In this document: positions 1 to 64,000 of the stretch, one piece after another
Layout: every line of letters begins with the position of its first letter
How positions within the stretch are numbered: position 1 is the stretch's first letter
From: an uncultured Clostridia bacterium
GTDB taxonomy: Bacteria; Bacillota; Clostridia; Christensenellales; CAG-917
Assembly (NCBI GenBank): GCA_934277615.1
Contig: CAKQUV010000001.1
Coordinates: forward strand, 206,380 to 270,379
DNA: 64,000 bases
Reading direction: 5' to 3'
The notes under the pieces: generated by a model
Database searches by the model: none
What the model was told of the DNA's origin: nothing
The model's input: the letters and a program-made list of their open reading frames with translations, nothing else
Position numbers and translations under genes: made by a program

Positions 1-25
1 CACGCACGACAAAGGAAAACTGATT

Positions 26-1711
26 ATGAACAGATTTTCGCTGCTTCTCAAAAAGCAGGTGCTTGACGCACTGCCGACGCGCTCGCGCAAAAAATCGCTC
101 TCGGATTGGACGGGGACGATTGTTATGCTTGCGCTCGTAGCGGTGATGATTGCCGTGTTTGTGATGGTTTTTTCTCTATTTGCCAAAACTTATACTGCGA
201 TTAAAATCAATCGCGTTCCCGACGTCGCGGCAAGACAATACGAGATTATGTCGATCGGATATTTTGCGCTTATCGCGCTGTTTGCAATCTTCGGCGTGAG
301 CGCACTCTGCCATACGCTTTTTGAAAACAGCGATATAAATATCCTCATTACGATGCCGTTTTCTTCGACGGAGATATTCCTCTCAAAACTCGCGTCGGTA
401 TACTTCAAACAAGCGATTTTGTCGCTTGTGTGCGTGCCCGTGTTCAACTTCACGTTCTTCTGCACGACGGACACGTTGTCGGCATACGGCGGCATTATGA
501 CTTTTGTCGTTGCGCTTGCGCTTCCTATTATTCCGCTTGCGATTGCGTCTATGATAGTGCTTCCTTTCTATTATCTAAAACGCCTCGTAAGCACCAATTA
601 TATCCTCACTTTCATTGTTATCACGGCTCTTGCGGGACTGTTCTGCTGGGGCTATTCTTATATTTTCCGCATTGCGCAAGACCTCTTGACGAGCGGAAAA
701 ATCACAACGCTTTTCAACGAAAAGGTTATGACCGGGATATTGAATTTTACAAAATACAACTACCCTGCAAACCTCTTTGCTTCCATTATGCTCGGGCGTG
801 AAATCGGCAAAAACATAGGCATTCTCATTGCAATCATCGTCGTGGCGCTTGCGCTCTGTCTTGTGATTGTGCGCGCGATATTCATTCGTGTTACGCACTC
901 AAATCTCAATTTCGGCATACCGCACGCAAAGAGAAATCAATTGCATTTTGTCAAGAGAAGCAAATTTGCGACGTTGCTTGCAAAAGAGTTTATGATTGTA
1001 GCTCGCACGGCGGACTACGCATATATGTATCTTACAACCGCCATAGTAATGCCCGTTATGGCGTTCTACTCGGCAAAGATGGCTTCGAGCATGGTAGTGG
1101 GGCTTTTCGGAAACGAAATGAACCTCTCTTTCGAGATATGCACGTTTATCGTGATACTGTACTCGACTCTCACCAACACGTTCTGCTCCACCAACATAAG
1201 TCGCGACGGATATATGTCTATGACGCAAAAGACTTTGCCCTATTCGCCCTCGTCCATACTCGGCTCCAAAATAGTATTCTGCGCTATAATTGCGGAGGCG
1301 AGCCTAGCGATTGCGTGCATCGTGCTTTGCGCGACGGGTATAGAGAGTGTGGCGGACGGGATAATCACGTTTATCGCCTCATCGACGTTTGCGCTTGCGC
1401 AAATCATCGGCGCGACCAAAAAGGACTTGACAAATCCGCACTTCTCTCGCGCGGAAGACGGTCAGATACGAGAATCCAACTCCACCGTATCATCCGTGCT
1501 TGCAATAGGGTTGGGAATGAGTTTTCTTATAGGCTTTGCCCTCCTCTTTACGTCGTTTGCACCGCTTTTCAAGGGCGGTCAACCCGAAGTGAACAAGGGC
1601 GCAAGTTACGCAATAGCGATATGCTTGCCAATAGCGATGTTGGGCGCGTCTCTCGGTTACTTCTTTGCAAACCTCAAAAAGGCGTACGAAAATCTGGACA
1701 CGGAGGACTGA
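26..1711 (+). CDS. polytopic membrane protein, putative ABC-exporter-type permease
   Basis: 561-aa ORF with ATG at 26, 2 nt after an upstream stop (tga 21-23). Hydrophobic helices run along the whole length (IVMLALVAVMIAVFVMVF, IIPLAIASMIVLPFYY, FLIGFALLFTSFAPLF). The stop at 1709-1711 abuts the next start. The family call is architectural only. Confidence 0.6.
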   Translation: MNRFSLLLKKQVLDALPTRSRKKSLSDWTGTIVMLALVAVMIAVFVMVFSLFAKTYTAIKINRVPDVAARQYEIMSIGYFALIALFAIFGVSALCHTLFENSDINILITMPFSSTEIFLSKLASVYFKQAILSLVCVPVFNFTFFCTTDTLSAYGGIMTFVVALALPIIPLAIASMIVLPFYYLKRLVSTNYILTFIVITALAGLFCWGYSYIFRIAQDLLTSGKITTLFNEKVMTGILNFTKYNYPANLFASIMLGREIGKNIGILIAIIVVALALCLVIVRAIFIRVTHSNLNFGIPHAKRNQLHFVKRSKFATLLAKEFMIVARTADYAYMYLTTAIVMPVMAFYSAKMASSMVVGLFGNEMNLSFEICTFIVILYSTLTNTFCSTNISRDGYMSMTQKTLPYSPSSILGSKIVFCAIIAEASLAIACIVLCATGIESVADGIITFIASSTFALAQIIGATKKDLTNPHFSRAEDGQIRESNSTVSSVLAIGLGMSFLIGFALLFTSFAPLFKGGQPEVNKGASYAIAICLPIAMLGASLGYFFANLKKAYENLDTED

Positions 1712-1712
1712 T

Positions 1713-4700
1713 ATGAAAAAGATAGTTACCGCACTTATGATAGTATTGCCTCTCGTGTTCCTCATCGCGCTTTTTGCCGTTACAAACGTGGCGAGCGTGT
1801 CGGCGGATATCTCAGCAAACTCTATACGCATAGGAAACAAGGGCGACAACGGCATATTCTCATTTGACCTTGCAAACTACGAGCATCCGATGTATGAAAG
1901 CGACCTTGCCGTGGAAGTGCTGCCCTACAAAGCGAAAAACCGCGCTTACTCACTTGCCGTTACGGACGCACACACCGGCGAGGCAAGCGACATAGTTAGC
2001 CTCAACGGCGACGGCTCGTTCAGCCTGAACGACGTTGGCGTCGCAAAGCTCACGTACACAAGCATGGACGGCGGATACTCTGACAGCGTTGTGTTTAATA
2101 TCGGCTCGAGCGGCATTTTGGAATACACTCCCACCCTCTCGGACGTGCAAGGCAACGCTATATCTCTTGACGGAAACGGCGACGATTACACCGCCACAGT
2201 GAGTACCGGCACGTTTATACTCGGCGGCGACTATTATCCGCAAACCGCAACCAACGTGCAAATCAAATACGAAAGCGAAAACGCCTCCGCTCTCACGGTC
2301 AACGAAGTGAGCGGACGAGTGTATGCATATTTCGACACGGACACGACGGTGAAAATGCACGTCGTAAACGCATTCGGACAAAACGTAACTAAACGCATAG
2401 CGTTTAAAGTGCGCAAAGACGGCGACGCGGCGGTGAACGGCGAGATTGCGCCTAAAAGCACAACGGGCACCGTACCCACCGTTATCGCGCCGCTCAACAC
2501 AAAGCATTTTACCTTTTACGTCGATTACGACGGCGTAACTGACGGGAATATACAAATATCGGGCATACCCGGCGCAACGTACTCCGTACGCAAGTTGGAC
2601 GACGTAAACAACCACTCGTATGCCGTTGACGTAACGCTTGCAAACCCCGTAACTTCACCGACCTCAAACATCAGATGTTCCGTTAAAGTCGGCGACGACG
2701 CGGCGAGCGTGCGACACTTCAGATTGTCATACGCGAACGTCGACTTCTCCGTAAACTCTTTCGGTAACCCTGACGGAAAGGGCGGTTTGGTGCTTCTTGA
2801 CGATACGAACACCAAATTTACCGTGTCCGTGGAGCCGTATGCGGCGTTGCAATACGAATGGTCTATAGAAAACGAAAACGTCGCAAAAATATCCGCTCAA
2901 AACAACGAATATTGCTATATTCAAGCGGTGAGGGACGGCAAGACGACGTTGAGAATACAATGGAAACGTGTGGAAAACGGCTCGGTTGCGGCAAGCGGAA
3001 CGATAGAAAGAGAACTTGTTACGACCAAAGCTTACACATCTCTTATGTTCAACGAATCCGTTACGAAATACGGACTCGGCACGCTTGCAATCGCAAATCA
3101 GCGCTATGAGGGCAATACCTCGGTAAAGACAGATTATATCACCACTCTCTACAACAACGTGATAGGCGGCGACAAGGCGCAAGCGGAAGTTGAGGATTTT
3201 GAAAACATAGTTTTCAAGTCCAGCAACGAATCGGTGGCGAGCATAAAAATAATTGACGGCAAAGTGCATTTCGTCATAAAGGATACCGGCGACGTTACGA
3301 TAAGCGCAAGCTGGAAATACGGAGAGAGATTTAACGTATCTCCCGCTTCCATAACGTTCAAGGCTGTAAACGGCGTATACGTATCGGATTACGACCAACT
3401 TGTGCTTGCAGGCTCGCAAAACAAGCAAATCGTGCTTAAGAATAATATTTACCTCGGCGAAAACCTGTTTGACGAAAACGGAAAAGCCAAATATGACGAA
3501 AATACCATGAGCGAAAAGCTCAGAACGTACACAAAAGAGATTTACTCCACCGCGGATTGCAGATATTACGAGAACACCGGCAAAGGCAAACAAACCGTGC
3601 GCTACTGCTATGAGTTTACAAACAACGTGTACGGCAACGGATATATGCTCAACGCAGAGTATATCACCAACGTTATCGACAGCACGGGCGTGTTGCACGA
3701 TTATGCAGTGTTCAAAGGTCCGCTCGATTTCGTTGCGGCATATATGAACGGCACAAAGATTGCTTCCGTCAAAGGACAGGACAACATTTCCTTCCTTGTG
3801 AGAAAGGACGGCATTACGCTGGATAACGTGGTTTTGGCAGGCTGCGACGACGAATCGCTGTACAACGGCGATACGATGGAACTCAATCTGCTCAACTATA
3901 TCGGCACTACGATTGAAATTATGAGCGACGCTACGATTAAGAATTGTCGCGTTAAGAACGGGCGCACGTGCGTGCGTATATTCGGACGAGATAACGTTGT
4001 CGGCGATACGCCTAACGTGGCGCAAGAGAAAATAAACGTAACGATTGACGGTTGCAGATTGCAAACGGCAAGAGAGTTTATCCTCAAAATAGGTACAAAT
4101 CGTTTCTTGCAAGGCACATCGGGCACATCCGACACTCTGTCCCCTGCTTTTAAGACTTCGACGGGCGCGAACTACGTGCAGAACAACAAGTCCGAATGCG
4201 ATAATCTTGCAAACGACAACTTCTTTGTGTCCAACTATGTGCTTACGGACGTCGTGCTTAAAGACAGCGTGCTGACAAAGAGCGGCTTGTTTACAATCGG
4301 TCTTGAAAGCCACTTTGCAGGCGGTTTCCTCGACAGCGGCGAGGCGACTATGAGCGGAAGTCTGGCAGGCTGGAGCGGACTTGCGGCGACAAGCTACCCT
4401 GCAATTTTGCATCTTGTGGGCGACGTGGTGCTGGAGGACTGGAAAGACCTCGAACAAGTGGACAGTTCCACCCTTATCGAAACGTCGCTTAACAGCGATA
4501 CTCAGCGCTTTGCGTTCCTGTCGCTCAATATCAAAGAGATGTTGCTTGAAGTGAGACGTCAAAATAGCGAATGTCAAAACATTCTCAAAGTCGTGGGCGA
4601 CAAGAACTACGTGCACGGAGGAATCGCGTTCTACGGAGGCGGAAAGAACTACCATATTCTCGACACGAGCGCGTACACGTTTGAGGCGATGCATCAATAT

Positions 4701-4838
4701 AACGTCAATATCGGCGTGCTTGCAAACTCCACGGACGACAAACTCAAAACGCAGGGCGAAATGCTGCCATACGCCGCAGGTACGGAAGATTTCCGTTTCG
4801 TGATGTTTGACGCAACAAGCAACTACTCGCCAAAATAA
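1713..4838 (+). CDS. membrane-anchored/secreted protein with Ig-like (Big_2-type) repeats and a C-terminal parallel beta-helix (pectin-lyase-fold-like) region
   Basis: ATG at 1713 preceded by GGAGGA (1703-1708). N-terminal signal/anchor MKKIVTALMIVLPLVFLIALFAV. Big_2-like segments (NENVAKISAQNNEYCYIQAVRDGKTTLRIQW; SNESVASIKIIDGKVHFVIKDTGDVTISASW). Beta-helix-like repeats (ITLDNVVLAGCDD, IEIMSDATIKNCRVKNGRTCVRIFG). The ORF-track start at 1665 is probably too far upstream. Confidence 0.75.
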   Translation: MKKIVTALMIVLPLVFLIALFAVTNVASVSADISANSIRIGNKGDNGIFSFDLANYEHPMYESDLAVEVLPYKAKNRAYSLAVTDAHTGEASDIVSLNGDGSFSLNDVGVAKLTYTSMDGGYSDSVVFNIGSSGILEYTPTLSDVQGNAISLDGNGDDYTATVSTGTFILGGDYYPQTATNVQIKYESENASALTVNEVSGRVYAYFDTDTTVKMHVVNAFGQNVTKRIAFKVRKDGDAAVNGEIAPKSTTGTVPTVIAPLNTKHFTFYVDYDGVTDGNIQISGIPGATYSVRKLDDVNNHSYAVDVTLANPVTSPTSNIRCSVKVGDDAASVRHFRLSYANVDFSVNSFGNPDGKGGLVLLDDTNTKFTVSVEPYAALQYEWSIENENVAKISAQNNEYCYIQAVRDGKTTLRIQWKRVENGSVAASGTIERELVTTKAYTSLMFNESVTKYGLGTLAIANQRYEGNTSVKTDYITTLYNNVIGGDKAQAEVEDFENIVFKSSNESVASIKIIDGKVHFVIKDTGDVTISASWKYGERFNVSPASITFKAVNGVYVSDYDQLVLAGSQNKQIVLKNNIYLGENLFDENGKAKYDENTMSEKLRTYTKEIYSTADCRYYENTGKGKQTVRYCYEFTNNVYGNGYMLNAEYITNVIDSTGVLHDYAVFKGPLDFVAAYMNGTKIASVKGQDNISFLVRKDGITLDNVVLAGCDDESLYNGDTMELNLLNYIGTTIEIMSDATIKNCRVKNGRTCVRIFGRDNVVGDTPNVAQEKINVTIDGCRLQTAREFILKIGTNRFLQGTSGTSDTLSPAFKTSTGANYVQNNKSECDNLANDNFFVSNYVLTDVVLKDSVLTKSGLFTIGLESHFAGGFLDSGEATMSGSLAGWSGLAATSYPAILHLVGDVVLEDWKDLEQVDSSTLIETSLNSDTQRFAFLSLNIKEMLLEVRRQNSECQNILKVVGDKNYVHGGIAFYGGGKNYHILDTSAYTFEAMHQYNVNIGVLANSTDDKLKTQGEMLPYAAGTEDFRFVMFDATSNYSPK

Positions 4839-4944
4839 GAAACTAACGCAAATTTTGCGACTGTATAAATAAAACCTAATCACACTATCTCGTTTCCGAA
4901 AGGAAAATATCAAGGGAGAGGGAGAAATTACATTGGGGTGTAAT

Positions 4945-7900
4945 ATGAACAAGACAAAAAACAAAAGTAAACTGCTTGCATTGACAATGATTTTGGCGCT
5001 TGTCGTTATCGCTACCGCTATGCTTGCCGCATGCAACGAAACCGACGGTCAAGGCGCAATGAAAGTCATTACGTTTGACTTCAACGACGGCACGGGAAAA
5101 ACGTTAGAGAAAATTCTCAACATCGACGAATCCATATCTTATACTCCGCCTGCGCACGAGGGATATAACTTTACCGGTTGGACGTTTGACAAGGAAGGAA
5201 CAAACGCATTTGACGCAAGCAAGGTGGAAACGTCGTCGTTTACGCTGTACGCCCAATGGAAGATAAAGACGTACGCCGTCTATTTCTTCCTGTACGAAGG
5301 CGAAGATCCGATATCCGCTCAAACCGTCAATTACGGCGAGAGCGCAGTCGCACCGAGCGAGGAATCCATTGCTCAATATCTCAAAGAGGGCGACGTGTTT
5401 GTCGGATGGGATAAAAGCTTTGATAACATCAAGAGCGACGCTTACGTGTATGCGGAAACTTCCAAAATCGAATGCTCCGTCAAATTTGTGGACGGCGAGA
5501 ACGAAATTAAGTCCGCTAAAGGCACGTTCGGCGAAAAAATAACCTTGCCGAGCGACAACGAAAACCCGACGAAAAACGGATATAAGTTTGCAGGCTGGTT
5601 TGACGAAAAAGGCAATCAGGCAACCGCCGAAACGACATTTAGCGGCGACAAAACCTACTTTGCAAAGTGGATAATCAACGCTCCGCAACAACCCAAACTC
5701 AACGGCACCTCTGCAATAACGTACGGCGAGAGCGCAAACCTCACCGCCTCTATATCAGAGAAAATCAATGGTATTTCGTATACTTACGAATGGTTTGAAA
5801 AAGGCGTAAGCATAGCAAAAGGCGAAAATGCGACAATTGACAAGCTCGGCGCGGGCAAACACGTGATTATGTGCTATGCAACCGCGTCCGACGGCACTCA
5901 AACAAGCGTCGCGTCCGGTGCGTCGGTAACTGTAAATGTGCAAAAAGCCACTTTAAGTGCGACAATCGCTACAATAAACCTCGTTTACGGCGATGATTTA
6001 CCCGTTTTAGACGTTCAATATACGGGATTTAAGTATGACGACAATCAAAGCGCAATCGACGCCACAAACGTGCAATGGGATACTGCTTATACGCAAACCT
6101 CGAGTGTTGGCGAATACACGATAATCGCAAGCGGTTTTGCGGCGGCAAACTACGAAGTGAGCTTTGCGCAAAGCAAGATTGTTGTCGGCAAGAAAGACGT
6201 TGCGGCAAAGAGCAATCTCGTTTTCGACAAAGAATACGACGGACAGACGTTGGTAAAGACGTTTGGCAACGACAGTTTTGACGGAGTGTTTGCAGGACAC
6301 GTATTAACGCTTGTCCTCACCACGTCGGCGAGCGGCGTTGGCGAATACAGCCTTGCAAACGATACGATTACAAGCAATCTCAAAATCATAGACGGCGAAG
6401 GCAACAACGTTACGGCAAACTACTCCGTTTCGGTCGCCGCAACGGCGTCTATCTCCCCTGCGGCGATAAGCGACGACGACTACACCGTGCCGACAGTCGA
6501 GGCAAACACGTTTGCGTTTGACAACCACAACCACGGCGTGGGAGTAAAGAGCAATGATTTTGAAATAACGTACTCGCTCGAGCAAGACGGCGAATATACC
6601 GCCGTGCAACCGCACTTCACCGACGCAGGCATTTATACCGTTTATTTCAAAGTGTCGCGTAAAAACTACAAGAGCGCAAACGGTAGCTATGTCGTAACTA
6701 TCAACAAGGCGACGCTCGACATCACGATAAATAATCAAAAGACCGTATATGGCAAAGAATTTGAACTTGACAAGACTTTGTATCGCGTAAGCGGCAACGA
6801 CTATAATTTGTTGACATACACGCTCGCGTGCGCGTACGAGGAAGGTAACGGCGCAGGCGCTTACCCGATTATCCTCACAATCGGCACAAAGGGCGAAACG
6901 CGCGGCAACATAGCTCAAAACTTCGACATCAAGATGAACAGCGCCTATCTCGACGTTGATAAAGCGGCGCTGAGCGTGGCTCTCAAGCCCGTTTCCGTAA
7001 CGTACGGCGACGCACTCGAACTCGACATACAAAAACTTGCAACTATCGTCGGACTCTACGGCGCAGACCAAATTGCAGATGTAATCGCTCTCACAACGGA
7101 CTATGCGGCGGACAACAGCCACGTCGTAGGCGGCGAATACTATGTGTATTGCGCGCTCAAGAACGAAAACGGCAACTACACTCTCGCCGACGACAGCGTT
7201 GTAAAGGCGCAAGTTGCGGTAAATAAGCGCACGATTACAGTCAAAGTCGACGATATGAGCGTTATGTACGGCGAGGCTCTCGGTAAATACGACTACACTA
7301 TCGCGAACGGCTCTATCGTTAAAGGCGACGACGTGAACGAGGTTGTGGTATGCCAAAGCGACTACGTTTCCGAATACGGCAATCGCACGCAAGCCGGTGA
7401 AAACGTCGTGATCAACGTAACGTCCGGCAACGCAAACTACGACGTAACGGCAACGACAAGCGCATTGATTACGGTTACAAAGCGTCCCGTAATTATCAAA
7501 CTAAGTTCCGGCGGACAAAATCGTTTGTATTACGGCAAAGCCCCGGACAACTTCTTTGGCGTAAATAATATGCACGTGAGCGTCGATACCAAAAACGGCT
7601 TGAATAAAGCACAAGGCGACGACGTCGGAGAAAGCAGGAACTATGCGTTCTCGCTTGTACGCGGCAGATTTGGCGAAAATCCGGAAGAAGGATACGTCCC
7701 GGGTATGATTGGAAGTTTTGAACTTCGCGCTGTTCCTACGGACGAATATTTGAAGAATAACTATGACTTTACCGTAACTTCGGAAGAAGTCAAGGTTTCG
7801 CCGATTGCGTTTAAACTTAATTTCGAGAGGAAATTTGCCTACAAAGAGGGTGAATTTGCAACGTTTGACATCGCAAAAGCCGCAACACCGCTTTGCGACA

Positions 7901-10900
7901 GCGACAAGATCGAAGGCACGATAAGCACACTTACCGACGAAGTGGGCGTGTATACTTTTAAAAATAACTCTAAAAAAGAGGACTTTGAAGCATTGTTCAA
8001 AATGAACGGCTTTAAAGTAACCAACAAAGACGGCGCAGATGTAACCGAATACTATAAGATATCATACGGCTACTTCACTATCAATATAGAGATTGCAGAA
8101 ATATCTATTGCGCACACGGTGGATTCGCTTACACCGTTCACGTATGACGGCACGATACATTGTGTGCAAGTGGAGAATATTGAAGAAGGCGCAAGCATCT
8201 TGTATAGCCTTGACAATCAAAATTGGAGTGAAGTTGCACCCACCTTCACCGACGCAGGCACTTATACCGTGTATTACAAACTCCAAAAAACGGTGGAAGG
8301 CATTGACGAGCCAATCGTGTATGCAGACAGTTACATCGTCAAAATCAACGTTGCACAAGCATATATCAATCTTCAAGACCAAACGATGACGTTTGGCGAC
8401 GCTCTCAATATCGACCAAACCGCATACACGACGCAAGGTTTCTTCAACGGCGACGAAAACCTTGTAGGCGTTGAAATCTACGTAAGCTACTTCGACGAAA
8501 AACACGTAGGAAGTTACAACATCTGCGCAAAACTTGCATACAGCGGCGGCAACTATAATTGCCATTGGAACGGAGCAAACTTGATTGTCAATGCAAGACA
8601 AGTCAAGCTTGTGCAAAACGAAGGCGCACAATACACCGTCGTATATGGCGAAGAAGTTGGGGCGTTTGACGGATACAAGATTGTTGACGACAACGACAAC
8701 GAACATGAGGACGCAAGACAATATATCGTACTCTCGCACGTATATAGCGTTGGTTGCGGCGTTGGAAGTTATGCGGTAAACGCAAGCGCAAAAGACAGCG
8801 TTTCACCGTTGTGCAACTACGAAGTTACGGATTGCGATATCGGCGTCAACGTTTTGCCTCGTCCGATTACGGTCAAGACAAAAGACGCAAGTTTTGTGTA
8901 TGGACAAGAAATAAGCCTTGCATACGAGATTGTAAGCGGAACGCTTTACGATAAAGACGCGCTCACGGCATCGTTTGACTTCGCGCAAAAGAACGTCGGA
9001 AGTTACACTGTAACGCCCGCGTTTGACAGCATTGACGAAACAAACAAAAATTATGACATAACAGCACAAAGCGGCGTTGTAACAATCACAAAAGCCACTT
9101 TAACTATCCGTTTGAGCAAAACGCAGACAATCACATACGGCGACGATATGCCGAGTTACACAGCAACGCCCACAGGTCTGGCATATGGAGAAACACTCTC
9201 CGATATCGAATATACGTTTGGATATGCGTGCGATTATAACAGAGCAAAACGCGCAGGTACGTTTGACGTTACGGCAAGCGGAAATGTTTTGGCTAACTAC
9301 GATATCGTATATATCAACTCAAAACTCATTGTCAAAAAAGCAACTCTCACCCTCACCGCTCTGCCGCACGGCGCAATCACGTACGGCGACGACGCTCCCA
9401 CGGACTTTGCATACGAGGCGACAGGCTTTGTAAACGGCGACGATATAAGTTTGCTCGACGGCAAAACGTCTTTCCATACCAACTACCATAAAGGCGATGA
9501 CGCGAGCGACACGAAATACACGTTCGACGTGGAATGCTCAACGCTCGATAACTATGACCTGACGTTCGGCAATGCGCAAACGCTTGTCGTGAACAAAGCA
9601 ACCTACACCAAAGAACAAGTGGACGCGGCTCTTGCAAACGTCAACTTCTCCGGCACGTACGAATACGGAAAAACGCTCGGCGCATACTCCCTCTCCGGCA
9701 CAGGCTTTGAGTGGGTGGATTCAAACGAGCTTGTTTCGTGCGACATGAACGACGTTGGTTATTCCGCAAGATACTGCAAAGACAAAACCAACTACAACGC
9801 TTATACGGGCGTGATAATCAAAATCGCACTTGCAAAAGCGGACGCGTCGTTTGAATTCGACGGCGAGTTTGGCGCAAGATGGACGGGCTCTGTCATTGAC
9901 TATGCAGGCATAATCGCAGGCACGGCAAAACTCGAAGGCGTGAGCGTTGCAAGCCTCAATGCGCACGTGCAAGGCTGGAACCCGACCTTCACCTATACCA
10001 TTATCGCCCCGACGGACAGAACGCAAATGATTGACGGCGGCGTCTACACCGTGCGTGTGCGCGCAAGCGAAACCACCAACTATAATGCAGCCTATATCGA
10101 TATTCCGTTCAACGTATATGCGGCGCAACTCAACGGCACTTATATGACGGTTGAGGATGCATTGGCAGTTGCGAAATCAGGCAACAAAGTTTATCTTGTC
10201 GGCAATGCATTTCTGTTTAATGACGTAGCCATAAATAACGGCGTAACCCTTATTCTCGGTCTAAAAACCGCAAATTACACACAGACAATCGGAAAAGTCG
10301 ATACCTCCGCCGAATATGCGGCAAACGGAAGCTGCGATTATTCCTGGAAGAGTACCGCTGCCGATTATACTCTCACAATTTACAACGGCGCAACGCTTAC
10401 CGTTGCAAACGGTAACGTTCTTGTTGCAGGCTTGCTCGGACAAGCCGGAGTACGCTTTGAAGGACACACGTCCGGCGCATATAGTAAAATTGTCAACAAC
10501 GGCAATATTGTGCTGAACAGCGGTAGTTTTGATATCCGAGGCCTTGTAAACGGCAACGGACAAGCAACATTCAACAGCGGTAAAATATATAGTCCGTTCG
10601 TAGTTCGCGACTTCAAAGGCGGATCCTACACTGTTTACAAAGCGTGGGATGCGGCTATGTTGATTGATTGTTTGACAAATCGCGTTGCTCCGTTTAGCGA
10701 ATACGAAATGCCCAACATTCAATGCAACAGCAGATATTATTCAGGCGCAACGCTCACAGGATATGCGGATTTGTATGCAAGTAGCAAACACAATACAACA
10801 ACAATCGACGCAATCTCGCCAAGCGGTATTTTGCAAATCTCGAGCGGCGGATATATTGACAAATCATATAATGCTTCAATAGAGGTAACCACGCTTACTT

Positions 10901-11394
10901 TTGTCGGAACGGTTACAATGGGCTCTCTTTCCATGGAAGTACAGGGTAAAAACGTAAGTATGAGCAAAACATTCTTCCCTATTCCGTGGACCTATAATAT
11001 AAACGTAGGTAACGGCTCGACGGCATCCACGCTCAATGCAGGTTACAAATACAAAATAATGCCCGGCGCAGTAATAACCGTAAGAACAAACGGCAAATTA
11101 TCTTCAACCGGCAATTTGATTGTGTATAGCAACTTCACCGATACCAACACTATCCAACAATACCCCGTATCCAAGGGCACGGCAGGCACTCTTATGATTG
11201 ACGGCGGTACGTTCGAAGCAGCGGCGTTTGGCGGTATTGTACAAGGCACCGGTAAAGGCGGAACGGCAAAAGTAACAAGCACACTTTCCGTAACTGCATA
11301 CGAACACAACAATTCCGATAGATACAAAGTTACTGAAACTGCTCGCCTTGCCGACGGCATGGCTATGACCAAAGGCACGACTTATACTTTGTAA
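4945..11394 (+). CDS. giant surface lipoprotein with InlB-B/Listeria-Bacteroides repeats and many MBG-type repeats
   Basis: Lipobox signal MNKTKNKSKLLALTMILALVVIATAMLAAC from ATG 4945 (alternative TTG at 4933). GYxFxGW...YAxW repeats (EGYNFTGWTFD...LYAQW; NGYKFAGWFDE...YFAKW). More than 10 MBG-like units (KATL..xxVYGD....Y...G....D.......vGxYtI......NYdvtf). C-terminal Gly/Asn/Thr-rich beta-rich region. A terminator follows. Confidence 0.85.
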   Translation: MNKTKNKSKLLALTMILALVVIATAMLAACNETDGQGAMKVITFDFNDGTGKTLEKILNIDESISYTPPAHEGYNFTGWTFDKEGTNAFDASKVETSSFTLYAQWKIKTYAVYFFLYEGEDPISAQTVNYGESAVAPSEESIAQYLKEGDVFVGWDKSFDNIKSDAYVYAETSKIECSVKFVDGENEIKSAKGTFGEKITLPSDNENPTKNGYKFAGWFDEKGNQATAETTFSGDKTYFAKWIINAPQQPKLNGTSAITYGESANLTASISEKINGISYTYEWFEKGVSIAKGENATIDKLGAGKHVIMCYATASDGTQTSVASGASVTVNVQKATLSATIATINLVYGDDLPVLDVQYTGFKYDDNQSAIDATNVQWDTAYTQTSSVGEYTIIASGFAAANYEVSFAQSKIVVGKKDVAAKSNLVFDKEYDGQTLVKTFGNDSFDGVFAGHVLTLVLTTSASGVGEYSLANDTITSNLKIIDGEGNNVTANYSVSVAATASISPAAISDDDYTVPTVEANTFAFDNHNHGVGVKSNDFEITYSLEQDGEYTAVQPHFTDAGIYTVYFKVSRKNYKSANGSYVVTINKATLDITINNQKTVYGKEFELDKTLYRVSGNDYNLLTYTLACAYEEGNGAGAYPIILTIGTKGETRGNIAQNFDIKMNSAYLDVDKAALSVALKPVSVTYGDALELDIQKLATIVGLYGADQIADVIALTTDYAADNSHVVGGEYYVYCALKNENGNYTLADDSVVKAQVAVNKRTITVKVDDMSVMYGEALGKYDYTIANGSIVKGDDVNEVVVCQSDYVSEYGNRTQAGENVVINVTSGNANYDVTATTSALITVTKRPVIIKLSSGGQNRLYYGKAPDNFFGVNNMHVSVDTKNGLNKAQGDDVGESRNYAFSLVRGRFGENPEEGYVPGMIGSFELRAVPTDEYLKNNYDFTVTSEEVKVSPIAFKLNFERKFAYKEGEFATFDIAKAATPLCDSDKIEGTISTLTDEVGVYTFKNNSKKEDFEALFKMNGFKVTNKDGADVTEYYKISYGYFTINIEIAEISIAHTVDSLTPFTYDGTIHCVQVENIEEGASILYSLDNQNWSEVAPTFTDAGTYTVYYKLQKTVEGIDEPIVYADSYIVKINVAQAYINLQDQTMTFGDALNIDQTAYTTQGFFNGDENLVGVEIYVSYFDEKHVGSYNICAKLAYSGGNYNCHWNGANLIVNARQVKLVQNEGAQYTVVYGEEVGAFDGYKIVDDNDNEHEDARQYIVLSHVYSVGCGVGSYAVNASAKDSVSPLCNYEVTDCDIGVNVLPRPITVKTKDASFVYGQEISLAYEIVSGTLYDKDALTASFDFAQKNVGSYTVTPAFDSIDETNKNYDITAQSGVVTITKATLTIRLSKTQTITYGDDMPSYTATPTGLAYGETLSDIEYTFGYACDYNRAKRAGTFDVTASGNVLANYDIVYINSKLIVKKATLTLTALPHGAITYGDDAPTDFAYEATGFVNGDDISLLDGKTSFHTNYHKGDDASDTKYTFDVECSTLDNYDLTFGNAQTLVVNKATYTKEQVDAALANVNFSGTYEYGKTLGAYSLSGTGFEWVDSNELVSCDMNDVGYSARYCKDKTNYNAYTGVIIKIALAKADASFEFDGEFGARWTGSVIDYAGIIAGTAKLEGVSVASLNAHVQGWNPTFTYTIIAPTDRTQMIDGGVYTVRVRASETTNYNAAYIDIPFNVYAAQLNGTYMTVEDALAVAKSGNKVYLVGNAFLFNDVAINNGVTLILGLKTANYTQTIGKVDTSAEYAANGSCDYSWKSTAADYTLTIYNGATLTVANGNVLVAGLLGQAGVRFEGHTSGAYSKIVNNGNIVLNSGSFDIRGLVNGNGQATFNSGKIYSPFVVRDFKGGSYTVYKAWDAAMLIDCLTNRVAPFSEYEMPNIQCNSRYYSGATLTGYADLYASSKHNTTTIDAISPSGILQISSGGYIDKSYNASIEVTTLTFVGTVTMGSLSMEVQGKNVSMSKTFFPIPWTYNINVGNGSTASTLNAGYKYKIMPGAVITVRTNGKLSSTGNLIVYSNFTDTNTIQQYPVSKGTAGTLMIDGGTFEAAAFGGIVQGTGKGGTAKVTSTLSVTAYEHNNSDRYKVTETARLADGMAMTKGTTYTL

Positions 11395-11434
11395 TCGCCA
11401 AATTTAGCGTTGCAAAATGCGCAAAATATAGAAA

Positions 11435-11462
11435 AACGGCTTTCAATTGAAAGTCGTTTTTC
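11435..11462 (+). terminator. intrinsic terminator after the giant lipoprotein gene
   Basis: aacggctttc-aatt-gaaagtcgtt hairpin followed by a T run. Confidence 0.65.
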
Positions 11463-11523
11463 TTATTGGTTTTCTTTGATAATTGACGCTTTTTTGCTAT
11501 TGATTGGTCAAATTGAACGTTTT

Positions 11524-11757
11524 TTATTCAATCTGAATTTTCTTCATCTTTGCAAAATAATTGATCTCGCCCACCGTGAAGAGCAATCCTGCAACTACGA
11601 ACATCGTTATGCCGATTGCGTAGCCGATCGTGCCAGGGACGAGGAAGAAAAACGCCAAGCCGACTGATAGAGCAATGAATGCAACGAGAATGAAAAGTAT
11701 CATGACGTTCATATTGCTGATTTCGGCAACCTTTCTTACGAGATTGTTATCTTCCAT
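11524..11757 (-). CDS. small two-helix membrane protein
   Basis: 77-aa ORF. AAGGAGG (rc of 11764-11770) lies 6 nt upstream of the ATG. Two hydrophobic helices (VMILFILVAFIALSVGLAFFFLV; IGITMFVVAGLLFTV). Preferred over the overlapping plus-strand ORF 11410..11667, which has no RBS. Confidence 0.6.
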   Translation of the reverse strand: MEDNNLVRKVAEISNMNVMILFILVAFIALSVGLAFFFLVPGTIGYAIGITMFVVAGLLFTVGEINYFAKMKKIQIE

Positions 11758-11960
11758 ACCATACCTCCTTTGAGATTGTGTATAGCGTGTGCAATCGGCG
11801 CGATTTTATGTAAGACGACGCAGTTTAAGATATATCTGCCTTATACTAAAAACTTTTTGGCATAATGAGATAAAACACTACAAAATGTCGAATTTTTGTG
11901 TTGCGAAGATATGCATACAAGTATATAATTAGTATGGAATATTTATTTGGGGATAAATAT

Positions 11961-13637
11961 ATGCTTGTCAAAGATAAAAAGTATTTCGAAGGTTTTAGAT
12001 GGTTTGCGCTGTTTACATTGCTTTGCACCGTAGCGATGTGGATTGCTCTATGGGCGTCATCTGCAACTCCCGGTGATGTCAGCGGAGCAAACAGTTGGGC
12101 GATGGCAGGCGCGATTGACGGCAAATACAATCTTTCTCATAAATTCGATTCCGCAATAACCACGCAAAACGTCACGATTGAAAGAACTACGTGGAAAGCG
12201 TACTACATCGGCGACCAAGAGCAAATGAAAGCTATTTTTTCGCCCAAAGGGACGCGCGATACGGACGTGGAATGGTCGTCGGGAAACGAAAACGTCGCAA
12301 CCGTTGACCAAAACGGACTCGTTACGCTTGTCGGAAAAGGTGAAGTGCGAATTTTTGCAAAACTCAAAAGCAATCTCGATATCGTCAATTATGAATACTT
12401 TTTCTGTTGGGGGGAAAATCCTCACAACGTTGAAAATCCACACGTAAGACTTAAAAATAACGTCAAATCCGTAAATGTCGGCTCTTCCACCACGATAATA
12501 CTCAATGACAACAAGACACATAGCGTCGCTGCATCGTACCGGACATCCGATGAAAGCGTGGCAATCGTCGATGCCGGCATGTTGCACGCAAGAAAAGCGG
12601 GCAATGTTACTATAACCGCAACGTATAGTGACGGCTTTGAATGTTCTTGTGTCGTTACTGTGGTTGACAATCCCGAATACGTATGCCCTACGCAAATAAT
12701 TTTGCAAGACAAACACATAGATCAAGGTGACGTAATCGATGTATATGATTTTGTAAAAAGCGTACTGCCAAACGACGATTTTCAAAAATGTATAGTTACA
12801 ATCACACAATCAAAATCCGTTGCGGGACTTAGGAACACCAACTTGCACGTGTGGGGTTACGGTGAGTTTACTCTCACTTTTACGTCCTGCTTCAACGAGA
12901 ACGTAAAAGCAAGCATCACGCTATATTCCAATAGAAAAATGCCGGAAGATTTCCGCGTTTCCATACCTTCGGTTGCAAGCCCCAACAACACGTATTATCT
13001 CAAAGCGGCACATTATCCCTACCCTTGCACCGACGAGGTGAAGTGGGAACTTGTCAGCGGAAAACACGCAACGCTTGACGAGGACGGCGTTTTTAAACCG
13101 AGATTTTTCGGCACATACGTAATTCGTTGTACGAGCACGATAGACCCGAGTTTGAGCGTGGAAAAAACCGTTGAGGTCAAGCTTTTCGACGACATCGGAG
13201 GTTTCGTGCGCAAACTTATGGGACATATGGGACTGTCGGGCGTTCTCGGCTTCGGCCTGTTCTTCACTTGCTTATTCCTTTGCAAACACAAGTGGAAATG
13301 CGCCGTATATCCCTTCGTGATATCCTTCGTTCACGGCGGGCTTTCGGAGGCAATTCAATACTTCACACCGGGGCGTTTTTGCACCTTTGCGGACGTCCTC
13401 GTGGATTTTATGGGCGGTTGTATAGGTATTGTTCTCGGAATGATTTTGGCGAGCCTTATATTGCTTATATGGAAACTTGCCAACAAGCAGAGTTTCGATA
13501 GAGCGGTATATGCCATAAAGAGCCTAAACGGCGGCAATTGCTTCAAAAAAATGTATAAGTTCGATGCCGAATACGCCGAGGAAAACAGGGAAAACCAACC
13601 TCACGCAGAAGAAACGCAAGCAGCCGACGTAGCATAA
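11961..13637 (+). CDS. Big_2-domain protein fused to a C-terminal VanZ-like membrane domain
   Basis: Start chosen at ATG 11961 (MLVKDKKYFEGFRWFALFTLL..., signal anchor). Big_2-like repeats (GNENVATVDQNGLVTLVGKGEVRIF; TSDESVAIVDAGMLHARKAGNVTITATY). VanZ-like C-terminus (GHMGLSGVLGFGLFF...LSEAIQYFTPGRFCTFADVLVDFMGGCIGIVLG). Confidence 0.75.
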   Translation: MLVKDKKYFEGFRWFALFTLLCTVAMWIALWASSATPGDVSGANSWAMAGAIDGKYNLSHKFDSAITTQNVTIERTTWKAYYIGDQEQMKAIFSPKGTRDTDVEWSSGNENVATVDQNGLVTLVGKGEVRIFAKLKSNLDIVNYEYFFCWGENPHNVENPHVRLKNNVKSVNVGSSTTIILNDNKTHSVAASYRTSDESVAIVDAGMLHARKAGNVTITATYSDGFECSCVVTVVDNPEYVCPTQIILQDKHIDQGDVIDVYDFVKSVLPNDDFQKCIVTITQSKSVAGLRNTNLHVWGYGEFTLTFTSCFNENVKASITLYSNRKMPEDFRVSIPSVASPNNTYYLKAAHYPYPCTDEVKWELVSGKHATLDEDGVFKPRFFGTYVIRCTSTIDPSLSVEKTVEVKLFDDIGGFVRKLMGHMGLSGVLGFGLFFTCLFLCKHKWKCAVYPFVISFVHGGLSEAIQYFTPGRFCTFADVLVDFMGGCIGIVLGMILASLILLIWKLANKQSFDRAVYAIKSLNGGNCFKKMYKFDAEYAEENRENQPHAEETQAADVA

Positions 13638-13763
13638 ACACAAGATTGCGCCGAAAAACAAGACCGCATTTGGGCTCTATATATCGGCACAACTTTGGAC
13701 ACTTTTGCATAATCGGCGAAATCGTGCAGGTATAAAATCTCAAGACGTGGCAACAATCGTTGT

Positions 13764-14339
13764 ATGAAAAACACATCTCGAGAAATTGTAAACTCAATAG
13801 AAAAAATCGTAAAAAGCAGCGACGGCATAGATGACGTCGCTCCTTTTGTAAGTTTGCTTTTCAACGACATTGTTGACAGAGGCGAGCGCGAAATCGTGAT
13901 TGTGTGCTTTGGCACAAACGCAATATCCGGTGACGCGCTCGGTCCTATGGTAGGCACCCTACTAACGCAAAAATACAACGTTCCGGCCTTTGTATACGGC
14001 ACGGACGAGAGCACCGTCAACGGAAAAAATATGGCGCAATGGCTGTCTTTTATCAAAACGGTACACAAAGACGCAATCTTCGTTGCGGTGGACGCAAGTC
14101 TCGGCAGAGCGGATAAAATCGGTGATATCGTAATACGCCCCGACGGGGTATGTCCCTCGGGCGTTACAGGCAAATCCGAGCGATTCGGCGACGTGGGAAT
14201 ATTGGGTATAGTGGCGCAAAACCACAAGGACGCTCTTATGCAACTTATGTGCGTATCGCCACTTGAAGTGTCAAAAATGGCAGATAAAATATCAATTATG
14301 TTAAAAGATGTGATTTGCGCGCCGAGAATTATTGGTTGA
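13764..14339 (+). CDS. yyaC: YyaC-family putative sporulation protease
   Basis: 191 aa. The motif REIVIVCFGTNAISGDALGPMVGTLL matches the YyaC/GPR-like fold signature (xxCIGTDRSTGDSLGPLVG). yyaC is origin-linked in Bacillus. Confidence 0.7.
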   Translation: MKNTSREIVNSIEKIVKSSDGIDDVAPFVSLLFNDIVDRGEREIVIVCFGTNAISGDALGPMVGTLLTQKYNVPAFVYGTDESTVNGKNMAQWLSFIKTVHKDAIFVAVDASLGRADKIGDIVIRPDGVCPSGVTGKSERFGDVGILGIVAQNHKDALMQLMCVSPLEVSKMADKISIMLKDVICAPRIIG

Positions 14340-14398
14340 AATATGTGTTTTTAAGTTTGATTTTTGTATAAAAAGATGTTGAAAAAGGAAATGGATGG

Positions 14399-14420
14399 AA
14401 AGTCGCTAATGCGACTTTTT
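14399..14420 (+). terminator. intrinsic terminator after yyaC
   Basis: aaagtcgc-taat-gcgacttt hairpin plus T5. Confidence 0.6.
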
Positions 14421-14442
14421 GTCGTTTGATAGACAAAAAGTA

Positions 14443-14471
14443 TTGCATAATGCGCGAGAGTCGATTATAAT
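14443..14471 (+). promoter_or_regulatory. sigma-A-type promoter for the cvpA-like gene
   Basis: TTGCAT (14443-14448), 17-nt spacer, TATAAT (14466-14471), about 50 nt upstream of ATG 14521. Confidence 0.5.
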
Positions 14472-14520
14472 AGTTATATCTACATATATGCGTGCATATT
14501 GCGCGCGATAAGGAGAAAAG

Positions 14521-15306
14521 ATGTTTTTGCAAGTGTTATCCGCAGATATACCCTACGCCGATATAGCGTTTTTCGTAATACTCGCTCTCGGCTTGTTGCT
14601 GGGTATTCTGCGCGGTTTTTCCAAATCGTTCAAAGGCTTTTTCCTCACGATAGGGATTATGCTTGCCGCACTTCTCATCCTCTCGCCTACCTTTGCAAAA
14701 GTGCGTGAAATCAGCGTATTTGACAAAATGGAAACTTCCATAACGGAAGGTATACAAGGAAAATCCGAACTGCTCAGCGAGCCCATTTACGTCGAAACGG
14801 ATGAAGAAGGCAAACGCACTTTCTACGTCGACGTAACGAAAGACGGCGTTACTACGCGCACAGATCTCGAAACAGTCATCAAAAACAGCGATATGTCCGG
14901 CAAGCTCAAAGGTCAAACGACGCTTTGGCTTGCGCAAAAATTTATTTACGAGGACGGACAATCCATCGGCGAGGTTGCCGGCGCTTTCATATCCGACCTT
15001 ATCGTGGCAATCGTGGCGTACGTCGTGTATTGCCTTGCGCTGGGACTTATATGCTGGCTGTTGCGCAAGATTTTTGCAAAGATGCACGACTCGGACAACA
15101 AACTTCTCAAAGCGCTCGACCGCACTTGCGGCGCAATCGTATCAACGGCATTTGCGGCTGTGTTTATTTTGCTTGTGCTTGCAATCCTTTACGCTTTGCG
15201 CGATAAAATAGGCGTTGTTGACACCGCCCTTCGCGATTCCAAAGTGTGCGGATATTTCTACCTTAACAACCCTGTGGCAAAACTATTCACCGAAATCTTC
15301 GGTTGA
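14521..15306 (+). CDS. CvpA-family membrane protein
   Basis: 261 aa, AAGGAG RBS. The N-terminal pattern (DIAFFVILALGLLLGILRGFSKSF...) and four hydrophobic helices are typical of colicin V production protein-like CvpA. Confidence 0.65.
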   Translation: MFLQVLSADIPYADIAFFVILALGLLLGILRGFSKSFKGFFLTIGIMLAALLILSPTFAKVREISVFDKMETSITEGIQGKSELLSEPIYVETDEEGKRTFYVDVTKDGVTTRTDLETVIKNSDMSGKLKGQTTLWLAQKFIYEDGQSIGEVAGAFISDLIVAIVAYVVYCLALGLICWLLRKIFAKMHDSDNKLLKALDRTCGAIVSTAFAAVFILLVLAILYALRDKIGVVDTALRDSKVCGYFYLNNPVAKLFTEIFG

Positions 15307-15357
15307 CACGACGTCGCGCTTTTTTAGGCGCGCGTTTTTTTATACGGAGTAACTATT

Positions 15358-18300
15358 ATGAGAGTATTACGCGGAACTTTGACCTTTATCCTCGGTATGG
15401 TAATCGGCATCATACTTTTCGTTCTTGCAATCGGCGGCGCGGTCTACATAATGGGCACGTCGATGACCGTCGGAGAATTGCAACAAAAATTTACCGATGA
15501 AGAGATTATCGCATCCGACAGCGAGGCGTACGGAAAAACTATTCTCGACGCTGCGCTCAAAGCGTACGACGATTTTAAAAACCTTGATAACCTCACGCTT
15601 GAATCCTTGTATAAATCTTACGGCATCAAAATGCTCAACGGCATTAGCGGCGTGGATTTCACAAACAAGGACTTCTACACCATGCCTTTGACCGAATTGT
15701 TTAAGGACCTGTCCAAAATTACCAATTCGTTTACACTCGATGATGTCGGCACGCTTGCCAAATTGGAATTCCCCGACATTCCCGTCATCGACGACAATCT
15801 TAACGTCGGCATGAAAGACGCCATAAACAATATCCTCGGCTCTATCGACGGAAATCTTACCGTGCGCGATATTCAAGGCAAATTCGGCATAGACATCGGT
15901 CTTGGCGCAAACAAAATGCTGCAAGCGGTGCAAGACGTAAAACTTTCTGCTTTCGGCGATACAATCAACGCGGTGCGCCTTTTCAACCTCATCGACGTGG
16001 ATGTGGACGAATTTATCAAATCGGGCAACAACACTGTTTACGTCAAGCTCGGCGACGACGGCGTTTTTGAAGAAGTAAGCAAGGAAGACCTTGCGCTCAA
16101 GGCAGGATATATCCCGCCCTTCGGCGTGGAAACGTATATTTCCGGGAGCATCGACGCGGACGAAAACGGCAAAGCGGACCACACAATAGAAAGGGAACTC
16201 CGCTACGTTCTGAAAACCAAGACGGACAAGGAAACGGGCGAGGAAACTTCGTCATACGTTGTCGACAACTCCTGTTATGAGGATAATTTCGACGCGGAAA
16301 CCAACGAAACGACGTATTATCGCCACGTTTTGTATTCCGTAAACGACGGCTCTCATACGGTGGAAAATCCCCTGTATTACGTGATTTCCTACGCAAACCG
16401 CATAGATTCTTATACAACCGATACGTTTTCGCTGGTGCAAAAGGGCTTCGCTTCCCTCGACAAACTCACAGTGTACAAAGACGGACAATACGTGCCTGCG
16501 TCGGCGCTTGTCGAGGGCGGCATGCAAACAATCGTCATCAACGACTTTGCGTTTGCCTATGAGAAAGACGGCGCAACGCAATCAAAGCCCGCTTCTCGCT
16601 ACTATATCACCGAATCTCCGATAACCAAAGACAGCCGCCTTCAAGCACTCGAGGACGGCGTAACCATAAGCGGCGATTATCTCATTGCGCACGAGGGCAC
16701 GTCCTCCAAAGTGTTGCAACTTGTGGCGTACATGACCGTTGCGGAACTTGAAAGCGCAGACGATATCCTCGATTCGCTCACAATCGGCGACGTTGTGGAT
16801 ACCGAGGCGGCAGATACCGCAAAAATCCTCAAAACGTTGGCTGATACAAAAATCGGCGAACTCGGCTCGAAAGTCGATACCCTCTCGCTTGCGGAAATGA
16901 CGGATATCACGTTTACGGCATACACGAGAGTGAACGGAGTAGGCGGAAGCTACGTGCTTGTAGAGGACAAAGACTCCGAGGGTAATTTTATCTATGTCAA
17001 CTATGATGACGAAAGCCCCAACAAGAACTACGTATCTCGCTATCGTTATGACAGCGAAACAAAGACATACAAGGCGGACGAAAAAGGCAAGTATATGCGC
17101 GCATATCATTTCACCTTGTACAACCCTGCTTTGCACAACGTTGACGGCAGTGCTCCGACGTACACTTACGATATAAACGAAGGCGCAGTCGAAAATCCCT
17201 CCTCAAAAGTGCTTCAACGCCTCGCATACACCAAAATCAACGACTTCTCCGGCTCGTTCAGTGATTTGTCGCTCGGCGAAGTTATGGATATCGACTCGGA
17301 TTTGTACGTCGTAGACGACGGCGCCGCCGCCGAAAATGCGACGAGATACTATTATGACTCCGCTCTCAACGTCTATATGCGCATAACCGAGAGCAACAAG
17401 GACGAGCATACCGCCGACGCCAAGTACGTCATCTCGAATGAAGGCGCTTCTCAATCCGTGCTCAAACGCCTCGCATTCGTCAAAATCGACGATATGTCCG
17501 ACGCTATGGAACAGATAACCAAAGATATGCTGCTCTCCGAACTCGTTGATATTTACAACGAATACGCAGTGCAAGAAAACACGTCTTTTGACCTCCTTGC
17601 ATACGACGAAACGAAAGATAGATTCTTCATCGAAGATACTGACGGCGACGGATACGTGTTTGCTTACAACGACAAAGGCAAGTACGTCAAAGGCGACTGG
17701 CGCATGGACGCATACGGCGCAGACGAGCTTGCGACAATCGCAGTCAAATATACCGCAACGTCCTATTCATACCAACCGATTACGTCAATCGCGGAGGCAA
17801 AAGCCGCTCTCACCTCTTACAACATCTACTACAAAGGTCAACGAGACGGCGTAACCGTATATGAAAACAATATCGCGCTTTGCTCGTATATCGTCGCGCA
17901 ATCGTTTTCAAGCGGAACGCTCCCCTCGAACACTCTTTATACGAGAGTAAGCAATACCGGTTACGAGAACCCTCAAACGAGCGTCGCTCGCTACGGCTCT
18001 GCGGGTGCGGAAAATATTTACGTGCTTATCAACGGCACTTATATCGCATACGATATGAGCAATCTCGCTCACCTCTCGCAAGACGTTTACTATAAGAAAG
18101 TGACCGCTGCGACAGGCGAAACGATGTATATAAGACAATCTCAACCCGGCATTTTGTCGGGCGCAACAGTCGAAACCGCACAAGACACGTCAAGTGCGAA
18201 ATTTGCAAAATACAAAGCCGAAGCGGTGTATTTCAAGACCACAAGCACAACCAACGCTTACGTCTTTGCAGGCGGTAAATACGTGCCTTATGACGAGAAC

Positions 18301-18807
18301 GTGCACGGCGCTGCGGATAAAAACGAATTGTTTGTCAAAAAGAGCGGATACATCGCGACGCTTACGGAAACGTACCTTGTCAACAACAACGAGGAAAAAG
18401 TGCCTATCCCCTCATCTGGACTTGCCAACACGCCCGTTACGCTCATAAGAGAAAAGAGTCAAGCCGTGCTGCGTATGCTTGCCAGAAAGGAAACGACAAT
18501 CGACACTATCAACACTGCGGTGCAAGAGGCGCAAATAAAAGATATTATGGACGTTGACGAGGACAGTTTGTTCTCGCGTTTCGAGGGCGCTACAATCGAG
18601 CAACTGAGCGACAAGGTGGAAACTTCACTCAAAGAAATGAGCGTCGGCGAATTGCTCGATTACATCAATATCGAGAAAGTCAACCCCGAAGTCAAAGCGG
18701 CTCTCTGCAACGTAACGTTGACCGACTTCTTCAAGAGTTTGGTGCCAAAAGCAGGTATCGGCATCGTTGTGGATATGGAAATTGCCTGCGGTTACAAGAC
18801 AAAATAA
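15358..18807 (+). CDS. large N-terminally anchored extracytoplasmic protein with degenerate internal repeats (function unknown)
   Basis: 1149 aa. N-terminal helix LTFILGMVIGIILFVLAIGGAVYIM. Acidic and Tyr/Thr-rich. About 7-8 copies of a ~30-aa motif (e.g. SKVLQRLAYTKINDFSGSFSDLSLGEVMDI; QSVLKRLAFVKIDDMSDAMEQITKDMLLSELVDI). Confidence 0.75.
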   Translation: MRVLRGTLTFILGMVIGIILFVLAIGGAVYIMGTSMTVGELQQKFTDEEIIASDSEAYGKTILDAALKAYDDFKNLDNLTLESLYKSYGIKMLNGISGVDFTNKDFYTMPLTELFKDLSKITNSFTLDDVGTLAKLEFPDIPVIDDNLNVGMKDAINNILGSIDGNLTVRDIQGKFGIDIGLGANKMLQAVQDVKLSAFGDTINAVRLFNLIDVDVDEFIKSGNNTVYVKLGDDGVFEEVSKEDLALKAGYIPPFGVETYISGSIDADENGKADHTIERELRYVLKTKTDKETGEETSSYVVDNSCYEDNFDAETNETTYYRHVLYSVNDGSHTVENPLYYVISYANRIDSYTTDTFSLVQKGFASLDKLTVYKDGQYVPASALVEGGMQTIVINDFAFAYEKDGATQSKPASRYYITESPITKDSRLQALEDGVTISGDYLIAHEGTSSKVLQLVAYMTVAELESADDILDSLTIGDVVDTEAADTAKILKTLADTKIGELGSKVDTLSLAEMTDITFTAYTRVNGVGGSYVLVEDKDSEGNFIYVNYDDESPNKNYVSRYRYDSETKTYKADEKGKYMRAYHFTLYNPALHNVDGSAPTYTYDINEGAVENPSSKVLQRLAYTKINDFSGSFSDLSLGEVMDIDSDLYVVDDGAAAENATRYYYDSALNVYMRITESNKDEHTADAKYVISNEGASQSVLKRLAFVKIDDMSDAMEQITKDMLLSELVDIYNEYAVQENTSFDLLAYDETKDRFFIEDTDGDGYVFAYNDKGKYVKGDWRMDAYGADELATIAVKYTATSYSYQPITSIAEAKAALTSYNIYYKGQRDGVTVYENNIALCSYIVAQSFSSGTLPSNTLYTRVSNTGYENPQTSVARYGSAGAENIYVLINGTYIAYDMSNLAHLSQDVYYKKVTAATGETMYIRQSQPGILSGATVETAQDTSSAKFAKYKAEAVYFKTTSTTNAYVFAGGKYVPYDENVHGAADKNELFVKKSGYIATLTETYLVNNNEEKVPIPSSGLANTPVTLIREKSQAVLRMLARKETTIDTINTAVQEAQIKDIMDVDEDSLFSRFEGATIEQLSDKVETSLKEMSVGELLDYINIEKVNPEVKAALCNVTLTDFFKSLVPKAGIGIVVDMEIACGYKTK

Positions 18808-18854
18808 AACCGCATACACTAATCGTTCAAGCAACAAAAAACTTCAAACAATGC

Positions 18855-18892
18855 GAAAGCGTCTCAATCGAGACGCTTTCTTTTGTTTTTTT
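18855..18892. terminator. bidirectional intrinsic terminator between convergent genes
   Basis: gaaagcgtctc-aat-cgagacgctttc hairpin followed by an interrupted T run on the plus strand (ttttgttttttt); the minus-strand side has only a weak T context. Confidence 0.7.
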
Positions 18893-18951
18893 GCATAAAT
18901 CTATGTTAAAGTGTCGTTTTTGGTTGTATAAACATTGTGTTTTGCGATTTA

Positions 18952-20841
18952 TTACGTTTCGGACAGTTGTAGCCATTCCTCTTCGAGGGGCGCGAGTTTT
19001 TCCTTCAATTCGTCAATGTGCGCTTGTATTGTTTGTATTTGAGTATAGTCGCTATACACGCTTTCGTCATTGTGTATTTTGTCGTCAAGGGCTGTTATTT
19101 CGTCTTGAAGCACCTTCATTTTTTCTTCCAAAAAGTTCATTCTGTGCGCTCTGCGCGCGCTTTCTTTGCTTTGCGAAACGGGCTTTTCTTTCTTCCTTGG
19201 GGCTGTTGTTCCGCCGCCTGTTACCCCAACATCTACTTCTTCTTTGCTCTTTTCGTACTCGCTGTATTTGCCGTCGAACAGTTCGACTTTTCCGCCGTCG
19301 AAAACTATGAGGCGGTCGCAAACTCTGTTGATAAAGTATCTGTCGTGCGACACGGTAACAAGCGTACCTTGGTAGGAGCAAAGCAGTTTTTCAAGCGTTT
19401 CTTTACCCACGATGTCCATATGGTTGGTAGGCTCGTCGAGGATGAGAATATTTGGTTTTTTGCGCAATATTTTGCAGAGCGCGAGGCATACTTTTTCACC
19501 GCCGGACAAGTCGCAAATATGTTTGAATACGTCGTCGCCGCAAAATTGGAATGCGCCGAGCGCACTACGCGCCTGCGTGTTGTCGAGCATGGGAAACTCG
19601 TTTTGAAAATCCTCGAGCACCGTTTGCGTTGAAAAGCTTTGCGTAAGCGTCTGGTCAAAATACCCAACTTGCGCATGAAGTCCGAAAATCGCCGTTCCGT
19701 CCAATGCTTTTTGTATGTGCATCACGGTTTTGAGCATTGTGGATTTTCCGCATCCGTTGTTGCCTATCACACCAACTTTTTGTCCGCGCTTTATAATGGT
19801 GGTTATCGTGCCGAGCGGTTTGTCGTATCCGAACGTAAGATTGTCGAGCACAATCGCCTTTTCCACCGTTTCTCTTTCGGGCTGGAAGTTTGACCTGAAC
19901 GTGCCTGTATCGAACGGGGACGGCGCGGTTGCGTCGCCTATCCTTTCGATTTGCTTGATTTTGGCTTGCGCCATCGCTGCTTTGGACGCTTTGTAACGGA
20001 ATCTTTCAACAAGCGCGCTTAATCTCTCGATTTCTTTTTTGCGCACCATCGAGTCTTTAAGCGCCTTATCGTACGCTTGCTGCTTTTGCTCAATAAACGA
20101 CGTGTAGTTGCCGCTGTATCGCTTTGTTTCGCCATACTCTATCTCGTACACAGTGCCCACGATTTTGTCCAAAAACATTCGGTCGTGAGATACGATTACG
20201 CAAGATTTTTTGTAGGACGCAAGATACTTCTCAAGCCACTCTATCGCGTCGAGATCGAGATGGTTGGTCGGCTCGTCCAAAAGAAGTACGTCGGGCTTTG
20301 AAAGAAGCAATTTGAGCAAAGCGATTTTTGTGCGCTGTCCGCCCGAGAAAGTATCGAGAGTTTTGCTCAAATCCTCTTCACTGAATCCGAATTTGCGCAC
20401 GGCGGTCTTGTATTCCTTTTGATAAACGTATCCGCCCTCTCTTTCAAATTTTTCACACAAAGCGGAATAAATCTTAACGTTCTTCTCGCTTGCGTCTTTT
20501 TCTAGCTCTTTGAGCGCGATTTCGGATTGTCGCTCAATTTCAAGCAAATCCGAATATGCGTCAAGTATCTCTTCGAGCATGGTTTTTCCGTCTATGTCAT
20601 GGCTTACCTGTTTCAAAAATCCGATTTGCGGATTTCCGCTGGTAAATACACCCGAAATATCGTTGCCGTCGCCCTTGACGTACTCAAGCTCGCCCGCAAG
20701 CACTTTCAACAGCGTTGTTTTGCCGCATCCGTTGCGCCCCACAAGCGCAATCTTCTCATTGTCGTGTACGACAAAATTAGCCTCCGTCAACACAGGCACT
20801 CCGTCATATTCCACAGCAATGTTAGATACGTTGATTTGCAT
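18952..20841 (-). CDS. ABC-F family ATPase (translation-associated, Uup/YdiF-like) with C-terminal coiled coil
   Basis: 629 aa with two ABC cassettes: Walker A GRNGCGKTTLLK and GNNGCGKSTMLK, signatures LSGGQRTK and LSGGEKV. No membrane domain. Lys/Glu-rich C-terminal tail. Confidence 0.9.
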   Translation of the reverse strand: MQINVSNIAVEYDGVPVLTEANFVVHDNEKIALVGRNGCGKTTLLKVLAGELEYVKGDGNDISGVFTSGNPQIGFLKQVSHDIDGKTMLEEILDAYSDLLEIERQSEIALKELEKDASEKNVKIYSALCEKFEREGGYVYQKEYKTAVRKFGFSEEDLSKTLDTFSGGQRTKIALLKLLLSKPDVLLLDEPTNHLDLDAIEWLEKYLASYKKSCVIVSHDRMFLDKIVGTVYEIEYGETKRYSGNYTSFIEQKQQAYDKALKDSMVRKKEIERLSALVERFRYKASKAAMAQAKIKQIERIGDATAPSPFDTGTFRSNFQPERETVEKAIVLDNLTFGYDKPLGTITTIIKRGQKVGVIGNNGCGKSTMLKTVMHIQKALDGTAIFGLHAQVGYFDQTLTQSFSTQTVLEDFQNEFPMLDNTQARSALGAFQFCGDDVFKHICDLSGGEKVCLALCKILRKKPNILILDEPTNHMDIVGKETLEKLLCSYQGTLVTVSHDRYFINRVCDRLIVFDGGKVELFDGKYSEYEKSKEEVDVGVTGGGTTAPRKKEKPVSQSKESARRAHRMNFLEEKMKVLQDEITALDDKIHNDESVYSDYTQIQTIQAHIDELKEKLAPLEEEWLQLSET

Positions 20842-20912
20842 GCTTTGATTTTATCTCATTTTGCCGATTTAGTCCACAAAATAACCCAATCCTGCAAAAA
20901 TCCTCAAAATTT

Positions 20913-21161
20913 ATGCATTTTATGATGACGATTCAAGCAGTACGTAAGGATTTGAATGAAATCCGTTATTATTTCGCGCGCAAAAAACGACTTGATGACG
21001 TTTCTGAACTTGTCGGCAATAACAAAGTTGTCGATATGGTTGAACGCTACAATGTCGCAATGCAAAATGCGCCCATAAGACTTTACGATTTATTTAACAT
21101 AACAAAAGGCTCGAAGTTGTTGAACTTCGATCCTTTTGCCGCTTGCAGGTGTCCCCATTAA
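20913..21161 (+). CDS. small hypothetical ORF, possibly a truncated remnant
   Basis: 82-aa ORF with no clear RBS. Its last ~20 codons read through a terminator-like hairpin (aaaaggctcgaagtt-gttg-aacttcgatcctttt, about 21103-21135), which suggests a decayed 3' end. Confidence 0.3.
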   Translation: MHFMMTIQAVRKDLNEIRYYFARKKRLDDVSELVGNNKVVDMVERYNVAMQNAPIRLYDLFNITKGSKLLNFDPFAACRCPH

Positions 21162-21225
21162 ATTAATTGATTTTTTTATAATCCCTAATAGGAACACCGC
21201 TTTGGGTGTTCGTTTTATTCCCTAA

Positions 21226-21415
21226 TGGCGCCTCGGCGTAGTACACCGCACCGCATTTTTCAAATGCGATTCGGGACTCGGACTCCCGAAAAATAGCGGT
21301 GTGTGTAAATGTATTTACATCAACACAACGCGTCCAATTCGGAAGAAGTGTCGTGGCACATAGTGCCGCCGCACAATAGTGCGGCAGGGGTACGATTTCC
21401 ACAACAGGCGAAAAA
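21226..21415 (-). other. hairpin-dense ~190-nt element ending in a tRNA-like ...GAGGCGCCA, with a copy of the tRNA-Asn T-arm
   Basis: Minus-strand read gcctgttgtgg...cgggagtccgagtcccg...gaggcgcca. At least 5 local hairpins (ccgcac/gtgcgg, ggcac/gtgcc, tgtaaat/atttaca, ttcggga/tcccgaa, cgcattt/aaatgcg). The first 7 nt equal the tRNA-Asn 5' end. Confidence 0.3.
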
Positions 21416-21417
21416 AT

Positions 21418-21503
21418 AAAGGAGCGCAATGCGTTCCTTTTGGCGCTTCGACGTGGTACGCCTCAACATAATAAAAGGAACGCGATGCGTTCCTTTTGGC
21501 GCC
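21418..21503 (-). repeat. direct duplication of the tRNA 3' end plus terminator hairpin
   Basis: Minus strand: GCGCCA+aaaggaacgcatcgcgttccttt (21474-21503) is repeated as GCGCCA+aaaggaacgcattgcgctccttt (21418-21446). Confidence 0.6.
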
Positions 21504-21572
21504 TGTTGAGGGACTCGGACCCCCGACACTTCGGTTAACAGCCGAATGCTCTACCGACTGAGCTAAACAGGC
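21497..21572 (-). tRNA. tRNA-Asn (anticodon GTT), CCA encoded
   Basis: Hand-folded cloverleaf: acceptor gcctgtt/aacaggc, D arm gctc-agtcggta-gagc, anticodon arm ttcgg-ctGTTaa-ccgaa, variable loop gtgtc, T arm ggggg-tccgagt-ccctc, discriminator G, CCA. The T-loop has C at position 55, which is non-canonical. Confidence 0.85.
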
Positions 21573-21594
21573 ATTTGTTTCTTAATGCTTGTTT

Positions 21595-21623
21595 ATAATA
21601 ATCTTTATAACGCTGTTTGTCAA
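21595..21623 (-). promoter_or_regulatory. sigma-A-type promoter for tRNA-Asn
   Basis: Minus strand: TTGACA (21623-21618), 17-nt spacer, TATTAT (21600-21595), about 22 nt upstream of the tRNA 5' end. Confidence 0.55.
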
Positions 21624-21818
21624 GAATTTTTAGCAAACTGTCTTTGAAAAAGTTAACGTTTTCTAAACATTGCTATAGTTTTCATTATATATATTAAGGC
21701 ACTATATTATTTAACGCCGTTTTCTGTCTTATTATATCGCAAGGCGTTTTTATACGTTTAATACTTATTTAACATTTGTATGTTTTTATATTTAAAACTC
21801 TTGATAAGGAGGGATACT

Positions 21819-22493
21819 ATGGAAAAAGAAAAGGATATTAAATATGTTCCCAATATCGAAACGCGGCATAGGCACAACATTTTGAAAATGCCGGATTGTA
21901 TCAGGAAGGCAAGCGGAATCGTTATATACGGAAGGCGCATAAAGAGCATTGTATTCACAACAGATCTTGCGATTATCCGCAATTGCGACGCAGACGCTGT
22001 ATTTGCGGTGTACCCTTTCACTCCACAACAAGTGATAAGCGACGCAATTATAAAAGCGTCATATATTCCCGTATTTTGCGGCGTTGGCGGAGGAACAACA
22101 AAGGGCTTGCGCACAGTGGCAATCGCAAAAGACGTGGAGTCGCAAGGCGCTATGGGAGTTGTGTTGAACGCCCCTATTTCAGATCTTAACCTTGCTGCGG
22201 TTGCATTGGGTGTGGATATTCCTGTTATCATAACCGTTGCAAAAGAGGACACGGATATACAAGCAAGACTTGACGCAGGCGCGACGATTATAAACGTTGC
22301 GTGCGGCACGGACACGCCTCGCATTGTGAAGAAAATCCGAGACGATTTTCCTAATATCCCGATAATCGCATCGGGCGGAAAAACAGAAGAAAGCATACTC
22401 CAAACAATAGAGGCAGGAGCAAACGCAATCACATATACGCCGCCCTCTACACAAGAACTTTTTAAAGAAATGATGAGCAAGTATAGAGAATAA
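21819..22493 (+). CDS. uncharacterised alpha/beta (TIM-barrel-like) protein
   Basis: Start at ATG 21819 with AAGGAGGG RBS (the ORF track begins at 21780). 224 aa with alternating beta-alpha pattern and Gly-rich phosphate-binding-like loops (FCGVGGGTTKG, IIASGGKTEE). Function not recognised. Confidence 0.6.
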   Translation: MEKEKDIKYVPNIETRHRHNILKMPDCIRKASGIVIYGRRIKSIVFTTDLAIIRNCDADAVFAVYPFTPQQVISDAIIKASYIPVFCGVGGGTTKGLRTVAIAKDVESQGAMGVVLNAPISDLNLAAVALGVDIPVIITVAKEDTDIQARLDAGATIINVACGTDTPRIVKKIRDDFPNIPIIASGGKTEESILQTIEAGANAITYTPPSTQELFKEMMSKYRE

Positions 22494-22641
22494 ATTAGAT
22501 ATGGATTTTATCAAAAACACGTGTTTATATATTCAAATATTCAATATAAACTGTGTTTTATGTTGAAAACACAAAACGTTATAAGATAAAAACATAGGCG
22601 CAACGATTATAAAAATCTTGCGCTTTTATATTGTAAATGGA

Positions 22642-22669
22642 TTGTATTTTCTATATATAGTGTTATAAT
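22642..22669 (+). promoter_or_regulatory. extended -10 promoter placed for a leaderless or near-leaderless transcript
   Basis: TTGTAT (22642-22647), 16-nt spacer, TGT-TATAAT (22661-22669). ATG 22679 lies 9 nt after the -10 and there is no SD. Confidence 0.45.
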
Positions 22670-22678
22670 ATTATAAGT

Positions 22679-23695
22679 ATGGGCGAAGTAATTTTAGATG
22701 CGTTTCTAGATAGTTTGAAGATACTTGCGGTGGTGGTTGTTTTCCAATTTATCATCGCTTTTATCGAGCCGAAACTGTCCGACAAAATAAAACTCAAAGG
22801 CAATCTTGCGCCGCTTATCGGCGTGAGTATTTCGCTATTGCCTCAATGCGGATTCAGTATAGTCGCAACGGATTTATATCAAAAACGTCATCTTACGCTC
22901 GGCACGCTTATTGGCGTATATCTCGCGACTAGCGACGAGGCTTTGCCTATCTTTTTGGGCACGCCTGACAAGGCGTTGCATGTGTTGCCTATAATCGCAC
23001 TAAAATTTGCATTGGGCTTACTCTTCGGATATCTTATCGACCTTGTTATGACCAAAAGTCGCAAGAAAGTGGAACACCACGTCAAGCATTGCGACGAGCA
23101 ATACAAGATAAGACTTACCGACTGCACAAGTGCGGAAGTCGTGCAAAAGAAAGAAGATGACCATTGTGAAAAGTGTGATTGTGAAGATTGCAAGGAATGT
23201 GAACGTTTTGAAGAAGAAAGCATAAAAGAGGAAGAAAACAAAGCCTCTGAAGAAAAAAAGCAAAAGACGGAAAAAGAGCAAAAACTCGACAGATTTTTAT
23301 TCCACCCTCTAAAGCACTCGCTTGAAATATTCGGATACGTATTTGTCGTAAACGTGATTCTTAGCGTGATCATGTATAGAGTCGGGCAAGACAAACTTGT
23401 TGAGTTTTTGACCGCCAACAAATATCTTGCTCCTCTGCTTGCGGTAGTTGTGGGCGCGATTCCAAACTGCGTTTCGTCCGTCGTACTTAGCGAACTTTAC
23501 ATTATGGGCGGACTTGGGTTCGGCGCGACGCTCGGCGGTCTTTGTATGAATGCAGGACTCGGATTTGTGTATCTCTTCAAAGACGTGAAACACACAAAGC
23601 GCAATCTGGCAATCTTTGCGCTGATGTTTGCGATAAGCCTGGTTGTCGCATACGTGTTCTCGGCGATATTCTCGTTTGATACACTCAAATTTTGA
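22679..23695 (+). CDS. ArsP_2-like putative metal/metalloid permease with a Cys/His/Glu-rich cytoplasmic loop
   Basis: 338 aa. Two-fold repeat motifs LLPQCGFS...TSDEALPIF (N half) and IPNCVSSVVLSELY (C half). Central loop HHVKHCDEQ...DDHCEKCDCEDCKECERFEEES. Confidence 0.7.
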   Translation: MGEVILDAFLDSLKILAVVVVFQFIIAFIEPKLSDKIKLKGNLAPLIGVSISLLPQCGFSIVATDLYQKRHLTLGTLIGVYLATSDEALPIFLGTPDKALHVLPIIALKFALGLLFGYLIDLVMTKSRKKVEHHVKHCDEQYKIRLTDCTSAEVVQKKEDDHCEKCDCEDCKECERFEEESIKEEENKASEEKKQKTEKEQKLDRFLFHPLKHSLEIFGYVFVVNVILSVIMYRVGQDKLVEFLTANKYLAPLLAVVVGAIPNCVSSVVLSELYIMGGLGFGATLGGLCMNAGLGFVYLFKDVKHTKRNLAIFALMFAISLVVAYVFSAIFSFDTLKF

Positions 23696-23754
23696 TAATC
23701 GAAAACGAGGAAAAACAAGACAAAATAGCGCAAAATTAAGAGTTTATGTCGCTT

Positions 23755-23814
23755 TGTTGACAACTTGGAAAAGTTGTTGACAATATGTTGACGCAAATGC
23801 ACTTTTTGTCAACA
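23755..23814. promoter_or_regulatory. cluster of four TGTTGAC(A/G)(A/C) / TTGTCAACA 9-mers (variant DnaA-box or operator candidates)
   Basis: tgttgacaa 23755-23763, tgttgacaa 23775-23783, tgttgacgc 23786-23794, ttgtcaaca 23806-23814. A fifth copy is at 23899-23907. Each matches the DnaA box TTATCCACA at 7 of 9 positions. Confidence 0.4.
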
Positions 23815-23889
23815 TAACAACATGCTCTAAACGACAAGATATTGGGCTTGAATAAATGGTAAATAAGCATACTTTGTGGTGGTGGTTGT

Positions 23890-23907
23890 ATTTTCCACTT
23901 GTCAACA
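23890..23907. promoter_or_regulatory. 18-mer attttccacttgtcaaca (two overlapping DnaA-box-like 9-mers), repeated at 34744-34761
   Basis: 17/18 identity with attttccacttatcaaca at 34744-34761. Preceded by tgtggtggtggttgta and followed by a ~48-nt almost pure A/T tract up to the dnaN start. Confidence 0.45.
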
Positions 23908-23965
23908 TTGCTTATTTATGTTATCATTATTAAAAATAAAAGAATAAAAAATATATAGGCGAAAT

Positions 23966-25066
23966 ATGAAACTTATTTGTCAAGGAAACGAATTGAGCGA
24001 CGCTCTCGCAAAAGTTGTAAAGGCACTTCCCGTAAAACGTAATAATCCAATTCTCGACGGTGTAAAACTCACCGCTTTGGGTGATACGCTCACGATTTTT
24101 GCAACCGATCTCGAACTTGCAATTGAAAAGAAAATCAACGCGCAAGTGCTCATTGAAGGCGAAATCGTTGTACCCGGCAAACTTTTTGCGGATTACGCAA
24201 AGAAAATCGAGGAAGAACAAATCGAACTCGACGGCACCGATCCGACAAAACTCATCATCAAGTATCTTGATAGCGAATTGCAAATCAAGTGTATGAGTGC
24301 GGATGAATACCCTGTATTCAAAGAAGTCGATACGCAAAATTCTTTTATCATCCTCAAAAAAGAATTCAAAGACATTATTTCCAAGGTTATATTCAACGTT
24401 GCGGTTGACGAGGCAAGACCTTCCCTCCGCGGCGTGTGCCTCAACATCAAAGACGAAGAGGTTGAAGCTGTCGCATCCGACGGATATCGACTTGCTCTTG
24501 CAAGAGCGCAAATCAAAAACAACGGCATCGTTGACAAAATCGTCGTTCCTTCCAAGAGTATGAACGAGCTTGCTCGTCTTATCGACGAGGGTGAAGAAAC
24601 AATCACCGTCTATGTTGAGAAAAACTATATCATGGTTGACCTCTTCCACACTAAAATCGTTACAAGACTTATCGGTGAGGAATATATCAACTATGAAAAA
24701 ATTATCCCCAGCGTTTTCACCACTGAAGTTACAATCGACAAGAAGCTCTTTGAAAACGCAATCGATCGTGTATCCCTTATCAACCGCACCGAGAAGAAAT
24801 CTTACGTGAAGATGGAAATCAAAGAGGATACAATCTCCCTCAACGCACACAGCGATGACGGCGAAATCAACGAAAAAGTTACCATCGGTCTTAAAGGAAA
24901 AGATCTTACAATCGGTTTCAATTCCAAATACATCATTGACAGCATGCATGCAATCGACGAGCCGTTTGTAACTCTCAACTTCACAACCTCTACGGCACCG
25001 GGAATTATTAAGGGCGAGAGCGACCGTTGGCTGTATCTCATCCTTCCTCTCCGTGTCATCGGTTAA
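23966..25066 (+). CDS. dnaN: DNA polymerase III beta sliding clamp
   Basis: 366 aa of typical three-domain clamp length. MKLICQGNELSDALAKVVKALP..., RPSLRGVCLNI, C-terminal ...LILPLRVIG. Confidence 0.95.
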   Translation: MKLICQGNELSDALAKVVKALPVKRNNPILDGVKLTALGDTLTIFATDLELAIEKKINAQVLIEGEIVVPGKLFADYAKKIEEEQIELDGTDPTKLIIKYLDSELQIKCMSADEYPVFKEVDTQNSFIILKKEFKDIISKVIFNVAVDEARPSLRGVCLNIKDEEVEAVASDGYRLALARAQIKNNGIVDKIVVPSKSMNELARLIDEGEETITVYVEKNYIMVDLFHTKIVTRLIGEEYINYEKIIPSVFTTEVTIDKKLFENAIDRVSLINRTEKKSYVKMEIKEDTISLNAHSDDGEINEKVTIGLKGKDLTIGFNSKYIIDSMHAIDEPFVTLNFTTSTAPGIIKGESDRWLYLILPLRVIG

Positions 25067-25074
25067 AAAACGCG

Positions 25075-25225
25075 CTAAATAGCGACTAACTTTGTCAGTG
25101 CCCCGAGCCCGCCAACTCATTTACGATTAGTAAATTAGGGTTGTCGTTCTCGGGGCACTTTCGCGTTACTCATCTGTTTGGTGAGCTTTTATATATTTTT
25201 TATTATAATTCATCTATTTATCGCG
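25075..25225 (+). repeat. family-A palindromic intergenic element, copy A1
   Basis: ctaaatagcgactaactttgtcag + stem gtgccccgag (25098-25107) + conserved core caactcatttacgattagtaaattagggttg (25113-25143) + stem ctcggggcac (25149-25158) + tttcgcg...ttcatctatttatcgcg. Starts 9 nt after the dnaN stop. Confidence 0.75.
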
Positions 25226-25263
25226 TTTTTATAAGCTTTATTTTTATATGGAATATTCCTTAT

Positions 25264-25464
25264 GTCATTTCGAGCGTTAGCGTGGCAATCAAGGCGTAAG
25301 CCGCACACATAAAGCAAACGATATAGCGAAATTGTGGTAAGAGCTTTATCCTTGTTTGAACTGATAGCGTGTATCGGTTGCGCGGTAGAAGTTGCGAAAA
25401 CAAATACAATAAAGGGACTGCTATTATTATTGCAGTCCCTTTGTAATTATGCCGTTTGAGCAAC
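25264..25464 (+). repeat. family-B element, copy B1 (conserved core plus variable long hairpin)
   Basis: Core gtcatttcgagcgttagcgtggcaatcaaggcgtaagccgcacaca...cgatatagcgaaattgtgg...ctgatagcgtgtatcggttgcgcggtag (25264-25388). Then the nested hairpin gttgc...aaagggactgc-tattattat-tgcagtcccttt...gcaac. Confidence 0.75.
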
Positions 25465-25495
25465 GTGACATGTGTTTAGCATTCGGCGCAATTAC

Positions 25496-26869
25496 TTATC
25501 TATTAAGTATCATATTCTTAATATCCGCAACGGTGATTTTGATGCGCGGATTGGTCTTGATTTCGTCGCTGATTTTATCTCTTGCGTGGATAACCGTCGT
25601 GTGATCTCTGCCGCCAAACATCTCGCCTATCTGCACAAGCGGCATCGGTAAAAGCTCGGTGATAAGGTATATAGCGATCATACGAGGCTCGACGATGTTT
25701 TTGGTTTTCTTTTTTGAAATGATATCCGTTGTGGAAATCTTGAAGTATTTACACACGGCGTCGATAATTCCGCTTGCGTCGGTTGTTTCGCCTTGTTTTT
25801 CTTTGAGGAATCCCGAAAACGCCTCGCTTGCAATCTCTCTTGTTTGAATGGGATTGTTTGTGAGCGAGCTATAGAAGATAATGCGGTTGAGCAAACCTTC
25901 CATTTCTCTGATATTTGACGGAGCAAGCTCTGCAATATACTCTGCCACTTCATCAGAGAGCATAAATTTGGACTGTACTGCTTTGGTTTTGAGGATAGCC
26001 ACCCTTGTTTCGAGGTCCGGCACTTGAATATCCACAATAAGACCGCATCCAAAACGTGTGCGAAGCCTGTCCGACAGCGTTGTTAGGTCTTTTGGCGAAC
26101 GATCGGACGTGAGAATAATTTGTTTATTGTCTTGATACAGGTCGTTGAAGATGTGGAAAAATGCCTCCTGCGTTGCCTCTTTGCCGATAAGGAATTGCAC
26201 GTCATCGACCATAAGCACGTCGCAAGAGCGGTATTTTTCTCTGAAACGGTTATTCTCGTCGTTAGACTTGTTGCGAATGACGCTGATAAGCTCTGTAACA
26301 AGCGTTTCCGCACTCACGTAAAGCACGTTTGCGGACTTCCTGTTTTTGAAAAGATAATTGCCTATTGCATGCAAAAGGTGAGTCTTACCAAGACCTACAC
26401 CCGAGTAGATAAAGAGCGGATTGTAACTTCCGCCGGGGTTTTGAGCAATAGTCTTGCAAGCTGCCAAAGCGTACTCGTTGGATTTGCCCACGACAAAGTT
26501 TTCAAAAGTGTATTTTTCAAGGAACGGGCATTTTTTCTTGCCTTTTTCTTCAGGGGTGAAGTTGGTAACAAAACCCTCGTCCTCTATAAACACGGTTTGT
26601 TTGTTGAGATATTCGTCTTTTTTGTCGGGAGTAATAATAATTACGTCGGTGATTGCGGAATTGAGCGAGTTTACCACTTCTTTTATGGTGTCGCGGTATC
26701 TCGTATCGATTGTGCGTTTTGCGTTTGCGGAAATAGTCGACAATACGATTGCGTTGTCAACAAAGCAAACAGGCTCCAATTTTTCTATCCACACTTCATA
26801 ACTTATCGCTTGTATGGATATGGACAATTCATCCTTTGCGTTTTCCCAAAATTCTTCAATGTTAATCAT
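25496..26869 (-). CDS. dnaA: chromosomal replication initiator DnaA
   Basis: 457 aa. AAA+ Walker A GVGLGKTHLLHAIGN, Walker B LMVDDVQFL, domain IV GGRDHTTVIHARDKI. It lies on the opposite strand to both dnaN and recF. Confidence 0.97.
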   Translation of the reverse strand: MINIEEFWENAKDELSISIQAISYEVWIEKLEPVCFVDNAIVLSTISANAKRTIDTRYRDTIKEVVNSLNSAITDVIIITPDKKDEYLNKQTVFIEDEGFVTNFTPEEKGKKKCPFLEKYTFENFVVGKSNEYALAACKTIAQNPGGSYNPLFIYSGVGLGKTHLLHAIGNYLFKNRKSANVLYVSAETLVTELISVIRNKSNDENNRFREKYRSCDVLMVDDVQFLIGKEATQEAFFHIFNDLYQDNKQIILTSDRSPKDLTTLSDRLRTRFGCGLIVDIQVPDLETRVAILKTKAVQSKFMLSDEVAEYIAELAPSNIREMEGLLNRIIFYSSLTNNPIQTREIASEAFSGFLKEKQGETTDASGIIDAVCKYFKISTTDIISKKKTKNIVEPRMIAIYLITELLPMPLVQIGEMFGGRDHTTVIHARDKISDEIKTNPRIKITVADIKNMILNR

Positions 26870-26876
26870 ATTTTTG

Positions 26877-26904
26877 ATTATATCAAAACGACGGATTTTT
26901 TCAA
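26877..26904 (-). promoter_or_regulatory. candidate dnaA promoter placed for a leaderless mRNA
   Basis: Minus strand: TTGAAA (26904-26899), 16-nt spacer, TATAAT (26882-26877), then caaaaat and ATG (26869). No SD. Confidence 0.45.
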
Positions 26905-26939
26905 GCGAAAATCAAAAAAGAAAACTTAAACACAAGATG

Positions 26940-26968
26940 TTGAAAAAAAACGCTCTCTACGCTATACT
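26940..26968 (+). promoter_or_regulatory. candidate recF promoter placed for a leaderless mRNA
   Basis: TTGAAA (26940-26945), 17-nt spacer, TATACT (26963-26968), then tgtagtgt and ATG 26977. No SD. Confidence 0.45.
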
Positions 26969-26976
26969 TGTAGTGT

Positions 26977-28077
26977 ATGAAAATCCTTTCGCTCGAACTT
27001 CAGAACTTCAGAAACTACCTCGAGGCCGCTGTAAACTTTGCAGACGGTCTTAACGTTTTGTACGGGCAGAATGCGAGCGGAAAGACCAATATGCTGGAAT
27101 CTATATATCTTTGCTCCATTTTCCACTCCCCTCGCACTACAAAGGACAAGGAAATGATTTTGCTTGGCAAAGACAAAGCAAGGGTGAAAATCGCGCTCGA
27201 AAGGAAATTTAGAAAACACACTATAGTCCTTCAAATAGACGCTCAAGGCAAGAAAAAAGTTGCCGTGGACGGTATCCCTGTCAATCGCGCAGGTGAACTT
27301 TTGGGAGTGCTCGGCGTGGTGTTTTTCTCCCCCGATGAAATGAAACTCGTCAAAGAGGCGCCTCAAGAAAGACGCAGATTTTTGGACGTGGGCATATCCC
27401 AACAACAAAAGGCGTATTTTATCGCGCTTCAACGCTACAACAAAACGCTCAAGCAAAAGAACAATCTTCTCAAAGAATACAAGTATCAAAACATAGACGA
27501 TATGCTTGACGTTTGGGATGCGTCGCTTGCAAAAGAAGGCGCGATTATCGTGCAAAAACGAAAGGAATATATAGCCACGTTGAGCGACGCCGCGCGCAAA
27601 TTTCACTTTGCGTTAAGCGGCGAAAAGGAAACTCTTGCCCTCTCGTACGAAAGCGGCGTAAAAACGGATTGTGAGGACAGTCAGCTTGAAAGCAATTTAT
27701 ATTCCTCAATTGTCGCATCAAGGCAAAAAGACAAAGAACTCGGTTTTTGCACTGTCGGACCTCATCGCGACGATATCAAAATCGAAATCAACGGCAAAGA
27801 CAGCCGCAAGTTTGCATCGCAAGGTCAGCAGCGCACCATTGCGCTTGCAATGAAACTCGGTGAAGTGATTATCTACAAAAACGAAATCGGAGAGCCGCCC
27901 GTTTTGCTCCTCGACGACGTGCTTTCCGAACTTGATGAAAACAGACAAACCACCCTACTCAAAATGACGGAAGGTTTCCAAACAATTCTCACCTGCACGG
28001 AATATACTCTTCCGAATAAAGCCAACAAGATAAACATAAAAGACGGCTCGGTTGTAGGTGGAAAAATTAATAGTTAA
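26977..28077 (+). CDS. recF: DNA replication/repair protein RecF
   Basis: 366 aa. MKILSLELQNFRNY, Walker A GQNASGKTNMLESI, signature SQGQQRT, Walker B VLLLDDVLSELD. Confidence 0.95.
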   Translation: MKILSLELQNFRNYLEAAVNFADGLNVLYGQNASGKTNMLESIYLCSIFHSPRTTKDKEMILLGKDKARVKIALERKFRKHTIVLQIDAQGKKKVAVDGIPVNRAGELLGVLGVVFFSPDEMKLVKEAPQERRRFLDVGISQQQKAYFIALQRYNKTLKQKNNLLKEYKYQNIDDMLDVWDASLAKEGAIIVQKRKEYIATLSDAARKFHFALSGEKETLALSYESGVKTDCEDSQLESNLYSSIVASRQKDKELGFCTVGPHRDDIKIEINGKDSRKFASQGQQRTIALAMKLGEVIIYKNEIGEPPVLLLDDVLSELDENRQTTLLKMTEGFQTILTCTEYTLPNKANKINIKDGSVVGGKINS

Positions 28078-28151
28078 TAATTAATAATTTCTGGTGGGCA
28101 AAGCCTTGATGAAAAAATAAGTAAATTACACAAAACATTATTTAAATAATA

Positions 28152-28186
28152 CAAAACACGCATATAAAGTGCGTGTTTTGTATTTT
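28152..28186 (+). terminator. intrinsic terminator after recF
   Basis: aaaacacgc...gcgtgtttt hairpin followed by tgtatttta. Confidence 0.6.
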
Positions 28187-28221
28187 ATAAACAATATATA
28201 TGATTAATTCAGAATTAATAC

Positions 28222-28300
28222 GTTGCGCTATATCGGATTTATATATCACTAATTCTGTTATATTGCGCTACGCTAGATTCCAACGTTTGAATTTGTGGTG
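28222..28300 (-). repeat. degenerate family-B-like fragment
   Basis: gcgctatatcg and cgctagattccaacgtttgaat resemble the reverse complement of the B core (cgatatagcg; gggaatctaggcg / attcc..ggaat hairpin). The spacing differs, so the match is weak. Confidence 0.3.
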
Positions 28301-28446
28301 ATTGTGCGCTAATAGCGCAAGCCTACGGCTTTTATTTGCAACTGCAAATGCAATCACTTCAAAAATATCATCGTTCGGAAACCCTTGCGAGCAAGTTTTC
28401 TCACTCGACATTGGCGCAATATTTATTGCTCCTCGGGAAGACAAGC

Positions 28447-28476
28447 GGAATATTTCGCAATTATTAATTATTAATT
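28447..28476 (+). repeat. 30-nt repeat ggaatatttcgcaattattaattattaatt (copy 1)
   Basis: 29/30 identical to 56189-56218. Ends 5 nt from the parB stop codon. Confidence 0.8.
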
Positions 28477-28481
28477 AATTT

Positions 28482-29381
28482 TTACAGTTTATCGTTATAC
28501 TTCAAGATTTGGACGAGAGCGTAAATTCTGTCAAGGTCGTCCTTATTGAAGTAGTCGATTGTGATACGACCTTTTTGGTCGTTACCAACAAGTTTGACCT
28601 TGGTTGCGAAGATGCGTTTCATATCGCCGACAAACTCTTTGAGTTCCAAAGACATAACGCCTTTTTCTCTCGGACCTGACGGAATGGCTTTTCTCGTGAA
28701 GTACAATCTTACACGGTTTTCGAGGTCGCGTACGGAAAGTTTGTTGTCGCAGGCTTGTTTTGCAAGCGTAACAAGATATTCTTTATCGTCAATCGAGATA
28801 AGCGTTCTTGCGTGTCCGGGGGAGAGCTTGCCTTCTCTGACGAGCTCGGTAACTTCGTCGGGGAGTTGCAAAAGTCGCAATGTGTTGGTTACGTACGGAC
28901 GAGATTTGCCAATACGGGATGCAACTTCTTCTTGAGTGAGCCCGTGATTTTCCATAAGTTCGCGCATACCTTCCGCCGCTTCGATTGCGTTGAGGTCTTC
29001 GCGGTGCAAGTTTTCGATGAGCGAAATCTCTTGTATTTGTTGCGGAGTAAAATCTCTGATGATTGCGGGCACTTTTTTAAGACCTGCGAGAAGGCTGGCT
29101 CTGAAACGACGTTCACCTGCGATGATGAGGTATCTTCCGCCCTCGCTTCTCACCAAAATAAGCGGTTGCAAAACGCCGTATGTGGCAATTGACGTAGCCA
29201 TTTCTTTGAGGCTGTCCTCATCGAACGTTTTTCTCGGCTGATTGGGGTTGCGGTCAATGAGCGTGATATCGATTTCTTGCGCTACGATATCGTCGGAGAT
29301 ATCCACTTTTACATTTTCTTCATTGTCGTTGAAAAGTGCGTTAAAGCCTTTGGAACCAAGTCCGCCTTTTGTATTTGCCAT
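28482..29381 (-). CDS. parB: ParB/Spo0J chromosome partitioning protein
   Basis: 299 aa. ParB box LQPLILV...YLIIAGERRFRA, HTH GLTQEEVASRIGKSRPYVTNTLRLL. AAGGAG RBS. The start lies 3 nt downstream of the parA stop codon (29385-29387). Confidence 0.93.
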   Translation of the reverse strand: MANTKGGLGSKGFNALFNDNEENVKVDISDDIVAQEIDITLIDRNPNQPRKTFDEDSLKEMATSIATYGVLQPLILVRSEGGRYLIIAGERRFRASLLAGLKKVPAIIRDFTPQQIQEISLIENLHREDLNAIEAAEGMRELMENHGLTQEEVASRIGKSRPYVTNTLRLLQLPDEVTELVREGKLSPGHARTLISIDDKEYLVTLAKQACDNKLSVRDLENRVRLYFTRKAIPSGPREKGVMSLELKEFVGDMKRIFATKVKLVGNDQKGRITIDYFNKDDLDRIYALVQILKYNDKL

Positions 29382-29384
29382 ACT

Positions 29385-30140
29385 TCACTCCTTATGTTTT
29401 GATATAAATTCTTGCGCAAGAGCTTTATATGCAAGCGCGCCTGCGCATTTTTCGTCGTAATTGTTTATTGTTTTTGCAAAACTCGGCGATTCCGCAAGCC
29501 GAATATTGCGAGGTATTTTGGTATCGAATACGGCGCTTTTGAATAGCGTTCGCACGTTGTTTTCCACATCTTGCGCAAGTTTGTTGCGCATGCACATAGT
29601 GAGCAGCACTCCGTCGATTTCGAGAGTCGGATTTAGATGCTTTTTCACAAGTCGCACGGTATTGAGCAGTTGATTCATGCCCTCCAAAGCAAAATATTCG
29701 CATTGAAGAGGTACAATCACGCCGTTTGACGCAGCGAGCGCATTGACAAGCAGCAGATTTATGGACGGCGCGCAATCTATAAAGATGTAGTCGTACCTGT
29801 CAAGAACATCGGATAGCACGTTTTTAAGCACGTATTCTCTGTTCTCTTTGTCTTTAAGTTCGAGTTCCGCACCCGTCAAATCCCTTGACGACGGCACAAA
29901 ATCGAAGTCTACACCCTTTCTGATGCAAGGTCTGATATTGCCGGCGCATAGCGCGGTATATATCGAATTATCGACTTTTTTGTCGAACACCCCGAGCGCG
30001 CTTGACGCGTTGGCTTGCGAATCTAGGTCAACGAGCAAAACTTTGTATCCCGAGAGAGCGATATAAGCGGCAAGATTTACACACGAAGTGGTTTTGCCGA
30101 CGCCTCCCTTTTGGTTTGAAAAGGATACGACGTACGCCAT
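29385..30140 (-). CDS. parA: ParA/Soj partition ATPase
   Basis: 251 aa. Deviant Walker A NQKGGVGKTTS, and IFIDCAPS. Confidence 0.93.
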   Translation of the reverse strand: MAYVVSFSNQKGGVGKTTSCVNLAAYIALSGYKVLLVDLDSQANASSALGVFDKKVDNSIYTALCAGNIRPCIRKGVDFDFVPSSRDLTGAELELKDKENREYVLKNVLSDVLDRYDYIFIDCAPSINLLLVNALAASNGVIVPLQCEYFALEGMNQLLNTVRLVKKHLNPTLEIDGVLLTMCMRNKLAQDVENNVRTLFKSAVFDTKIPRNIRLAESPSFAKTINNYDEKCAGALAYKALAQEFISKHKE

Positions 30141-30178
30141 AAAAACAGTGTAGCATACAAAAACGCTTTTTTCAATGA

Positions 30179-30199
30179 TGTTTCACAAAAAGTTTCACG
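30179..30199. promoter_or_regulatory. two parS half-sites (TGTTTCAC, GTTTCACG) in the parA upstream region
   Basis: gatgtttcacaaaaagtttcacgaaaaa lies 40-60 nt upstream of the parA start codon (30140). Confidence 0.4.
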
Positions 30200-30254
30200 A
30201 AAAATTTATAAAAAATGGAAAATAATGTTATTAAATTACTTTCCATTCAAAATT

Positions 30255-30944
30255 TTATAAGGGTTTTTTCTTTATACTCCCATACACTCTTGGGTACTGC
30301 GGCGGAGTTTGTTTTACTTTTTCAAAAACCATAATTGCACGCTTATCCCCGTTTGGTAAATTCAAAAACTTGGTGTGCAAATGCTTTGCGCCAAGCACTT
30401 TCATTGCGTTTTGAGCGCTTTCAAGTTCACTCTCGTCCGTCTTGTACGCAAGGAAAATTCCGCCCACTTTCAAAAACGGCATAGCAAGTTCAAGCAAAAT
30501 CGGAAGTGCGGAAACTGCCCTTGCCGTAACCACGTCGTACTTTGCAAATTGCGTCTTTTGCTCTTCCGCTCTGCCTGCTATCGTTGAGATATTATTTATT
30601 CCAAGCTGCCTTGCGCTTTGCGATACGAACGCCATTTTCTTTGCCGTGGAATCGAGCGCAGTTACCGATACGTCATCTCTTGCAATGGCAATTGGCATAG
30701 ACGGAAACCCACCGCCGGAGCCTATATCGCAAAGTTTTGCGCCGTGCGGAATTTCGCTTATTCCTGCAAGCGAGTCTATGATATGCTTTATGGTAAAGTC
30801 TTTCTCTTCGGTGATTGCGGTGAGGTTGAAAGCCTTGTTGCACTCAACCACTTTTTCATAGTACGAACAAAGCGCTTCCGCTTGATCGGAAGTTATAGTT
30901 GCGCCAACTTGTGCCGCTCCGTTTACAAGAAAGTCTTTATCCAT
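30255..30944 (-). CDS. rsmG: 16S rRNA (guanine527-N7)-methyltransferase RsmG (GidB)
   Basis: 229 aa. SAM motif DIGSGGGFPSMPIA. Sits in the typical gidB-parA-parB context. Confidence 0.92.
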   Translation of the reverse strand: MDKDFLVNGAAQVGATITSDQAEALCSYYEKVVECNKAFNLTAITEEKDFTIKHIIDSLAGISEIPHGAKLCDIGSGGGFPSMPIAIARDDVSVTALDSTAKKMAFVSQSARQLGINNISTIAGRAEEQKTQFAKYDVVTARAVSALPILLELAMPFLKVGGIFLAYKTDESELESAQNAMKVLGAKHLHTKFLNLPNGDKRAIMVFEKVKQTPPQYPRVYGSIKKKPL

Positions 30945-31206
30945 ATGAATATAATAACATTTTTTCTTGCGTTTTTCAAGCGTCGAGCCTCAATATTTAT
31001 AAAGCTATCAATTTGACGTTAAATTGCAAAACACGGTGTTTATATCGTTAAAATTGCAAGATTAAATATCAATATTGCTGTTTGTAATCGAAATTTACAA
31101 AATCTACAACAAAAAGAAAATATACAAATTTGCAAGACATTTTTTGCCCTGCTATTGTACTTAATACGAAATAGTGATAAAATATATAAACAAACGGAGG
31201 CAGTAT

Positions 31207-31929
31207 ATGAGAATTGCAATCGTAACCGCTATGGCGGAAGAAACGTTGCCAATCTTCCAAAAACTCGGCAACGTAGTTGATCAAAGTACAATAGCAGGCG
31301 TAGCTATCAGCAAGATAGAGCTTGACGGCGACACTATATATCTTGCAACGAGCGGCGTGGGCGAGGTCAAAGCCGCGCTTGCCGTGCAATTGCTTGTGGA
31401 TTTGTTCGATGTGGAAATTGTCCTCAACTTTGGCTTTGTCGGAGCGGTGGGCAAATTTGACGTGGGTGAAATCGTCGTGCCGAGAAAGGTCGTGCATTAT
31501 CAATTCGACGTAACGGAAGTGGATACGGATAGAAAGGTCGGACAATACAGCGGCATGGCGGACAACTTCTTCTATCTTGACGAAGTGGTCATCCAAAACG
31601 TGCTTGCCAATATCGGCAAACCCGTCAAACTTGTCAGCGTCGCAAGCGGCGATAAGTTTGTGGCAATCAAAGAAGAAAAACAAAGACTCAAAAGGGAGTT
31701 CGACGCGGACATCTGCGAGATGGAACTTGCAGGGCTTGCCATTGCGTGCGAGCGCAACAACATCCCCCTCTTCTCCGTCAAGGTGGTCAGCGACAACGCC
31801 GAGGAAGGCGCAAACGTGAGTTTTGAAACCGTTATGGCAAAAGGCGTCGCAGGTTACGAGAAGATGTTGCCTGCTATCCTTAAAGCCGTCAAAGAGGGCG
31901 CAAGCGCACTTCCGCCCGTAAAGGAATGA
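31207..31929 (+). CDS. mtnN: 5'-methylthioadenosine/S-adenosylhomocysteine nucleosidase
   Basis: Start at ATG 31207 with GGAGG RBS. MRIAIVTAMAEE...ATSGVGEVKAALAVQLL...NFGFVGAV (PNP_UDP_1 fold). Immediately upstream of luxS, which forms the activated methyl cycle pair. Confidence 0.85.
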   Translation: MRIAIVTAMAEETLPIFQKLGNVVDQSTIAGVAISKIELDGDTIYLATSGVGEVKAALAVQLLVDLFDVEIVLNFGFVGAVGKFDVGEIVVPRKVVHYQFDVTEVDTDRKVGQYSGMADNFFYLDEVVIQNVLANIGKPVKLVSVASGDKFVAIKEEKQRLKREFDADICEMELAGLAIACERNNIPLFSVKVVSDNAEEGANVSFETVMAKGVAGYEKMLPAILKAVKEGASALPPVKE

Positions 31930-31938
31930 GAAGTTATT

Positions 31939-32367
31939 ATGGAAAAGATAACGTCGTTTACAATCGACCACAACGTGCTTAAAAAGGGTTTTTACCTCAG
32001 CCGTGTGGATAAAAACGTGTTTACATACGATTTGCGCTTTAAAGAGCCGAATAAAGGCGACTATCTTCATATGGCTGCAATGCACACTATAGAGCATTTA
32101 TTTGCCACTGTTGTGCGCAACAGCGCGTATAAGGATAAAGTTGTGTATTTCGGCCCTATGGGCTGCAGAACGGGCTTTTATTTGCTTTTGTTCGATACGG
32201 ACAAAGATGAGGCACTCGCGCTCACCAAAGAGTGCGTCGCAAAATGCCTCGAACTCGATACGATCCCCGGTAGCAAGAAAATCGAGTGCGGAAACTACCG
32301 CTCTCACAACCTTGCCGGCGCAAAGAAAGAATTGTCCGAATATCTTGACGTCCTCAACACCCTGTGA
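31939..32367 (+). CDS. luxS: S-ribosylhomocysteine lyase LuxS
   Basis: 142 aa. Metal site HTIEHL and GCRTGFY. Confidence 0.93.
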   Translation: MEKITSFTIDHNVLKKGFYLSRVDKNVFTYDLRFKEPNKGDYLHMAAMHTIEHLFATVVRNSAYKDKVVYFGPMGCRTGFYLLLFDTDKDEALALTKECVAKCLELDTIPGSKKIECGNYRSHNLAGAKKELSEYLDVLNTL

Positions 32368-32483
32368 AACAGAGCTGAGTTGATATCTATATGTAAAAAA
32401 GTTTGTGTGCCGATATATTGTAATAAATCAAATACGAGTTTAGTGATAAATACTCATAACATAACATTTAAAAACGCACGGAT

Positions 32484-32515
32484 AACAGGTTGACGAAGCG
32501 TCAGCCTGTTTTTTC
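32484..32515 (+). terminator. intrinsic terminator after luxS
   Basis: aacaggttgacg-aagc-gtcagcctgtt followed by tttt. Confidence 0.7.
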
Positions 32516-32924
32516 ACTTTTACAATGAGTTATATTTCAACAAAACGAAAAAATAATAGTTTATAAGTAAACTATTATAACATATATAAACATATTGAAA
32601 TAGTGTGATAAACAGGGAAAACTCAGGTACATAAAACAATACGTGATTTTGATAATTGCCGAATATGGGTAAATAGTGTAAATAGTGTAAATAGCATGAA
32701 TATGTAAAAAAATATTGTGTTAAGTATAAGAAGGCTTAATTTGAATTGTAAATAGTAATTCATAGGTATAATTGTAATAATGTCATATTTATAAAGTGCC
32801 GATATTGCGGTCTGATAAGAATATATAAATAGACGGAGTGATTTAAACAAAGAGAGAAAAGCATATACTCACCGCCATTCTGTTTGTGATTAATTATGAT
32901 GATTTTTTGACATTTATCTCATAT

Positions 32925-32940
32925 TGTTTCACGTGTAACG
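32925..32940. promoter_or_regulatory. parS-like site tgtttcacgtgtaacg
   Basis: 14/16 match to the Firmicute parS consensus TGTTNCACGTGAAACA. Confidence 0.6.
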
Positions 32941-33051
32941 TATAGAAAAGCAAATATCAAGTTTCTACGAAATAAGCAAAATTATTAAATAAAAGCGTGC
33001 CGAGGTTTTAACTAAACTCGATACACTTGCTTTTATATTTGCGATTTGTAT

Positions 33052-33719
33052 TTATATATTATACCGAGAAATCGTTCGATGATATTCGTATATCGTATAC
33101 GTTGCTTTATAGTGATGTTGCCGATTATCTATCCGAGATTTGGCTCGATAATCGAGTAATCTCCCATTATCGTTCCATTCGCCGTACATAATACCCTTCC
33201 TTGTATTCTCGACAAATTTTGCCAGTCGTGATTGATAAAGTTCGAGTCGATGTTTGTTGAATTGAATTGTGTCTATTCTCACTCTTTGATATAGCGGCGG
33301 AAAACTCAAAAAGTTTTGCCACACAACGTTATCTGATTGCAGCAGGATTAATATATCTTGATTTATAACAAAACCACTCTCTGACATATCCGGTAACGCA
33401 GCTCTTCCGCTATCCGTCATAAGGCCGAGCTTCTCAAGCCTTCTGCAACGCTCATTATTAAGTTCTGTCCGGTTGCTGTTTTTCTACGCTTTGCAAAACG
33501 CTGCGCGGTGCTAGTATCCGATATTTTCTTTTGGGTGCTGTCAATCCAACCAAAGCATAGGGCTTCTTCAACCGCATCAATATACCAAAACGTAGTGCTA
33601 TCTGTAGGGCGACCTCTTTTAACTATTGCCCGGCATTCGTTTTCTTTCGAGTGATTATCCGTAAGCCACCCTCGGAACTCATATCTATTTTTGACGTTAA
33701 GCAAGTTTATTGTTTCCAT
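33052..33719 (-). pseudogene. YdeI/OmpD-associated family gene split by a 1-nt frameshift in an A5 run
   Basis: ORFs 33417..33719 and 33052..33420 encode the N and C halves of one YdeI-like protein. The second frame already reads KNSNRTELNNERCRRLEKLGLMTDSG upstream of its ATG. An A6 in place of the A5 (rc of 33479-33483) would restore a single ORF. Confidence 0.7.
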
Positions 33720-33785
33720 ATGCCGATTATACCACTATATATCGGAGTGGTCAATATTCCGCAAAAATCTATAAAAACGCAAAAT

Positions 33786-33801
33786 TGTTTCACGTGTAAC
33801 G
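33786..33801. promoter_or_regulatory. parS-like site tgtttcacgtgtaacg
   Basis: Same 16-mer as 32925-32940. Embedded in a 24-nt perfect direct repeat attgtttcacgtgtaacgtataga. Confidence 0.6.
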
Positions 33802-33870
33802 TATAGAGAAAATAGGCTAAACTCATACTAAATAGTAGAAGAGTAGCATGTTTTTGTGCATTAATCAAAA

Positions 33871-33888
33871 TGTGGATAATATGGATAA
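33871..33888. promoter_or_regulatory. two tandem DnaA boxes
   Basis: TGTGGATAA (perfect complement of TTATCCACA) is immediately followed by TATGGATAA (8/9). A further AGTGGATAA lies at 34021-34029. Confidence 0.55.
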
Positions 33889-34197
33889 TGATCAAATTGC
33901 GGGTAGAATTATATAATTTGATTATTACTACTTAGCATCTAATTGCAATTATTAGTCGGTGTTATTTTGACGATATTCAATCGTACTATAACAACCGCAA
34001 TATCAATAATTTACGTGTATAGTGGATAAACAATTATTGCCTCAAATTGAGAATAAAAACAAAGGCAAACATCACTAAAAACTGTATAAATCGAGATAAA
34101 AGCGCAACGAGAGCATGCGGTGTTTGATTGAAAGTAATAATAGTGATATGAGTGATAATATGGTGTGTTTATCGGAGAAATCGATGTAAAACGTCTA

Positions 34198-34213
34198 TGT
34201 TTCACGTGTAACA
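34198..34213. promoter_or_regulatory. parS-like site tgtttcacgtgtaaca
   Basis: 15/16 match to TGTTNCACGTGAAACA. Confidence 0.7.
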
Positions 34214-34230
34214 ATTTGATTTTCGAACCC

Positions 34231-34246
34231 CGTTTCACGTGGAACG
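34231..34246. promoter_or_regulatory. parS-like site cgtttcacgtggaacg
   Basis: 14/16 match read on the complementary strand (CGTTCCACGTGAAACG). Lies 17 nt from the previous site. Confidence 0.65.
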
Positions 34247-34743
34247 AAAACATCTGAAAACCCACTATTTAGTGGGGTTTTAGGCTGTTTTTGCTACCCA
34301 AAAAATAATTTTTGGTCTTTCACCATGTAAATTTTGACAGAAAAATTTTCGACCTTTCACCCAAATTTTTCGGCATAAAATGTTTCTCGATTTTTATAGA
34401 AAATTTTTACTGTTTCACACTGTTTCTATTGTTTGTATCTATGTTGTGTTTTTCTATATGATTCTTCTAGTGAAATCTTCTGTAATCTATAGTGATAAGT
34501 GCTGATTTTACCTGTTATTAATCTCTATTTTTCTATGCAATTTGATATTGAAGTATTGTTTACTGCTTTGTGTTTTGCTTGATGATGTACGACATAAACG
34601 GATAAATGCACTCATTTTTTCGTATCTCGTAATTCGCTTTTACAATATGATTATTAGGGTGTTTTTGATTTTGTTTATATTCTTTTGTATGCATAAAACA
34701 AGCAAAAACGCCGCTAAATAATGCGGCGTTTCACGGAAAACAA

Positions 34744-34761
34744 ATTTTCCACTTATCAACA
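34744..34761. promoter_or_regulatory. 18-mer attttccacttatcaaca (TTATCAACA is a DnaA box with 1 mismatch); second copy of the dnaN-upstream 18-mer
   Basis: 17/18 identical to 23890-23907. Confidence 0.45.
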
Positions 34762-34931
34762 CGTCAATGTCGGCTCAAACGGTTGAATTTCTATCGTTTT
34801 AGAGAAAAACATTATAAAACAGTTTACAAGTAAACATATGTACTTTCTTGTTTTTATACTTTTTGTCTTTTTTACGGTATTTTTTATTGCTCACAAAGAT
34901 CGATATTTGCCATTGAAAATTACTTTTTCTT

Positions 34932-35627
34932 TTATCTGAGTTGCATATATGTTGCTATCAGGAAAAGCATCGGACCTACAAGTACAAAAACGTGGAATAC
35001 GCAATGGACGTAGCGTTTATGCACACCGAAGAGCAATGCGCCTATAAGGCAGGATATCAGTCCAAAGAGATAAACAATGCTGGTTGCTAGCGGTATACCC
35101 GTTTCGCTGAAATACGCCGTGAAGAACGCGGCAAACATCAATCCGCCTATAACGAACGTCGAGGCAACTGACACTTTGCGGAAGATATCGAAGCGGACTT
35201 GACAAAGTATGAATATCAAAAGCGCAATTACAAGCGACGCGCCGAGCGCGACATAGCCGTATATGCTGCCGTACATGAGGCATGTTGCCGTTGCGCAGGC
35301 GATCACGTTGAGGTTGACGGCAGGGAAATCCACTTTGCGCCAAACAAGCTTACGTTTTAAATCCGTAACGCCGTGATACGTTGCCGACACGGCAAATTCG
35401 ATTGCTATAAATGCGCAGGACAACACAGCGCTTGCGTATGCGGCAGGAGTTGTGGCTTTTATGAGCATAAATATCATAAAAATCAGCGCAAAAACCGTGC
35501 CGAAAGCGTGCGTCGCGACGTTTATCAACTCTTCCTTGGGTGTGTAATACACGAGTTGATTTTGCTTGTACACTTCCTTCAATTCGTCGGTGTTGTCCGG
35601 CGTTTTCAATCTTTCTTTCAAATCCAT
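34932..35627 (-). CDS. hemolysin III / PAQR family membrane protein
   Basis: Seven hydrophobic helices. N-terminal EELINVATHAFG motif and C-terminal HVFVLVG. Start set at ATG 35627 (231 aa); the ORF track extends to a GTG at 35723. Confidence 0.8.
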   Translation of the reverse strand: MDLKERLKTPDNTDELKEVYKQNQLVYYTPKEELINVATHAFGTVFALIFMIFMLIKATTPAAYASAVLSCAFIAIEFAVSATYHGVTDLKRKLVWRKVDFPAVNLNVIACATATCLMYGSIYGYVALGASLVIALLIFILCQVRFDIFRKVSVASTFVIGGLMFAAFFTAYFSETGIPLATSIVYLFGLISCLIGALLFGVHKRYVHCVFHVFVLVGPMLFLIATYMQLR

Positions 35628-35789
35628 AGTTTTATCGTAAAGCAAAAATCTTGCTATGGCAAGCGATTGTGGCAATCTAAAACCGCCCAAAACGACGAAA
35701 TTCGTAAAAGATTGTCCAAACACTCATCCGCTGCCCTGGATTGAAAAAAGAGCGGTTTGAGTGCGCCAAAACAAAATTTGCGAAAACTC

Positions 35790-35818
35790 TTGATATTTTG
35801 ATATAAACTTGATATAAT
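35790..35818 (+). promoter_or_regulatory. sigma-A-type promoter for gyrBA
   Basis: TTGATA (35790-35795), 17-nt spacer, TATAAT (35813-35818). Followed by a ~65-nt A/T-rich leader and a GGAGG RBS. Confidence 0.5.
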
Positions 35819-35846
35819 ATTTTTACTTATTATTATTGAATAATAA

Positions 35847-37796
<1,950 letters not shown>

Positions 37797-37806
37797 GGAG
37801 TGAATT

Positions 37807-40386
37807 ATGGCAAACATAAGAGACGATAAAAACAACGAATATGTCCAACATATAGCCAATTCGACCGTCAAAGACGTCGAAATCAACGGCGAGCTCAAAA
37901 AATCGTTCATCGCATATGCGATGGCGGTCAATGTATCCCGTGCAATCCCCGACGCAAGAGACGGTTTGAAGCCCGTTCACAGACGTATTTTGTACGCTAT
38001 GAGCGAGCTCGGACTCACTCCCGACAAGCCTTATCGTAAGTGCGCTATGGTCGTCGGTGAAGTGCTCGGTAAATACCATCCCCACGGCGACAGTTCCGTA
38101 TACGACGCAATGGTACGTCTTGCGCAAGACTTCTCCATTCGTTGCCCGCTCATCGACGGACACGGCAACTTCGGCTCAATCGACGGCGATCCTGCGGCTG
38201 CTTACCGTTATACGGAGGCAAGACTTTCCAAAATCGCGTTGGAAATGATCCGCGACATAGACAAAAAGACGGTTGATTTCTATCCCAACTTCGACGACAC
38301 GCGCGAACAACCGGTTGTATTGCCCTCCCGTTTCCCCAACTTGCTCGTAAACGGCTCAGACGGTATCGCGGTCGGTATGGCGACGTCCATTCCTCCGCAC
38401 AATCTCGGCGAGGTTATAGACGCGTCTGTCGCGCTCTTGAAAAACCCCGAGGCGACCGTTGAGGAACTTATGGAATATATCCCTGCTCCCGACTTCCCGA
38501 CAGGCGCGCTCATTTTGGGCAGACACGCAATCAAACAAGCGTACAAGACGGGTCGCGGCGGTTGCATTTTGCGCGCTAAGGCGGAAATCGAAGAGATGGC
38601 AAACGGCAAGAGTCGTATCGTCGTAACCGAGATTCCTTACCAAGTCAACAAAGCAAAACTTATCGAGAATATCGCAGACCAAGTCAAAGACAAACGCCTT
38701 GAAGGCATCAGCGACCTTCGCGAAGAAACGGACCGCCACGGTATGCGTATCGTTATCGAACTCAAAAAGGACGTCAACGCGCAAGTTTTGCTCAATCAAC
38801 TTTACAAACAAACGCAAATGCAAACCAATTTCAGCATGATTATGCTTGCGTTGGTTGACGGTGTGCCTCGCGTTCTCAATCTCAAAGAGATTTTGGAATG
38901 CTACATTGCGCACCAAAAAGACGTTATCGTACGCCGCACTCGTTTCGACCTCGAAAAAGCTCAAGAAAGACAACATATCTTGATGGGCTTGCATATCGCG
39001 CTTGAAAACATCGACGCTATCGTGGAATTGCTCAAAAAATCCCGCGACAGACAAGACGCTATGGCAAAACTTATGGAAAATTACGGCCTTAGCGACAAGC
39101 AGGCGGCGGCAATACTCGACATGCGTTTGCAACGCTTGACAGGACTCGAAGTCGAGAAAATCAATGCGGAACTTGAAGACCTTGACAAGCAAATCGCATA
39201 CTTTACAATGGTGCTCGGCAGCGACGAAGAGATTGTCAACATCATCATCAAGGAGCTTGGCGACATCAAGGCGCAATACAACACTCCCAGACTTTCCGAG
39301 CTCACTTACGATTACGGCGATATCGACATCGAGGACCTTATCGAAAGAGAGGACGTTGTCATTTCCATGACTCACGGCGGATATATCAAGCGTATGCCTG
39401 TTGCAGAGTATAAGGCTCAACACAGAGGCGGCATGGGTATCACCGCTCACAAAGCCAAAGACGAGGACTTTGTGGAGAGAATTTTCACGTCCAATACTCA
39501 CGAAAGACTTATGTTCTTCACCAATAAGGGCAAGGTATTCACCCTCAAGGCGTATGAAATTCCCGAGGCGACTCGCAACGCTCGCGGCAGAGCGGCTGTA
39601 AACCTCTTGCAACTCGAACAAGGCGAGAAGATTCAAACCATTCTTCAAATGCCGGAAGAGAGAGAAAACAAGTTCCTCATGCTCGCAACCAAGCAAGGTC
39701 TTATCAAAAAGACTCCGCTCGAGGAATACGATTCAATCAAACGTAACGGCAAGATCGCAATCAAGTTCAACGACGATGACGAACTTATCGGCGCAGCGAT
39801 TACAACCGGCAACGACGAAGTGCTTGTAGCCTCCAGCGCAGGTATGAGCATCCACTTCAACGAGAAAGACGTGCGCCCCGTCGGCAGAACGGCAATGGGC
39901 GTCAAGGCGATGAACATCGACGACGGCACGACGCTTGTGGCGTTCGACGTAGTGCGTGAAGGCGACGAAATCCTCACCGTTACGTCAACAGGTTACGGCA
40001 AGCGCAGCTCCATTGCGGACTACCCGATTCAAAACAGAGCGGGCAAGGGCGTCAAAGCAGGAGTGTTCAACGACAAGACGGGTACGCTCGTGTGCTTGAA
40101 GGTTATACCCGCGGATACCGACGTCATGATGATCACCGACAGCGGCGTTATCATCAGAGTGCAAGCGGATGAGATTAGCAAGATCGGCAGAGCAACGCAA
40201 GGCGTGCGTATCATGAAACTCAAAGACGACAAGTTCAAGGTTATGGCAATCGCGCTCACTCCTCACGAGGACGAAGAAGAAGGCGTCGAATACGACGAGG
40301 AAGGCAACCCGATTGTAGTAGCGACCGATGACAATCAAGCGGTCGAGGGTGAAGTGGAAGAAACCACTCAAAACGACCAAGAATAA
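37807..40386 (+). CDS. gyrA: DNA gyrase subunit A
   Basis: 859 aa. [19 protein letters not shown], catalytic region [12 protein letters not shown]-terminal beta-pinwheel repeats and an acidic tail. Confidence 0.97.
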
Positions 40387-40401
40387 TGTTTATCATTGCA
40401 A

Positions 40402-40427
40402 AAACGAGGCATAAACCCTCGTTTTTT
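40402..40427 (+). terminator. intrinsic terminator after gyrA
   Basis: acgagg-cataaac-cctcgt followed by T6. Confidence 0.7.
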
Positions 40428-40444
40428 GCAATATGGAGGAAATT

Positions 40445-42139
40445 ATGGAAGAAAGAAAATGGTTCAAAGAGATGTCCGTTTATCAGATTTGGCCTCGTTC
40501 GTTTTGCGACGGAAACGGCGACGGAATAGGCGACCTCAAAGGCGTTTTGAGCAAGCTCGAATACATAAAGAGCCTTGGCAGCGACGCCATTTGGTTCTCG
40601 CCGCTTTACGCCTCGCCGCAAGCGGACTATGGTTACGACATAGCGGACTATTACAACATCAATCCCGAATACGGCACTCTCGACGACTTCAAAGCCGTGC
40701 TTGAAAAAGCGCACGCTCTCGGTATGCGCGTCGTTATGGACCTGGTTATCAACCACACGTCCGACCAACACGATTGGTTCAAAAAGAGTTGCGCGCGCAT
40801 AGAGCCTTACACAGATTTTTATATCTGGCGCAAAGGCAAGGGCAAAGACGGCAAAAAAGTTCCCAACAACTGGATGTCCACTTTCCCCGGCAGCGCATGG
40901 GAATACAACGAGCAAAGAGGCGAGTTTTATCTCCACCTCTACGCCAAAGAGCAGCCCGACCTCAATCATGACAATCCCAAGGTGAGAGAGGCGGTCAAGG
41001 ACGTTATGCGTTATTGGCTGGATATGGGCGTCGACGGATTCCGCGAGGACGTCATTACGCAAATCAGCAAGGTCGAAGGTTTGCCCAACGGCAATTGGCT
41101 TATGCCTGCTTCGAGGGGTATGGAGCATTACAACAACGGCCCTCATATTCACGAGTATTTGCAAGAATACCGCGAGGTTTTGAAAGATTACGATGCGTTC
41201 CAAGTGGGAGAAGCACCGCTTATGAACGTCAAGACCGCGCTTACCTACGTCAACGAGAACAAGAAAGAGCTCGATATGATGATATCCTTCCAACATATGC
41301 AAGCGGATTGTATTATTATCGAGTGGGTGCGTACGCCGTTTAATTTGCCCAAACTCAAAAAAACCTTCAACGAGTGGCAAACCAAACTTTACCATAGAGC
41401 GTGGAACGCCAACTACCTCGAAAACCACGACCACGCGCGTATTATTTCAAGATACGGTAACGAGAATTTCAGAGTGGAAAGCGGCAAAGCGCTCGCAATG
41501 GCTTACACTTTCCTCAGCGGCACGCATTTTGTCTATCAAGGACAAGAAATCGGTATGACCGCACTCTATTTTGACAAATACCCCAAAGGCACGGATCCGT
41601 GGGCGCAATTCAAGGACGTTTCCACCTTCTGCGTGCGCGATTTGATGCGCAAGTTCGGTTTCAGCGACAAACATATCCTCAAAGTCGCACACACCGCCGC
41701 TCGCGACTGCGCTCGCACACCCGTACAATGGAACGGTCAGAAATACGCGGGTTTCTCCACTGTCGAGCCGTGGTATACCGTCAATCCCAACTATCCCCAA
41801 GTCAACGTGGAAAACGCCTTGCAAGACGAAAACTCTATCTGGTATTTCTATCAACGCGCAATGGCGCTCCGCAAAGAGTACAAGGATACCGCGATTTACG
41901 GACAGTTCAAACTCTACTTGCCTCACGACAAGCAACTTTTCGTCTACGACAAGATAGCCGAGGACGGCAAGTCCAAGCTCACCATCGTCATCAATCTGTC
42001 CGCCAAACCCGTCCGCGCTTCTAGGGTAACCAAGTATATTCCGACCGACGCAACGGAGTTGTTGTCCGTCTACGACGATAAGTGGGATAAGGAGTTGCGT
42101 CCTTATTCGGGCAAACTCTTTTACACACAACTTCACTAA
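40445..42139 (+). CDS. GH13 alpha-glucosidase (oligo-1,6-glucosidase / trehalose-6-phosphate hydrolase-like)
   Basis: WFKEMSVYQIWPRSF, VMDLVINHTSDQHDWF, GVDGFREDVI, YLENHDHAR. Start at ATG 40445, 5 nt after GGAGGA (alternative 40433). Confidence 0.9.
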   Translation: MEERKWFKEMSVYQIWPRSFCDGNGDGIGDLKGVLSKLEYIKSLGSDAIWFSPLYASPQADYGYDIADYYNINPEYGTLDDFKAVLEKAHALGMRVVMDLVINHTSDQHDWFKKSCARIEPYTDFYIWRKGKGKDGKKVPNNWMSTFPGSAWEYNEQRGEFYLHLYAKEQPDLNHDNPKVREAVKDVMRYWLDMGVDGFREDVITQISKVEGLPNGNWLMPASRGMEHYNNGPHIHEYLQEYREVLKDYDAFQVGEAPLMNVKTALTYVNENKKELDMMISFQHMQADCIIIEWVRTPFNLPKLKKTFNEWQTKLYHRAWNANYLENHDHARIISRYGNENFRVESGKALAMAYTFLSGTHFVYQGQEIGMTALYFDKYPKGTDPWAQFKDVSTFCVRDLMRKFGFSDKHILKVAHTAARDCARTPVQWNGQKYAGFSTVEPWYTVNPNYPQVNVENALQDENSIWYFYQRAMALRKEYKDTAIYGQFKLYLPHDKQLFVYDKIAEDGKSKLTIVINLSAKPVRASRVTKYIPTDATELLSVYDDKWDKELRPYSGKLFYTQLH

Positions 42140-42245
42140 ATAGCGAATAACTGCGGCAGAGCCGTTCGCTGGTCAACTCATTTACGATTAGTAAATTAGG
42201 GTTGCCCCTCGGACGGCTCTTTCTTGTTCTTCATCTATTTATCGC
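42136..42245 (+). repeat. family-A element, copy A2
   Basis: ctaaatagcgaataactg + stem agagccgt (42158-42165) + core caactcatttacgattagtaaattagggttg (42174-42204) + stem acggctct (42213-42220) + ttcttgttcttcatctatttatcgc. Its first TAA (42137-42139) is the stop codon of the glucosidase gene. Confidence 0.8.
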
Positions 42246-42279
42246 AGTTTGGCAAGCTTTTGTTTAAGCGGAATATTCC

Positions 42280-42357
42280 ACAACTTGCGCCTTCGGCTTG
42301 ATTGCCACGTCACGTCGTTTCTCGCAATGACTATATGGTGGGACACCCACACCCGAA
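42280..42357 (-). repeat. partial inverted family-B copy (B2')
   Basis: The reverse complement reads ttcgggtgtgggtgtcccaccatatagtcattgcgagaaacgacgtgacgtggcaatcaagccgaaggcgcaag, which parallels the 5' part of B3. Arranged head to head with B2. Confidence 0.6.
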
Positions 42358-42373
42358 TTATATTTTTCCTTAT

Positions 42374-42587
42374 GTCATTCCGAGGAGCAACGAATGTTGC
42401 GATGTGGGAATCTAGGCGTTAGCCGCACACACCAAGCAAGCGATATAGCGGAACTGTGGTATGAGTTTTATCCTTGCAAGACTGATAGCGTGTATCGGTT
42501 GCGCGGTAGTAAAGCAAAAATCTAACGTGGCACTTGGCAATACACACAAGTGTGTGTTGCCATTGCCACAGTGACGATTTTTGCTTG
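42374..42587 (+). repeat. family-B element, copy B2 (core plus long hairpin)
   Basis: Core gtcattccgaggagcaacgaatgttgcgatgtgggaatctaggcgttagccgcacacaccaagcaagcgatatagcggaactgtgg...ctgatagcgtgtatcggttgcgcggtag (42374-42509). Then agcaaaaatc...gtggca..tacacac-aag-tgtgtgt..tgccac...gatttttgct. Confidence 0.8.
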
Positions 42588-42613
42588 CTCTTTTCCCCAT
42601 TCTCTATTATAAT
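42585..42613 (+). promoter_or_regulatory. candidate promoter for the flavoprotein gene, overlapping the B2 3' end
   Basis: TTGCTC (42585-42590), 17-nt spacer, TATAAT (42608-42613), 28 nt upstream of ATG 42642 (GAGGTG RBS). Confidence 0.45.
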
Positions 42614-42641
42614 TTCCTATACAAAAACTATGAGGTGAATT

Positions 42642-43787
42642 ATGTATATAACTGACGATATATTTTACGTGGGAGTCAACGACCACGATATAGACTTGTT
42701 CGAGGGACAATACGTCGTCAAAAACGGCATGTCCTACAATTCCTACGTCGTCAAAGACGAACAAATTGCGGTTTTCGACACAGTTGACGCACATTTTTCA
42801 AAGCAATGGTTTGCAAATCTCAAGGAAATTTTGAACGGCGCAGTACCGACTTATCTCGTCGTGCAACACATGGAGCCTGACCATTCGGCAAACGTCGCGC
42901 TGTTTATGTCGGCGTATCCCGAAGCCAAAATCGTAGCGTCGTCCAAGGCTTTTGCGATGATGAAAAACTATTTCGGCACGGACTTTGCGGACAGGCAAGT
43001 AGTGGTAGGGGACGGCTCCACGCTTTGCACGGGCAAACACACTTTCTCTTTTGTAACAGCGCCGCTTGTCCATTGGCCGGAAGTTATCATGACGTACGAT
43101 AGTTTCAGCGGAATGCTCTTTTCTGCAGACGCATTCGGAAAGTTCGGCGCTCTCGACGTCGAAGAGGACTGGACCGACGAAGCAAGACGTTACTATATCG
43201 GCATTGTCGGCAAATTCGGAGCGCAAGTGCAAAATCTATTTAAGAAAGTCGCAGGGCTCGACATCAAGAAAATTTGCCCTTTGCACGGACCCGTGCTTTG
43301 CGACAATCTCGCATATTATATCGGACTTTACGACAAATGGTCCAAGTACGATGCGGAAGAGGACGGCGTAGTCATCGCATACACATCCGTTTACGGACAT
43401 ACTAAAGCCGCCGTCCAAATCCTCGCCGATTTATTGCGCGCCAAGGGCAGCAAAGCGGTTGTTTACGACCTCGCAAGATGCGATATGTCCGAGGCGGTCG
43501 CCGATGCTTTCAGATACAGCAAAATCGTGCTTGCCACGACGACGTACAACGGCGGAATTTTCCCCTTTATGCGTGAATTTATATCCACGCTCGTCGAGCA
43601 CAATTTCCAAAACAGAACGGTTGCATTTATAGACAACGGCACGTGGGCGCCGTTCGCAACCAAGGTTATGAAAGGTATGTTGGAGGGCTGCAAGAACCTC
43701 GATATTTTGGAGCAAGGCGTAAAGATACTTTCCGCAGTCAATGAAACGAATATCCGAGAAATCAACGCTCTTGCGCAAGCGCTATAA
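42642..43787 (+). CDS. FprA-type flavodiiron protein (metallo-beta-lactamase fold plus flavodoxin domain)
   Basis: 381 aa. Di-iron motif HMEPDHS and a C-terminal flavodoxin-like domain (VVIAYTSVYGHTK...). Confidence 0.85.
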   Translation: MYITDDIFYVGVNDHDIDLFEGQYVVKNGMSYNSYVVKDEQIAVFDTVDAHFSKQWFANLKEILNGAVPTYLVVQHMEPDHSANVALFMSAYPEAKIVASSKAFAMMKNYFGTDFADRQVVVGDGSTLCTGKHTFSFVTAPLVHWPEVIMTYDSFSGMLFSADAFGKFGALDVEEDWTDEARRYYIGIVGKFGAQVQNLFKKVAGLDIKKICPLHGPVLCDNLAYYIGLYDKWSKYDAEEDGVVIAYTSVYGHTKAAVQILADLLRAKGSKAVVYDLARCDMSEAVADAFRYSKIVLATTTYNGGIFPFMREFISTLVEHNFQNRTVAFIDNGTWAPFATKVMKGMLEGCKNLDILEQGVKILSAVNETNIREINALAQAL

Positions 43788-43789
43788 CA

Positions 43790-43820
43790 AAAAACCATTT
43801 CAAAATGATATGGTTTTTAT
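43790..43820 (+). terminator. intrinsic terminator after the flavoprotein gene
   Basis: aaaaaccat...atggttttt hairpin plus T run. Confidence 0.55.
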
Positions 43821-43834
43821 CAAAAAAACACACA

Positions 43835-43862
43835 AAAACCGAGCAAATTGTGCTCGGTTTTT
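43835..43862 (-). terminator. intrinsic terminator after uppP
   Basis: Minus strand: aaaaaccgagca-caatt-tgctcggttttt followed by gtgtgttttttt. Confidence 0.65.
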
Positions 43863-43865
43863 ACG

Positions 43866-44636
43866 TTACATTTTCACCCAAAACGGGAGTATCGAAACCA
43901 CTAGTCCAAGCAATAACGTGTAGATTATAAACACCGTCATCGAGTGTTTTTCTATGAGTTTAAGAAAGAATTTGATTGACAAAAGTCCGGATACAAACGC
44001 CGCCAAAACGCCTACGATTAGAGCGGCAGGGGATATGTCGAGAGTTACTTTTCCCGTGATTAGGTCTATGCTTTCGTATAGCGCAGAGCCTATAATTATG
44101 GGTATGGAAAGCAGAAAAGAGAAGGTCGTCGCGTCCTCTTTTTGAACACCTTGAAAGCGCATTGCGGATATAGTAGCGCCGCTCCTCGATACGCCGGGCA
44201 AAACAGCGATACCTTGCAAAACTCCGGTTAATATACTCGTTTTGACATTTACAAGTGCCGTTTTGTGCAATTTAAAGTTTTCACCAACGTATAACAAACA
44301 CGCCGTCAATACAAATCCGCACCCCAACAATTTGCCGTCAATAAGCGACGGCGCAAGCAGTTTAAAGACAAAAGCAAGCGCAACCGTCGGCACGCACGCA
44401 AGTATCAAATATCCGTTGGTTTTATTGATAGGGTGGCGAAGCAGCAGCAACCATTTTTTGCGCATTGCGATAAGCACTGCCGCAAGCGTTCCCACGTGCA
44501 GCATAATGTTGAAAAACAAGTTCTCTTGTCCAACGCCCAGTTTTTCCAAAAGCAGCAGATGTCCCGACGACGATATAGGCAAAAACTCGCTTGCCCCTTG
44601 CACAAGCCCCAAAACCAACGCTTCCCAAATTTTCAT
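43866..44636 (-). CDS. uppP: undecaprenyl-diphosphate phosphatase
   Basis: 256 aa. ISSSGHLLL and PGVSRSG motifs with 8 helices. Confidence 0.92.
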   Translation of the reverse strand: MKIWEALVLGLVQGASEFLPISSSGHLLLLEKLGVGQENLFFNIMLHVGTLAAVLIAMRKKWLLLLRHPINKTNGYLILACVPTVALAFVFKLLAPSLIDGKLLGCGFVLTACLLYVGENFKLHKTALVNVKTSILTGVLQGIAVLPGVSRSGATISAMRFQGVQKEDATTFSFLLSIPIIIGSALYESIDLITGKVTLDISPAALIVGVLAAFVSGLLSIKFFLKLIEKHSMTVFIIYTLLLGLVVSILPFWVKM

Positions 44637-44723
44637 TTTCTCTTTACACTCTCTCCGATTTCGTTTATACTAAACTATTGTATTAAGATATATCGCACGT
44701 AAGAACGTGCAGCAGGAGAAAAA

Positions 44724-45806
44724 ATGAAACTCGGTGTCGTAGGTTTGCCTAACGTAGGCAAGAGCACTTTGTTCAACGCAATCACCAAAGCGGGCGCGCA
44801 AGCAGCCAATTACCCGTTTTGCACCATAGAGCCCAACGTAGGCGTAGTCGCAGTTCCTGACGAGCGACTTGAAAAACTTGCCGCTCTTTACGACAGTAAA
44901 AAAATCACTCCCACTTCGCTTGAATTTGTGGATATCGCAGGTCTTGTCAAAGGCGCAAGCAAAGGCGAGGGCTTGGGCAACAAATTTTTGTCGCACATAA
45001 GGGAAGTTGATGCGATCGTGCATGTCGTAAGATGCTTTGACGACGCCAACATCACCCACGTTGACGGCAGCGTAAATCCTACAAGAGATATCGAAACAAT
45101 CAATTACGAACTTATCTTTGCGGATATGGAAACGCTTGAGCGCCGCATGGCAAACGCCCTTACCAAAGTCAAAGCAGACAAAAAATATCAAGAGGACGTT
45201 GACCGCATCGCCACCATGCAAAAATGGCTCGAAAGCGGAAAACCGCTCCGCAATCTCGATATGGACGAAGACTTCAAGCAGTTTGTGGACGAACAGTTCT
45301 TGCTCACGTCCAAGCCCGTCATTTACGTCGCCAACACCGACGAGGCAGGCATTGGCGGCAACAAATACACCGAGGAAGTCGAACGCATCGCAAAGGAAGA
45401 GAATACGGAGGCAATCGTGCTTTGCGCCAAACTCGAGGAGGATTTGAGCGAGCTTTCCGACGACGACCGCGCCATGTTTATGGAAGATTACGGTCTTAAA
45501 GAGAGCGGACTTGACCGCCTTGTCAAAGCGTCCTACAAACTATTGGGGCTTATCTCCTACCTCACTGCAGGCGAGAAAGAAACCCGTGCCTGGACGATTG
45601 TCAAAGGCACCAAAGCTCCCCAAGCCGCAGGCAAAATCCACAGCGATTTCGAGCGTGGCTTTATCCGAGCCGAGATAGTGGATTATGCAACTTTGCTCGA
45701 ATGCGGTTCTTTCAACGCCGCCAAAGAGCGCGGTAAAGTCCGCAGTGAAGGAAAGGACTATGTTATGCAGGACAACGATGTCGTCCTATTCCGGATTAAT
45801 GTATGA
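44724..45806 (+). CDS. ychF: ribosome-binding ATPase YchF
   Basis: 360 aa. [26 protein letters not shown]-terminal TGS-like domain. Confidence 0.95.
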
Positions 45807-46060
45807 TCGGAGACGGAACTTCGAGCCGCAAGGCGGCGAGCCTGTCGAGCGTCGAGGTAGACGGAATGTACAAGCGACTGCGCCGTGTTGTTGCGTAGCG
45901 GGCGCACAAAGCGCGTGGCATAATGAGTGTACGATACTTATCTATCCGAAGACCGAGTGTTGCCCCCCTGCGGAGCAGTTCCGTGGGTTCCCTCAAGCAG
46001 AGCGCAGAGGGGGAACGGAATAGGGGAAACACATGAGGAAGGGGGGGAAGGTGCATTTAA
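45806..46060 (+). repeat. family-C structured intergenic element, copy C1
   Basis: Starts at the last base of the ychF stop codon. Shares with C2/C3 the order cggag - hairpin gccgc-aag-gcggc (45825-45837) - gtacaag - hairpin tgcgcc-gtgttgtt...-ggcgca (45879-45906) - gcataat. Shares with C3 the block gtgggttccctcaagcagagcgcagagggggaacggaataggggaaacac (45983-46032). Confidence 0.7.
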
Positions 46061-46174
46061 AGAGTTACGACTACACTCTATTAGAACTGTAATCTCACGA
46101 AAAATTTGAGCGTGGCGGTCTAAAAAACTGTGCGCTTTTACTGAAATAATTAAAACAACTCATTTGGAGTAACT

Positions 46175-47857
46175 ATGTTTGAAAAAGAATTAGCAAAGGC
46201 GCTTGCCGTGGAAGGACTTTCCGAGCAAGACGTCGAAAATGCTCTCGAAACACCCAAAGACACTACGCTCGGCGACGTATGTTTGCCGTGCTTCAAGTTT
46301 GCTCGCGCAATGAGGCTTGCGCCGCCCATGATTGCCAACAAACTTTTGCCATACGTTCAATCTCTCGATTTCGTGCAAAAAGTCGAGGTTGTAGGCGGAT
46401 ATCTCAACGTGTTTTTTGACAGAAACACCGTTGCGAAGATGGCTCTTGCAAGCGCAAAGGACGAAAACGTCGGCGCAAGCAACGAGGGCGCAGGCAAGAC
46501 GATTTGCATTGACTATAGTTCCGTAAACATCGCAAAGCCTTTCCACATCGGGCACCTTTCCACAACCGTTATCGGCGGCGCGCTCTATCGTATATTCGAA
46601 CATTTGGGATACAAAGTCGTGGGTATCAACCACCTTGGCGACTGGGGCACGCAATTTGGAAAACTTATTGTCGCAACGCAAAAATGGTCCTCACTCGAGG
46701 ATGTCGCAAACAACGACGAATACTACCTCAACAGGCTTTATGTCCGCTATCACAAAGAGGCTGAGGAGCACCCCGAAATGGACGACGAGGCGCGCGCTTG
46801 GTTCAAGCGTATCGAGGACGGCGACAAAGAGGCGATTGCCTATTTTGACGTGTTCAAAGCGGTAACCATGAAAGCCGTCGGACGCATTTACGACCGCCTC
46901 AAAATCAAGTTTGACAGTTACGCAGGCGAGAGTTTTTACAATGATAAAATGGAAGCTTGCCTCGACATATTGAGAGAGAAGAATTTGCTTGTCGAAAGCG
47001 ACGGCGCACAAGTTGTCAACCTCGACGAATACGGCATGCCTCCGTGCCTTCTCGTAAAGGCGGACGGCGCGACTTTGTATGCAACTCGCGACATCGCCGC
47101 AGCGTATTATCGCAAGAAAACATACGACTTCTACAAATGCCTCTATGTTGTTGCATATCAGCAGAATCTGCACTTTAAACAACTGTTTCAAGTGCTTAAA
47201 CTTATGGATTTTGCAGGTGCGGACGATATGGAACACATTGCGTTCGGCATGGTTTCCATGGAAGACGGATCGATGTCCACAAGAAACGGCAGGGTGATTT
47301 GGCTTCAGGAAGTGCTTGACAAAGCCGTTGATAAGGCAAGAAAAATCATTGAGGAAAAGAACCCCGACACCAAAGACAAAGACGCAATCGCAGAGAGCGT
47401 CGGCGTGGGCGCAGTGGTATTTTCCGCGCTTTGGAACAACCGCATAAAAGACATCGTTTTCTCATACGACAAGGTGCTTAATTTTGACGGTGAAACCGCA
47501 CCTTACGTTCAATACACTTACGCTCGTTGCGCAAGCGCATTGAGAAAGGGCGGCGACATAGATTTTGACAACGTCGATCTTTCTTCAATCACCACCGACG
47601 AGGGCTACGAGGTCATCAAGAGTGTTCTCACTTTCGGCGATTCCGTACGTCTTGCCGCCAAACTCCGCGAGCCATGCTACGTTACGCGCCACGTTGTCGA
47701 CCTTGCCGAAAAATTCAATCGTTTCTACATCGATCATCGCATTCTTGTTGACGATGTACCAACGCGCAACGCCCGTCTTGCACTCACCCAAGCGGTGGCA
47801 AACGTAATTCATTGCGGATTGAGGCTTCTTGGCATCGACACCCCCAACGAAATGTGA
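46175..47857 (+). CDS. argS: arginine--tRNA ligase
   Basis: 560 aa. HIGH-type motif PFHIGHLS, KMSKS-like MSTRNG, and a C-terminal DALR anticodon-binding domain. Confidence 0.95.
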   Translation: MFEKELAKALAVEGLSEQDVENALETPKDTTLGDVCLPCFKFARAMRLAPPMIANKLLPYVQSLDFVQKVEVVGGYLNVFFDRNTVAKMALASAKDENVGASNEGAGKTICIDYSSVNIAKPFHIGHLSTTVIGGALYRIFEHLGYKVVGINHLGDWGTQFGKLIVATQKWSSLEDVANNDEYYLNRLYVRYHKEAEEHPEMDDEARAWFKRIEDGDKEAIAYFDVFKAVTMKAVGRIYDRLKIKFDSYAGESFYNDKMEACLDILREKNLLVESDGAQVVNLDEYGMPPCLLVKADGATLYATRDIAAAYYRKKTYDFYKCLYVVAYQQNLHFKQLFQVLKLMDFAGADDMEHIAFGMVSMEDGSMSTRNGRVIWLQEVLDKAVDKARKIIEEKNPDTKDKDAIAESVGVGAVVFSALWNNRIKDIVFSYDKVLNFDGETAPYVQYTYARCASALRKGGDIDFDNVDLSSITTDEGYEVIKSVLTFGDSVRLAAKLREPCYVTRHVVDLAEKFNRFYIDHRILVDDVPTRNARLALTQAVANVIHCGLRLLGIDTPNEM

Positions 47858-47860
47858 GCG

Positions 47861-47985
47861 CGCCAAACGGCGAATAGCTTTGTCAAAGCCCCTTGAACAG
47901 CAACCCTAACGTACTAATGCGTACGTGAGTTGATGAACAAGGGGCTTTTGACGCGATTGACTCCGTAACAATCGCTATTAAACGC
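47861..47985 (-). repeat. family-A element, copy A3 (whole unit inverted)
   Basis: Stem aaagccccttg (47886-47896) / caaggggcttt (47938-47948) around caaccctaacgtactaatgcgtacgtgagttg, which is the reverse complement of the A core. The flanks ccaaacgg... and ...caatcgctattaa align to the reverse complement of the A1 flanks. Starts 4 nt after the argS stop. Confidence 0.75.
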
Positions 47986-48042
47986 GCTCTTCATCCGTTT
48001 GGACGGCTCTTTTTATAAAGTGCAGTCGTAAAACCTTAATGC

Positions 48043-48382
48043 AATAACCCCCTCTTTCCGGACACGCCGGTATGTCCACTTCGGCGTTTGCGCACCGCAA
48101 TCCGCCTTGTTCGCTTTGGCTACAACACATTCACCGAATGTGTCGCTTAACGCGTCGCGCCCGACCACTCGTATAGGGGGCTTCTATACAAAAGTGAACA
48201 TCGCTCGCGGGGGAGACATTTGGCACTCACATAGACAAGTATCGTTCACTTGTTATGCCACTCGTTCGCCAACGAAAAGAACAACACTCGTTGGCTCACT
48301 TGTACTAATCGTCAAGTTCGGCGCAAAAACGCTCGTCGCCTTGCGACTCGAAGCTCCGAATAAGCACATACCGTTAATAAGT
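48043..48382 (-). repeat. family-C element, copy C2 (inverted relative to C1/C3)
   Basis: The reverse complement shares with C3 aacggtatgtgcttattcggag (48354-48375), gtacaagtgagccaacgagtgttgttcttttcgttggcgaacgagtg and ccggcgtgtccggaaagagggggttatt (48043-48070). The middle part diverges. Confidence 0.75.
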
Positions 48383-48402
48383 ACGCTCCGAACAAGCTTC
48401 CG

Positions 48403-48678
48403 TTCGGGTGTGGGTGTCCCGCCCATATAGTCATTCCGAGCGAAGCGTGGGAATCAAGGCGTCAGCCGTACACACCAAGCAAGCGATATAGCGAAATTGT
48501 GGCGGGAGTACTTATCCTTGCTTGAACTGATAGCGTGTATCGATTGCGCGGTAGTAGAGCAATAAATCAAGCAAGGCTCTCGGCAATCGCCAAAAATATT
48601 CAAAGTTTGAGATTATATTTTTAATCAAAAATATGCAATTTTGGCGGTTGTCGTTGCCTCGGCGATGATTTTTGCTCT
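48403..48678 (+). repeat. family-B element, copy B3 (core plus long hairpin)
   Basis: ttcgggtgtgggtgtcccgcccatata + gtcattccgagcgaagcgtgggaatcaaggcgtcagccgtacacaccaagcaagcgatatagcgaaattgtgg...ctgatagcgtgtatcgattgcgcggtag (to 48554). Then the imperfect hairpin agagcaataaatc...ggcaatcgccaaaa...ttttggcggttg..gcc...gatgatttttgctct. Confidence 0.8.
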
Positions 48679-48683
48679 TTTAC

Positions 48684-48712
48684 TTGACACTATCTTTTGT
48701 TTTATTTATAAT
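48684..48712 (+). promoter_or_regulatory. consensus sigma-A promoter for the rpmH operon
   Basis: TTGACA (48684-48689), 17-nt spacer, TATAAT (48707-48712). Lies directly after the B3 hairpin. Confidence 0.6.
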
Positions 48713-48786
48713 GTTTAAGCATTTATATATTTATACGTGCGCATAAATCAAAAAATAAAAGTCCTAAAAGACGGAGGAATATCACT

Positions 48787-48921
48787 ATGAAACAAACCTA
48801 CCAACCCAAGAAAAGACAAAGAAGCAAAGTCCACGGATTCCGTGAAAGAATGTCCACCAAGTCCGGCAGGAACGTTCTCAAAAGACGTCGCAACAGAGGC
48901 AGAAAGAAACTCAGCGCATAA
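48787..48921 (+). CDS. rpmH: 50S ribosomal protein L34
   Basis: Not in the ORF track because it is shorter than 60 aa. Hand translation gives [52 protein letters not shown] 8 nt upstream. Confidence 0.92.
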
Positions 48922-48929
48922 CGATTGAT

Positions 48930-49262
48930 ATGCAAAAGCAATATAGACTCAAAAAAAGAGCGGCGTTTGCCTACGTTTATCGCAAAGGCGAAAAAGCCTC
49001 TGCAAGAGACCTATTGCTTTTGAGTGCCAAATCCAAGGAAGGATTGAAAATCGGTCTTTCGGTGTCCAAGAAAGTCGGCGGAGCGGTTACGCGCAACCGA
49101 GTAAAACGCCTTCTTCGCGAGGCAATCAAGCCTCTTGAGGCGAACATAGACGCCGGATATATGTACGTAATCGTGGCATATCCCTCGATTGCGGACAAGA
49201 CGTATCAAGACGTATGTCAATCAGTCGAATACGCTTTCAAAAAAGCGGGGAAGTTGCAATGA
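48930..49262 (+). CDS. rnpA: ribonuclease P protein component
   Basis: 110 aa, basic. RLKKRAAFAYVYRKG...VSKKVGGAVTRNRVKRLLREA. Follows rpmH. Confidence 0.9.
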   Translation: MQKQYRLKKRAAFAYVYRKGEKASARDLLLLSAKSKEGLKIGLSVSKKVGGAVTRNRVKRLLREAIKPLEANIDAGYMYVIVAYPSIADKTYQDVCQSVEYAFKKAGKLQ

Positions 49263-49504
49263 TAAAGAGGTTTTGCCTTTGGCTGTTGCTTTTGTACAAG
49301 CGCACGCTGTCGCCGATTACGGGCAATCATTGCGCATACACTCCCACCTGTTCGATGTATTCGTACGACGCGATAAGCAAATGGGGCGCGTTTATCGGCA
49401 TATTGCTCACCATGGAGCGACTTTTGCGATGCACGCCGTTTGCGAAAGGCGGTTTTGATCCCGTCAAAGAGAATTATCGAGGAAGAATCAAATGGCTAAT
49501 TTGA
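49259..49504 (+). CDS. yidD: membrane protein insertion efficiency factor YidD
   Basis: ATG 49259 overlaps the rnpA stop (ATGA). LLLLYKRTLSPITGNHCAYTPTCSMYSYDAISKWG is the YidD signature. Confidence 0.85.
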   Translation: MIKRFCLWLLLLYKRTLSPITGNHCAYTPTCSMYSYDAISKWGAFIGILLTMERLLRCTPFAKGGFDPVKENYRGRIKWLI

Positions 49505-50748
49505 GTTATCCGCAAAAGCGCAAAATACAAGTCTATCTTATCGCGGCTATGATCGCGATACTTTGCTGTATTTTGGTTGCTTGCAACAGCGACAACTCGT
49601 ACAGTGTAGTGGGCGAAAAGGTAAGCGAGCCGACGCACTTTATGGCAAAATTCATGATCGTCGTAAACGACGCTCTCGGCGGCGGAACGGCAAGTTTCGG
49701 CTGGACGGTCGTTTTGTTTACGGTCTTTTTGCGTCTCATTCTTTCCCCGTTCGATATTTGGCAAAAAGTGATTGCCAGAAAGAACAGCAAAGCAATGGAG
49801 CGTATGCGTCCGCAACTCGAAGTTTTGCAAGAAAGATACGCTGACGACAAGCAACGCTTGCAACAAGAGCAAATGGCTCTTTACAAAAAGGAAAAATATT
49901 CCACGTTCGGCATGTGTTTGCCCACGATAATCACGTTTGTCGTGTTCTTTGTCGTTTTTGCAGGATTCAGACAAATGGTCGGCTATCAATTCGCCAAAGA
50001 CTACAAAGAGTGCGTCAACGCATATGACGCGTCCATCTCTCAACAAATCGAGCAGGCGAAGGACAGCGAAGAGTGGTCGGGCGCAATTGTCGATAACGGC
50101 GACGGCAAATATGATTTGGACGATATCGCAAAGACGGAAAAGGGCGCAGAGTTTTTGTCAGCGGCAAAGAGCAACGCGCAAGACGCAGTCTATAAAGTCT
50201 ATTATTCCGACGAGCAAGTTACGATCAGAAGTTGGCTTTGGATAAAGAATATCTTTGTTTCCGACAACTGGGCAAAATCCGTTCCCGATTTCGAAACCGT
50301 TACCGGTCAATCCGGTATGGCAACTTCAAAACTTACGGGCATCACCAAGGACGAATACAACACCGTTATGGCAAAAGTTCTCGGCACCGGCGGATACGGC
50401 AAAGACGGCAAGTGGAACGGACTTCTTATATTGCCCGTATTGTCCATTGCATTGAGTTTGCTCTCAACCGTGCTTATGTCCAAGGCTCAAGGTCAACCGC
50501 CGGCACCGGCTCCCAAAGCGGAAGGCGAGGCAGCGGATAAAGCCAAAGCGCAACAACAATCCATGAAGATGATGCAGTACATTATGCCGATTATGTTCGG
50601 TGTGTTCGCACTCTTCTATTCGGGCGCGTTTGCGCTATATATGTTCACAAGTTCGCTTTGCGCGATATTGTTCCAATTGACGTTCAATCTCATCGCAAAG
50701 ATAGTGGACGTTCAAAGAGAAGGCAACAAGGGCGTTGCCAAAAGATAG
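49492..50748 (+). CDS. yidC: YidC/SpoIIIJ membrane protein insertase (lipoprotein-type N-terminus)
   Basis: 418 aa. Lipobox ILVAC. 60-kDa-insertase core helices (FGWTVVLFTVFLRLILSPF, MKMMQYIMPIMFGVFALFYSGAFALYMF). Confidence 0.9.
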   Translation: MANLSYPQKRKIQVYLIAAMIAILCCILVACNSDNSYSVVGEKVSEPTHFMAKFMIVVNDALGGGTASFGWTVVLFTVFLRLILSPFDIWQKVIARKNSKAMERMRPQLEVLQERYADDKQRLQQEQMALYKKEKYSTFGMCLPTIITFVVFFVVFAGFRQMVGYQFAKDYKECVNAYDASISQQIEQAKDSEEWSGAIVDNGDGKYDLDDIAKTEKGAEFLSAAKSNAQDAVYKVYYSDEQVTIRSWLWIKNIFVSDNWAKSVPDFETVTGQSGMATSKLTGITKDEYNTVMAKVLGTGGYGKDGKWNGLLILPVLSIALSLLSTVLMSKAQGQPPAPAPKAEGEAADKAKAQQQSMKMMQYIMPIMFGVFALFYSGAFALYMFTSSLCAILFQLTFNLIAKIVDVQREGNKGVAKR

Positions 50749-50756
50749 GAGTTAAA

Positions 50757-51641
50757 ATGGAAAAATCAATAGAAACACAAGCGTCATCGGTGGATATCGC
50801 CGTCGAAAAGGCGTTGGTGGAACTCGGTGTGTCGAGAGACAAGGTTGACGTCGAAGTGCTTGCCAAGGGCGGATTGTTCTCCAAGGCAAAAGTCAGAGTT
50901 ACCGTCAAAGACACTGTAGCCGACAAGATGGCAGAGTTTATCAACGGCACGCTTGAACGTATGGGGCTCACCTCTCGCGCGACGGTGGAAGAGAAAGACA
51001 ATACTCTTTACATCACCATCCAAGGCGACGACAGCGGTGTTGCAATCGGATACAGAGGCGAGGCGCTCGACGCATTCCAATATCTTGCGCTCACCTTCCT
51101 CAACGAGCATAAATGCGACTTCAAGAAAGTCGTCGTGGATTGCGAAAACTATCGCGAAAAACGCAAAGAAACACTCACCGCGCTTGCAGAAAAACTTGCG
51201 CAAAAAGCAGTCCGCTTGTGCCGCAAGATCGCTCTCGAACCAATGAACCCGTTTGAAAGACGCATCATTCACAGCGCGCTTGCAGACAGCGAAATTGCAG
51301 ATACCGAAAGCGTGGGCGAAGAACCTCAAAGATATATCGTCATCATCCCCAAGGGGGTTGAGCTCAAAGACCAACGTCCCATCAAGAACGGCGAGCGCGA
51401 GCCGAGAAAAGACTCTCGCAAAGGCGGCAAAAACGACCGCCGCGACAGAAATAACGGCAAAGGCAGACGCGACGACAGAAGAAACGACCGTCGTGAGCGC
51501 AAACCGCGCGAAGAAGAGGACGAAGTCGCAGACGGCAGAGTATATCGCGGATATTTCACCGAGCAAGACGATTTCGTCAAGCCCGTAGCGCAATCCGGTC
51601 CGCCCAAATTCAAGAGCTTTGGCGGAAAAAAGAAATTCTGA
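50757..51641 (+). CDS. jag: Jag/KhpB RNA-binding protein (Jag_N-KH-R3H) with an Arg/Asp-rich C-terminal extension
   Basis: ATG 50757 with TAGGAG RBS. The R3H motif MNPFERRIIHSALAD is followed by about 95 extra residues (RKDSRKGGKNDRRDRNNGKGRRDDRRNDRRERKPREEEDE...). Confidence 0.85.
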   Translation: MEKSIETQASSVDIAVEKALVELGVSRDKVDVEVLAKGGLFSKAKVRVTVKDTVADKMAEFINGTLERMGLTSRATVEEKDNTLYITIQGDDSGVAIGYRGEALDAFQYLALTFLNEHKCDFKKVVVDCENYREKRKETLTALAEKLAQKAVRLCRKIALEPMNPFERRIIHSALADSEIADTESVGEEPQRYIVIIPKGVELKDQRPIKNGEREPRKDSRKGGKNDRRDRNNGKGRRDDRRNDRRERKPREEEDEVADGRVYRGYFTEQDDFVKPVAQSGPPKFKSFGGKKKF

Positions 51642-51642
51642 A

Positions 51643-52995
51643 ATGAGTACGATAGCGGCAATTTCATCACCGATAGGTGCAGGTGGTATCGGCATAGTAC
51701 GTGTTTCCGGCGAGGAAGCACTGCGCATCGCCGATGCCATTTTCTATTTTGCGCATCCCGCCCTTGACGACGGGACGGTTTGCCGTATCCAAGGCGTGAA
51801 GCAAAACTGGAAACCGCTTATGATGAACTTCGGTACTTTCCACGCCACGGAGTTTTGCGACAAAGGCTATGCCGTGTATTTCCCCGGTACGCGCGCGTAT
51901 ACGGGCGAAGATACGGTTGAATTTTATTTGCACGGCGGCGTACGCATTATGCAAGGCGCGCTCGACACGCTTCTTGCAAACGGTGCGGTTATGGCAAAGA
52001 ACGGCGAATTTACCAAGCGTGCGTTTCTCAACGGGCGGCTTTCGCTTGCCGACGCAGAGGGCGTTATAGATATGATACAAGCCGAGAGCGCAGCAGGCGT
52101 AAAGGCGGCGTATAGGCTCATGCAAGGCGACGTGTCCAAAAAAATCAATTCCGTTTGCGACGAGTTGGAAAAGATAATCGCCACACTTGAGGCGACGCTC
52201 GATTATCCCGACGAAATGGAGGACGAGGTTTTGCCGTCGTTGCCCGACGAGATGAACGGAGTGCTCAATGAGGTCAATGCGCTTATAGCCACGGCAAAGA
52301 GCGGTAAAATCGCAAAATACGGCATAAACGTTGCGCTTGCAGGCAATGCCAATGCAGGCAAATCATCGCTTATGAACGCGCTTCTCAAAGAGGACAGAGC
52401 CATTGTTACGGACGTTGCAGGCACCACGAGAGATACGGTTGAGGATAGTTTCGAGTGCGACGGCGTAAAGATAAATCTTATCGACACCGCAGGCATACGC
52501 CAAAGCGACGACATTGTGGAAAGCAAGGGTATAGAGCGCGCCAAGAAAGCTTTTGAGGGCGCAGACGTGATTTTGCACGTCATCGACACAACAAGCGGCG
52601 ACAAGGATAATATCGAACTTCCCGAGGGCGTAATCACGTTTGACGTTTTCAATAAATGCGACGAAACCGGATTTGGAAAACACACTGCAGACAACCAATT
52701 CGAAATAAGCGCCAAGACAGGCAAAGGCGTTGATGCACTTGCGCGCGCAATAGCCGCTTTATATAAAGATGATAAGGTTGAGGGCGGTGAGATAATTACG
52801 TCGCAAAGACATGTATCGGCACTTTATCAAGCAAAAACGGCGCTTGAAAGTGCGATTGAGTCGTTAGACGATACAATCGATTGCACGTTGATTGATTTGC
52901 GTCGCGCCTATGACGCACTCGGCGAAATCACCGGAAAGACCGCAACACAAGACGTTGTGGATAGCATATTCTCTCGTTTTTGCGTGGGTAAATAA
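51643..52995 (+). CDS. mnmE: tRNA modification GTPase MnmE
   Basis: 450 aa. G1 motif GNANAGKSSLMNAL, DTAGIR, and the C-terminal CVGK motif. Confidence 0.93.
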   Translation: MSTIAAISSPIGAGGIGIVRVSGEEALRIADAIFYFAHPALDDGTVCRIQGVKQNWKPLMMNFGTFHATEFCDKGYAVYFPGTRAYTGEDTVEFYLHGGVRIMQGALDTLLANGAVMAKNGEFTKRAFLNGRLSLADAEGVIDMIQAESAAGVKAAYRLMQGDVSKKINSVCDELEKIIATLEATLDYPDEMEDEVLPSLPDEMNGVLNEVNALIATAKSGKIAKYGINVALAGNANAGKSSLMNALLKEDRAIVTDVAGTTRDTVEDSFECDGVKINLIDTAGIRQSDDIVESKGIERAKKAFEGADVILHVIDTTSGDKDNIELPEGVITFDVFNKCDETGFGKHTADNQFEISAKTGKGVDALARAIAALYKDDKVEGGEIITSQRHVSALYQAKTALESAIESLDDTIDCTLIDLRRAYDALGEITGKTATQDVVDSIFSRFCVGK

Positions 52996-53150
52996 AAGCC
53001 CGCAACGATAGAGATATCCGCAATAGATAGAAATATAATAGAATGCGAACTTAAATATAACGAAAAATCACGGCAATTTTCAGCGATAAAACGTAAGGAA
53101 ATTTGTCGTATAAAGATAATAATTTTTGCGATCAATCGCGATATACAACT

Positions 53151-54983
53151 ATGCAAAATTTTGACGCTGTCGTAATAGGAGGCGGACACGCCGGTGTCGA
53201 AGCCTCGCTTGCGCTTGCAAGACTCAATAAAAAAACGCTTATGTTGTGCCTTGATTACGGCACTGTTTCTTTGATGCCTTGCAATCCTGCAATCGGCGGA
53301 ACGGCAAAGGGACATCTCGTCAAAGAGGTGGACGCGCTCGGCGGTCAGATGGGGCTTTCGGCAGACAAAGCGCTTCTTCAAATAAAAACGCTCAATTCGG
53401 CAAAAGGCCCTGCGGTGTTCTCGCTCAGAGGACAAGAGGACAAGGCGGTTTATCACGAACTTATGCTCGATATAGTGCGCAATCAACCCAACCTCACCGT
53501 GCTTGACAAAGAGGCAAGCGAAGTTGTGGCAAAGGACGGCAAAGTGTGCGCCGTGCGCACGACGGACGGTGAAGAGTACGCCTGCAAAGCGGCGGTGCTT
53601 GCCACGGGCGTATATCTCAACGGAGCGATAATCATTGGCGATTACGTCAAAAAGAGCGGCCCTAGCGGATTTGAAAGCGCAACTCATCTTACCGACAGCC
53701 TAAAAAATCTCGGAGTGCAAATGCGCCGTTTCAAGACCGGCACGCCTGCGAGAATTTATCGCGACAGCATAGATTTTTCCAAAATGGAAATCCAAAGAGG
53801 GGATGACAGCGACAGATTCTCCTTTATGTCGCCTCACGAGGTCTTTAAGGAAGAGCCGTGTTGGCTCACATACACCAATGCCCAAACACACAAGATTATA
53901 CTTGACAATATAGACCGTTCCCCGCTTTACAACGGCACCATTCAATCTGTAGGTCCGAGATATTGTCCGTCAATCGAAACCAAAGTTATGCGTTTCAAGG
54001 ACAAGGAAAGGCATCAGATTTTTGTGGAACCCGAGGGCGCTGATAGTGAGGAAATGTACATACAAGGTATGTCCACGTCCTTGCCGCACGACGTGCAAGA
54101 GCAGATGTACAGGACGTTGCCCGGGCTTGAGAATTGCCGCTTTGCCAAATACGGCTATGCAATAGAATACGATTGCCTTGATCCGCTCGGCATGTATCCG
54201 TCGCTTGAAAACAAAGCGGTGGAGGGGTTGTTCTCGGCAGGACAGATGAACGGCAGCAGCGGATACGAAGAGGCGGCGGCGCAAGGTCTTATCGCAGGTA
54301 TCAACGCGGCAAGAAAGATTGACGGCAAAGAGCCGTTTGTATTGCGCAGAGATCAGGCGTATATAGGCGTGCTTATCGACGACCTTGTTACAAAAGGAAC
54401 CAACGAGCCGTACAGAATGATGACCGCGCGCGCGGAACATCGCATATTCTTGCGCCAGGACAATGCTGACATGCGCCTCACCCCCATAGGAAGAGAGATC
54501 GGTCTTGTCGATGACGCACGCTATCAACGCATGCTTGACAAAAAGGCAATGATAGAACGCGTTATCGAGTTTTCATCCAAAACCATGTCCAGGGATATCG
54601 TTGAGGGCTTGTTTAACGAACTCGGTGAAGAGATGCCGCAAAAAACGCCCACGTTTGCCGAGATTTGCAGACGTCCGAGCGTGGAGGCGCAGCACTTGAG
54701 AAGATTTATCGATTTCGAGTGCGACGACGAAGCATTGAAGGCGGCGGCAATCGAACTCAAATACGAGGGCTATCTCAAAAAAGAGCAATCCGCAATCAAT
54801 GAGCAGAAGAGGCTGGAAGGCAAGCTTATCCCCAAAGATTTCGATTACAACTCAATCAAAGCGCTAAGGATAGAGGCAAGACAAAAGCTTTCCGAAATCC
54901 GTCCGCTCAATCTCGGTCAAGCGTCCAGAATATCCGGAGTATCGCCTGCGGACATCGCTGTGTTGATTGTCGCATTGCGATAA
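53151..54983 (+). CDS. mnmG: tRNA uridine 5-carboxymethylaminomethyl modification enzyme MnmG (GidA)
   Basis: MQNFDAVVIGGGHAGVEA FAD motif. 610 aa from ATG 53151 (the ORF track extends to a TTG at 53103). Confidence 0.95.
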   Translation: MQNFDAVVIGGGHAGVEASLALARLNKKTLMLCLDYGTVSLMPCNPAIGGTAKGHLVKEVDALGGQMGLSADKALLQIKTLNSAKGPAVFSLRGQEDKAVYHELMLDIVRNQPNLTVLDKEASEVVAKDGKVCAVRTTDGEEYACKAAVLATGVYLNGAIIIGDYVKKSGPSGFESATHLTDSLKNLGVQMRRFKTGTPARIYRDSIDFSKMEIQRGDDSDRFSFMSPHEVFKEEPCWLTYTNAQTHKIILDNIDRSPLYNGTIQSVGPRYCPSIETKVMRFKDKERHQIFVEPEGADSEEMYIQGMSTSLPHDVQEQMYRTLPGLENCRFAKYGYAIEYDCLDPLGMYPSLENKAVEGLFSAGQMNGSSGYEEAAAQGLIAGINAARKIDGKEPFVLRRDQAYIGVLIDDLVTKGTNEPYRMMTARAEHRIFLRQDNADMRLTPIGREIGLVDDARYQRMLDKKAMIERVIEFSSKTMSRDIVEGLFNELGEEMPQKTPTFAEICRRPSVEAQHLRRFIDFECDDEALKAAAIELKYEGYLKKEQSAINEQKRLEGKLIPKDFDYNSIKALRIEARQKLSEIRPLNLGQASRISGVSPADIAVLIVALR

Positions 54984-55003
54984 AATCAAAAATTTTAAGA
55001 CAA

Positions 55004-55031
55004 AAGCGTCAATCGGCGCTTTTTCTTTTTT
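55004..55031 (+). terminator. intrinsic terminator after mnmG
   Basis: aaagcg-tcaatcgg-cgcttt followed by ttctttttt. Confidence 0.55.
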
Positions 55032-55379
55032 GCAAAACAAATTAAAGACGCGCAAAAAACAATTTTGTTAAAAATACTTTGTTTGCGCAAATCGCTTATA
55101 TTTGATTTACTTAAAATCAACGATTGCAGCGGTTAGATATCCGAAAAATCGCATTTAAAATATCTTAAAACAGCACGTTTTCAAAAATACCCGCTTAGAA
55201 TGCCGATTTCAATAAAAACGGTGTTTTTTGCAGGTTTTTTCTTGCAAAAACAGCGTTTTGCAAACAATTCAAGGCGCAATTTTGCACAATTCTTGTATAA
55301 ATTGTTAAAAGTTTTTAAGGGTTTTGTAAAGAATTTTGCAAAATTTGAAAAAAAATATAAAAAAATTTACAAAAACCCC

Positions 55380-55408
55380 TTGACAAATAATTCTTTTGGG
55401 CATAATAT
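55380..55408 (+). promoter_or_regulatory. near-consensus orphan promoter with no downstream ORF
   Basis: TTGACA (55380-55385), 17-nt spacer, TAATAT (55403-55408). Preceded by a long A/T-rich tract. Downstream DNA up to 56226 contains only repeat modules A4, A5 and C3. Confidence 0.5.
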
Positions 55409-55511
55409 GTAAACGTAATCGGGAAACGAAAGGCTCCCGAACCAAAATAACTCATAATTTTCCCCCTTATCATAGCGAGCGACTTTGGGTGTATCACCCG
55501 AGGTCGTTTGC

Positions 55512-55640
55512 ATTTTATGGAACAAAACAGCAAATAACTGTGTCAGAGCCACCCGACCATCAACTCATTTACGATAAGTAAACTAGGGTTGCTGTTCGGG
55601 TGGCTCTTCCTTGTTCTTTATCCGTTTTGTTCCATAAAAT
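55512..55640 (+). repeat. family-A element, copy A4, with a 17-bp outer stem
   Basis: attttatggaacaaaac (55512-55528) pairs with gttttgttccataaaat (55624-55640). Inner stem agagccacccga (55545-55556) / tcgggtggctct (55596-55607). Core caactcatttacgataagtaaactagggttg (55561-55591). Confidence 0.8.
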
Positions 55641-55653
55641 ATTATCGTTTTCA

Positions 55654-55733
55654 AACTTTGTCAGCGCGCATTTTTCAAAAATCACGTACGCCAAGTACGT
55701 TGGGTTTTTGAAAAATTTTGCGCTTTCGCGTAA
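55654..55733 (+). repeat. family-A-like unit (A5) with A1-type flanks but a different hairpin
   Basis: aactttgtcag + gcgca-tttttcaaaaa-tc-acgtac-gccaa-gtacgt-tgg-gtttttgaaaaa-ttt-tgcgc + tttcgcgtaa. The flanks equal the A1 aactttgtcag / tttcgcgtta. Confidence 0.55.
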
Positions 55734-55794
55734 TATATCTCTTTGACGGCTTTATATTATGGCGTCATTAAGCGATATACTTCGTCAAAGTCTA

Positions 55795-56152
55795 CTTATA
55801 AACGGTATGTGCTTATTCGGAGTTGGAGGCGCAGGGCGCCGACCGCATCGAGCGCCAAGCTTGACGATAAGTACAAGTGAGCCAACGAGTGTTGTTCTTT
55901 TCGTTGGCGAACGAGTGACATAATAAGGGAAATGTCCCTATCTATGCGCGTGCCGTAAGGAGCGAAGCGACGGAATAGCGATTGCTACGAAGTCAATCGC
56001 GTCGCCTGTCCCCCGCTACGCGGTCGTCGTGGGTTCCCTCAAGCAAAGCGCGGAGGGGGAACGGCGATAGGGAAAACACCTTGAGGAAAGGGAAAATTGC
56101 ATTAAATATTTATTTTTATAAATGCCGGCGTGTCCGGAAAGAGGGGGTTATT
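55795..56152 (+). repeat. family-C element, copy C3
   Basis: Shares its 5' and 3' blocks with C2 and its 3'-central block (56029-56079) with C1. Hairpins ggcgc-agg-gcgcc (55828-55840) and gccaacga-gtgttgttcttt-tcgttggc (55881-55908). Confidence 0.75.
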
Positions 56153-56188
56153 CTATTTAGAGGAGTTATGACGCTCTTTATTTTTCAT

Positions 56189-56218
56189 GGAATATTCCGC
56201 AATTATTAATTATTAATT
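56189..56218 (+). repeat. 30-nt repeat ggaatattccgcaattattaattattaatt (copy 2)
   Basis: 29/30 identical to 28447-28476. Ends 8 nt from the glmM stop codon. Confidence 0.8.
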
Positions 56219-56226
56219 CATAATTA

Positions 56227-57594
56227 TTAATTTCCATTTTCCGTCATAATCCTCTTTATGTCCTCAAATATCATCTTGTATTCCGACACAAAGCACTCGT
56301 ACGTTACGCGGATGAACGGCTCTGTTCCGCTGGGGCGGACGATTAGGCGACCGCTGTTTGCGTAGAGGTTGTTGACAGCGGTGATTTTTGCTTGAAAGTC
56401 GTCGCTTATTATGGTTTGCGACGGGTTTTGAGCGGTTATATTGAATTCGAGCATGGGGTAGGGCGTGTATTTAGGCAGACTTCCGAGCGTGCGCTTGACT
56501 TCCAGAATGCTGAGTGCAGTGATAAGTCCGTCGCCTGTATTTGCTCTGTCGAGCATGAGGATATGTCCGCTTTTTTCGCCGCCGAGCAGACATCCTTGCG
56601 CATTGAGCGCGTCAAGAACGTGCTTATCTCCGACGTCCGTGCGTATGAGTGCAGTGTTGTGGTATGCAAGTTCCCTTTGCAGTTTCGTGCCGGTCAGAAT
56701 AGTGCCCACGACAAACCGCTTTTTGAGCTTTCCTTGCAGCCTGTACAAAGTGGAAAGAGCAAGCAACATAGCGTCGCCGTCGTATATTTTGCCGTCCACC
56801 ACGCCAAGCACTCTATCTCCGTCTCCGTCGAACGCAAAGCCGATTTCGTCTTTTTTCACACGTCGTGCAAACTCTTCTATATGCGTGCTTCCGCACCCGA
56901 CGTTGACCTTTTCTCCGTCTCGGAAATTATGCTCCGCGCACACCACCGCCCCGAGGGACATAAACACCGCAGGCGCAAGCGTGGCAAAGCACCCGTATGC
57001 GCAGTCCAGACGAATTTTGTATCCGTCAAAGCGCGGAAACATGGATTTTACATGCTTTGCATACAAAAATTCCGCCCCGTCGACAATGCGAATCCTATGA
57101 TTTTTCACGGACGGCGTAATGTGCAAATCGCTCAGAATCTCGTCCTCCGTCAGCGTATCTGCACACAAATCCTCGTACAAAAACGCCACGGATTCCTCTT
57201 TCGGATTGTTCATAAGCTCAAACACTGCGCTGTCCAGCACGCACTCTTCCTCGCTTGAGAGTTTTCTTCCGCCTTTGCCGAACACTTTTAGCCCGTTGAA
57301 TTCCGGCGGATTGTGCGACGCGGTGATCATAATCGCATAGTCGGCTTTTTGCGATTGCGCCGTATATGCGAGGGCAGGGGTAGGCAAAACTCCCGCAAGC
57401 CAAATCTGCGCCGAGCCTTCCAGCAACCCTTTGCACAGTTGCTTTTCTATATCTTGCGAGCTTTCTCGCACGTCGCGCGCGACAATCACCTTTCCGCCTT
57501 TTTGCGAAATAGCCTTGCCCAAAAAATACGGAATATCCGCGCTTATAAGCGTATCCGCTTTGTTTCTTATACCGTCTGTACCGAAATAATGCAT
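56227..57594 (-). CDS. glmM: phosphoglucosamine mutase (phosphohexomutase family)
   Basis: Start set at ATG 57594 (MHYFGTDGIRNKA...), giving 455 aa. Active-site loop ITASHNPPEFNGLKVF. The 534-aa ORF-track version runs across the trxB terminator and is rejected. No SD upstream. Confidence 0.8.
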   Translation of the reverse strand: MHYFGTDGIRNKADTLISADIPYFLGKAISQKGGKVIVARDVRESSQDIEKQLCKGLLEGSAQIWLAGVLPTPALAYTAQSQKADYAIMITASHNPPEFNGLKVFGKGGRKLSSEEECVLDSAVFELMNNPKEESVAFLYEDLCADTLTEDEILSDLHITPSVKNHRIRIVDGAEFLYAKHVKSMFPRFDGYKIRLDCAYGCFATLAPAVFMSLGAVVCAEHNFRDGEKVNVGCGSTHIEEFARRVKKDEIGFAFDGDGDRVLGVVDGKIYDGDAMLLALSTLYRLQGKLKKRFVVGTILTGTKLQRELAYHNTALIRTDVGDKHVLDALNAQGCLLGGEKSGHILMLDRANTGDGLITALSILEVKRTLGSLPKYTPYPMLEFNITAQNPSQTIISDDFQAKITAVNNLYANSGRLIVRPSGTEPFIRVTYECFVSEYKMIFEDIKRIMTENGN

Positions 57595-57747
57595 ATAATC
57601 ACTATATGAAAAAGCGTATGTCAAAGCGCGCCATATTTTGTCGAAAAAGCGATTATTTGCACGAAATCGACGGACATTATTACGAAAAAAGATTTGTGAA
57701 AATAGGACAATCAGGAAAAACAGAAAGAACTCAAAACAACCGAAATA

Positions 57748-57776
57748 CAAAAAAGAGCGAGAGTTTTCTCGCTCTT
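57748..57776 (-). terminator. intrinsic terminator after trxB
   Basis: Minus strand: agagcgag-aaaact-ctcgctct followed by T6. Confidence 0.7.
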
Positions 57777-57799
57777 TTCTATATCGCACCAACTGATTT

Positions 57800-58690
57800 T
57801 TATGCCTCTTGTGCGCATATCGCGCCTGCAATTGCGCCGTCTGCGCAAGCCGTAACTACTTGGCGCAGAGTCGTATCTCTCACGTCGCCAACCGCAAAAA
57901 CGCCGTCTATATCAGTGCGCATATTTTCGTCCGTGATTATATACCCGTCGCTTGTTTTTTGCACCCCTTCAAAGAGATTCGATTCGGGAATTTGTCCGAT
58001 TGCCACAAACACGCCGTCAACCGAAACGGTACTTAACGTATCGTTTTTGACATTTTTAAGCGTCATTTGTGTCAAATTATCATCGCCGTCAAGATTTTGA
58101 ACAACGCTACTCCAAATCACTTCAACGTTGCTTTTTTCAAGCCTGTCGCAAAGGATTCTGTCCGCACGCAAAGCGTCTCTGCGATGCACGAGATACACCT
58201 TGCTCGCAAGTTTTTCAAGATAGAGCGCGTCCTCTACCGCGGTATTTCCGCCGCCTATCACGGCAACCGTTTTGCCCTTGAAGAATGCGCCGTCGCAAGT
58301 CGCGCAATAACTCACGCCTTTACCGAGGAAACGACTTTCGTTTTCAACGCCGAGTTTTCTCGGGCTTGCGCCCGTTGCGATGATAATGAATTTCGCGCTC
58401 AATTTGTTTCCGCTCTCGAGCGTGATTTTTTTGTTTTGCAAATCGCAAGCGGCTATTCTGTCAAGAGCAAAGTCCACGCCAAAGGACGTGCATTGCTCCA
58501 TCATCGAGTAGCAGAGGTCAAATCCGCCGACTGCTTTTATGCCGGGGTAGTTTTGGATTTCGTGAGCGGTTTGCGCTTGTCCGCCTATGCTTTTGCTTTC
58601 GACGATTACGGTTTTTAGACCGCCTCTTGCGGCATATATTCCTGCGCTTAGTCCTGCGGGGCCGCCGCCTATAATTATTACGTCATACAT
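57800..58690 (-). CDS. trxB: thioredoxin-disulfide reductase
   Basis: Start at ATG 58690 (MYDVIIIGGGPAG) with GAGGTG 6 nt upstream. Redox centre CATCDG and a second GGGNTA nucleotide-binding motif. Confidence 0.92.
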   Translation of the reverse strand: MYDVIIIGGGPAGLSAGIYAARGGLKTVIVESKSIGGQAQTAHEIQNYPGIKAVGGFDLCYSMMEQCTSFGVDFALDRIAACDLQNKKITLESGNKLSAKFIIIATGASPRKLGVENESRFLGKGVSYCATCDGAFFKGKTVAVIGGGNTAVEDALYLEKLASKVYLVHRRDALRADRILCDRLEKSNVEVIWSSVVQNLDGDDNLTQMTLKNVKNDTLSTVSVDGVFVAIGQIPESNLFEGVQKTSDGYIITDENMRTDIDGVFAVGDVRDTTLRQVVTACADGAIAGAICAQEA

Positions 58691-58785
58691 AAGTTTCACC
58701 TCGTTTGCATTATAGTTCAAAGCGCCTAGATAGTCAACTTTCAGAGCATATATGCGCGCCCGCGCGCCAAAACGCGCAAAATTAC

Positions 58786-58814
58786 TTTACAAATACAAGT
58801 TTTGTTTATATAAT
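58786..58814 (+). promoter_or_regulatory. sigma-A-type promoter for asnS
   Basis: TTTACA (58786-58791), 17-nt spacer, TATAAT (58809-58814), 24 nt upstream of ATG 58839. Confidence 0.5.
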
Positions 58815-58838
58815 TATTTAACATAATGAGGTAATTGT

Positions 58839-60230
58839 ATGCAAAACATCGACATTTCACGCATTCTTACCGACGGTAAGCAATACGAAGGCAAACAAGT
58901 CAACGTCGCAGGTTGGGTACGCTCCGCTCGCGACAGCAAAACGATGGCGTTTTTGGCACTCAACGACGGCACGTCGCTCAAACATTTGCAAATCGTCATC
59001 GACAAGTCCGAGTTTGAGCCGACCGCACTTGCGTCGGTCTTGAAAAACGGCGTATCCGTATCCGTTGACGGCATAGTCGTTCCCGCAATGAAAGAGGGCG
59101 AGTATGAACTCAATGCCAAAGAGATTACGCTTCTTGGCGATTGTCCGCAAGACTATCCGCTCCAAAAGAAGTATCATACAATGGAATTTTTGCGCACCAT
59201 TCCGCACTTGCGCCCCCGTACAAACACGATGAACGCAATGCTCCGCGTGCGCTCCAAACTCAGTTTCGCAATCCACCGTTTCTTCCAGGAGAACGGTTAC
59301 ACATACGTCCACACCCCGATTATCACGGGCAGCGACTGTGAGGGCGCAGGCGAGATTTTCAGAGTTACCACTCAAAACTACAAGGACGCAATCCTTGCCA
59401 AAGACGAGGCGGAGTATATCGCCAACGATTTCTTCCGTCGCAAAGCGGGACTTACCGTCAGCGGACAGCTCGAAGGCGAAGTCGCGGCAATGGCAATGGG
59501 CAAGATTTACACGTTCGGTCCGACGTTCAGAGCAGAAAACAGCAACACGCCCAGACACGCTGCGGAATTTTGGCAATGCGAGCCGGAAGTGGCTTTTGCA
59601 AAACTTCCCGACATCATCGACATCGCAACCAAGATGATAAAATACATTATCAAAGCGGTGCTCGAAGAGTGCCCCGACGAGATAGCGTTCTTCGAAAAAG
59701 CGTTCGAACCCGGTCTGAAAGACAAACTCCAACACGTTGTGGACAGCGACTTTGTTATTCTCGACTACTCCAAGGCAATCGATATCCTCAAAGAGAGCAA
59801 GGTGGAATTTGCGTATCCTGTGGAGTGGGGGCTCGACCTTCAAAGCGAACATGAGAGATACATCACGGAAAAGGTTTTCAACAAACCCGTGTTTGTCATC
59901 AACTATCCCAAGAAAATCAAGTCTTTCTATATGAAACAAAACGACGACGGTATCACCGTCGCCGCAACGGACTTGCTTGTGCCGGGCGTCGGTGAAATCA
60001 TCGGCTGCAGCGAGCGCGAGGCGGACTATGACAAACTCAAACAAGCAATGGTCGAAAGAGGCATGAACCTTGACGATTACACGGGCTATATGGATTTGAG
60101 AAAATACGGCAGCGTGCCGCACAGCGGTTTCGGTCTGGGGCTTGAGCGTATTTTGATGTACGTAACAGGCATCGGCAACATCCGCGACGTACAACTCTAT
60201 TCGAGAACGGCAGGAGATTTGATGGCGTAA
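58839..60230 (+). CDS. asnS: asparagine--tRNA ligase
   Basis: 463 aa, class IIb. FRAENSNTPRHAAEFWQCEPE and GSVPHSGFGLGLERI. Confidence 0.95.
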   Translation: MQNIDISRILTDGKQYEGKQVNVAGWVRSARDSKTMAFLALNDGTSLKHLQIVIDKSEFEPTALASVLKNGVSVSVDGIVVPAMKEGEYELNAKEITLLGDCPQDYPLQKKYHTMEFLRTIPHLRPRTNTMNAMLRVRSKLSFAIHRFFQENGYTYVHTPIITGSDCEGAGEIFRVTTQNYKDAILAKDEAEYIANDFFRRKAGLTVSGQLEGEVAAMAMGKIYTFGPTFRAENSNTPRHAAEFWQCEPEVAFAKLPDIIDIATKMIKYIIKAVLEECPDEIAFFEKAFEPGLKDKLQHVVDSDFVILDYSKAIDILKESKVEFAYPVEWGLDLQSEHERYITEKVFNKPVFVINYPKKIKSFYMKQNDDGITVAATDLLVPGVGEIIGCSEREADYDKLKQAMVERGMNLDDYTGYMDLRKYGSVPHSGFGLGLERILMYVTGIGNIRDVQLYSRTAGDLMA

Positions 60231-60290
60231 CGCCATAGGAAAATCGCAAAGGTAAGGGGGCTTTCGCAGCGGCGAAAGAGTGAGGTGAAA

Positions 60291-61301
60291 ATGTACAATC
60301 TCAAAATACCCAGCGACTACCGCCCAAAGCAGACCATCCGCGAGACGGAAAAGGCAATCAAGTACGTAAAAGACGCTTTTCAGCGCAACTTTATCAAAAA
60401 CTTCGGTTTTGAGAGAGTGTCCGCGCCATTGTTCGTCAAGAGCAACACGGGCGTAAACGACGACCTCAACGGCGTTGAAAGAGCGGTGCGTTTCGACATC
60501 CTCGAACAGGACGGTGCGGAAGCGGAAATTGTCCACTCGCTTGCAAAATGGAAACGTATCGCCCTCAAAAGATACGGCTTTAGAAGCGGTGAGGGCATAT
60601 ATACGGATATGAACGCCATTCGTCGCGACGACAAGTGCGACAATCTCCACTCGATATACGTCGATCAATGGGATTGGGAAATGGTGATAAGCGAGCAACA
60701 GCGGTGCGTCGACTTTCTCAAAATGATAGTATCTCGCATTGTGGGCGCAATCGTCGATACGTCGGAAGAAACCAAAAAAGTGTTTCCGTGTATTGACCTG
60801 AATCTCAAACGCGAAGTAACTTTTATCACCGCGCAAGAGGCGCTTGACAGATATCCCGACCTCGACCCGCACGCAAGAGAAAGCGCGCTTACCAAGGAGT
60901 ACGGAACGGTGTTTTTGATGAACATCGGCGGATTGCTTTCAAACGGCACACGCCACGACGGAAGAGCGCCCGATTATGACGACTGGACGTTAAACGGCGA
61001 TATCCTCTTCTATGACGAAGTGCTTGGCGAGAGTATAGAGATATCCTCTATGGGCATAAGGGTAGACGCGCAAAGCCTTGCAAAACAACTTGCCGAGGCA
61101 GGCGCGACAGACAGAATGAACAATGCCTATCATAAGGATGTGGCAAGCGGCAATTTGCCTCTCACCATAGGCGGCGGAATAGGTCAATCGAGGCTTTGTA
61201 TGTTGCTTTTGCAAAAGGCGCATATAGGCGAAGTGCAATCCAGCCTCTGGCCGGACGAGATGCACGAAAAATGTGAAAAAGCAGGTATAAACTTGCTGTA
61301 A
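60291..61301 (+). CDS. asnA: aspartate--ammonia ligase (asparagine synthetase A)
   Basis: IVHSLAKWKR and the class-II-aaRS-like catalytic core. About 336 aa from ATG 60291 (alternative GTG 60285). Confidence 0.9.
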   Translation: MYNLKIPSDYRPKQTIRETEKAIKYVKDAFQRNFIKNFGFERVSAPLFVKSNTGVNDDLNGVERAVRFDILEQDGAEAEIVHSLAKWKRIALKRYGFRSGEGIYTDMNAIRRDDKCDNLHSIYVDQWDWEMVISEQQRCVDFLKMIVSRIVGAIVDTSEETKKVFPCIDLNLKREVTFITAQEALDRYPDLDPHARESALTKEYGTVFLMNIGGLLSNGTRHDGRAPDYDDWTLNGDILFYDEVLGESIEISSMGIRVDAQSLAKQLAEAGATDRMNNAYHKDVASGNLPLTIGGGIGQSRLCMLLLQKAHIGEVQSSLWPDEMHEKCEKAGINLL

Positions 61302-61332
61302 AAATACAAAATCTTATACTTAAAAGGTGTAT

Positions 61333-63084
61333 ATGGAACTCAGAACTCACAATTGTGGCGAATTGCGTCAATCAGACGAGGGCAAACACGTCAAGCTTTG
61401 CGGCTGGCTTTCCAGCGTCCGCGACCTTGGCTCGGTTATCTTTTTCGTATTGCGCGACTACTACGGATACACTCAAGCCGTGGTAAGCGACGAGGACAAA
61501 AAAGAGCAAATCCGCGCAATCCCTCGCGAAAGCACGATATCCGTTGAGGGCAAAGTCGTGCTCCGCAGCGCGCCGAACAAAGACATGCCTACGGGTATGA
61601 TTGAAATCGAGCCCGAAAAAATCGAACTTTTGGGCAAGTGCTACGAACTTCTTCCGTTTGAGATTGCCACAAGCACTCAATCGAGAGAGGACGTACGTCT
61701 CAAATATCGTTTCCTCGATTTGAGAAATCCCGACGTGAAAGCCAAGATCGTATTCCGCTCCAAAGTGGTAAGTTGGCTGCGCAACAAGATGACGTCTCTC
61801 GGATTTTTGGAAATCACGACGCCTATCTTGACGTCAAGTTCCCCCGAGGGCGCGCGCGACTATATCGTGCCGTCCAGACTTTATCCGGGACATTTTTACG
61901 CACTTCCGCAAGCGCCGCAACAATACAAACAATTGCTTATGGCGTCGGGCTTTGACAAATACTTCCAAATCGCGCCTTGTTTCAGAGACGAGGACGCACG
62001 TGCGGACAGAAGCCCCGGCGAATTCTATCAGCTCGACACAGAGATGTGCTTTGCGACGCAAGAGGACGTTTTCACGGTTATGGAAGAAGTGCTCAGCGGC
62101 GTATTCAAAGAGTTCTCTCCCGAGGGCTACAAGGTTGACCAAGGTCCTTTCCGCAGAATCACTTATCGCGACGCAATGAGAGATTACGGCTCGGACAAAC
62201 CCGACCTCCGCAACCCCCTCATTATCAAGGACGTTACTGACATTTTGAGCGAAAAAGCACCTTTCTTCGAGAAGGGCAAGACCATAAAGGCAATCGCCGT
62301 CAACGACTTCAAAGAGACGAGAAAGTGGATTGACGCACTTGTTGAGAAATCCAAACAAAACGGCGCAAGCAATATGTATTGGTTCAAACTCGACGAGAAG
62401 GGAGAACTTGCAGGCGGAATCGCAAAATTCCTTGCCGACAGCAAAGACGCGCTTGTCCAAAGACTTGACCTCAAAGCCGGCGGATTCGTCGCGATTTTGG
62501 CAGAAGAGAAGGGCGTTGAAAAGCAAGCGGGTTACGTACGCACGGAATTGGGTACAGGACTTGATTTACTTGAAAAGAACGCATTCCGTTTCTGCTGGAT
62601 CGTCGATTTCCCGATGTACGAATACGATGACGACGGTGTTCTCGGCTTCTGCCACAACCCGTTCTCCATGCCTCAAGGCGGCTTGGACGCACTCAACAAT
62701 TTGGACCCGCTCGACATCGTCGCATATCAATACGACAGCGTTGTCAACGGCGTGGAATTGAGCTCGGGCGCAGTGAGAAACCACGAGCCTGCCATTATGG
62801 AAAGAGCGTTTGAAATCGTCGGCTACGGCAAAGACGTCATTGAGGAAAAATTCTCCGCGCTTTACAATGCGTTCAAGTTCGGCGCTCCGCCGCACGCAGG
62901 TATCGCGCCGGGCGTTGACCGTATTGTGATGTTGCTTGCCAACGAGCCGAGCATTAGAGAGATCATCACCTTCCCGATGGACAGAAACGCACGCGACGTG
63001 CTTATGGGCGCGCCGTCCACCGTTACCGAAAAGCAACTTAAAGAAGTGCATATCAAAATCGATATGCCCAAAGAGGAAAAATAA
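61333..63084 (+). CDS. aspS: aspartate--tRNA ligase
   Basis: MELRTHNCGELR, CFRDEDARADRSPGEFYQLD, GAPPHAGIAPGVDR. Bacterial-type GAD insertion present. Alternative GTG start at 61327. Confidence 0.95.
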   Translation: MELRTHNCGELRQSDEGKHVKLCGWLSSVRDLGSVIFFVLRDYYGYTQAVVSDEDKKEQIRAIPRESTISVEGKVVLRSAPNKDMPTGMIEIEPEKIELLGKCYELLPFEIATSTQSREDVRLKYRFLDLRNPDVKAKIVFRSKVVSWLRNKMTSLGFLEITTPILTSSSPEGARDYIVPSRLYPGHFYALPQAPQQYKQLLMASGFDKYFQIAPCFRDEDARADRSPGEFYQLDTEMCFATQEDVFTVMEEVLSGVFKEFSPEGYKVDQGPFRRITYRDAMRDYGSDKPDLRNPLIIKDVTDILSEKAPFFEKGKTIKAIAVNDFKETRKWIDALVEKSKQNGASNMYWFKLDEKGELAGGIAKFLADSKDALVQRLDLKAGGFVAILAEEKGVEKQAGYVRTELGTGLDLLEKNAFRFCWIVDFPMYEYDDDGVLGFCHNPFSMPQGGLDALNNLDPLDIVAYQYDSVVNGVELSSGAVRNHEPAIMERAFEIVGYGKDVIEEKFSALYNAFKFGAPPHAGIAPGVDRIVMLLANEPSIREIITFPMDRNARDVLMGAPSTVTEKQLKEVHIKIDMPKEEK

Positions 63085-63122
63085 GAAATATCAAAAGTGA
63101 CATTGTCACCAGGAGAAATATA

Positions 63123-64000
63123 ATGAAAAAGAAAATTTTGAGCGCAATTGCGGCAACGCTTATCCTTGCGGTATGCATCGTATGTCTCGTTGCTTGCAAC
63201 CCGTACAAGATGGACGCCATTGGCGGCGGAGACGCATCCGCAAAAGTCGAGTCCAACGGCGGTTACGTCGTAAAACAAGGTAATTACGTGTACTTTATCA
63301 ACGGCTACGTCGGCGCAGACGCAGACGCGGCATGGGGCGCAGCCACCAAACAAGGCATTGTCCGTGCAGAGTACAAGGACGGCAAAATCGACAACAGCAC
63401 TTCCAAAGTGCTTGTTCCCAAGAGTGTTTACAACTCTTCCGCAAACGGCGGCATCGCTATTTTTGGCGAATGGGTTTACTATGCAACGCCCAACGTCGAT
63501 AAAGACAAAAACGGCACCGCGTCCACAACCAATACCGACTTTATGCGCACCAAGATCGACGGCAGCGTAACTCAACTTATCGGCACCATCGGCACTCGTT
63601 CTTCCGAATATCTCTTCACGCCGACTCGCGTATATTACTACGAGAGCAGCAAAATCAGCTATATCGATTTCTCGGGCATGAAGACCAATAAGAACATCGA
63701 CAATGGCAAGGGCGCGGTCAAAGGCGTGCTTGCAGAGAACGTAACCGGCGTCGCATGGAAGTATGATTGCAACGAGTTCTATTACACTCAAAACGCACCC
63801 ACAGAGGAAAGTTATATGAACTACAACAACCTCTGCGCGTCAACGCTCGCAGGTGAAACTCGCACTATCGCAACCAAAAACACTTTCACCGAGAACGTAA
63901 CGGGCGATCCGCTCAACGTTTTCAAATTCACGCTCGTAACGATGTACGTTGAAAGCGACGGCAGCGCAACTCTTTACTACACCAAGGCGCACACCGTAAG
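63123..64000 (+). CDS. lipoprotein, partial (runs off the window end)
   Basis: ATG 63123 with AGGAG RBS. Lipobox MKKKILSAIAATLILAVCIVCLVAC. Open frame to the end of the window with Tyr/Asn/Gly-rich beta-propeller-like text (YVYFINGY, WVYYATPN). Absent from the ORF track because it has no stop. Confidence 0.65.
   Translation, partial: MKKKILSAIAATLILAVCIVCLVACNPYKMDAIGGGDASAKVESNGGYVVKQGNYVYFINGYVGADADAAWGAATKQGIVRAEYKDGKIDNSTSKVLVPKSVYNSSANGGIAIFGEWVYYATPNVDKDKNGTASTTNTDFMRTKIDGSVTQLIGTIGTRSSEYLFTPTRVYYYESSKISYIDFSGMKTNKNIDNGKGAVKGVLAENVTGVAWKYDCNEFYYTQNAPTEESYMNYNNLCASTLAGETRTIATKNTFTENVTGDPLNVFKFTLVTMYVESDGSATLYYTKAHTV

Follow-up and report, generated by a model that had tools for sequence, protein, structure and literature searches.

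The gene order rnpA-rpmH-dnaA-dnaN-recF-gyrB is among the most conserved in bacteria; origin-prediction tools anchor on it, and genome-rotation tools rely on dnaA to mark the origin. The conserved context in Firmicutes is rnpA-rpmH-dnaA-dnaN, and Bacillus subtilis and Clostridioides difficile have a bipartite origin (oriC1/oriC2); in C. difficile the DNA is unwound at oriC2, which lies 5' of dnaN (PMC7561715). Cyanobacteria are known to have an oriC that is linked to dnaN and from which dnaA has moved away, and the box there is TTTTCCACA (PMC4009838). Origin-proximal inversions have been described under the name of X-alignments (Eisen et al. 2000, as reported in PMC2828477 and PMC7416660).

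The window analysed here is a 64,000-nt stretch of DNA from an uncultured gut Christensenellales bacterium (such MAGs are labelled 'Christensenella sp.' or 'Christensenellales bacterium' at NCBI). The canonical Firmicutes gene set is present in it within 31 kb, gyrB-gyrA and rpmH-to-mnmG are kept as blocks, and a DnaA-box-like module, M1, lies directly upstream of dnaN as oriC2 does. The locus differs from the canonical cluster in that dnaA is downstream of dnaN and inverted, rpmH is 22 kb from dnaA and does not adjoin it, rsmG-parA-parB stands between recF and gyrB, away from mnmG, and there is neither a yaaA gene nor a DnaA-box cluster upstream of dnaA.

Layout of the origin gene set

Genes were called with NCBIfam profiles at their curated cut-offs and with Pfam domains (Table 1), and these calls bear out the identities, coordinates and strands that an earlier note had read from the same DNA: dnaA (minus strand) is inverted between dnaN and recF (both plus), the rpmH-mnmG block is 18 kb from rsmG and inverted relative to it, and the origin gene set is split into blocks in a layout that is off the Firmicutes norm. 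The note's version of that norm was wrong in placing parB next to oriC, where B. subtilis has rpmH; the departure from the norm stands.

Table 1. Features of the window (coordinates in nt from its first base).
Feature	Position	Strand	Evidence or remark
arsP-like permease	22679-23695	+	NF037962, 235 bits
M1, DnaA-box-like cluster and AT-rich stretch	23696-23965	+	directly 5' of dnaN, roughly 300 nt
dnaN (beta clamp)	23966-25066	+	TIGR00663, 255 bits (cut-off 137.7)
dnaN/dnaA convergent spacer	25067-25495	.	A1, B1; terminator-like hairpin 25414-25443
A1, A2, A4	25075-25182, 42135-42240, 55522-55627		repeat search
B1, B2, B3	25258-25391, 42404-42541, 48423-48587		repeat search
dnaA	25496-26869	-	TIGR00362, 488 bits (cut-off 344); opposite to dnaN and recF
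dnaA/recF divergent promoter spacer, 107 bp	26870-26976	.	sequence scan
recF	26977-28077	+	TIGR00611, 359 bits
recF/parB spacer	28078-28481	.	palindrome 28124-28209; 30-mer
30-mer copies	28447-28484, 56189-56226		repeat search
parB	28482-29381	-	NCBIfam match above cut-off
parA	29385-30140	-	ParA-family models below cut-offs only; supported by Pfam CbiA, MipZ, AAA_31
rsmG	30255-30944	-	NCBIfam match above cut-off
mtnN-like nucleosidase	31174-31929	+	Pfam PNP_UDP_1 on identical contigs
luxS	31939-32367	+	Pfam LuxS on identical contigs
AT-rich region with module M2	32368-34931	.	34-36% GC
hlyIII/PAQR-family membrane protein	34932-35723	-	family match
gyrB	35886-37796	+	NCBIfam match above cut-off
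gyrA	37807-40386	+	NCBIfam match above cut-off
A2 and B2, in the treC/fprA spacer	42135-42541	+	non-border spacer
C1, C2, C3	45795-46067, 48015-48396, 55780-56181		repeat search; C2 inverted
C1, in the ychF/argS spacer	45795-46067	+	non-border spacer
argS/rpmH spacer (A3, C2, B3)	47858-48786	.	A3 and C2 inverted
A3, partial copy	47887-47950	inverted	repeat search
rpmH-rnpA-yidD-yidC-jag-mnmE-mnmG block	48787-54983	+	NCBIfam (rnpA, yidC, jag, mnmE), Pfam (mnmG, GIDA), direct reading
rpmH	48787-48921	+	read directly from sequence
yidD	49214-49504	+	Pfam
mnmG/pgm spacer (A4, C3, second 30-mer)	54984-56226	.	repeat search

The order and strand of recF, gyrB and gyrA after dnaN are kept, with dnaA between dnaN and recF; parB-parA-rsmG, mtnN-luxS, the 2.5-kb AT-rich region and hlyIII intervene between recF and gyrB. 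In the canonical cluster jag-mnmE-mnmG-rsmG-(noc)-parA-parB is contiguous; here rsmG-parA-parB (28.5-30.9 kb, minus) and jag-mnmE-mnmG (50.8-55.0 kb, plus) stand apart. The usual place of dnaA upstream of dnaN is occupied by the arsP-like permease gene, whose position is the same in the family loci. The dnaA/recF spacer carries a promoter on each strand (minus, TTGAAA-16-TATAAT; plus, TTGAAA-17-TATACT), and its 107-bp spacing is also present in a relative with a different arrangement (L044, below). The dnaN/dnaA interval ranges in congeners from ~50 bp to 8.4 kb, with unrelated genes inside. No DnaA box with one mismatch or none is present in either spacer flanking dnaA, and the two box clusters M1 and M2 are 10 kb apart; a bipartite oriC flanking dnaA was rejected on these grounds.

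Arrangement in relatives

Species and genus alike are fixed for this layout. An identical DnaA protein in the same context is found on 16 contigs, and independent ENA contigs of 89-320 kb share the same 21-kb context around it; 10 or more independent metagenome contigs of the same species repeat the gene order of the window, and in 10 same-species contigs its right half (rpmH-mnmG position and orientation) is identical. Six sister-species assemblies (84% Jag identity) also keep the rpmH-mnmG position and orientation, and around dnaA the order is shared by the closed MAG CP091723.1 (L018), which carries a long-read label.

The earlier note had proposed a comparison of synteny with relatives. 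Among 48 loci of GTDB species (the L-numbers used here) the order recurs, and its core, dnaN> <dnaA recF>, marks an entire clade, within which DnaA identity falls as low as 68% (~30% divergence). Other states are recF< dnaA> dnaN> in L044, dnaN> dnaA> recF> in the L038 group and an inverted arsP-dnaN block in L037, and Acutalibacteraceae outgroups (L050-L055) have the canonical dnaA-dnaN-recF-gyrB-gyrA order. In a neighbour-joining tree of one protein, DnaA, bootstrap values are 92% for window-type loci plus L037, 100% for the L038 group and 100% for both plus L044, but only 56% for the window-type clade and the L038 group as sisters, so that any order of the inversions is tentative.

The origin-proximal genes have truly been rearranged, and the layout is old and has been inherited vertically. 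The states found could form a chain in which each step is one short inversion, broken next to dnaA, dnaN or the module 5' of dnaN: inverting dnaA-M1-dnaN would convert the canonical dnaA-(M1)-dnaN-recF into the L044 type, inverting M1-dnaN would convert the L044 type into the window type, and inverting dnaA alone would give the L038 type. Further rearrangements would have redistributed rsmG-parA-parB, rpmH-to-mnmG and the parS/DnaA-box module M2. M1 always travels with dnaN, and it is through such a chain that dnaA would have become uncoupled from it and would now have its own box-free promoter and be transcribed towards dnaN. As in X-alignments, the breakpoints are at origin-proximal genes and related lineages differ by inversions; the inversions here are, however, very short (1-3 genes), do not keep orientation relative to neighbours and are not of the classic symmetric kind.

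Dispersed repeat modules

The repeat modules A, B, C and a 30-mer lie where the earlier note had placed them. Its statement that almost every block border carries one does not hold for A/B/C, which are present at 3 of the 10 borders. Of the 15 intergenic regions that are 150 bp or longer, 5 contain them, the other two being non-border spacers; they occur and also at two or more places left of the window; the borders arsP/dnaN, dnaA/recF, rsmG/mtnN, luxS/hlyIII and hlyIII/gyrB have none. Element A is a ~100-nt hairpin that follows stop codons in either orientation, sometimes in tandem arrays, and its stem has compensatory changes at 24 of 30 base pairs (18 copies); folding z-scores of A/B/C are -5 to -8.5. 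Element A matches no Rfam entry and is unrelated in sequence to the named families, and no transposase linked to the elements was seen in the ~100 kb of genome covered. Repeat places, copy numbers and orientations differ among congeners and even among strains of the same gene order, and no A/B/C module was detected in L032-L047. A/B/C are thus dispersed hairpin-type intergenic elements, being, like REP or MITE elements, hairpin-forming, intergenic, dispersed and variable among close relatives; we take element A, with its hairpin, either orientation and strain-variable copy number, to be comparable to the dispersed palindromes of the REP/BIME or MITE kind.

Could the repeats have created the layout, either in the assembly or in the genome? 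Repeats do lie beside several junctions, and many jag-bearing short-read Logan contigs end at ~7 kb, which corresponds to the rpmH-mnmG block between its repeat-bearing spacers, as might be expected if the inverted dnaA and the block order were short-read artefacts across repeats. The dnaA/recF junction is, however, without any repeat, and the same junctions are present in the 10 or more independent assemblies, which come from different samples and assemblers, in the six sister-species assemblies, in some 30 GTDB species representatives and in the closed MAG, so that misassembly is effectively refuted by this recurrence and an assembly chimera is extremely improbable. Recombination between copies of A, B, C or the 30-mer, which would have inverted and translocated the blocks, has in its favour the modules at dnaN/dnaA, argS/rpmH and mnmG/pgm and the inverted copies C2 and C3 that bracket the rpmH-mnmG block. 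It is nonetheless a doubtful explanation with little chance of being right: the block has one orientation in all assemblies, the same order is found in species with the opposite C orientation downstream of mnmG and with differing A copy numbers, no inverted repeat surrounds dnaA, and five borders lack A/B/C, which are present at treC/fprA, at ychF/argS and left of the window. The earlier note had itself named repeat-free relatives of the same order as evidence that would speak against a role of the repeats, and such relatives exist; loci with DnaA identity of 78% or less (L032-L036 and L039) keep the core order with no detectable module. A causal role of the repeats in the order is therefore not supported, and A/B/C and the 30-mer would rather be an unrelated element family that settles in long spacers. 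Inherited inversions of the origin genes, with M1 kept with dnaN and the repeats unrelated, are probably the best explanation overall.

A site-specific invertible DNA switch was considered and rejected. Inverted repeats are lacking on either side of dnaA, the window proteins with family matches include neither an integrase nor a transposase domain, and dnaA has a single orientation in all assemblies.

Candidate origin modules and strand bias

M1 has four TGTTGACA sites (at 23755, 23775, 23807 and 23900) of the 12 present in the whole window, where 2.1 are expected. Its proximal boxes are a tandem pair at 23891-23907, TTTTCCACT from 23891 and TTGTCAACA from 23899 (1-base overlap, 2 mismatches each), followed by a 4-nt spacer and TTATTTATGTTATCATTATTAAAA; the distal boxes are in this species 2-mismatch variants (TGTTGACAA). 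M1 is conserved across the family regardless of gene order: the box positions -225, -211, -192/-181 and -161 are kept in 19-20 loci, and TTTTCCACTTGTCAACA, a short spacer and the AT-rich run are invariant in 19-20 loci whether arsP, parB or dnaA is upstream. The BUS rule calls for a DnaA box with at most 2 mismatches and at least 3 DnaA-trios (3'-NAN-5') within 16 bp (PMC8287927). The tandem pair of M1, invariant in 19-20 family loci, is within this mismatch limit, and the triplets TTA TTT ATG TTA TCA TTA TTA (4 consecutive, 6/8 with a central A on the complementary strand) follow after a spacer of 4 nt from the second box, or 12 nt from the first. The rule is permissive: besides M1, it is passed by M2 and by several sites inside genes. 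The tandem boxes in TTATCCACA orientation, the 4-nt spacer and the AT-rich run resemble described BUS elements (PMC8287927, PMC6669920), from which M1 differs in the 2 mismatches of both boxes, in trios of AAT and not GAT type and in a sequence that doubles as a promoter. M1 is a candidate unwinding module of the oriC2/BUS type, and its homology with oriC2, the dnaA-dnaN spacer of Bacillus and Clostridioides, would make it the likeliest place for unwinding. Its conservation could also reflect DnaA-regulated transcription only, because its invariant part coincides with a good sigma-70-type dnaN promoter (TTGTCA-17-TATCAT).

The comparison with the dnaN-linked origin of cyanobacteria is close in two respects, a DnaA-box cluster that stays by dnaN with dnaA no longer upstream, and an invariant proximal box, TTTTCCAC(T), that resembles TTTTCCACA. 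It differs in that dnaA, here in a Firmicute, has only crossed over dnaN, a shift of just ~1.5 kb, and that the dnaN-linked origin is here a candidate that strand bias does not support.

M2 contains the tandem DnaA boxes TTATCCATA/TTATCCACA at 33871-33888, further boxes at 34021 and 34753, and four parS-like sites (32925, 33786, 34198 and 34231), of which the last two are a family-conserved pair ~33 bp apart. A small two-ORF cassette (33052-33719) in this region has 27-nt direct repeats on either side.

The plus-strand majority on both flanks of dnaA is real, and a strand count confirms the earlier note's remark that the pattern is not that of a simple mid-window origin: co-orientation of coding bases is 52-54% for a switch at M1 (23.8 kb) or M2 (34.3 kb) versus 82% for a switch near -1 kb. 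The strand bias fits neither module as the switch, and each is no more than a candidate origin. Genes converge on the dnaN/dnaA junction in L032, L035 and L039, which counts against M1 as origin; GC3 skew inside the window mainly reflects codon usage and is uninformative.

Two other placements of the origin have each perhaps one chance in four. M2 (33.8-34.3 kb) may act as the origin by itself, or may be paired with M1 in a stretched bipartite origin that would hold dnaN-dnaA-recF-parBA-rsmG-mtnN-luxS inside its loop. It has the sole perfect intergenic DnaA box, which belongs to a tandem pair close to CTA-rich trinucleotides, the lowest GC of the window, the four parS-like sites and a strand divergence between rsmG/parA/parB (minus) and gyrB/gyrA (plus); several relatives also have a box at ~330-400 nt from the parS pair, L032 has four boxes in 82 bp adjoining parS sites, and Firmicutes origins are bipartite (PMC7561715). 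Boxes near parS are, however, missing in L015, L018, L026, L030, L036, L039 and L044, the tandem boxes are 24 nt from the trio-like run (more than the 16 bp that the BUS rule allows, except when a 2-mismatch box is included), co-orientation for a switch at 34.3 kb is only 52%, and DnaA-box clusters outside oriC are known to act as regulators in B. subtilis (PMC3245932). The origin may, on the other hand, not be at dnaN at all; the window would then lie on one replichore, with the start at or beyond the ftsH/ABC divergence ~1 kb to its left, or further, M1 would be a mere DnaA-regulated dnaN promoter, and the dnaA, dnaN, gyr, rpmH and par genes would have drifted at least 25 kb from oriC. The co-orientation peak (82% of coding bases at about -1 to -2 kb), the mostly minus-strand congener genes further left and the promoter in the invariant M1 core are consistent with this, but the peak depends on one 20-kb cluster of surface-protein genes that comprises a few transcription units, tRNA-Asn and abcF (19-21.6 kb) are directed to the left, the ftsH/ABC spacer has no DnaA box of one mismatch or fewer, the four parS sites and all DnaA-box clusters are inside the window, and the coding bases to the right of M1 are 85-88% co-oriented in the L038 group.

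It is possible, though unlikely, that in this family either dnaA has been parted from an origin that M1 and M2 jointly form, pulled apart over 10 kb, or a start without a recognisable DnaA-box cluster lies 25 kb or more away from all the classical origin markers. If so, the origin architecture would in either case be one not described for Firmicutes, with dnaN, dnaA, recF, parAB and rsmG inside the origin loop in the pulled-apart case, and the dnaA/dnaN junction would be a recurrent hotspot of inversion and insertion.

The negative result on the repeats matters in that they are ordinary dispersed hairpin elements and not rearrangement scars, and a practical caution applies to these MAGs: taking dnaA as position 1 or as the origin is unsafe in coverage-based growth-rate estimates. 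In this lineage, which is common in the human and animal gut, dnaA is flipped behind dnaN and the DnaA-box module stays with dnaN, so that the initiator gene and the module are separable in Firmicutes, as in cyanobacteria. Because the two are uncoupled, the lineage is a natural test of which half of a bipartite origin is indispensable.

Gene layout and reliability of the assembly

The gene names, coordinates and strands that the earlier note had read from the sequence were all confirmed by family searches, and they are collected with the other features in the table below. These coordinates and strands make dnaA inverted as claimed: it converges with dnaN and diverges from recF. The rsmG-parA-parB genes lie apart from mnmG, with 22 kb between them and on the opposite strand. 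The GC content of the window is about 47%, and the closest records to it are MAGs that carry the labels 'Christensenella sp. UBA767/UBA7571', 'Firmicutes bacterium CAG:475' and 'Christensenellales bacterium'. The window contains a single RNA gene, for tRNA-Asn (minus strand, region 21387-21572). Two copies of a 29-nt hairpin-like sequence (21418-21446 and 21474-21502) lie right next to the 3' end of this gene or overlap it, both within a 137-nt imperfect palindrome.

Positions of genes and repeat modules in the window and of selected features in comparison loci from relatives (L-numbers)
Feature	Position	Strand	Basis or remark
arsP	22679-23695	+	family searches
dnaN	23966-25066	+	family searches
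dnaA	25496-26869	-	family searches
recF	26977-28077	+	family searches
parB, parA, rsmG	28482-30944	-	family searches
mtnN, luxS	31174-32367	+	family searches
AT-rich non-coding region, 2.5 kb	between luxS and hlyIII		
hlyIII	between AT-rich region and gyrB	-	family searches
gyrB, gyrA	35886-40386	+	family searches
treC-like, fprA-like, uppP (-), ychF, argS	between gyrA and rpmH		family searches
rpmH	48787-48921	+	direct reading of sequence
rnpA, yidD, yidC, jag, mnmE, mnmG	end 54983	+	family searches
Repeat A (~100-105 nt)	25075-25182, 42135-42240, 55522-55627, 47887-47950 (-)		
Repeat B	25258-25391, 42404-42541, 48423-48587		
Repeat C	45795-46067, 48015-48396 (inverted), 55780-56181		
30-mer			two copies in window
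Repeat A, relatives	L058 673-787; L060 1108-1224, 4878-4992, 6772-7157, 14660-14765		
Repeats B/C, further copies	L058 954-1029, 2412-2581		left of window
parS-like pair, relatives	L015 990/1023, L018 1342/1375, L039 1192/1223, L044 668/701		
dnaN-dnaA interval, L011			spo0A, proS
dnaN-dnaA interval, L019			psuK, psuG, Sel1-repeat protein
dnaN-dnaA interval, L029			psuG

The suspicion, also raised in the earlier note, that this order is an assembly chimera is contradicted by its recurrence in independent assemblies, in a sister species and in the closed chromosome of a congener. Sixteen contigs encode exactly the same DnaA protein; the long ones (89, 110 and 320 kb), which come from different samples and were built with different assemblers, agree gene for gene over the 21-kb dnaA neighbourhood. 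The right half of the window (gyrB to past mnmG) and its left edge each have an identical arrangement on 10 contigs. Six independent assemblies of the sister species (Jag 84% identical) keep the order treC-fprA-uppP-ychF-argS, then rpmH to mnmG, then pgm-trxB-asnS, and the congener chromosome CP091723.1 (locus L018; labelled long-read; DnaA 89%) reads recF< dnaA> <dnaN <arsP. The feared chimera is rejected; the layout is genuine, a variant form of the bacterial origin region that is shared throughout the lineage.

Dozens of the short-read (Logan) contigs with jag are 6.9-7.3 kb long, so the rpmH-mnmG block assembles as an island that breaks off to the left and right at the spacers with repeats; in the Jag homologue statistics 124 index blocks hold P0060, and for 72 of them the longest contig bearing it measures 5-10 kb. 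The dnaN/dnaA locus of CP091723.1 (1,647,214 bp; L018 is positions 821986-843353) lies at ~830-833 kb, less than 10 kb from the exact midpoint at 823.6 kb. This would be a 1-2% coincidence if the record start were arbitrary; it may reflect the depositors' rotation of the sequence and is not used as evidence.

Conservation of the gene order among relatives

We mapped the window proteins onto 48 loci of GTDB species representatives and found the core order widely kept: recF/dnaA/dnaN/arsP is present in every locus with 68-100% DnaA identity, with two exceptions. One is a clade of four loci (L038, L040, L043 and L047) with dnaN> dnaA> recF>, which differs from the window solely in dnaA orientation, and the other is L037, where arsP and dnaN are inverted as a block. 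Further out, L044 as the next outgroup reads recF< dnaA> dnaN>, L046 (44% identity) reads dnaN< dnaA> recF<, and Acutalibacteraceae loci have the canonical mnmE-mnmG-rsmG-noc-parA-parB-dnaA-dnaN-recF-gyrB-gyrA. A neighbour-joining tree of DnaA (100 bootstraps) joins the window-type clade with L037 (92%), recovers the L038 group (100%) and unites these with L044 (100%); the branching among window-type clade, L038 group and L044 is weak (56%).

The arrangement states can be linked by single inversions, as a parsimony series and not as a demonstrated history. From a canonical dnaA-[M1]-dnaN-recF start, where M1 is the DnaA-box/AT-rich module upstream of dnaN, inversion of dnaA-M1-dnaN would give the L044 type, inversion of M1-dnaN the window type, and inversion of dnaA alone the L038 type. 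An inverted repeat around dnaA in L038 (9692-9726 and 11376-11410) was considered as an inversion signature and discarded, since the pair, which consists of two similar palindromic terminators, is missing from L040, L043 and L047. The L038-group dnaA, co-oriented with dnaN, has a perfect DnaA box TGTGGATAA 15-24 nt upstream of its start, abutting TATAAT (L038 9977-9985, and the same position in the other three loci); there is none at the window-type dnaA promoter.

The space between dnaN and dnaA is a hotspot for insertions as well: its length is ~50-80 bp in L039 and L034, 429 bp in the window and 2-8.4 kb in congeners, where it is filled by unrelated chromosomal genes. The 8.4-kb segment in L011 (8161-16584; DnaA 97% identical; MAG mislabelled 'Butyrivibrio crossotus') also carries genes for a Cthe_2159-domain protein and a zinc-ribbon protein, with A elements after its genes; either it was translocated into the junction very recently or the contig is chimeric.

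Repeat modules in the intergenic spacers

The repeat modules that the earlier note described are real, and are they related to the gene order? They had been placed at almost every block border; we find A, B or C at three of the ten departures from canonical order (dnaN-dnaA, argS-rpmH and mnmG-pgm), as well as in two ordinary spacers (treC-fprA and ychF-argS); of the 15 intergenic regions in the window that are 150 bp or longer, five carry them. They turn up left of the window too, behind guaA and in the araC-dut spacer (L058), and in congeners at other spacers and in other copy numbers. The tandem A array that follows argS is longer in some sister-species strains than in others, and the sister-species C copy downstream of mnmG is inverted relative to the one in the window, with no change in gene order. 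Retention of the order in relatives lacking the modules had been named beforehand as the observation that would speak against the repeats as its cause, and this is what loci whose DnaA is at most 78% identical show: they keep the core order, and no A, B or C is detectable in them. A causal role of the repeats in the rearrangements is thus rejected, and there is no evidence of a link.

Element A is a long hairpin (folding z-scores -5 to -8.5) with compensatory changes in 24 of 30 base pairs among 18 copies, a conserved apical loop and conserved flanks GCGAATAACTG..GTCAG ... CTTTCCTTGTTCTTCATCT. Its copies lie directly downstream of stop codons, can face either way, and form tandem arrays of strain-varying length. 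At gathering thresholds Rfam gave tRNA-Asn only for the window, and element A had no counterpart there, just spurious microRNA-hairpin matches at E<1. B and C are dispersed intergenic families with 66-87% identity between copies; B adjoins rpmH and the fprA-like gene on their upstream side. A, B and C are dispersed REP- or MITE-like elements populating long spacers, and B and C may be either RNAs or mobile elements.

Candidate start sites of replication

M1 occupies the arsP-dnaN spacer (23696-23965) and has four TGTTGACA sites within 150 bp, with tandem boxes TTTTCCACT/TTGTCAACA at 23891-23907, then 4 nt of spacer, then TTATTTATGTTATCATTATTAAAA; sister species carry canonical TTATCCACA in place of TTGTCAACA. 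The box positions, tandem pair and AT-rich run of M1 are conserved in 19-20 family loci, irrespective of which gene (arsP, parB or dnaA) lies upstream. M1 agrees with the published rule for a basal unwinding system (DnaA boxes, DnaA-trios and an AT-rich element; PMC8287927) and is by sequence a candidate unwinding module; its invariant core doubles as a good predicted promoter (TTGTCA-17-TATCAT, extended -10). In L044 it lies between dnaA and dnaN, the same place as oriC2, the unwinding site of B. subtilis and C. difficile (PMC7561715), and it also resembles the dnaN-linked origins of cyanobacteria, from which dnaA has moved away (PMC4009838).

M2, a parS/DnaA-box module ~10 kb away (about 33.85-34.25 kb, within a region of 34-36% GC), contains tandem boxes TTATCCATA/TTATCCACA, further boxes and four parS-like sites in all, one pair of them about 33 bp apart. 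This pair (34198-34246) is kept, with a spacing of 31-33 bp, in most family loci despite changing gene neighbourhood; the DnaA box ~330-400 nt from it recurs in some relatives only. The 107-bp spacer upstream of dnaA itself has no DnaA box. Window positions 32923-33810 hold two minus-strand ORFs, 33052-33420 (OmdA/YdeI-like) and 33417-33719 (DUF8412), bracketed by 27-nt direct repeats ATTGTTTCACGTGTAACGTATAGA(A/G)AA, each with a parS-like site, and the pair looks like a duplication or insertion in the AT-rich region. At the position of the 100-aa DUF8412 ORF the gene call in L002 is a single one of 137 aa, so reading frames here may differ between strains.

Does gene orientation point to either module? 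A strand map of the window joined to 10 kb on its left (L058), made with a codon-usage-scored gene caller that reproduces the database calls, bears out the earlier remark that the pattern is unlike a mid-window origin: a switch at M1 or M2 co-orients only 52-54% of coding bases, against 82% for one at -1 to -2 kb, between ftsH< and >ABC (congeneric loci L066 and L067, from a metagenome scan, lengthened the map by only ~10 kb leftwards). Gene-strand bias thus argues against M1 and M2 as the switch point. This outcome depends strongly on a single 20-kb cluster of genes for giant surface proteins, which puts the pattern at odds with a dnaN origin; tRNA-Asn and abcF point left, and the ftsH-ABC spacer has no DnaA boxes. 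In L032, L035 and L039 genes converge on dnaN-dnaA, and to the right of M1 the share of co-oriented coding bases is 85-88% in the L038 group. Neither GC skew nor four-fold-site GC3/AT3 skew per gene gave a usable replication signal in these 64 kb, since codon usage dominates and C-ending codons mark housekeeping genes. In our rough weighting, an origin at M1 is a tentative reading that falls somewhat short of an even chance; one at M2, or at M1 plus M2, is rather unlikely, and we are about equally doubtful of an origin elsewhere.

The predicted surface proteins encoded by this same-strand cluster (26-18807, plus the ABC gene just to the left) have lengths of 1041, 2149, 579 and 1149 aa and contain Big_2, Flg_new, MBG_2 and VanZ domains. 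A YyaC-like DUF1256 gene (13764-14339) and a CvpA-like gene also belong to the cluster, which is oriented the same way relative to dnaN in the distant relatives L032 and L039.

Rearranged genes near the origin, and a dnaA uncoupled from oriC, have precedents elsewhere, cyanobacteria and E. coli among them. Our literature search found no paper on origin organisation in Christensenellales or describing such a layout for Firmicutes of this group. The arrangement is of moderate interest now, and would be of more if whole-genome skew or marker frequency put the start of replication away from dnaA or at a split origin.

Follow-up and report, generated by a model that had tools for sequence, protein, structure and literature searches.

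Among the short palindromic repeats described in bacteria, the CGTC/TGTC-tagged REP-like stem-loops include dRS3 of Neisseria and RPE-4 and RPE-6 of Rickettsia; the CGTC-tagged REPs have an 8-9 bp stem with A-T in the first two pairs, a 4-5 nt loop and a CCA tail, are located mostly downstream of genes, and show heterogeneous stems and no dedicated transposase (Di Nocera, De Gregorio and Rocco 2013, PMC3733652). This is the closest described group to the repeat family reported here, termed A, of which one hairpin copy (A1) lies in the 429-nt spacer between the convergent dnaN and dnaA genes of the window, i.e. the whole 64,000-nt stretch of clostridial DNA analysed, and is followed there by an unrelated structured repeat, B1. 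As in the CGTC/TGTC repeats, the GC-rich stem opens with an A-T pair immediately after a YGTC tag, the family contains heterogeneous stems, most copies lie downstream of coding regions, and a dedicated transposase was not found; core-less derivatives of A (e.g. at locus L029) have the same plan. A thus carries the tag of this superfamily (CGTC, TGTC/CCTC next to the stem): in 68 aligned copies it is TGTC in 34 (50%), CGTC in 15 (22%), i.e. one of the two in 72% of copies, and CGGC in 9 (13%), with an invariant G. In the stem, 66 of these 68 copies have A-T as first pair; as second pair, 38 have G-C and 24 A-T. In contrast, the A stem has 11 bp, its loop mostly consists of a 41-nt structured core (5-6 nt only in core-less copies), TTC or TCC follows the stem in place of a CCA tail, additional conserved arms and a locus-specific outer stem enclose it, and the host phylum, Firmicutes (Bacillota), is absent from the phyla reported for the group. 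Given these differences in stem length, loop, tail, arms and phylum, A is better read as working like the CGTC-tagged REPs than as a proven member of them.

Other families resemble A in part. Like REP/BIME elements and the RAYT-mobilised REPINs, A consists of high-copy extragenic palindromes located behind genes, in mosaic association with other short motifs, and roles in termination and mRNA stability have been proposed for such elements. Unlike them, A lacks the GTAG tag of REP/RAYT systems, no RAYT was found, each unit is a single long nested hairpin and not a 20-40-bp palindrome or inverted doublet, and its position is fixed on stop codons. The Correia elements of Neisseria, enterobacterial ERIC and pneumococcal BOX and RUP share with A a size of 100-150 bp, a long imperfect hairpin, presence/absence polymorphism, a modular build (as in BOX) and effects to be expected on transcript 3' ends. 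A differs from these in having neither constant terminal inverted repeats nor a fixed direct target duplication, its ends being inverted copies of the local flank, and in a strict orientation relative to genes. What sets A apart is that its units hold this fixed place on stop codons, copy codons of the host gene in inverted form, and have arms that evolve in concert at the DNA level. No description of the family was found in the literature. At gathering score, the only class of Rfam matches in the whole window was tRNA, with no family corresponding to A or B, and Rfam scans by E-value of A1/B1 and of A3 gave only sub-threshold matches to terminators or to long-hairpin miRNAs; a degenerate core pattern had no match in viral contigs, and distant blastn searches of phage and plasmid collections returned nothing. 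The A family is a new, lineage-specific group of REP/MITE-like repeats and putative terminators, whose function and spread we infer from sequence.

The genes bordering the junction were confirmed with Pfam as dnaN (23966-25066, plus strand) and dnaA (25496-26869, minus strand), with recF (26977-28077, plus strand) beyond. An earlier note on this DNA, made from the sequence alone, had described a convergent dnaN/dnaA junction filled by a palindromic A1 unit and a B1 element, and this description holds for both the genes and the repeats. The second 366-aa ORF is recF and not a duplicate of dnaN, the two 366-aa ORFs being unrelated. The convergent order is kept in contigs encoding an identical DnaN, and inspection by eye of relatives with approximately 80% DnaN identity (L126, L135) also revealed a convergent dnaA 3' end downstream of dnaN. 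The arrangement is therefore ancestral to the clade and was not made by the repeats. The remaining genes of the window have housekeeping functions (parAB, rsmG, gyrBA, argS, rnpA, yidC, jag, mnmE/G and several tRNA synthetases); searches of its ORFs with Pfam and NCBIfam retrieved only housekeeping genes and surface proteins, and no transposase, integrase or recombinase.

A1 covers positions 25064-25231 of the plus strand. The earlier note had placed its start 9 nt past the dnaN stop, but the unit begins at the stop codon itself: the outer 5' arm (25064-25074, TAAAAAACGCG), formed by the dnaN stop TAA and AAAACGCG, pairs with CGCGTTTTTA at 25222-25231. Next come the conserved 5' arm (25075-25096, CTAAATAG-CG-ACTAAC-TTTGTC, alignment columns 17-38), with the TGTC tag at its end, and the 5' half of the variable stem (25097-25107, AGTGCCCCGAG), which pairs with 25149-25159. 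The core module (25108-25148) comprises the linker CCCGC, a 31-nt core hairpin (25113-25143, CAACTC-ATTTAC-GATTA-GTAAAT-TA-GGGTTG) and the linker TCGTT, and is followed by the 3' half of the variable stem and a T-rich tail (25149-25167, CTCGGGGCACT then TTCGCGTT). The proper 3' arm (25208-25231, ATTCAT-CTATTTA-TCGCG-TTTTTA), which pairs with 25064-25082, is separated from this tail by a foreign segment of 40 nt (25168-25207) made of a 3' arm remnant of another A allele (ACTCATCTGTTTGGTGAGCTTTTATATA) and a spacer; all these parts read on the plus strand. The foreign piece is missing from L156, a locus encoding an identical DnaN protein in which the proper 3' arm directly adjoins the tail; in L101, L103 and L104 it has its match at the 3' end of the first unit. 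The A1 of the window is thus a recombinant, with the crossover within CTTTCGCGTTA. Its folding energy is -52.2 kcal/mol (z = -6.2) and that of the other strand -47.6 kcal/mol, both far below shuffled sequences (z ~ -6).

Five copies of A are present in the window, all with their arms on the plus strand. The 31-nt core is found exactly at 25113-25143 in A1 and at 42174-42204 in A2, and with 2 mismatches at 55561-55591 in A3; shuffled sequence gave 0 matches. A2 (42127-42250) follows an alpha-amylase gene whose stop (42137-42139) is the TAA inside the CTAAATAG block (stop position class +5). A3 (55512-55640), with 53-nt arms, is preceded by a conserved non-coding stretch and no ORF, and is succeeded by A5 (~55655-55745), a diverged tandem copy with the core CAAAAATC-ACGTAC-GCCAA-GTACGT-TG-GGTTTTTG. 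In A4 (47855-48002), which lies after argS, the core and its linkers (47896-47937) are inverted relative to the arms, and the core, with its diverged inner stem ACGTAC/GTACGT, was matched on the minus strand only. The nearly invariant core that the earlier note had ascribed to A1 through A4 thus applies to the first three copies and not to A4. A repeat of another type, C, is inserted in A4 at ~47949-47986, and C-type repeats also interrupt the internal loops of A units at L043 and L092.

Over the window and 153 related loci (1.06 Mb), the family numbers 165-190 copies. A profile search with nhmmer detected 165 non-overlapping copies in 735 kb, and a scan for the exact core yielded at least 100 loci in 13 MAG assemblies. 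These assemblies are labelled Christensenella sp. UBA... or uncultured Clostridiales, and several labels are plainly wrong. The density of 0.6-1.8 copies per 10 kb in close relatives suggests some 100-300 copies per 1.65-Mb genome, about 1.65 Mb being the size of one complete MAG of the clade. The further copies elsewhere on which the earlier note had proposed to test its view of A1, that of a multi-copy hairpin repeat of the REP/BIME/BOX/MITE kind, are thus numerous, and that view is supported. In loci with 62-83% DnaN identity, the profile search detected no A copy; diverged versions were seen by eye in three of these loci.

Units of A measure ~125-135 bp and are built on a common nested plan. 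The outermost part is the locus-specific outer stem, which begins with the stop codon. Block 1 corresponds to the outer inverted repeats taaatag...ctattta already recognised in the earlier note, TAAATAG/CTATTTA, for which TAAATCG/CGATTTA, CAAACAG/CTGTTTG and TATTGAG/CTCAATA occur as covarying alternatives. The arms also contain a conserved mismatch, GCG facing CAT, and a block 2, TAAC/GTTA, with the alternatives TAGC/GCT and TGAC/GTC. An internal loop follows, closed on its 5' side by the YGTC tag and T-rich on its 3' side, then the 11-bp variable stem (59% GC) and two 5-nt linkers flanking a core of two 6-bp stems with a U.G wobble, a 2-nt bulge and a variable 5-nt loop. Variable stems that differ completely yet remain complementary had been reported for the window copies: the stems quoted there are indeed found and do pair, the complementarity is general, and the stems fall into a limited set of related subfamilies, each with several copies at unrelated loci. 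The rare core-less copies have the same tag and the same variable stem, a 5-6-nt loop and then T residues, as in L029 (CGGC-AGAGCCGTCCG-AATAT-CGGACGGCTCT-TTT), and their existence indicates that the 41-nt core module is separable. Core-like hairpins were found only inside A units, and the core was accordingly rejected as an independent element.

A same-strand ORF lies upstream of 107 of 125 full A copies, at a median distance of 5 nt, and between tandem genes the orientation is 42 to 1. The stop codon of a co-oriented ORF is abutted by 104 of 127 copies; a further 13 of the 127 come after another A copy, and 12 of these 13 still begin with a stop triplet. Measured from profile column 1, the stop codon has an offset of -7 to -3 in 77 of 99 copies; in 11 others, A2 among them, the ORF enters the element and ends on the element's own TAA. 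The stops concerned are TAA in 83 cases, TGA in 14 and TAG in 2, against a background of 300, 205 and 53. Another feature considered as defining, and rejected, was a 5' arm closed by stops in every frame: it is seen in only 41% of copies (11% of shuffles), and equally on the other strand.

The possibility of intrinsic termination raised in the earlier note agrees with the T-rich 3' side of the units and with their location behind genes. A combines a GC-rich stem, a T tract on the sense strand and a co-oriented upstream gene with a loop that is atypically large for a terminator (41 nt, structured), and since a loop of more than 8 nt escapes a simple terminator scan, the main hairpin of A1 was missed by such a scan. 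The first 8 nt after the variable stem contain on average 4.6 T in the sense direction against 1.0 in the antisense direction. The strongest reason to assume a function in the sense transcript is that this asymmetry persists from one subfamily to another. The inner hairpin and its T tract would terminate transcription of the upstream gene, which would make A1 a terminator for dnaN. The outer stem is T-rich on both flanks, and the whole hairpin, bordered by A/T runs, may work bidirectionally where genes converge, as dnaN and dnaA do.

Covariation was examined in 68 copies whose choice did not depend on the exact core: those next to seeded copies, those reached through DnaN, and those of the window. 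Of their stem cells 88.6% are paired; column shuffles give 66.9%, and slid partners ~40%. Changes on both sides are seen in 41 of the 48 stem pairs, and 715 cells are doubly changed, compared with 241 in shuffles. Both sides change in 10 of the 11 pairs of the variable stem (helix 2; 94% of cells paired), and 9 of 12 pairs covary in the core (helix 3; 97% of cells paired). The covariation of stems that the earlier note expected of a larger alignment is therefore observed. Its view of the core as nearly invariant does not extend to the family, in which both core stems vary and covary: the inner stem occurs as ATTTAC/GTAAAT, ACGTAC/GTACGT, GTGTAC/GTACAC and ATGTAC/GTACAT, and the other core stem as CAAC/GTTG, CAAA/TTTG, CAAT/ATTG and others. 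The sequence kept is TC...TAC-N5-GTA...T-N-GG together with the U.G pair, a wobble conserved in 59 of the 68 copies. Pairs of DNA uptake sequences were rejected as an explanation of the core because its stems covary.

The earlier note had seen in this pattern the signature of selection on a hairpin in RNA or single-stranded DNA, a conclusion that four sets of observations call into question. Leaving aside the conserved wobble, G.T (73) and A.C (89) are about equally common among sense-strand stem mismatches, and this in every helix; RNA selection would favour G.U, which argues for an upkeep of pairing at the level of DNA. Cores are flipped in A4 and L148 (orientation is fixed in 163 of 165 copies), and L157 and L120, which share both locus and arms, hold the core in opposite directions. 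L024/L120 is a perfect palindrome of two 5'-type arms: its 3' arm repeats the 5' arm as an exact reverse complement, so that the usual T-rich arm is gone. Finally, of 102 copies, 89 have the stop codon inside the outer palindrome, and in 31 the palindrome extends 10 nt or more into the CDS, with far lower scores for mismatched-copy controls; 3' arms follow synonymous differences of the host gene (L068 compared with L098), and L001 features an inverted copy of its 5' flank, CGCACTTAA, for which the empty site of L080 has no partner. Between close orthologues, 14 compensated double changes were counted in 1984 stem pairs, compared with ~1 expected from independent hits, the pairs compared not being independent of each other; over the same non-independent pairs, stems diverge less than unpaired sites. 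Pairing thus appears to be kept by intrastrand DNA templating at least as much as by selection. The persistence of asymmetric loops, of the bulge and the wobble, and of core orientation (163 to 2) indicates that fold-back correction is not unrestrained, and that selection or a strand-specific partner must also act. Moreover, some genes in these genomes have plain terminators holding the stop codon in their loop, so that part of the outer palindromes could have existed beforehand, with insertion of A into them.

Comparison of orthologous sites revealed a turnover of units, including the presence/absence polymorphism typical of MITEs. L093 and L035 carry a unit that is absent in L062, placed after the last sense codon and ahead of the TAA that belongs to an older unit; L081 is filled with the same placement where L020, L099 and L031 are empty; and the end of ychF has no unit in the window, one in L080 and two in L001. 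The units of L093 and L035 have common outer arms and different interiors, and orthologous gene ends often have different A subfamilies. Five states of the dnaN/dnaA junction were encountered in contigs with an identical DnaN protein: A1 with the 40-nt extra segment followed by B1 in the window, a clean A1 with a different repeat replacing B1 in L156, another A subfamily in L157, a 5' arm broken by a C-type repeat in L159, and a 5' arm fused to a plain terminator in L162. Strain-level comparison of the ychF, argS, amylase and mnmG ends returned the same arrangement or nothing. Filled and empty sites, allele swaps, flipped cores and the palindromised copy show a duplicative, recombining element, the direction of the events not being polarised by an outgroup.

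Quasipalindrome correction and fold-back template switching are established mutational mechanisms of replication. As in A, quasipalindrome correction converts one arm to the complement of the other, lets the palindrome grow into its flank and can invert the spacer; to our knowledge, however, it is documented for point mutations and rearrangements, and not for the keeping or spreading of a repeat family. In A, the comparison of sites shows new units placed after the last sense codon and before the old stop codon or an older unit, and interiors that recombination has exchanged between copies. The following sequence of events can be envisaged: as a unit inserts, or afterwards, the nascent strand would fold back and copy its own 5' side, extending the 3' arm with the inverted stop codon and last codons of the host gene, and the same process would correct mismatches in the arms, whereby stems could diverge between copies and stay paired without selection at the RNA level; the inner hairpin with its T tract would stop the transcript of the upstream gene. 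A1 would then be one copy of a lineage-specific, high-copy family of nested-palindrome terminators with arms maintained by fold-back, which, taken as a whole, we consider the probable explanation. One could go further and view A units as self-propagating terminator modules without a transposase, which spread by replication template switching at hairpins, land on a stop codon and obtain their arms by fold-back copying of the host's stop and last codons, the arms of the resulting long hairpin evolving in concert from then on. This extension is doubtful, and template switching alone is insufficient to explain the precision of the stop-codon position. If true, it would provide a route for the birth and spread of terminators, and an example of a repeat family kept by a mutational mechanism, with no enzyme of its own and each copy welded to its gene.

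The high copy number, subfamilies, presence/absence polymorphism and strict orientation of A could also be those of a classical non-autonomous transposon of the MITE or REP type, moved by cut-and-paste through a dedicated transposase that another part of the genome supplies in trans. Such an enzyme could be a RAYT or IS200-IS605 Y1 transposase acting on the core hairpin in single-stranded DNA, the imperfect core with its conserved bulge and wobble being of the kind recognised by HUH enzymes, or an IS5/IS630-type transposase with a TAA/TNA target, in keeping with the T[AG]A triplet with which 85% of units begin and the depletion of TAG. The RAYT or IS200-605-type mobilising enzyme for which the earlier note had suggested a search was not detected: tblastn for Y1 transposases, RAYT and IS200-IS605 over the ~1.06 Mb sampled gave nothing below E = 1, which, at a limited sensitivity, represents weak negative evidence, and the enzyme could be encoded outside the sampled DNA. 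Clustering of ORFs aimed at multi-copy transposases was dominated by the dnaA/dnaN loci. No autonomous element with A ends and a transposase was seen in the 1.06 Mb sampled, the window encodes no transposase or integrase domain, and core-like hairpins never occur outside A units, e.g. flanking an ORF. Nor was there a consistent set of constant terminal inverted repeats or a fixed-length direct target duplication at A copies: each locus has its own ends, made of an inverted copy of the flank (3 to >20 nt) and then 5-11 nt of filler, and we know of no transposase that produces such ends. A transposon origin in this classical sense is therefore regarded as unlikely. Integron-type recombination offers a further enzymatic possibility, in which A units would be attC-like sites of a tyrosine recombinase. 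The motifs GCCTAAC / GTCTAAC ... GTTATGC do resemble R'' (RYYYAAC) and R' (GTTRRRY) boxes, a second paired box lies 5-6 unpaired nt away on each side, and the units are directly 3' of a co-oriented ORF; the AAC/GTT triplets, however, covary to AGC/GCT and GAC/GTC, the palindrome extends 25-40 bp past the putative R boxes, the flanks are core genes in conserved synteny and not cassette arrays, and the window has no integrase, which together make this reading highly improbable.

A units could also be cis-acting structured 3' UTR RNAs, for instance a protein-binding element for stability or processing, with stems selected in RNA and only ordinary duplication between copies. The strong covariation, the U.G pair, bulge and internal loops conserved on the sense strand, the fixed sense orientation behind genes and the lower divergence of stems than of unpaired sites between orthologues are all as such RNAs would have them. 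They would not lead one to expect that G.U is not favoured over A.C in stems, that invertible cores put a C.A mismatch on the sense strand, or that the state of a site differs between strains with identical flanking proteins; in addition, no Rfam family matches, and the outer 3' arm, which would remain untranscribed if termination takes place at the inner T tract, is nevertheless kept complementary. We thus find an explanation by RNA selection distinctly unlikely, and retain that of putative terminator repeats with arms maintained by fold-back. If A units do terminate transcription, a large share of the terminators of this clade of small-genome gut Clostridia would go back to a single spreading element, which would clearly exemplify how repeats give rise to regulatory sequence. 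The parity of G.T and A.C, the flipped cores, the palindromised copy and the inverted host codons also constitute a natural data set on intrastrand templating in bacteria, and they illustrate that in multi-copy DNA the covariation of stems alone is no proof of a functional RNA. On the practical side, many contigs end inside A repeats; the repeats break short-read assemblies and extend or end ORFs, and hence matter for assembly and annotation of MAGs of the clade.

The second component of the junction, B1 (25236-25464, plus strand), directly follows A1, as stated in the earlier note, and has two more copies in the window, B2 (42357-42531) and B3 (48403-48576), both on the plus strand. It is a modular structured repeat unrelated to A1 and lodged beside it, for which Rfam has no family. 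Its part 1 follows a GGAATATTCC palindrome (25250-25259) and holds a small hairpin, and part 2 (~25300-25400) forms a covarying long-range helix in which 7 of 14 pairs show compensatory changes. Matches to B detected with nhmmer number 44 overall, with parts 1 and 2 separable and on both strands. The architecture of the terminal hairpin, itself variable in sequence (25411-25442, minus strand, AAAGGGACTGC/GCAGTCCCTTT) and of the conserved end (25451-25463, GCCGTTTGAGCAA) is maintained. This hairpin, with T runs on both strands, is the sole part of the junction with weak terminator-type matches in Rfam, and is probably the dnaA terminator. In L156, L103 and L120, the slot of B1, to the right of a GAATATTC motif, is occupied by another repeat.

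The genes at 23966-28077 of the window are ordered dnaN> <dnaA recF> instead of the usual dnaA-dnaN-recF, and among the related loci compared this order is kept throughout the clade, to about 77% DnaN identity (L126, L135 and L154-L156). In more distant relatives represented by rabbit-gut MAGs (L121, L123 and L125), dnaN is followed by a different short repeat, made of GTGGGGYNNNRCCCCRCA units, along with a plain terminator, and no A unit, the nested palindromic intergenic repeat, lies just 3' of the gene. Assemblies of carrier genomes are broken up by the A repeat family: in the Logan contigs L157-L163, many short-read contigs stop 70-120 nt past dnaN, within the A unit.

The left edge of B, the separate modular repeat adjoining the A copy between dnaN and dnaA, is a palindrome, GGAATATTCC (or GAATATTC), found in the window at 25250-25259, 42270-42279, 28447 and 56189, and also in L156 and L103. 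The alternative repeat that takes the place of this B copy in other strains has the same left edge. The palindrome may be an insertion site common to both repeats.

Upstream of the A copy A3, window positions 55380-55510 hold a promoter-like TTGACA...CATAAT followed by a non-coding stretch of approximately 100 nt, the last bases of which (...CACCCGAGGTCGTTTGC) lie immediately 5' of A3. The stretch is also located 5' of A copies in L009, L015 and L097, and nothing in Rfam matches it. It may represent a small RNA gene with A3 as its terminator.

Another repeat family, several hundred nt long and with 84-88% identity between copies, occurs at 48222-48383 (-) and 55793-55954 (+), with additional window sites at 45982-46044 and 56028-56092. 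Part of its sequence is the motif GACGGAAC..GAGCCGCAAGGCGGCGAGCC; in other genomes this motif is also present 3' of many A copies. A shorter repeat, GACGCGATTGAC-N-CAATCGCTATTCCGTCACTTCGTTCCTTA (47949-47986 and 55950-56000 (-); also L004, L006, L038, L069, L079 and L092), measures about 40-50 nt and is inserted in the internal loops of A units, in every case adjoining AACTTTG or CTTT.

Predicted surface proteins of very large size (1057, 2153, 579 and 1149 aa) are encoded in a cluster at 1665-18807. Repeat domains of the Big_2, MBG and Listeria-Bacteroides types occur in this cluster, and two of the proteins have no family match. An AT-rich stretch of 2.8 kb (32100-34930, 37% GC), flanked by an HlyIII-like gene and a 342-aa ORF without an assigned family, with parAB/rsmG and gyrB nearby, contains only short ORFs, none with family matches. 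It could be the region of the replication origin, or else DNA that has decayed. Directly adjoining the tRNA gene at 21500-21572 is a pair of 29-nt hairpin units, AAAGGAGCGCAATGCGTTCCTTTTGGCGC, nearly identical to each other and spaced 56 nt apart (21418-21502).

Follow-up and report, generated by a model that had tools for sequence, protein, structure and literature searches.

Within a 64-kb stretch of DNA (hereafter the window) from an uncultured gut Christensenellales bacterium, the A+T-rich interval that separates luxS from a hemolysin-III gene (positions 32368-34931, ~2.5 kb) carries a cluster of parS sites that is, judged from sequence, very probably the chromosomal ParB-binding centromere of this organism. 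Because parAB lies 3 kb away, because a single parS cluster with a tandem pair occurs in 39/39 related loci and because its flanks are constant wherever a locus includes both, we assign the island as the chromosomal centromere of the whole family. What can be seen directly are the parS sites and their conservation, the non-random way in which they cluster, and the par genes close by. Together with the fit of the sites to the universal chromosomal parS consensus, the canonical ParB and ParA and the synteny of all 39 loci, they give good support to a dedicated partition locus, one of several possibilities raised in the initial annotation. The cluster is real and strongly conserved, yet it is an ordinary kind of element.

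A parS cluster in a gap without intact genes near parAB

The island sits between two convergent genes, each of them terminated, with terminators at both edges (Table 1). Its G+C content is 0.32 against ~0.47 for the window, and 1-kb bins range from 0.31 to 0.37 inside the island and from 0.44 to 0.51 in the flanks. The location is origin-proximal, with dnaA, dnaN, recF, gyrB and gyrA all within 10 kb and the predicted position of oriC, taken as its best candidate, ~9-11 kb away. Every element listed for the island in the initial annotation was found in its place on re-check, and its statement that the island holds no intact gene is correct; one gene remnant, of the YdeI/OmdA family, is present.

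Table 1 Coordinates of the island, its flanks and related elements within the 64-kb window
Feature	Position	Strand	Description
Best oriC candidate	23740..23965	+	four TTGTCAACA, then TTTTCCACTTGTCAACA, T-centred trinucleotides and an A+T-rich run to the dnaN start
parA and parB	parA 29385-30140, parB 28482-29381 (28482..30140)	-	cognate partition proteins (Pfam)
Two direct half-parS	30180..30198	-	GTGAAAC, 5 nt, GTGAAAC; few nt upstream of the parAB promoter -35 (TTGAAA)
luxS	31939-32367	+	left flanking gene
luxS intrinsic terminator	32484..32510	+	12-bp stem, then T-run; left limit of the putatively untranscribed island
Border palindrome A	32553..32578	.	core GTTTATAAGTAAAC, 32559-32572; conserved across 17 genomes
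parS-1	32925..32940	.	15/16 (1 mismatch); CGTTACACGTGAAACA on minus strand
YdeI/OmdA-family pseudogene	33052..33719	-	Pfam PF13376, E 9e-9
Pseudogene promoter-like site	33726..33754	-	TTGACC, 17 nt, TATAAT, with TG; 11/12 consensus; consensus match only
parS-2	33786..33801	.	15/16 (1 mismatch); conserved along with its flank
Degenerate companion palindrome copy	33825..33838	.	ATACTAAATAGTAG; CCACTAAAYAGTRG in relatives
Abutting DnaA-box pair	33871..33888	-	TTATCCACA perfect (33871) and TTATCCATA with 1 mismatch (33880)
parS-3	34198..34213	.	perfect 16/16; TGTTACACGTGAAACA on minus strand; first member of tandem pair
parS-4	34231..34246	.	14/16; second member of tandem pair
Companion palindrome/hairpin	34257..34281	.	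AAAACCCACTATTTAGTGGGGTTTT; shaped like a bidirectional terminator; after tandem pair
Conserved A+T-rich block	34296..34435	+	140 bp; same-strand half-parS-like heptamers
Heptamers of the A+T-rich block	CTTTCAC 34317-34323, 34354-34360; GTTTCTC 34382-34388; GTTTCAC 34412-34418	+	
hlyIII intrinsic terminator	34705..34732	-	overlaps parS-5
parS-5	34727..34742	.	decayed here, 13/16 (3 mismatches)
Tandem DnaA-box-like pair	34745..34761	+	TTTTCCACT/TTATCAACA; 3 nt from parS-5
Border palindrome B	34822..34835	.	GTTTACAAGTAAAC; 93-95 bp from parS-5
HlyIII/PAQR-family gene	34932-35723	-	right flanking gene

Scanning both strands of the whole 64 kb with the consensus TGTTNCACGTGAAACA placed four good sites and one decayed site within 1.8 kb, the tandem pair lying 33 bp apart from start to start. 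At up to two mismatches there were 7 strand-matches against 0.18 expected, a number reached in 0/100 shuffles; at up to three mismatches all 10 matches fell inside the island, against 2.8 expected over the whole window. No match with up to three mismatches occurred elsewhere in the 64 kb, parB included, in agreement with what had been noted from the sequence. The four sites first reported are all present, but three of the four had been scored too low (34198 is 16/16, and 32925 and 33786 are 15/16), since they match better when read on the other strand. What had been described as a T12 variant is the free N5 of the consensus read from the other strand, so a refutation test built on ParB binding to that variant is moot. 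In most relatives parS-5 is better preserved than here, at 14-15/16 (for example, TGTTTCACGTCAAACA). The first site lies within a 27-nt direct repeat (32923-32949) that it has in common with parS-2; we rejected target-site duplication as the source of this repeat around the pseudogene, because each copy is a parS site preserved in many species and the intervening gene is not the same from one species to the next.

The neighbouring ParB has the ParB_N (E 4e-32) and HTH_ParB (E 3e-36) Pfam domains and a GERRFRA motif; it passed the TIGR00180 model (191.6 bits, cut-off 58) and did not reach the cut-off of the Noc model (223 bits, cut-off 315). ParA matches AAA_31 (E 7e-60) and also CbiA (Pfam). 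The half-parS direct repeat (12-bp) at the parAB promoter is kept in the majority of 48 related loci that were compared, and it would probably give parAB autoregulation.

Conservation of the cluster and its accessory elements

Comparison with relatives, suggested in the initial annotation, drew on 39 related species-level genomes (ParB 73-99% identical, a 7-21 kb locus each), and the cluster was present in 39/39 family loci, a count that takes in those with at least three parS sites that reach the region. Within this scope, 64 kb of the present genome and ~7-21 kb loci from relatives, every parS of a family locus falls in one cluster spanning 0.3-3.2 kb, and a tandem pair with 32-33 bp spacing is found in all 39. 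Wherever a locus includes both flanks of the cluster, these are pfs/luxS on one side and hlyIII/gyrB on the other, including in loci whose parAB-dnaA block has been rearranged with respect to the cluster. Mean column conservation over 34 species is 0.95 for parS-3 and 0.89 for parS-4, against ~0.5 for neighbouring DNA. Two more distant Clostridia (L056 and L057) have 4-5 perfect parS sites within 600 bp directly after parB.

The stretch from parS-1 to parS-2 is a variable cargo slot. Here it is occupied by the pseudogene, which has a frameshift from a 1-nt deletion in the T-run at 33481-33485 and has lost its stop codon; its promoter-like site is ~30 bp from parS-2. The YdeI/OmdA-family gene is intact in L001, L003 and L004, and the same slot in L010, L011, L013, L015 and L018 holds an unrelated 204-aa ORF, for which no Pfam family was found.

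Beyond the palindromic sites, TTTCAC half-sites were found at 34317, 34354, 34412 and 34728, in line with those first reported. In the conserved A+T-rich block, three heptamers are set in repeats of an A-run, a T-run, 5 nt and (C/G)TTTCAC; conservation peaks precisely at the half-parS heptamers, the GTTTCAC at 34412 showing no variation in 34 species, and indels break every reading frame. ParB probably makes additional contacts with these conserved heptamers next to the tandem pair and with those at the parAB promoter. The hairpin noted earlier is present at 34257-34281, and its CCACT-N4-AGTGG form is ~84-fold enriched in parS zones, where it stands at fixed offsets from parS sites. The two border palindromes are identical in form (GTTTAC-WW-GTAAAC), and exact copies of AGTTTAYAAGTAAAC occur in the 64 kb only at 32558 and 34821, in direct orientation at the two borders. 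In close relatives both borders have the palindrome in 8 loci and the left alone in ~8 more, and its orientation switches freely among species. The half-parS repeats, the CCACT palindrome, the DnaA boxes at parS-5 and the border palindromes are family-specific accessory elements.

The operators of Rex, Spo0A, CodY and other regulators that were considered for the TTTCAC and palindrome motifs are not known to fit them in orientation or spacing, and the RicO/ricS origin-anchoring system was rejected as a source of the palindromes, ricS itself being non-palindromic.

DnaA boxes, oriC and other readings of the island

The island contains 2 exact clade-consensus DnaA boxes (TTRTCMACA) and 3 with one mismatch; as first reported, the box at 33871 is perfect and those at 33880 and 34021 have one mismatch. 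A perfect box stands 85-91 bp from parS-2 in 8/13 close species. The pair at parS-5 (TTTTCCACTTATCAACA) is kept down to 78% ParB identity and is built like the tandem that precedes dnaN, TTTTCCACTTGTCAACA, with 16/17 positions equal. The region upstream of dnaN has 4 exact clade-consensus boxes in 150 bp, a cluster that is nearly invariant in ~30 species, and after its tandem boxes come a 3-nt spacer, the trinucleotides CTT ATT TAT GTT ATC ATT ATT and then a run rich in A+T. Judged by its likeness to the clostridial dnaA-dnaN oriC2 (PMC7561715) and to the box/trio/A+T-rich unwinding system (PMC8287927), this region is likely to be the oriC of the clade; GC skew across the 64 kb is too flat for origin placement.

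These boxes raise the question of whether the island is, additionally or instead, part of the replication origin, either as a second sub-region of oriC or as a box cluster that titrates DnaA or has a regulatory role. We consider this unlikely, even though the abutting pair at 33871-33888 and the further box at 34021 are joined by the family-conserved tandem 3 nt from parS-5, with its near-identity to the dnaN-upstream tandem, by the highly conserved 140-bp A+T-rich block, which would then serve as an unwinding element, and by the adjoining gyrB, and even though origin-proximal DnaA-box clusters modulate initiation with Spo0J in Bacillus subtilis (PMC3245932). The island has only its two exact boxes against the four upstream of dnaN, the box at 33871 is missing from some close species, and the A+T-rich block has no adjoining DnaA box. 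We took as the mark of an origin a box or pair followed within 16 bp by at least three DnaA-trios and an A+T-rich unwinding element (PMC8287927). Neither island pair is so followed: 34745-34761 leads into CGTCAATGTCGGCTC, with neither trios nor an A+T-rich run, and on the minus strand the trio-like CTACTCTTCTACTATTT begins 24 nt from 33871-33888. The full arrangement sits upstream of dnaN instead, and known bipartite origins flank dnaA within ~2 kb, against 9-11 kb here (PMC7561715). Together these points speak against the second oriC part once suggested for the island. Within the centromere reading, as a less certain addition to it, the boxes beside parS-2 and parS-5 are probably bound by DnaA and would make up a box cluster close to the origin.

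The initial annotation had also entertained a decayed plasmid or phage partition cassette, and more generally the island could be a mobile islet inserted between luxS and hlyIII. The low G+C content, the identical 15-mer in direct orientation at both borders, and the pseudogene in a cargo slot that varies among species would suit such an origin, which we nevertheless judge extremely improbable and close to refuted. Against 72,556 plasmids and 50,697 phages, the sole DNA similarity of the island was 134 bp of the YdeI gene in a plasmid, with none to any of the phages, and integrase, replication and transposase genes are absent from it. Its sites fit the consensus of chromosomal parS, to which the chromosomal ParB encoded nearby corresponds, the cluster is present without patchiness and in constant synteny in the 39 species-level genomes, and the border palindromes flip freely between species, unlike attachment sites. 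It is also very unlikely that the 140-bp block and the adjacent hairpin form a small-RNA gene instead of DNA-binding sites. Such a reading could point to the terminator-like hairpin beside a sequence-conserved non-coding block, but RNAalifold on both strands gave no conserved structure except the hairpin itself, in which only 1/9 pairs has a compensatory change, a covariation count that is uninformative. There is no convincing promoter, and the top conserved columns are the half-parS heptamers. Nor is there an Rfam match: at gathering thresholds the whole window gave one tRNA only, and at a permissive threshold the island gave a sub-threshold chance match to GcvB.

The probable centromere among known partition systems

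Most bacteria have several parS sites near oriC (PMC7022226), and in Caulobacter the five strongest lie within 5 kb, ~8 kb from ori (PMC5815017); origin-proximal dense clusters are therefore the norm, and the view that such a dense array is unusual is unsupported. The island resembles the Caulobacter crescentus arrangement in having about five ParB sites in a few kilobases, ~8-10 kb from the origin and next to parAB, and clustering there was proposed to raise local ParB density (PMC5815017). Caulobacter sites lie in essential or high-fitness-cost genes (PMC5815017), whereas those of the island are all non-coding, within a terminator-bounded ~2.5 kb. The island cluster, at 1.8 kb, is also tighter and has the invariant 33-bp tandem pair. 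With B. subtilis Spo0J it shares the identical 16-bp consensus and the same ParB, ParA and rsmG neighbourhood near oriC. B. subtilis parS sites are mostly inside genes, spo0J included, unlike the present genome, whose parB has no parS site. The expected role would be the same, origin segregation and SMC loading (PMC4536313); distances of 5-39 kb separate the four strongest sites of B. subtilis (PMC5815017), in contrast to one compact array here. The B. subtilis DnaA-box clusters, which have a reported functional link to Spo0J, likewise lie near but outside oriC (PMC3245932); in the island such boxes number only 2-4, with one pair 3 nt from a parS.

Pseudomonas aeruginosa parS1-4 are likewise four sites near oriC; its intergenic sites adjoin ParB-repressed promoters, and its ParB also binds GTTTCAC and GTTCCAC heptamers (PMC4368675, PMC10419367, PMC7022226). 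Such half-site binding is documented in Pseudomonas and was not seen with B. subtilis ParB (PMC7022226). The Pseudomonas half-sites number hundreds and are scattered, whereas the putative ones here are few and keep their positions, some next to the tandem pair and others just before the parAB -35. The parS of the P1 plasmid is a composite of A-boxes, B-boxes and an IHF site, where a second motif and bendable A+T-rich DNA accompany ParB-type helix-turn-helix contacts with heptamers resembling TTTCAC; to this phage P1 site the island bears a resemblance only, with no claim of membership (PMC2910045). Unlike P1, the island has full chromosomal palindromes as core sites and a ParB with the chromosomal domain set, and neither a B-box nor an IHF site was identified in it. 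The P1 A-box heptamer is ATTTCAC.

From the established behaviour of the ParABS family we infer ParB binding, spreading and SMC loading at the island. ParB dimers, which carry the GERRFRA CTP-binding motif, would use their helix-turn-helix domains to read each 16-bp palindrome and would then form closed, CTP-dependent clamps that slide along adjacent DNA; closely spaced loading sites, including the invariant pair three helical turns apart, may give a higher local ParB density. ParA would use the ParB complex to separate newly replicated origins, and ParB would recruit SMC condensin at the island. A more tentative and rather doubtful extension is that this family has a composite centromere with defined bounds, and not just a loose collection of parS sites. 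Next to the invariant pair, the same-strand half-parS array in A+T-rich DNA would then provide extra ParB contacts, as would the half-sites at ParB's own promoter, alongside the CCACT-N4-AGTGG palindrome at its fixed offset from three of five sites, and the DnaA-box pair at parS-5 and the GTTTAC-WW-GTAAAC border palindromes may act as protein roadblocks that keep sliding ParB clamps within ~2.3 kb and link the occupancy of DnaA to the partition complex.

The core element leaves current understanding unchanged. It does offer a clean comparative centromere definition for a large uncultured gut clade, the small-genome Christensenellales known mostly from metagenome-assembled genomes, together with a likely oriC for the same clade, and both are of use in orienting and checking assemblies and in estimating growth rates from coverage. 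The invariant half-parS repeats would offer a compact natural system in which to test the role, still debated, of half-site binding by chromosomal ParB, as would the juxtaposition of parS-5 and its DnaA-box pair; if ParB or DnaA binds the accessory elements, this would bear on cross-talk between segregation and initiation.

The parS array and its neighbourhood

Between luxS and the gene for a hemolysin III (HlyIII/PAQR) protein, an intergenic island has a G+C content of 0.32, lower than that of the flanking DNA (about 0.44-0.51). Both of its edges are intrinsic terminators belonging to the two convergent flanking genes, and its sole coding remnant is a YdeI/OmdA-family pseudogene (33052-33719, minus strand) with a 1-nt deletion within a T-run and a lost stop codon.

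Genes around the island, called with Pfam and NCBIfam, and the island itself
Feature	Position	Strand	Remark
dnaN	23966-25066	+	
dnaA	25496-26869	-	inverted relative to usual order
recF	26977-28077	+	
parB	28482-29381	-	
parA	29385-30140	-	
rsmG	30255-30944	-	
pfs/mtnN	31174-31929	+	
luxS	31939-32367	+	
island	32368-34931		
HlyIII/PAQR gene	34932-35723	-	
gyrB	35886-37796	+	
gyrA	37807-40386	+	

Scanning both strands with TGTTNCACGTGAAACA gave seven strand-matches at up to two mismatches, against 0.18 expected and a count that no shuffle reached; at up to three mismatches, the island holds all parS matches of the 64 kb. The site at 34198 (parS-3) is perfect, its minus strand reading TGTTACACGTGAAACA, and those at 32925 (parS-1), 33786 (parS-2), 34231 (parS-4) and 34727 (parS-5) carry one, one, two and three mismatches, respectively. 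The initial annotation had listed the first four as parS-like but scored them too low, because its ‘T12 variant’ (gtgTaac) is the free N5 position of the consensus viewed from the opposite strand. Its DnaA boxes (33871, perfect; 33880 and 34021, one mismatch each), hairpin (34257-34281) and TTTCAC half-sites are likewise present.

A ParB search of a species-representative genome collection returned 71 loci, nearly all from uncultured Christensenellales or Clostridia assemblies of gut and rumen metagenomes, the closest labelled Christensenella sp. UBA767 (99%), UBA7571 and UBA7588 (both 96%). We defined a family subset of 39 loci, each having three or more parS sites and a ParB of at least 73% identity. 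In 39 of 39, all sites fall within one cluster (span 0.3-3.2 kb, median four sites) containing a tandem pair whose start-to-start distance is 32 or 33 bp, here parS-3 and parS-4. Wherever a locus includes both flanks, the cluster has pfs/luxS on one side and hlyIII/gyrB on the other, and this holds even for lineages whose parAB-dnaA block is rearranged relative to the cluster; column conservation across 34 species is 0.89-0.95 in parS versus about 0.5 in unconstrained neighbouring DNA. As judged from sequence comparison, the single conserved clusters, tandem pair, synteny and column conservation together settle that the array is ancient and has a function, and that it arose neither by chance clustering nor by recent insertion.

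The flanks that parS-2 has in common with parS-4 (inverted-repeat pairs I1 and I3) suggest that the array grew via local duplication, which fits the idea that new parS sites are tolerated solely near the native cluster (PMC5815017). A 27-nt repeat is common to parS-1 and parS-2, which bracket a slot (32941-33785) whose gene content differs by species: the YdeI/OmdA gene is intact in three relatives (L001, L003 and L004) and broken in this genome and L045, where the lesions differ and arose independently, and five species carry an unrelated 204-aa ORF (L010: 5989-6603) for which a Pfam search found no family.

Half-sites and palindromes around parS

Phylogenetic footprinting revealed accessory elements, a real, family-specific architecture beyond parS. 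To the right of the tandem pair, a 140-bp A+T-rich block, with neither a conserved RNA fold nor a conserved reading frame, holds four half-parS-like heptamers, all on the same strand; GTTTCAC at 34412 does not vary across 34 species, and conservation is about 0.86 for TGTTTCnC and 0.78 for two CTTTCAC copies. The parAB promoter, upstream of parA, carries the direct repeat GTGAAAC, 5 nt, GTGAAAC (30180-30198, minus strand), which ends a few nt before the -35 element and recurs in the majority of 48 related loci. Binding of ParB to precisely these heptamers is documented for Pseudomonas and certain other species but not for B. subtilis (PMC10419367, PMC7022226). The most economical reading is that the half-sites are putative ParB contacts, with the promoter pair suggesting that ParB autoregulates parAB by way of half-sites and not of a complete parS.

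The companion palindrome CCACT-N4-AGTGG occurs 44 times in the family's parS zones (76 kb) versus 4 times outside (577 kb), and at fixed offsets adjoins parS-2, parS-4 and parS-5. The copy after the tandem pair has the form of a bidirectional terminator, and in one subgroup its place is taken by a different inverted repeat, favouring a structural role. The copy beside parS-2 has no T-run, and covariation was uninformative.

GTTTAC-WW-GTAAAC has exactly two copies in the window, one per island border. Among close relatives, 8 loci have it at both borders and about 8 more at the left alone; where there is a right-hand copy, parS-5 is 93-95 bp away from it. Free flipping of the palindrome's central dinucleotide points to a symmetric site for a protein rather than one for recombination. 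A third copy with one mismatch (GTCTACTTATAAAC, 55790-55803) is found in a different intergenic stretch that is also A+T-rich (55-56 kb, G+C 0.38).

Separately, a 31-nt element (CAACTCATTTACGATWAGTAAAYTAGGGTTG) occurs three times on the plus strand, with 0 expected: just 3' of dnaN (25113-25143), just 3' of the plus-strand alpha-amylase gene (42174-42204), and in intergenic DNA about 580 bp beyond the nearest plus-strand gene end (55561-55591). The copies at 25113 and 55561 lie within a longer G+C-rich stem. The element had no match in Rfam and may represent a REP-like or terminator-associated repeat family.

Probable replication origin and mobile DNA

The clade's DnaA-box consensus, TTRTCMACA, occurs 12 times in the window versus 2 expected, with four copies inside 150 bp just upstream of dnaN. 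This region (23740-23965), almost invariant in about 30 species, ends in TTTTCCACTTGTCAACA and, after a 3-nt spacer, T-centred trinucleotides (CTT ATT TAT GTT ATC ATT ATT) that lead into an A+T-rich run reaching the dnaN start codon. It mirrors the clostridial oriC2 unwinding region upstream of dnaN (5'-CTACTACTATTACTACTA on the same strand in C. difficile; PMC7561715), as well as the box, trio and A+T-rich system (PMC8287927). By this likeness it is likely the oriC unwinding region; it could, instead or besides, be the dnaN promoter. GC skew inside the 64 kb is too flat to place an origin.

The island, 9-11 kb from the predicted oriC, had been proposed as a second oriC part or a decayed plasmid or phage partition cassette. 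DnaA probably binds the putative boxes in the island, where a tandem DnaA-box-like pair 3 nt after parS-5 is kept down to 78% ParB identity. The proposal of a second oriC part is not supported, because the defining box, trio and A+T-rich arrangement is absent: neither box pair in the island leads into trios plus an A+T-rich element, and the island's A+T-rich block has no adjoining box. We also rejected a mobile relic, since sensitive blastn against 72,556 plasmids gave a sole match of 134 bp in the YdeI gene, a search of 50,697 phages gave none, the island holds no mobility genes and synteny is stable.

The order dnaN (+), dnaA (-), recF (+), with dnaA inverted between the other two (23966-28077), is unusual, and the usual rpmH-dnaA-dnaN context is absent here. 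Orientation of dnaA differs among relatives; all three genes share one strand in L033, L034, L039 and L041-L043. Left of the predicted origin, 1665-18807 holds a run of plus-strand ORFs of very large size, with lengths of 1057, 2153 and 1149 aa and no Pfam hit for the 1149-aa one; they are head-on to replication if oriC is at about 23.8 kb. A tRNA-Asn (GTT) gene (21497-21572, minus strand) is some 2.2 kb away from the predicted oriC.

Predicted centromere function

The ParB encoded here has an N-terminal domain with a GERRFRA motif and a ParB helix-turn-helix; it passes a curated ParB model and misses the Noc cut-off. ParB-family dimers load at each palindrome and then close as CTP-dependent clamps, which slide along and cover the DNA on either side, contact ParA and bring in SMC. 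Family knowledge predicts the same loading at parS, clamp sliding, ParA contact and SMC recruitment here. With several loading sites packed into 1.8 kb, the local density of ParB would rise, as likewise proposed for clustered sites in Caulobacter (PMC5815017), and untranscribed DNA between convergent terminators would, we infer, shield parS from RNA polymerase traffic.

The initial annotation's observation is confirmed and its reading of the island as a centromere-like partition locus holds, but its claim that the cluster is unusual is not supported. More distant Clostridia among the loci returned have three to five perfect parS sites immediately around or after parB (L053, L054, L056, L057 and L068), so that parS arrays of this compact, non-coding kind are common in the class. 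The element is a well-conserved but ordinary chromosomal parS cluster, in which experiments might be worthwhile only on the accessory motifs.

Follow-up and report, generated by a model that had tools for sequence, protein, structure and literature searches.

In the analysed window, a stretch of 64 kb from an uncultured Clostridia bacterium, the spacer between a glucosidase gene and a flavodiiron gene is probably a mosaic of hairpin-forming intergenic repeats, which belong to two independent families, here termed A and B, and which lie together with an ancestral flavodiiron promoter. The 500-base gap is filled with copies of these two dispersed families: repeats make up positions 42129-42587, homology to related loci (given as L plus a number) extends from 42129 to 42584-42587, and the last 54 nt upstream of the flavodiiron ATG were found in the same comparison to be unique and without repeat homology. 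The original prediction that this intergenic region is built from repeat modules was borne out, and each of the predicted features was found in place or a few bases off.

The upstream gene (40433-42139, plus strand), taken from the list of ORFs, codes for a GH13 alpha-glucosidase or oligo-1,6-glucosidase-like protein (Pfam Alpha-amylase, E = 1.7e-146), and its orthologues occur in the order gyrB-gyrA-glucosidase. The downstream ORF (42642-43787, plus strand) codes for a flavodiiron-type protein composed of a metallo-beta-lactamase-like ODP domain and a flavodoxin domain (Pfam ODP, Flavodoxin_5, Flavodoxin_1 and Lactamase_B); it is preceded by the ribosome-binding site GAGGTG at 42632-42637 and has orthologues in L223, L225 and L081. 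The genes around the locus are gyrA, the glucosidase gene, the flavodiiron gene, uppP and ychF. Strain polymorphism was not seen at this locus, as all contigs with an identical flavodiiron protein were identical to the window. Both repeat families have become established in a clade of uncultured Clostridia of the human gut, whose MAGs are labelled 'Christensenella sp. UBA...' or 'uncultured Clostridiales'.

A2 and the A family

The first module, A2 (42137-42250, plus strand), is a copy of the A family of hairpins of about 130 nt, as judged from profile match, fold and family covariation. A profile of 63 A copies matched positions 42128-42252 with E = 3e-35, and the predicted fold had an energy of -42.6 kcal/mol (z = -4.9). 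A2 consists of a 5' arm (42137-42173), a conserved apex (42174-42204) and a 3' arm with a T-rich shoulder (42205-42250). The apex is formed by the 31-nt core CAACTCATTTACGATTAGTAAATTAGGGTTG, which is present three times in the window compared to zero expected occurrences, and the flank 'ctaaatagcga' of A2 was also found in A1 at 25077-25087. In total, the window contains four A-type copies, and the exact core was found in 108 copies at 102 loci of 13 related gut Clostridia genomes.

The conserved A unit measures about 125-135 nt, and the predicted hairpin spans a median of 173 nt. The family consensus contains 48 base pairs, 34 of which show compensatory changes with both sides changed, and single-sided changes are rare in the alignment; 94.7% of the consensus cells are paired, compared to 75.3% in shuffles and 33-44% when the partners are slid. 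In its common shape, the hairpin is long, and its GC-rich middle stem leads into a U-rich shoulder: T accounts for a fraction of 0.52 behind the GC stem, versus 0.24 for A ahead of it, in 63/63 aligned copies, and the T-rich tail is on the sense side only, likewise in all 63. Comparison of the two strands, as a test for RNA versus DNA, gave no distinction, since minimum free energies (mean of -74.75 versus -74.97 kcal/mol) and numbers of G-U pairs (364 versus 318) were alike. The asymmetries of A are limited to an invariant T-G wobble in the apex, which is an artefact of selecting copies with the exact core, the T-rich shoulder and the polarity relative to genes. These data fit a DNA-level palindrome kept by arm-to-arm copying equally well as an RNA under selection.

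A search of 2.9 million viral contigs with the A core gave no matches in support of a viral origin. In Rfam 15, the sole match of the window at gathering score was a tRNA; at E <= 10 over 42100-42660 the search returned only microRNA-like hairpin noise and nothing for A2, B' or B2, and at E <= 1 over other mosaics again only such noise.

Position of A at stop codons and its role in termination

In 83 of the 108 copies, a same-strand ORF of at least 100 aa ends 26-99 nt upstream of the core, and 66 of these 83 ends fall between -42 and -53 relative to the core. Only four copies are flipped, compared to 78 co-oriented ones; the latter begin no more than a few bases from the stop of the co-oriented gene and follow members of 45 unrelated gene families. 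Some of the sites are kept across species, for example the one at dnaN, which is occupied in the window (366-aa ORF, 23966-25066), L049 and L074. Tolerance alone does not explain this tight placement at the stop, and insertion may be targeted.

In the element-free glucosidase orthologues of L225, L227 and L135, a canonical hairpin with a T-run is situated directly downstream of the stop codon; the orthologue in L229 also lacks A. Since A2 takes the place of this simple intrinsic terminator, we consider it most likely, as far as can be read from sequence, that A2 terminates and/or stabilises the glucosidase transcript. A consensus scan found no other terminator-like site between 42139 and 42508 in the window. 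A has the position and co-orientation of a terminator, with a T-run that is interrupted: A2 was not called by a simple terminator scan, and the U-tract downstream of the A stem is short and broken (UUUCUUGUUCUU). The predicted role of A in terminating the upstream gene is plausible. A2 would form the 3' end of the glucosidase mRNA and fold there into a long hairpin.

Origin of the glucosidase stop codon

The glucosidase ORF ends in ...ctt cac TAA, with the stop codon at 42137-42139. Base pairing in the robust A2 stem begins with this TAA as its first triplet, and the predicted fold pairs TAAATAG with CTATTTA, in agreement with the earlier placement of the stop codon inside the repeat hairpin. 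A ribosome terminating at this TAA, in the basal stem, would open the stem. The further claim that A2 donated the stop codon found no support at this locus. The window protein ends in ...TQLH*, and in the element-free orthologues of L225 (...TALD*), L227 (...SKIN*) and L229 (...TKLN*, where an A comes after the TAA) the stop occupies the same codon position, which indicates that this position is ancestral and that the element abuts or overlaps the stop; the orthologue of L135 stops one codon later (...TPLAK*). In L223, the closest relative, the A-arm fragment 'cgcgctatTTAGcg' is the source of the last three codons and the TAG, and donation of the stop codon is evident there.

A reading along the lines of the original one, in which A is a mobile, MITE-like miniature element that inserts at TA or TAA and provides the stop and last codons of its host gene, is possible, though somewhat unlikely. 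A sites are filled in the window and in L223 and empty in L225, L227, L229 and L135, and A resembles a Correia-like MITE in that the whole element is palindromic and either present or absent at orthologous sites, the empty ones being too diverged to align across the junction. The elements are bounded by TAA...TTA, which is compatible with a TA duplication; these TA flanks, however, belong to the palindrome itself, so that a target duplication cannot be shown. Stops are embedded in the A arms (at -37 in 25/93 and at -26 in 77/93 of them) but are equally frequent in the mirror arm and therefore follow from the palindrome, with no strand-specific design. The idea of a 'three-frame stop cassette' was rejected on similar grounds, as an excess of stops relative to shuffles is found in the arm and in its mirror arm alike. 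In 14 copies, ORFs run at least 10 nt into the palindrome. The glucosidase of L223 ends in ...FYRAI* within the A-arm fragment, and in L091 an unrelated 1048-aa ORF also ends in cttcacTAA, with an element that is 90% identical to A2 from 19 nt upstream of the stop. Against the MITE-like reading, no transposase was linked to the A family, none being among the genes that neighbour this locus, and at A2 nothing needs donating because the stop lies at the position used by element-free orthologues (...T-x-L-x-*).

B' and B2 at the locus

A2 is followed on the plus strand by a spacer (42249-42279) that is shared with the A1-B1 composite (80% identity to 25209-25259). It contains the promoter-like site TTGGCA-17-AATATT, which was listed by the consensus scan, and the 10-bp palindrome GGAATATTCC (42270-42279), and GGAATATTC was seen again upstream of B units in L074, L091 and L039. 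The next module, B' (42280-42365, minus strand), is the inverted 5' leader of a B unit: in BLAST comparisons, positions 42294-42357 matched the 5' leader of B3 (48403-48461, 81.5%) as well as those of B units in L003, L039 and L015. B' contains the hairpins gggtgtgggtgtcccacc (42337-42357) and GTCATTGCGAG...GTGGCAATC (42300-42331) and a small GCC-GAAG-GCG hairpin, and it ends just short of the ACCAAGCA core. Judging from a comparison with L198 and with 25250-25270, B' looks like an insertion that separates GGAATATTCC from TTATGTCATT, which directly adjoin each other in A1-B1.

B2, whose structured core occupies 42374-42511 on the plus strand, matched the B profile over 42368-42520 (E = 1e-36) and shares the helix covariation of the family. 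Its leader hairpin GTCATTCCGAG...GTGGGAATC (42374-42412) is followed by a small hairpin and by ACCAAGCA (42431-42438); a long-range helix of 42436-42448 with 42489-42502 encloses the conserved loop CGGAACTGTGG...CTGATAG, after which GCGCGGTAG follows. The unit closes with the terminal hairpin AGCAAAAATC...GATTTTTGCT (42508-42589, plus strand) and UCUUUU, with a predicted energy of -43.4 kcal/mol (z = -7.7); the fold of the B core has a stability within the usual range (z = -0.7). The terminal hairpin is terminator-like and integral to its B sub-type, with homologues in L003, L104, L162, L052, L039 and L088 and at 48557-48676 in the window, and its B3 counterpart is also listed as terminator-like. 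At this locus, the hairpin together with UCUUUU may serve as a terminator with an insulating effect.

The B family

The B family is independent of A and was found in more than 140 copies, some of them in tandem. A profile of the family gave 26 matches in genome loci plus window and 170 matches upon addition of metagenome loci, which account for 148 of them. The architecture comprises a conserved 5' hairpin, a covarying long-range helix of 13-16 bp around a conserved loop of about 45 nt, and a long 3' hairpin. In the helix, 8/15 pairs show compensatory changes, and 59 variants carry a fixed central mismatch. The conservation of the loop suggests a specific ligand or partner. Among 1033 clustered ORFs within 2.5 kb of B units, no recurrent partner protein was found; the clusters consisted of spurious ORFs running through the repeats and of unrelated housekeeping genes, and the unrelated neighbours included an ABC transporter, a Spo0A-like regulator and giant surface proteins. 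Relative to their flanking genes, B units occur in the arrangements (-,-) in 36, (+,+) in 14, convergent in 13 and divergent in 13 cases.

Several other interpretations of B were rejected. A and B do not form one composite element, as no A lies within 700 nt of most B units. By eye, CUGAUAG and GAAA of B are reminiscent of a type II hammerhead, but B has the essential G8/A9 in the wrong order and no ribozyme model matched, and candidate pairings for a third helix inside the loop were inconsistent across sub-types. With regard to a viral origin, the B pattern gave two matches in 2.9 million viral contigs. B would probably persist as a tolerated or selfish structured element in the gap between terminator and promoter.

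Two functional readings of B2 were weighed against such persistence. B2 could be part of an independent small-RNA gene that would be transcribed from the promoter-like TTGGCA-17-AATATT (42249-42277), through B', to the terminal hairpin. A similar site, TTATAA-17-AATATT, lies upstream of B1, the conserved structure shows covariation and contains a loop that is itself conserved, the 3' hairpin with UCUUUU is terminator-like, and the neighbouring Gut-1 motif of related mosaics has been proposed as a non-coding RNA. However, the sequences upstream of B units are very diverse and lack a conserved promoter, the conserved upstream item is the palindrome GGAATATTCC with no -35/-10 pair, and B units are found in tandem and face either way with respect to genes, so that we regard this reading as fairly unlikely. 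Control of the flavodiiron gene, either by B' and B2 as an invertible DNA switch or by B2 and its hairpin as a riboswitch-like leader, is highly improbable. The order of structured element, hairpin with U-run and ribosome-binding site does resemble a leader, but B1 lies between convergent genes, B3 precedes rpmH, whose own perfect promoter follows the hairpin, the flavodiiron -10 box is situated downstream of the hairpin, and B units are tied to no gene class; when B was examined as a riboswitch or cis-regulatory leader, neither a constant 5' UTR position nor a coherent gene set emerged. Regarding the switch, the head-to-head B arms are predicted to fold jointly (z = -2.8), and the inverted repeat noted before is present but modest: the best ungapped arms measure 19 nt at 79% identity (42313-42331 and 42374-42392). 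An invertible switch is unlikely, as the arms are short, diverged and separated by about 40 nt, B' and B2 are of different sub-types, and the five neighbouring genes include no recombinase.

The flavodiiron promoter

The putative sigma-70-type promoter of the flavodiiron gene (42585-42613, plus strand) was found by direct reading and consists of TTGCTC (42585-42590), a 17-nt spacer and TATAAT (42608-42613). It is absent from the list of the consensus scan because its -35 box agrees with the consensus at only 3/6 positions. TTGCTC is located at the 3' edge of the repeat unit, where homology ends (42584-42587), and differs in other B copies. TATAAT and the whole 5' UTR (TATAATTTCC..ATGAGGTGAATTATG) are common to the window and L223, which has no B unit and a TTGACA-18-TATAAT promoter; their presence in this B-free relative identifies -10 box and 5' UTR as ancestral. 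The claim that the repeat supplies the start signals of the flavodiiron gene was not supported in view of this conservation and of the end of repeat homology at 42584-42587. Rather than having created a promoter, the repeats would have moved aside or taken the place of the ancestral upstream sequence, of which a better -35 box was part. At most, to go by these alignments, they may have weakened the -35 region and insulated the promoter.

Discussion

A, B and Gut-1 are undescribed or orphan repeats of an abundant uncultured gut lineage. Knowing A and B prevents mis-annotation, as spurious ORFs run through B arrays, and A explains variable C-termini of genes such as FYRAI* in L223. With 45 unrelated genes and strict polarity, A is an unusually clean stop-locked repeat, which could serve in studies of how terminator-like hairpins pass from gene to gene, whether stop-containing hairpins affect translation termination or mRNA decay and how the arms of a palindrome remain matched.

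Taken further, A could be a mobile terminator homing to stop codons, and B an undescribed class of structured RNA or single-stranded DNA; we regard this joint reading as quite unlikely. A would spread by copying from one gene end to another, in register with the stop, its outer stem being templated from the last codons of the host gene, as in L016, L020, L029 and L011, and B, Gut-1 and other modules would form a class with a specific partner. If this were true, the mosaics of B and Gut-1 would be a functional modular system and not junk.

A literature search on the motif strings and on comparable elements of Clostridia returned nothing relevant. The Gut-1 RNA motif (Rfam RF01706; Weinberg et al. 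2010, PMC2864571), which has no known function, is confined to sequences from the human gut. In L179, a bona fide Gut-1 match (52.1 bits, with a gathering score of 50) is separated from a B unit by about 60 nt, and GTGAAAT-spaced hairpins resembling Gut-1 flank B units in L078, L091, L124 and L194, which makes Gut-1 another module of the same mosaics, and these mosaics supply a genomic context for it. The window itself contains no Gut-1 copy at threshold, and A2, B' and B2 do not match the motif.

Like integron attC sites, A is an imperfect palindrome with asymmetric arms directly downstream of an ORF, often over its stop, and its arms hold attC-like RYYYAAC (gcctAAC) and GTTRRRY (GTTatgc) motifs at mirrored positions. 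In attC, however, the centre is variable, whereas the apex is the most conserved part of A. We rejected an identity with attC, as A follows 45 scattered unrelated families including dnaN and forms no cassette array; no integrase was found among the five ORFs around the locus.

The BOX elements of Streptococcus pneumoniae are likewise modular composites (boxA-boxB-boxC) of short repeats that form hairpins, and they are intergenic, non-coding and found in a Gram-positive organism. Their modules are unrelated in sequence to A and B, and in contrast to the simple A-B-C order of BOX, B is built from a long-range helix around a conserved loop, and A and B are usually not adjacent.

ERIC/IRU and the Correia elements (NEMIS) of Neisseria share with A the form of imperfect palindromes of 100-160 nt that are present or absent at orthologous sites; ERIC and Correia elements are co-transcribed with flanking genes and can carry terminator- or promoter-like signals, and Correia elements are TA-flanked, like A. 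Conserved inverted-repeat ends, a clear TA duplication and a known IHF site distinguish Correia elements from A, whose outer stem varies from copy to copy yet stays complementary and whose conserved part is the apex. Polarity and stop-codon register appear to be stricter in A than reported for the ERIC and Correia families.

The REP/BIME elements of Enterobacteria and Pseudomonas are, like A, dispersed extragenic imperfect palindromes that cluster into mosaics and are mostly located at the 3' ends of genes, often a few nucleotides from the stop. REPs are reportedly co-transcribed with the gene that precedes them, which they stabilise or attenuate (for example Liang, Rudd and Deutscher 2015). 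They measure only 20-40 nt, whereas A, built from three stem segments and a conserved apex of 31 nt, has about 130 nt; REP and A are not similar in sequence, and the host of A is a Firmicute-type gut anaerobe. The A and B repeats are of the REP/BIME/ERIC/BOX kind, of which they represent a new member.

A repeat mosaic between the glucosidase and flavodiiron genes

The repeat region lies between a GH13 alpha-glucosidase ORF on its upstream side (40433-42139) and a flavodiiron-type ORF on its downstream side (42642-43787), with gyrA upstream of the glucosidase gene and uppP and ychF downstream of the flavodiiron gene. The original prediction, an intergenic region built entirely from repeat modules, is based on a real observation: in a BLAST of 42051-42700 against 102 related loci, 42129-42587 recurred elsewhere and the flanking coding sequence was unique. 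"Entirely" applies to 42129-42587 but not to the final 54 nt before the flavodiiron ATG, which are unique. The predicted modules were recovered. The first is a copy of the A hairpin repeat (A2, profile match over 42128-42252); the window has three occurrences of its 31-nt apex, compared to zero expected. Next comes a partial minus-strand copy of the structured B repeat (B'), in which 42294-42357 aligns with the 5' leader found in other B units. It is followed by another B copy (B2, profile match over 42368-42520), whose terminal hairpin (fold energy -43.4 kcal/mol, z = -7.7) has homologues in the 3' hairpins of other B units. The metagenome scaffold L231 is identical to the window (100%) over 7146 nt, and the nearest public genomes are MAGs of uncultured human-gut Clostridia named 'Christensenella sp. 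UBA7571/UBA6880/UBA767/UBA7588' or 'uncultured Clostridiales UMGS...', along with a few mislabelled bins.

A elements are polar hairpins in register with stop codons

Membership, structure and covariation are shown for the A family, which has 108 copies with the window included; 102 stretches in 13 genomes carry the exact apex (CAACTCATTTACGATWAGTAAAYTAGGGTTG). An alignment of 63 copies, nearly free of gaps, yielded a hairpin of 48 pairs, about 130 nt long, in which 34 pairs have changed on both sides. In this alignment, 94.7% of the cells were paired, compared to 75.3% in column shuffles and 33-44% with the partners slid, and 584 doubly changed cells were observed where 174 were expected.

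The family is held in register with the stop codon and is strictly polar: in 83 of the 108 copies, an ORF of at least 100 aa on the same strand has its stop 26-99 nt ahead of the apex (at -42 to -53 in 66 of these), and only 4/108 are flipped copies, for which a convergent gene terminates at -25 to -49 from the opposite side. A stop at -55 to -25 precedes 78 copies, which follow 45 unrelated gene families, and the 5' edge of the palindrome precedes the stop codon by a median of 2 nt. Past the GC-rich middle stem, the T fraction of the sense strand is 0.52 compared to only 0.24 at the mirror position of the other strand, an asymmetry present in all aligned copies (63/63). Copies are retained at orthologous sites across species, for example after dnaN (window, L049 and L074) and at a 567-aa gene in five genomes. 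Judged by sequence, the A family behaves as a sense-read hairpin of 3' ends, i.e. as a putative terminator or mRNA-stabilising element. The T-run of the hairpin is interrupted. Since A folds equally well on either strand, with about equal G-U pair frequency, and the alignment contains few single-sided changes, selection on RNA may not be all that keeps the arms matched; copying from arm to arm or template switching may act on the DNA. In several copies (L016, L020, L029, L011) the palindrome extends into gene-specific coding sequence, and such outer arms are not explained by a fixed element consensus.

Further A-type sequences were observed in the window. An element at 47853-47989, directly after a 560-aa ORF (46175-47857) whose orthologues in five further genomes have a normal A copy, has the usual arm orientation and an inverted, divergent apex (caaccctaacgtactaatgcgtacgtgagttg), which looks like a hairpin tip flipped by recombination between the arms. 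Nested in A arms is a small hairpin module, gacgcgattgac...caatcgctatt (47950-47979; L044, L002, L004, L006, L039, L070, L080, L082, L094), which measures about 30 nt in 3' arms and about 55 nt in 5' arms, where it has the extension ccgtcacttcgttccttacag; its arm positions are constant, making it a repeat within a repeat. The third A copy of the window (55512-55640) is preceded by no long ORF but by a conserved non-coding stretch ending in ...cacccgaggtcgtttgc (both within 55400-55640). This stretch is common to L009, L015, L019 and L099 and has no Rfam match; an unannotated small RNA or small gene may have its 3' end here and use A as terminator.

A2 and the glucosidase stop codon

A2 had been predicted to donate the glucosidase stop codon. 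The window stop, TAA at 42137 (...FYTQLH*), is followed by the A2 hairpin and corresponds to family position -37, where TAA is found in 25 of 93 A arms and serves as the stop of the upstream gene in six other copies; in the predicted A2 fold, TAAATAG is paired with CTATTTA. In a comparison with syntenic, element-free orthologues, the stop was followed by a plain terminator in L225 (89% protein identity to the window; ...FTALD*), L227 (82%; ...YSKIN*) and L135 (84% DNA identity; ...YTPLAK*), and by no A element in L229 (79% protein identity; ...YTKLN*, TAA then A). Three of these orthologues share the stop position of the window, so A2 abuts or overlaps an ancestral stop and created no new one; from these sequences, donation by A2 itself is unproven. 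A2 replaced a plain terminator at the orthologous site.

For the A family, stop-codon donation is plausible. The closest relative of the window in the glucosidase comparison, L223 (93% protein identity), ends in ...FYRAI* (TAG) because an A-arm fragment rewrites its C-terminus (L223:4680-4830), the last three codons plus TAG lying within 'cgcgctatTTAGcg', a 5'-arm fragment of A; downstream of it is a complete A-type element, whose apex is divergent (aaaatcacgtactacttgtacgttgggtttt). Thus, A sequences do remodel the glucosidase 3' end. An unrelated 1048-aa ORF in L091 has the identical end cttcacTAA, and its element is 90% identical to A2 from 19 nt before the stop onward, so the copied unit can span a few terminal codons. 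We propose that A2 would be transcribed together with the glucosidase mRNA and would terminate or stabilise it, and that the ribosome at termination may open the basal stem.

B units and the probable insertion of B'

A B profile built from nine copies gave 26 matches in genome loci plus the window and at least 170 over all loci, at least 148 of them in metagenome loci; a metagenome pattern scan returned at least 120 loci. The unit consists of a short 5' hairpin, ACCAAGCA, a long-range helix of 13-16 bp, GCGCGGTAG and a long 3' hairpin closed by either GCAAWAAATC/GATTTTTGC (B2 and B3, another window copy) or ATTGCGAGAAC/GTTTGAGCAAT. The helix strands vary by sub-type yet remain complementary (8/15 pairs compensatory), and all 59 helix variants keep a fixed non-Watson-Crick position mid-helix. 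The loop that the helix encloses is conserved and about 45 nt long (CGAAAYTGYGG ... GAG TTTTTRTCC ... CTGATAG). Among the matches listed, 117 were single, 22 paired and 3 in triplets, in every orientation relative to the flanking genes. An A element near a B unit is usually absent, and the two families are independent of each other. No recurrent neighbouring protein was found, an Rfam search matched no family to B, and 2.9 million viral contigs gave no more than 2 pattern matches. ORFs of 120-250 codons that traverse B arrays (L105, L118, L121, L125, L205, L216 and others) and are clustered by BLASTP are artefacts of translated repeats, which could be mis-annotated as hypothetical proteins.

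B' (42280-42365, minus strand) comprises the leader of a B unit, i.e. the gggtgtggg hairpin, the GTCATTGCGAG...GTGGCAATC hairpin and a small hairpin, and is truncated immediately before ACCAAGCA. It differs from B2 in sub-type (ATTGC/GCAAT versus ATTCC/GGAAT). In the paralogous A1-B1 composite after dnaN, its flanks GGAATATTCC and TTATGTCATT directly adjoin each other, which speaks against B' as an arm of a designed switch; B' looks instead as if it had been inserted later into an existing A-spacer-B composite.

Other mosaic pieces recur in the window. A non-coding composite of about 450 nt is present in two inverted copies 7.4 kb apart (47950-48400 and 55780-56160; pairs I1, I3, I4 and I6, up to 103 nt at 86%), and in many metagenome loci its pieces ttcgctttggctacaacacattcaccgaatgtg... 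and ...ccgaataagcacataccgttaataagtacgc... recur immediately upstream of B units. Another module combines a gggtgtggg...cccaccc hairpin and/or GGAATATTCC with an adjacent AT-rich (TTATTAA)n run (28447-28484 and 56189-56226; L081:61-115; L091:4676-4730 and 6040-6100) and is often located at mosaic edges and just upstream of genes. A 48-nt repeat, cgtgggttccctcaagcagagcgcagagggggaacgg..., occurs at 45982-46029 and 56028-56075 (85% identical).

The flavodiiron promoter

The predicted TTGCTC-17-TATAAT promoter is present at 42585-42613, but its -35 box is poor (3/6 consensus positions) and was not listed in a consensus scan. That the repeat supplies this promoter was contradicted by L223, which lacks a B unit and has TATAATTTCC(T)ATACAAAA..ATGAGGTGAATTATG in common with the window, from the -10 box through the 5' UTR. 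The -10 box, likely start site, 5' UTR and ribosome-binding site are therefore ancestral. In L223, a TTGACA precedes the -10 box at a distance of 18 nt. The ancestral sequence upstream has been replaced in the window, where homology to the repeats stops at 42584-42587 and the six bases directly beyond are TTGCTC, which differ after other B copies. The insertion would thereby have weakened the -35 region. B2 itself would be a structured element that is tolerated, and transcription may end at its 3' hairpin.

B3 has the same layout: its hairpin ends near 48676, and rpmH has a perfect TTGACA-17-TATAAT after it, at 48684-48712. The distance from this hairpin to the promoter is 8 nt, and a 44-codon ORF after the promoter (48788-48922) reads as ribosomal protein L34 (rpmH). 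B units tend to adjoin resident promoters on the upstream side and do not supply them. Since UCUUUU trails both the B2 and B3 hairpins, these may insulate the promoters from upstream transcription.

Relation to known repeats

A and B are intergenic palindromic or mosaic repeats of the same kind as REP/BIME, ERIC, Correia and BOX, with which they have no sequence in common. A differs from REPs in size and from Correia-type MITEs by its conserved apex and its variable yet matched outer stems. Like attC, it is an asymmetric palindrome 3' of an ORF, but A-bearing genes are no cassettes. The stop-codon lock and strict polarity of A merit follow-up, as do the covarying helix and conserved loop of the B core. 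The Gut-1 Rfam motif, recorded from human-gut metagenomes only (PMC2864571), is located in the same mosaics, adjoining B units, as hairpins with GTGAAAT spacing. A bona fide Gut-1 (RF01706; L179:227-307, minus strand) scored 52.1 bits compared to a gathering score of 50 and has a B unit about 60 nt away, and similar hairpins were found in L078, L091:5570-5670, L124 and L194. Gut-1 thus seems to be a further module of the A/B mosaics, which places this orphan motif in a host lineage and a genomic setting.
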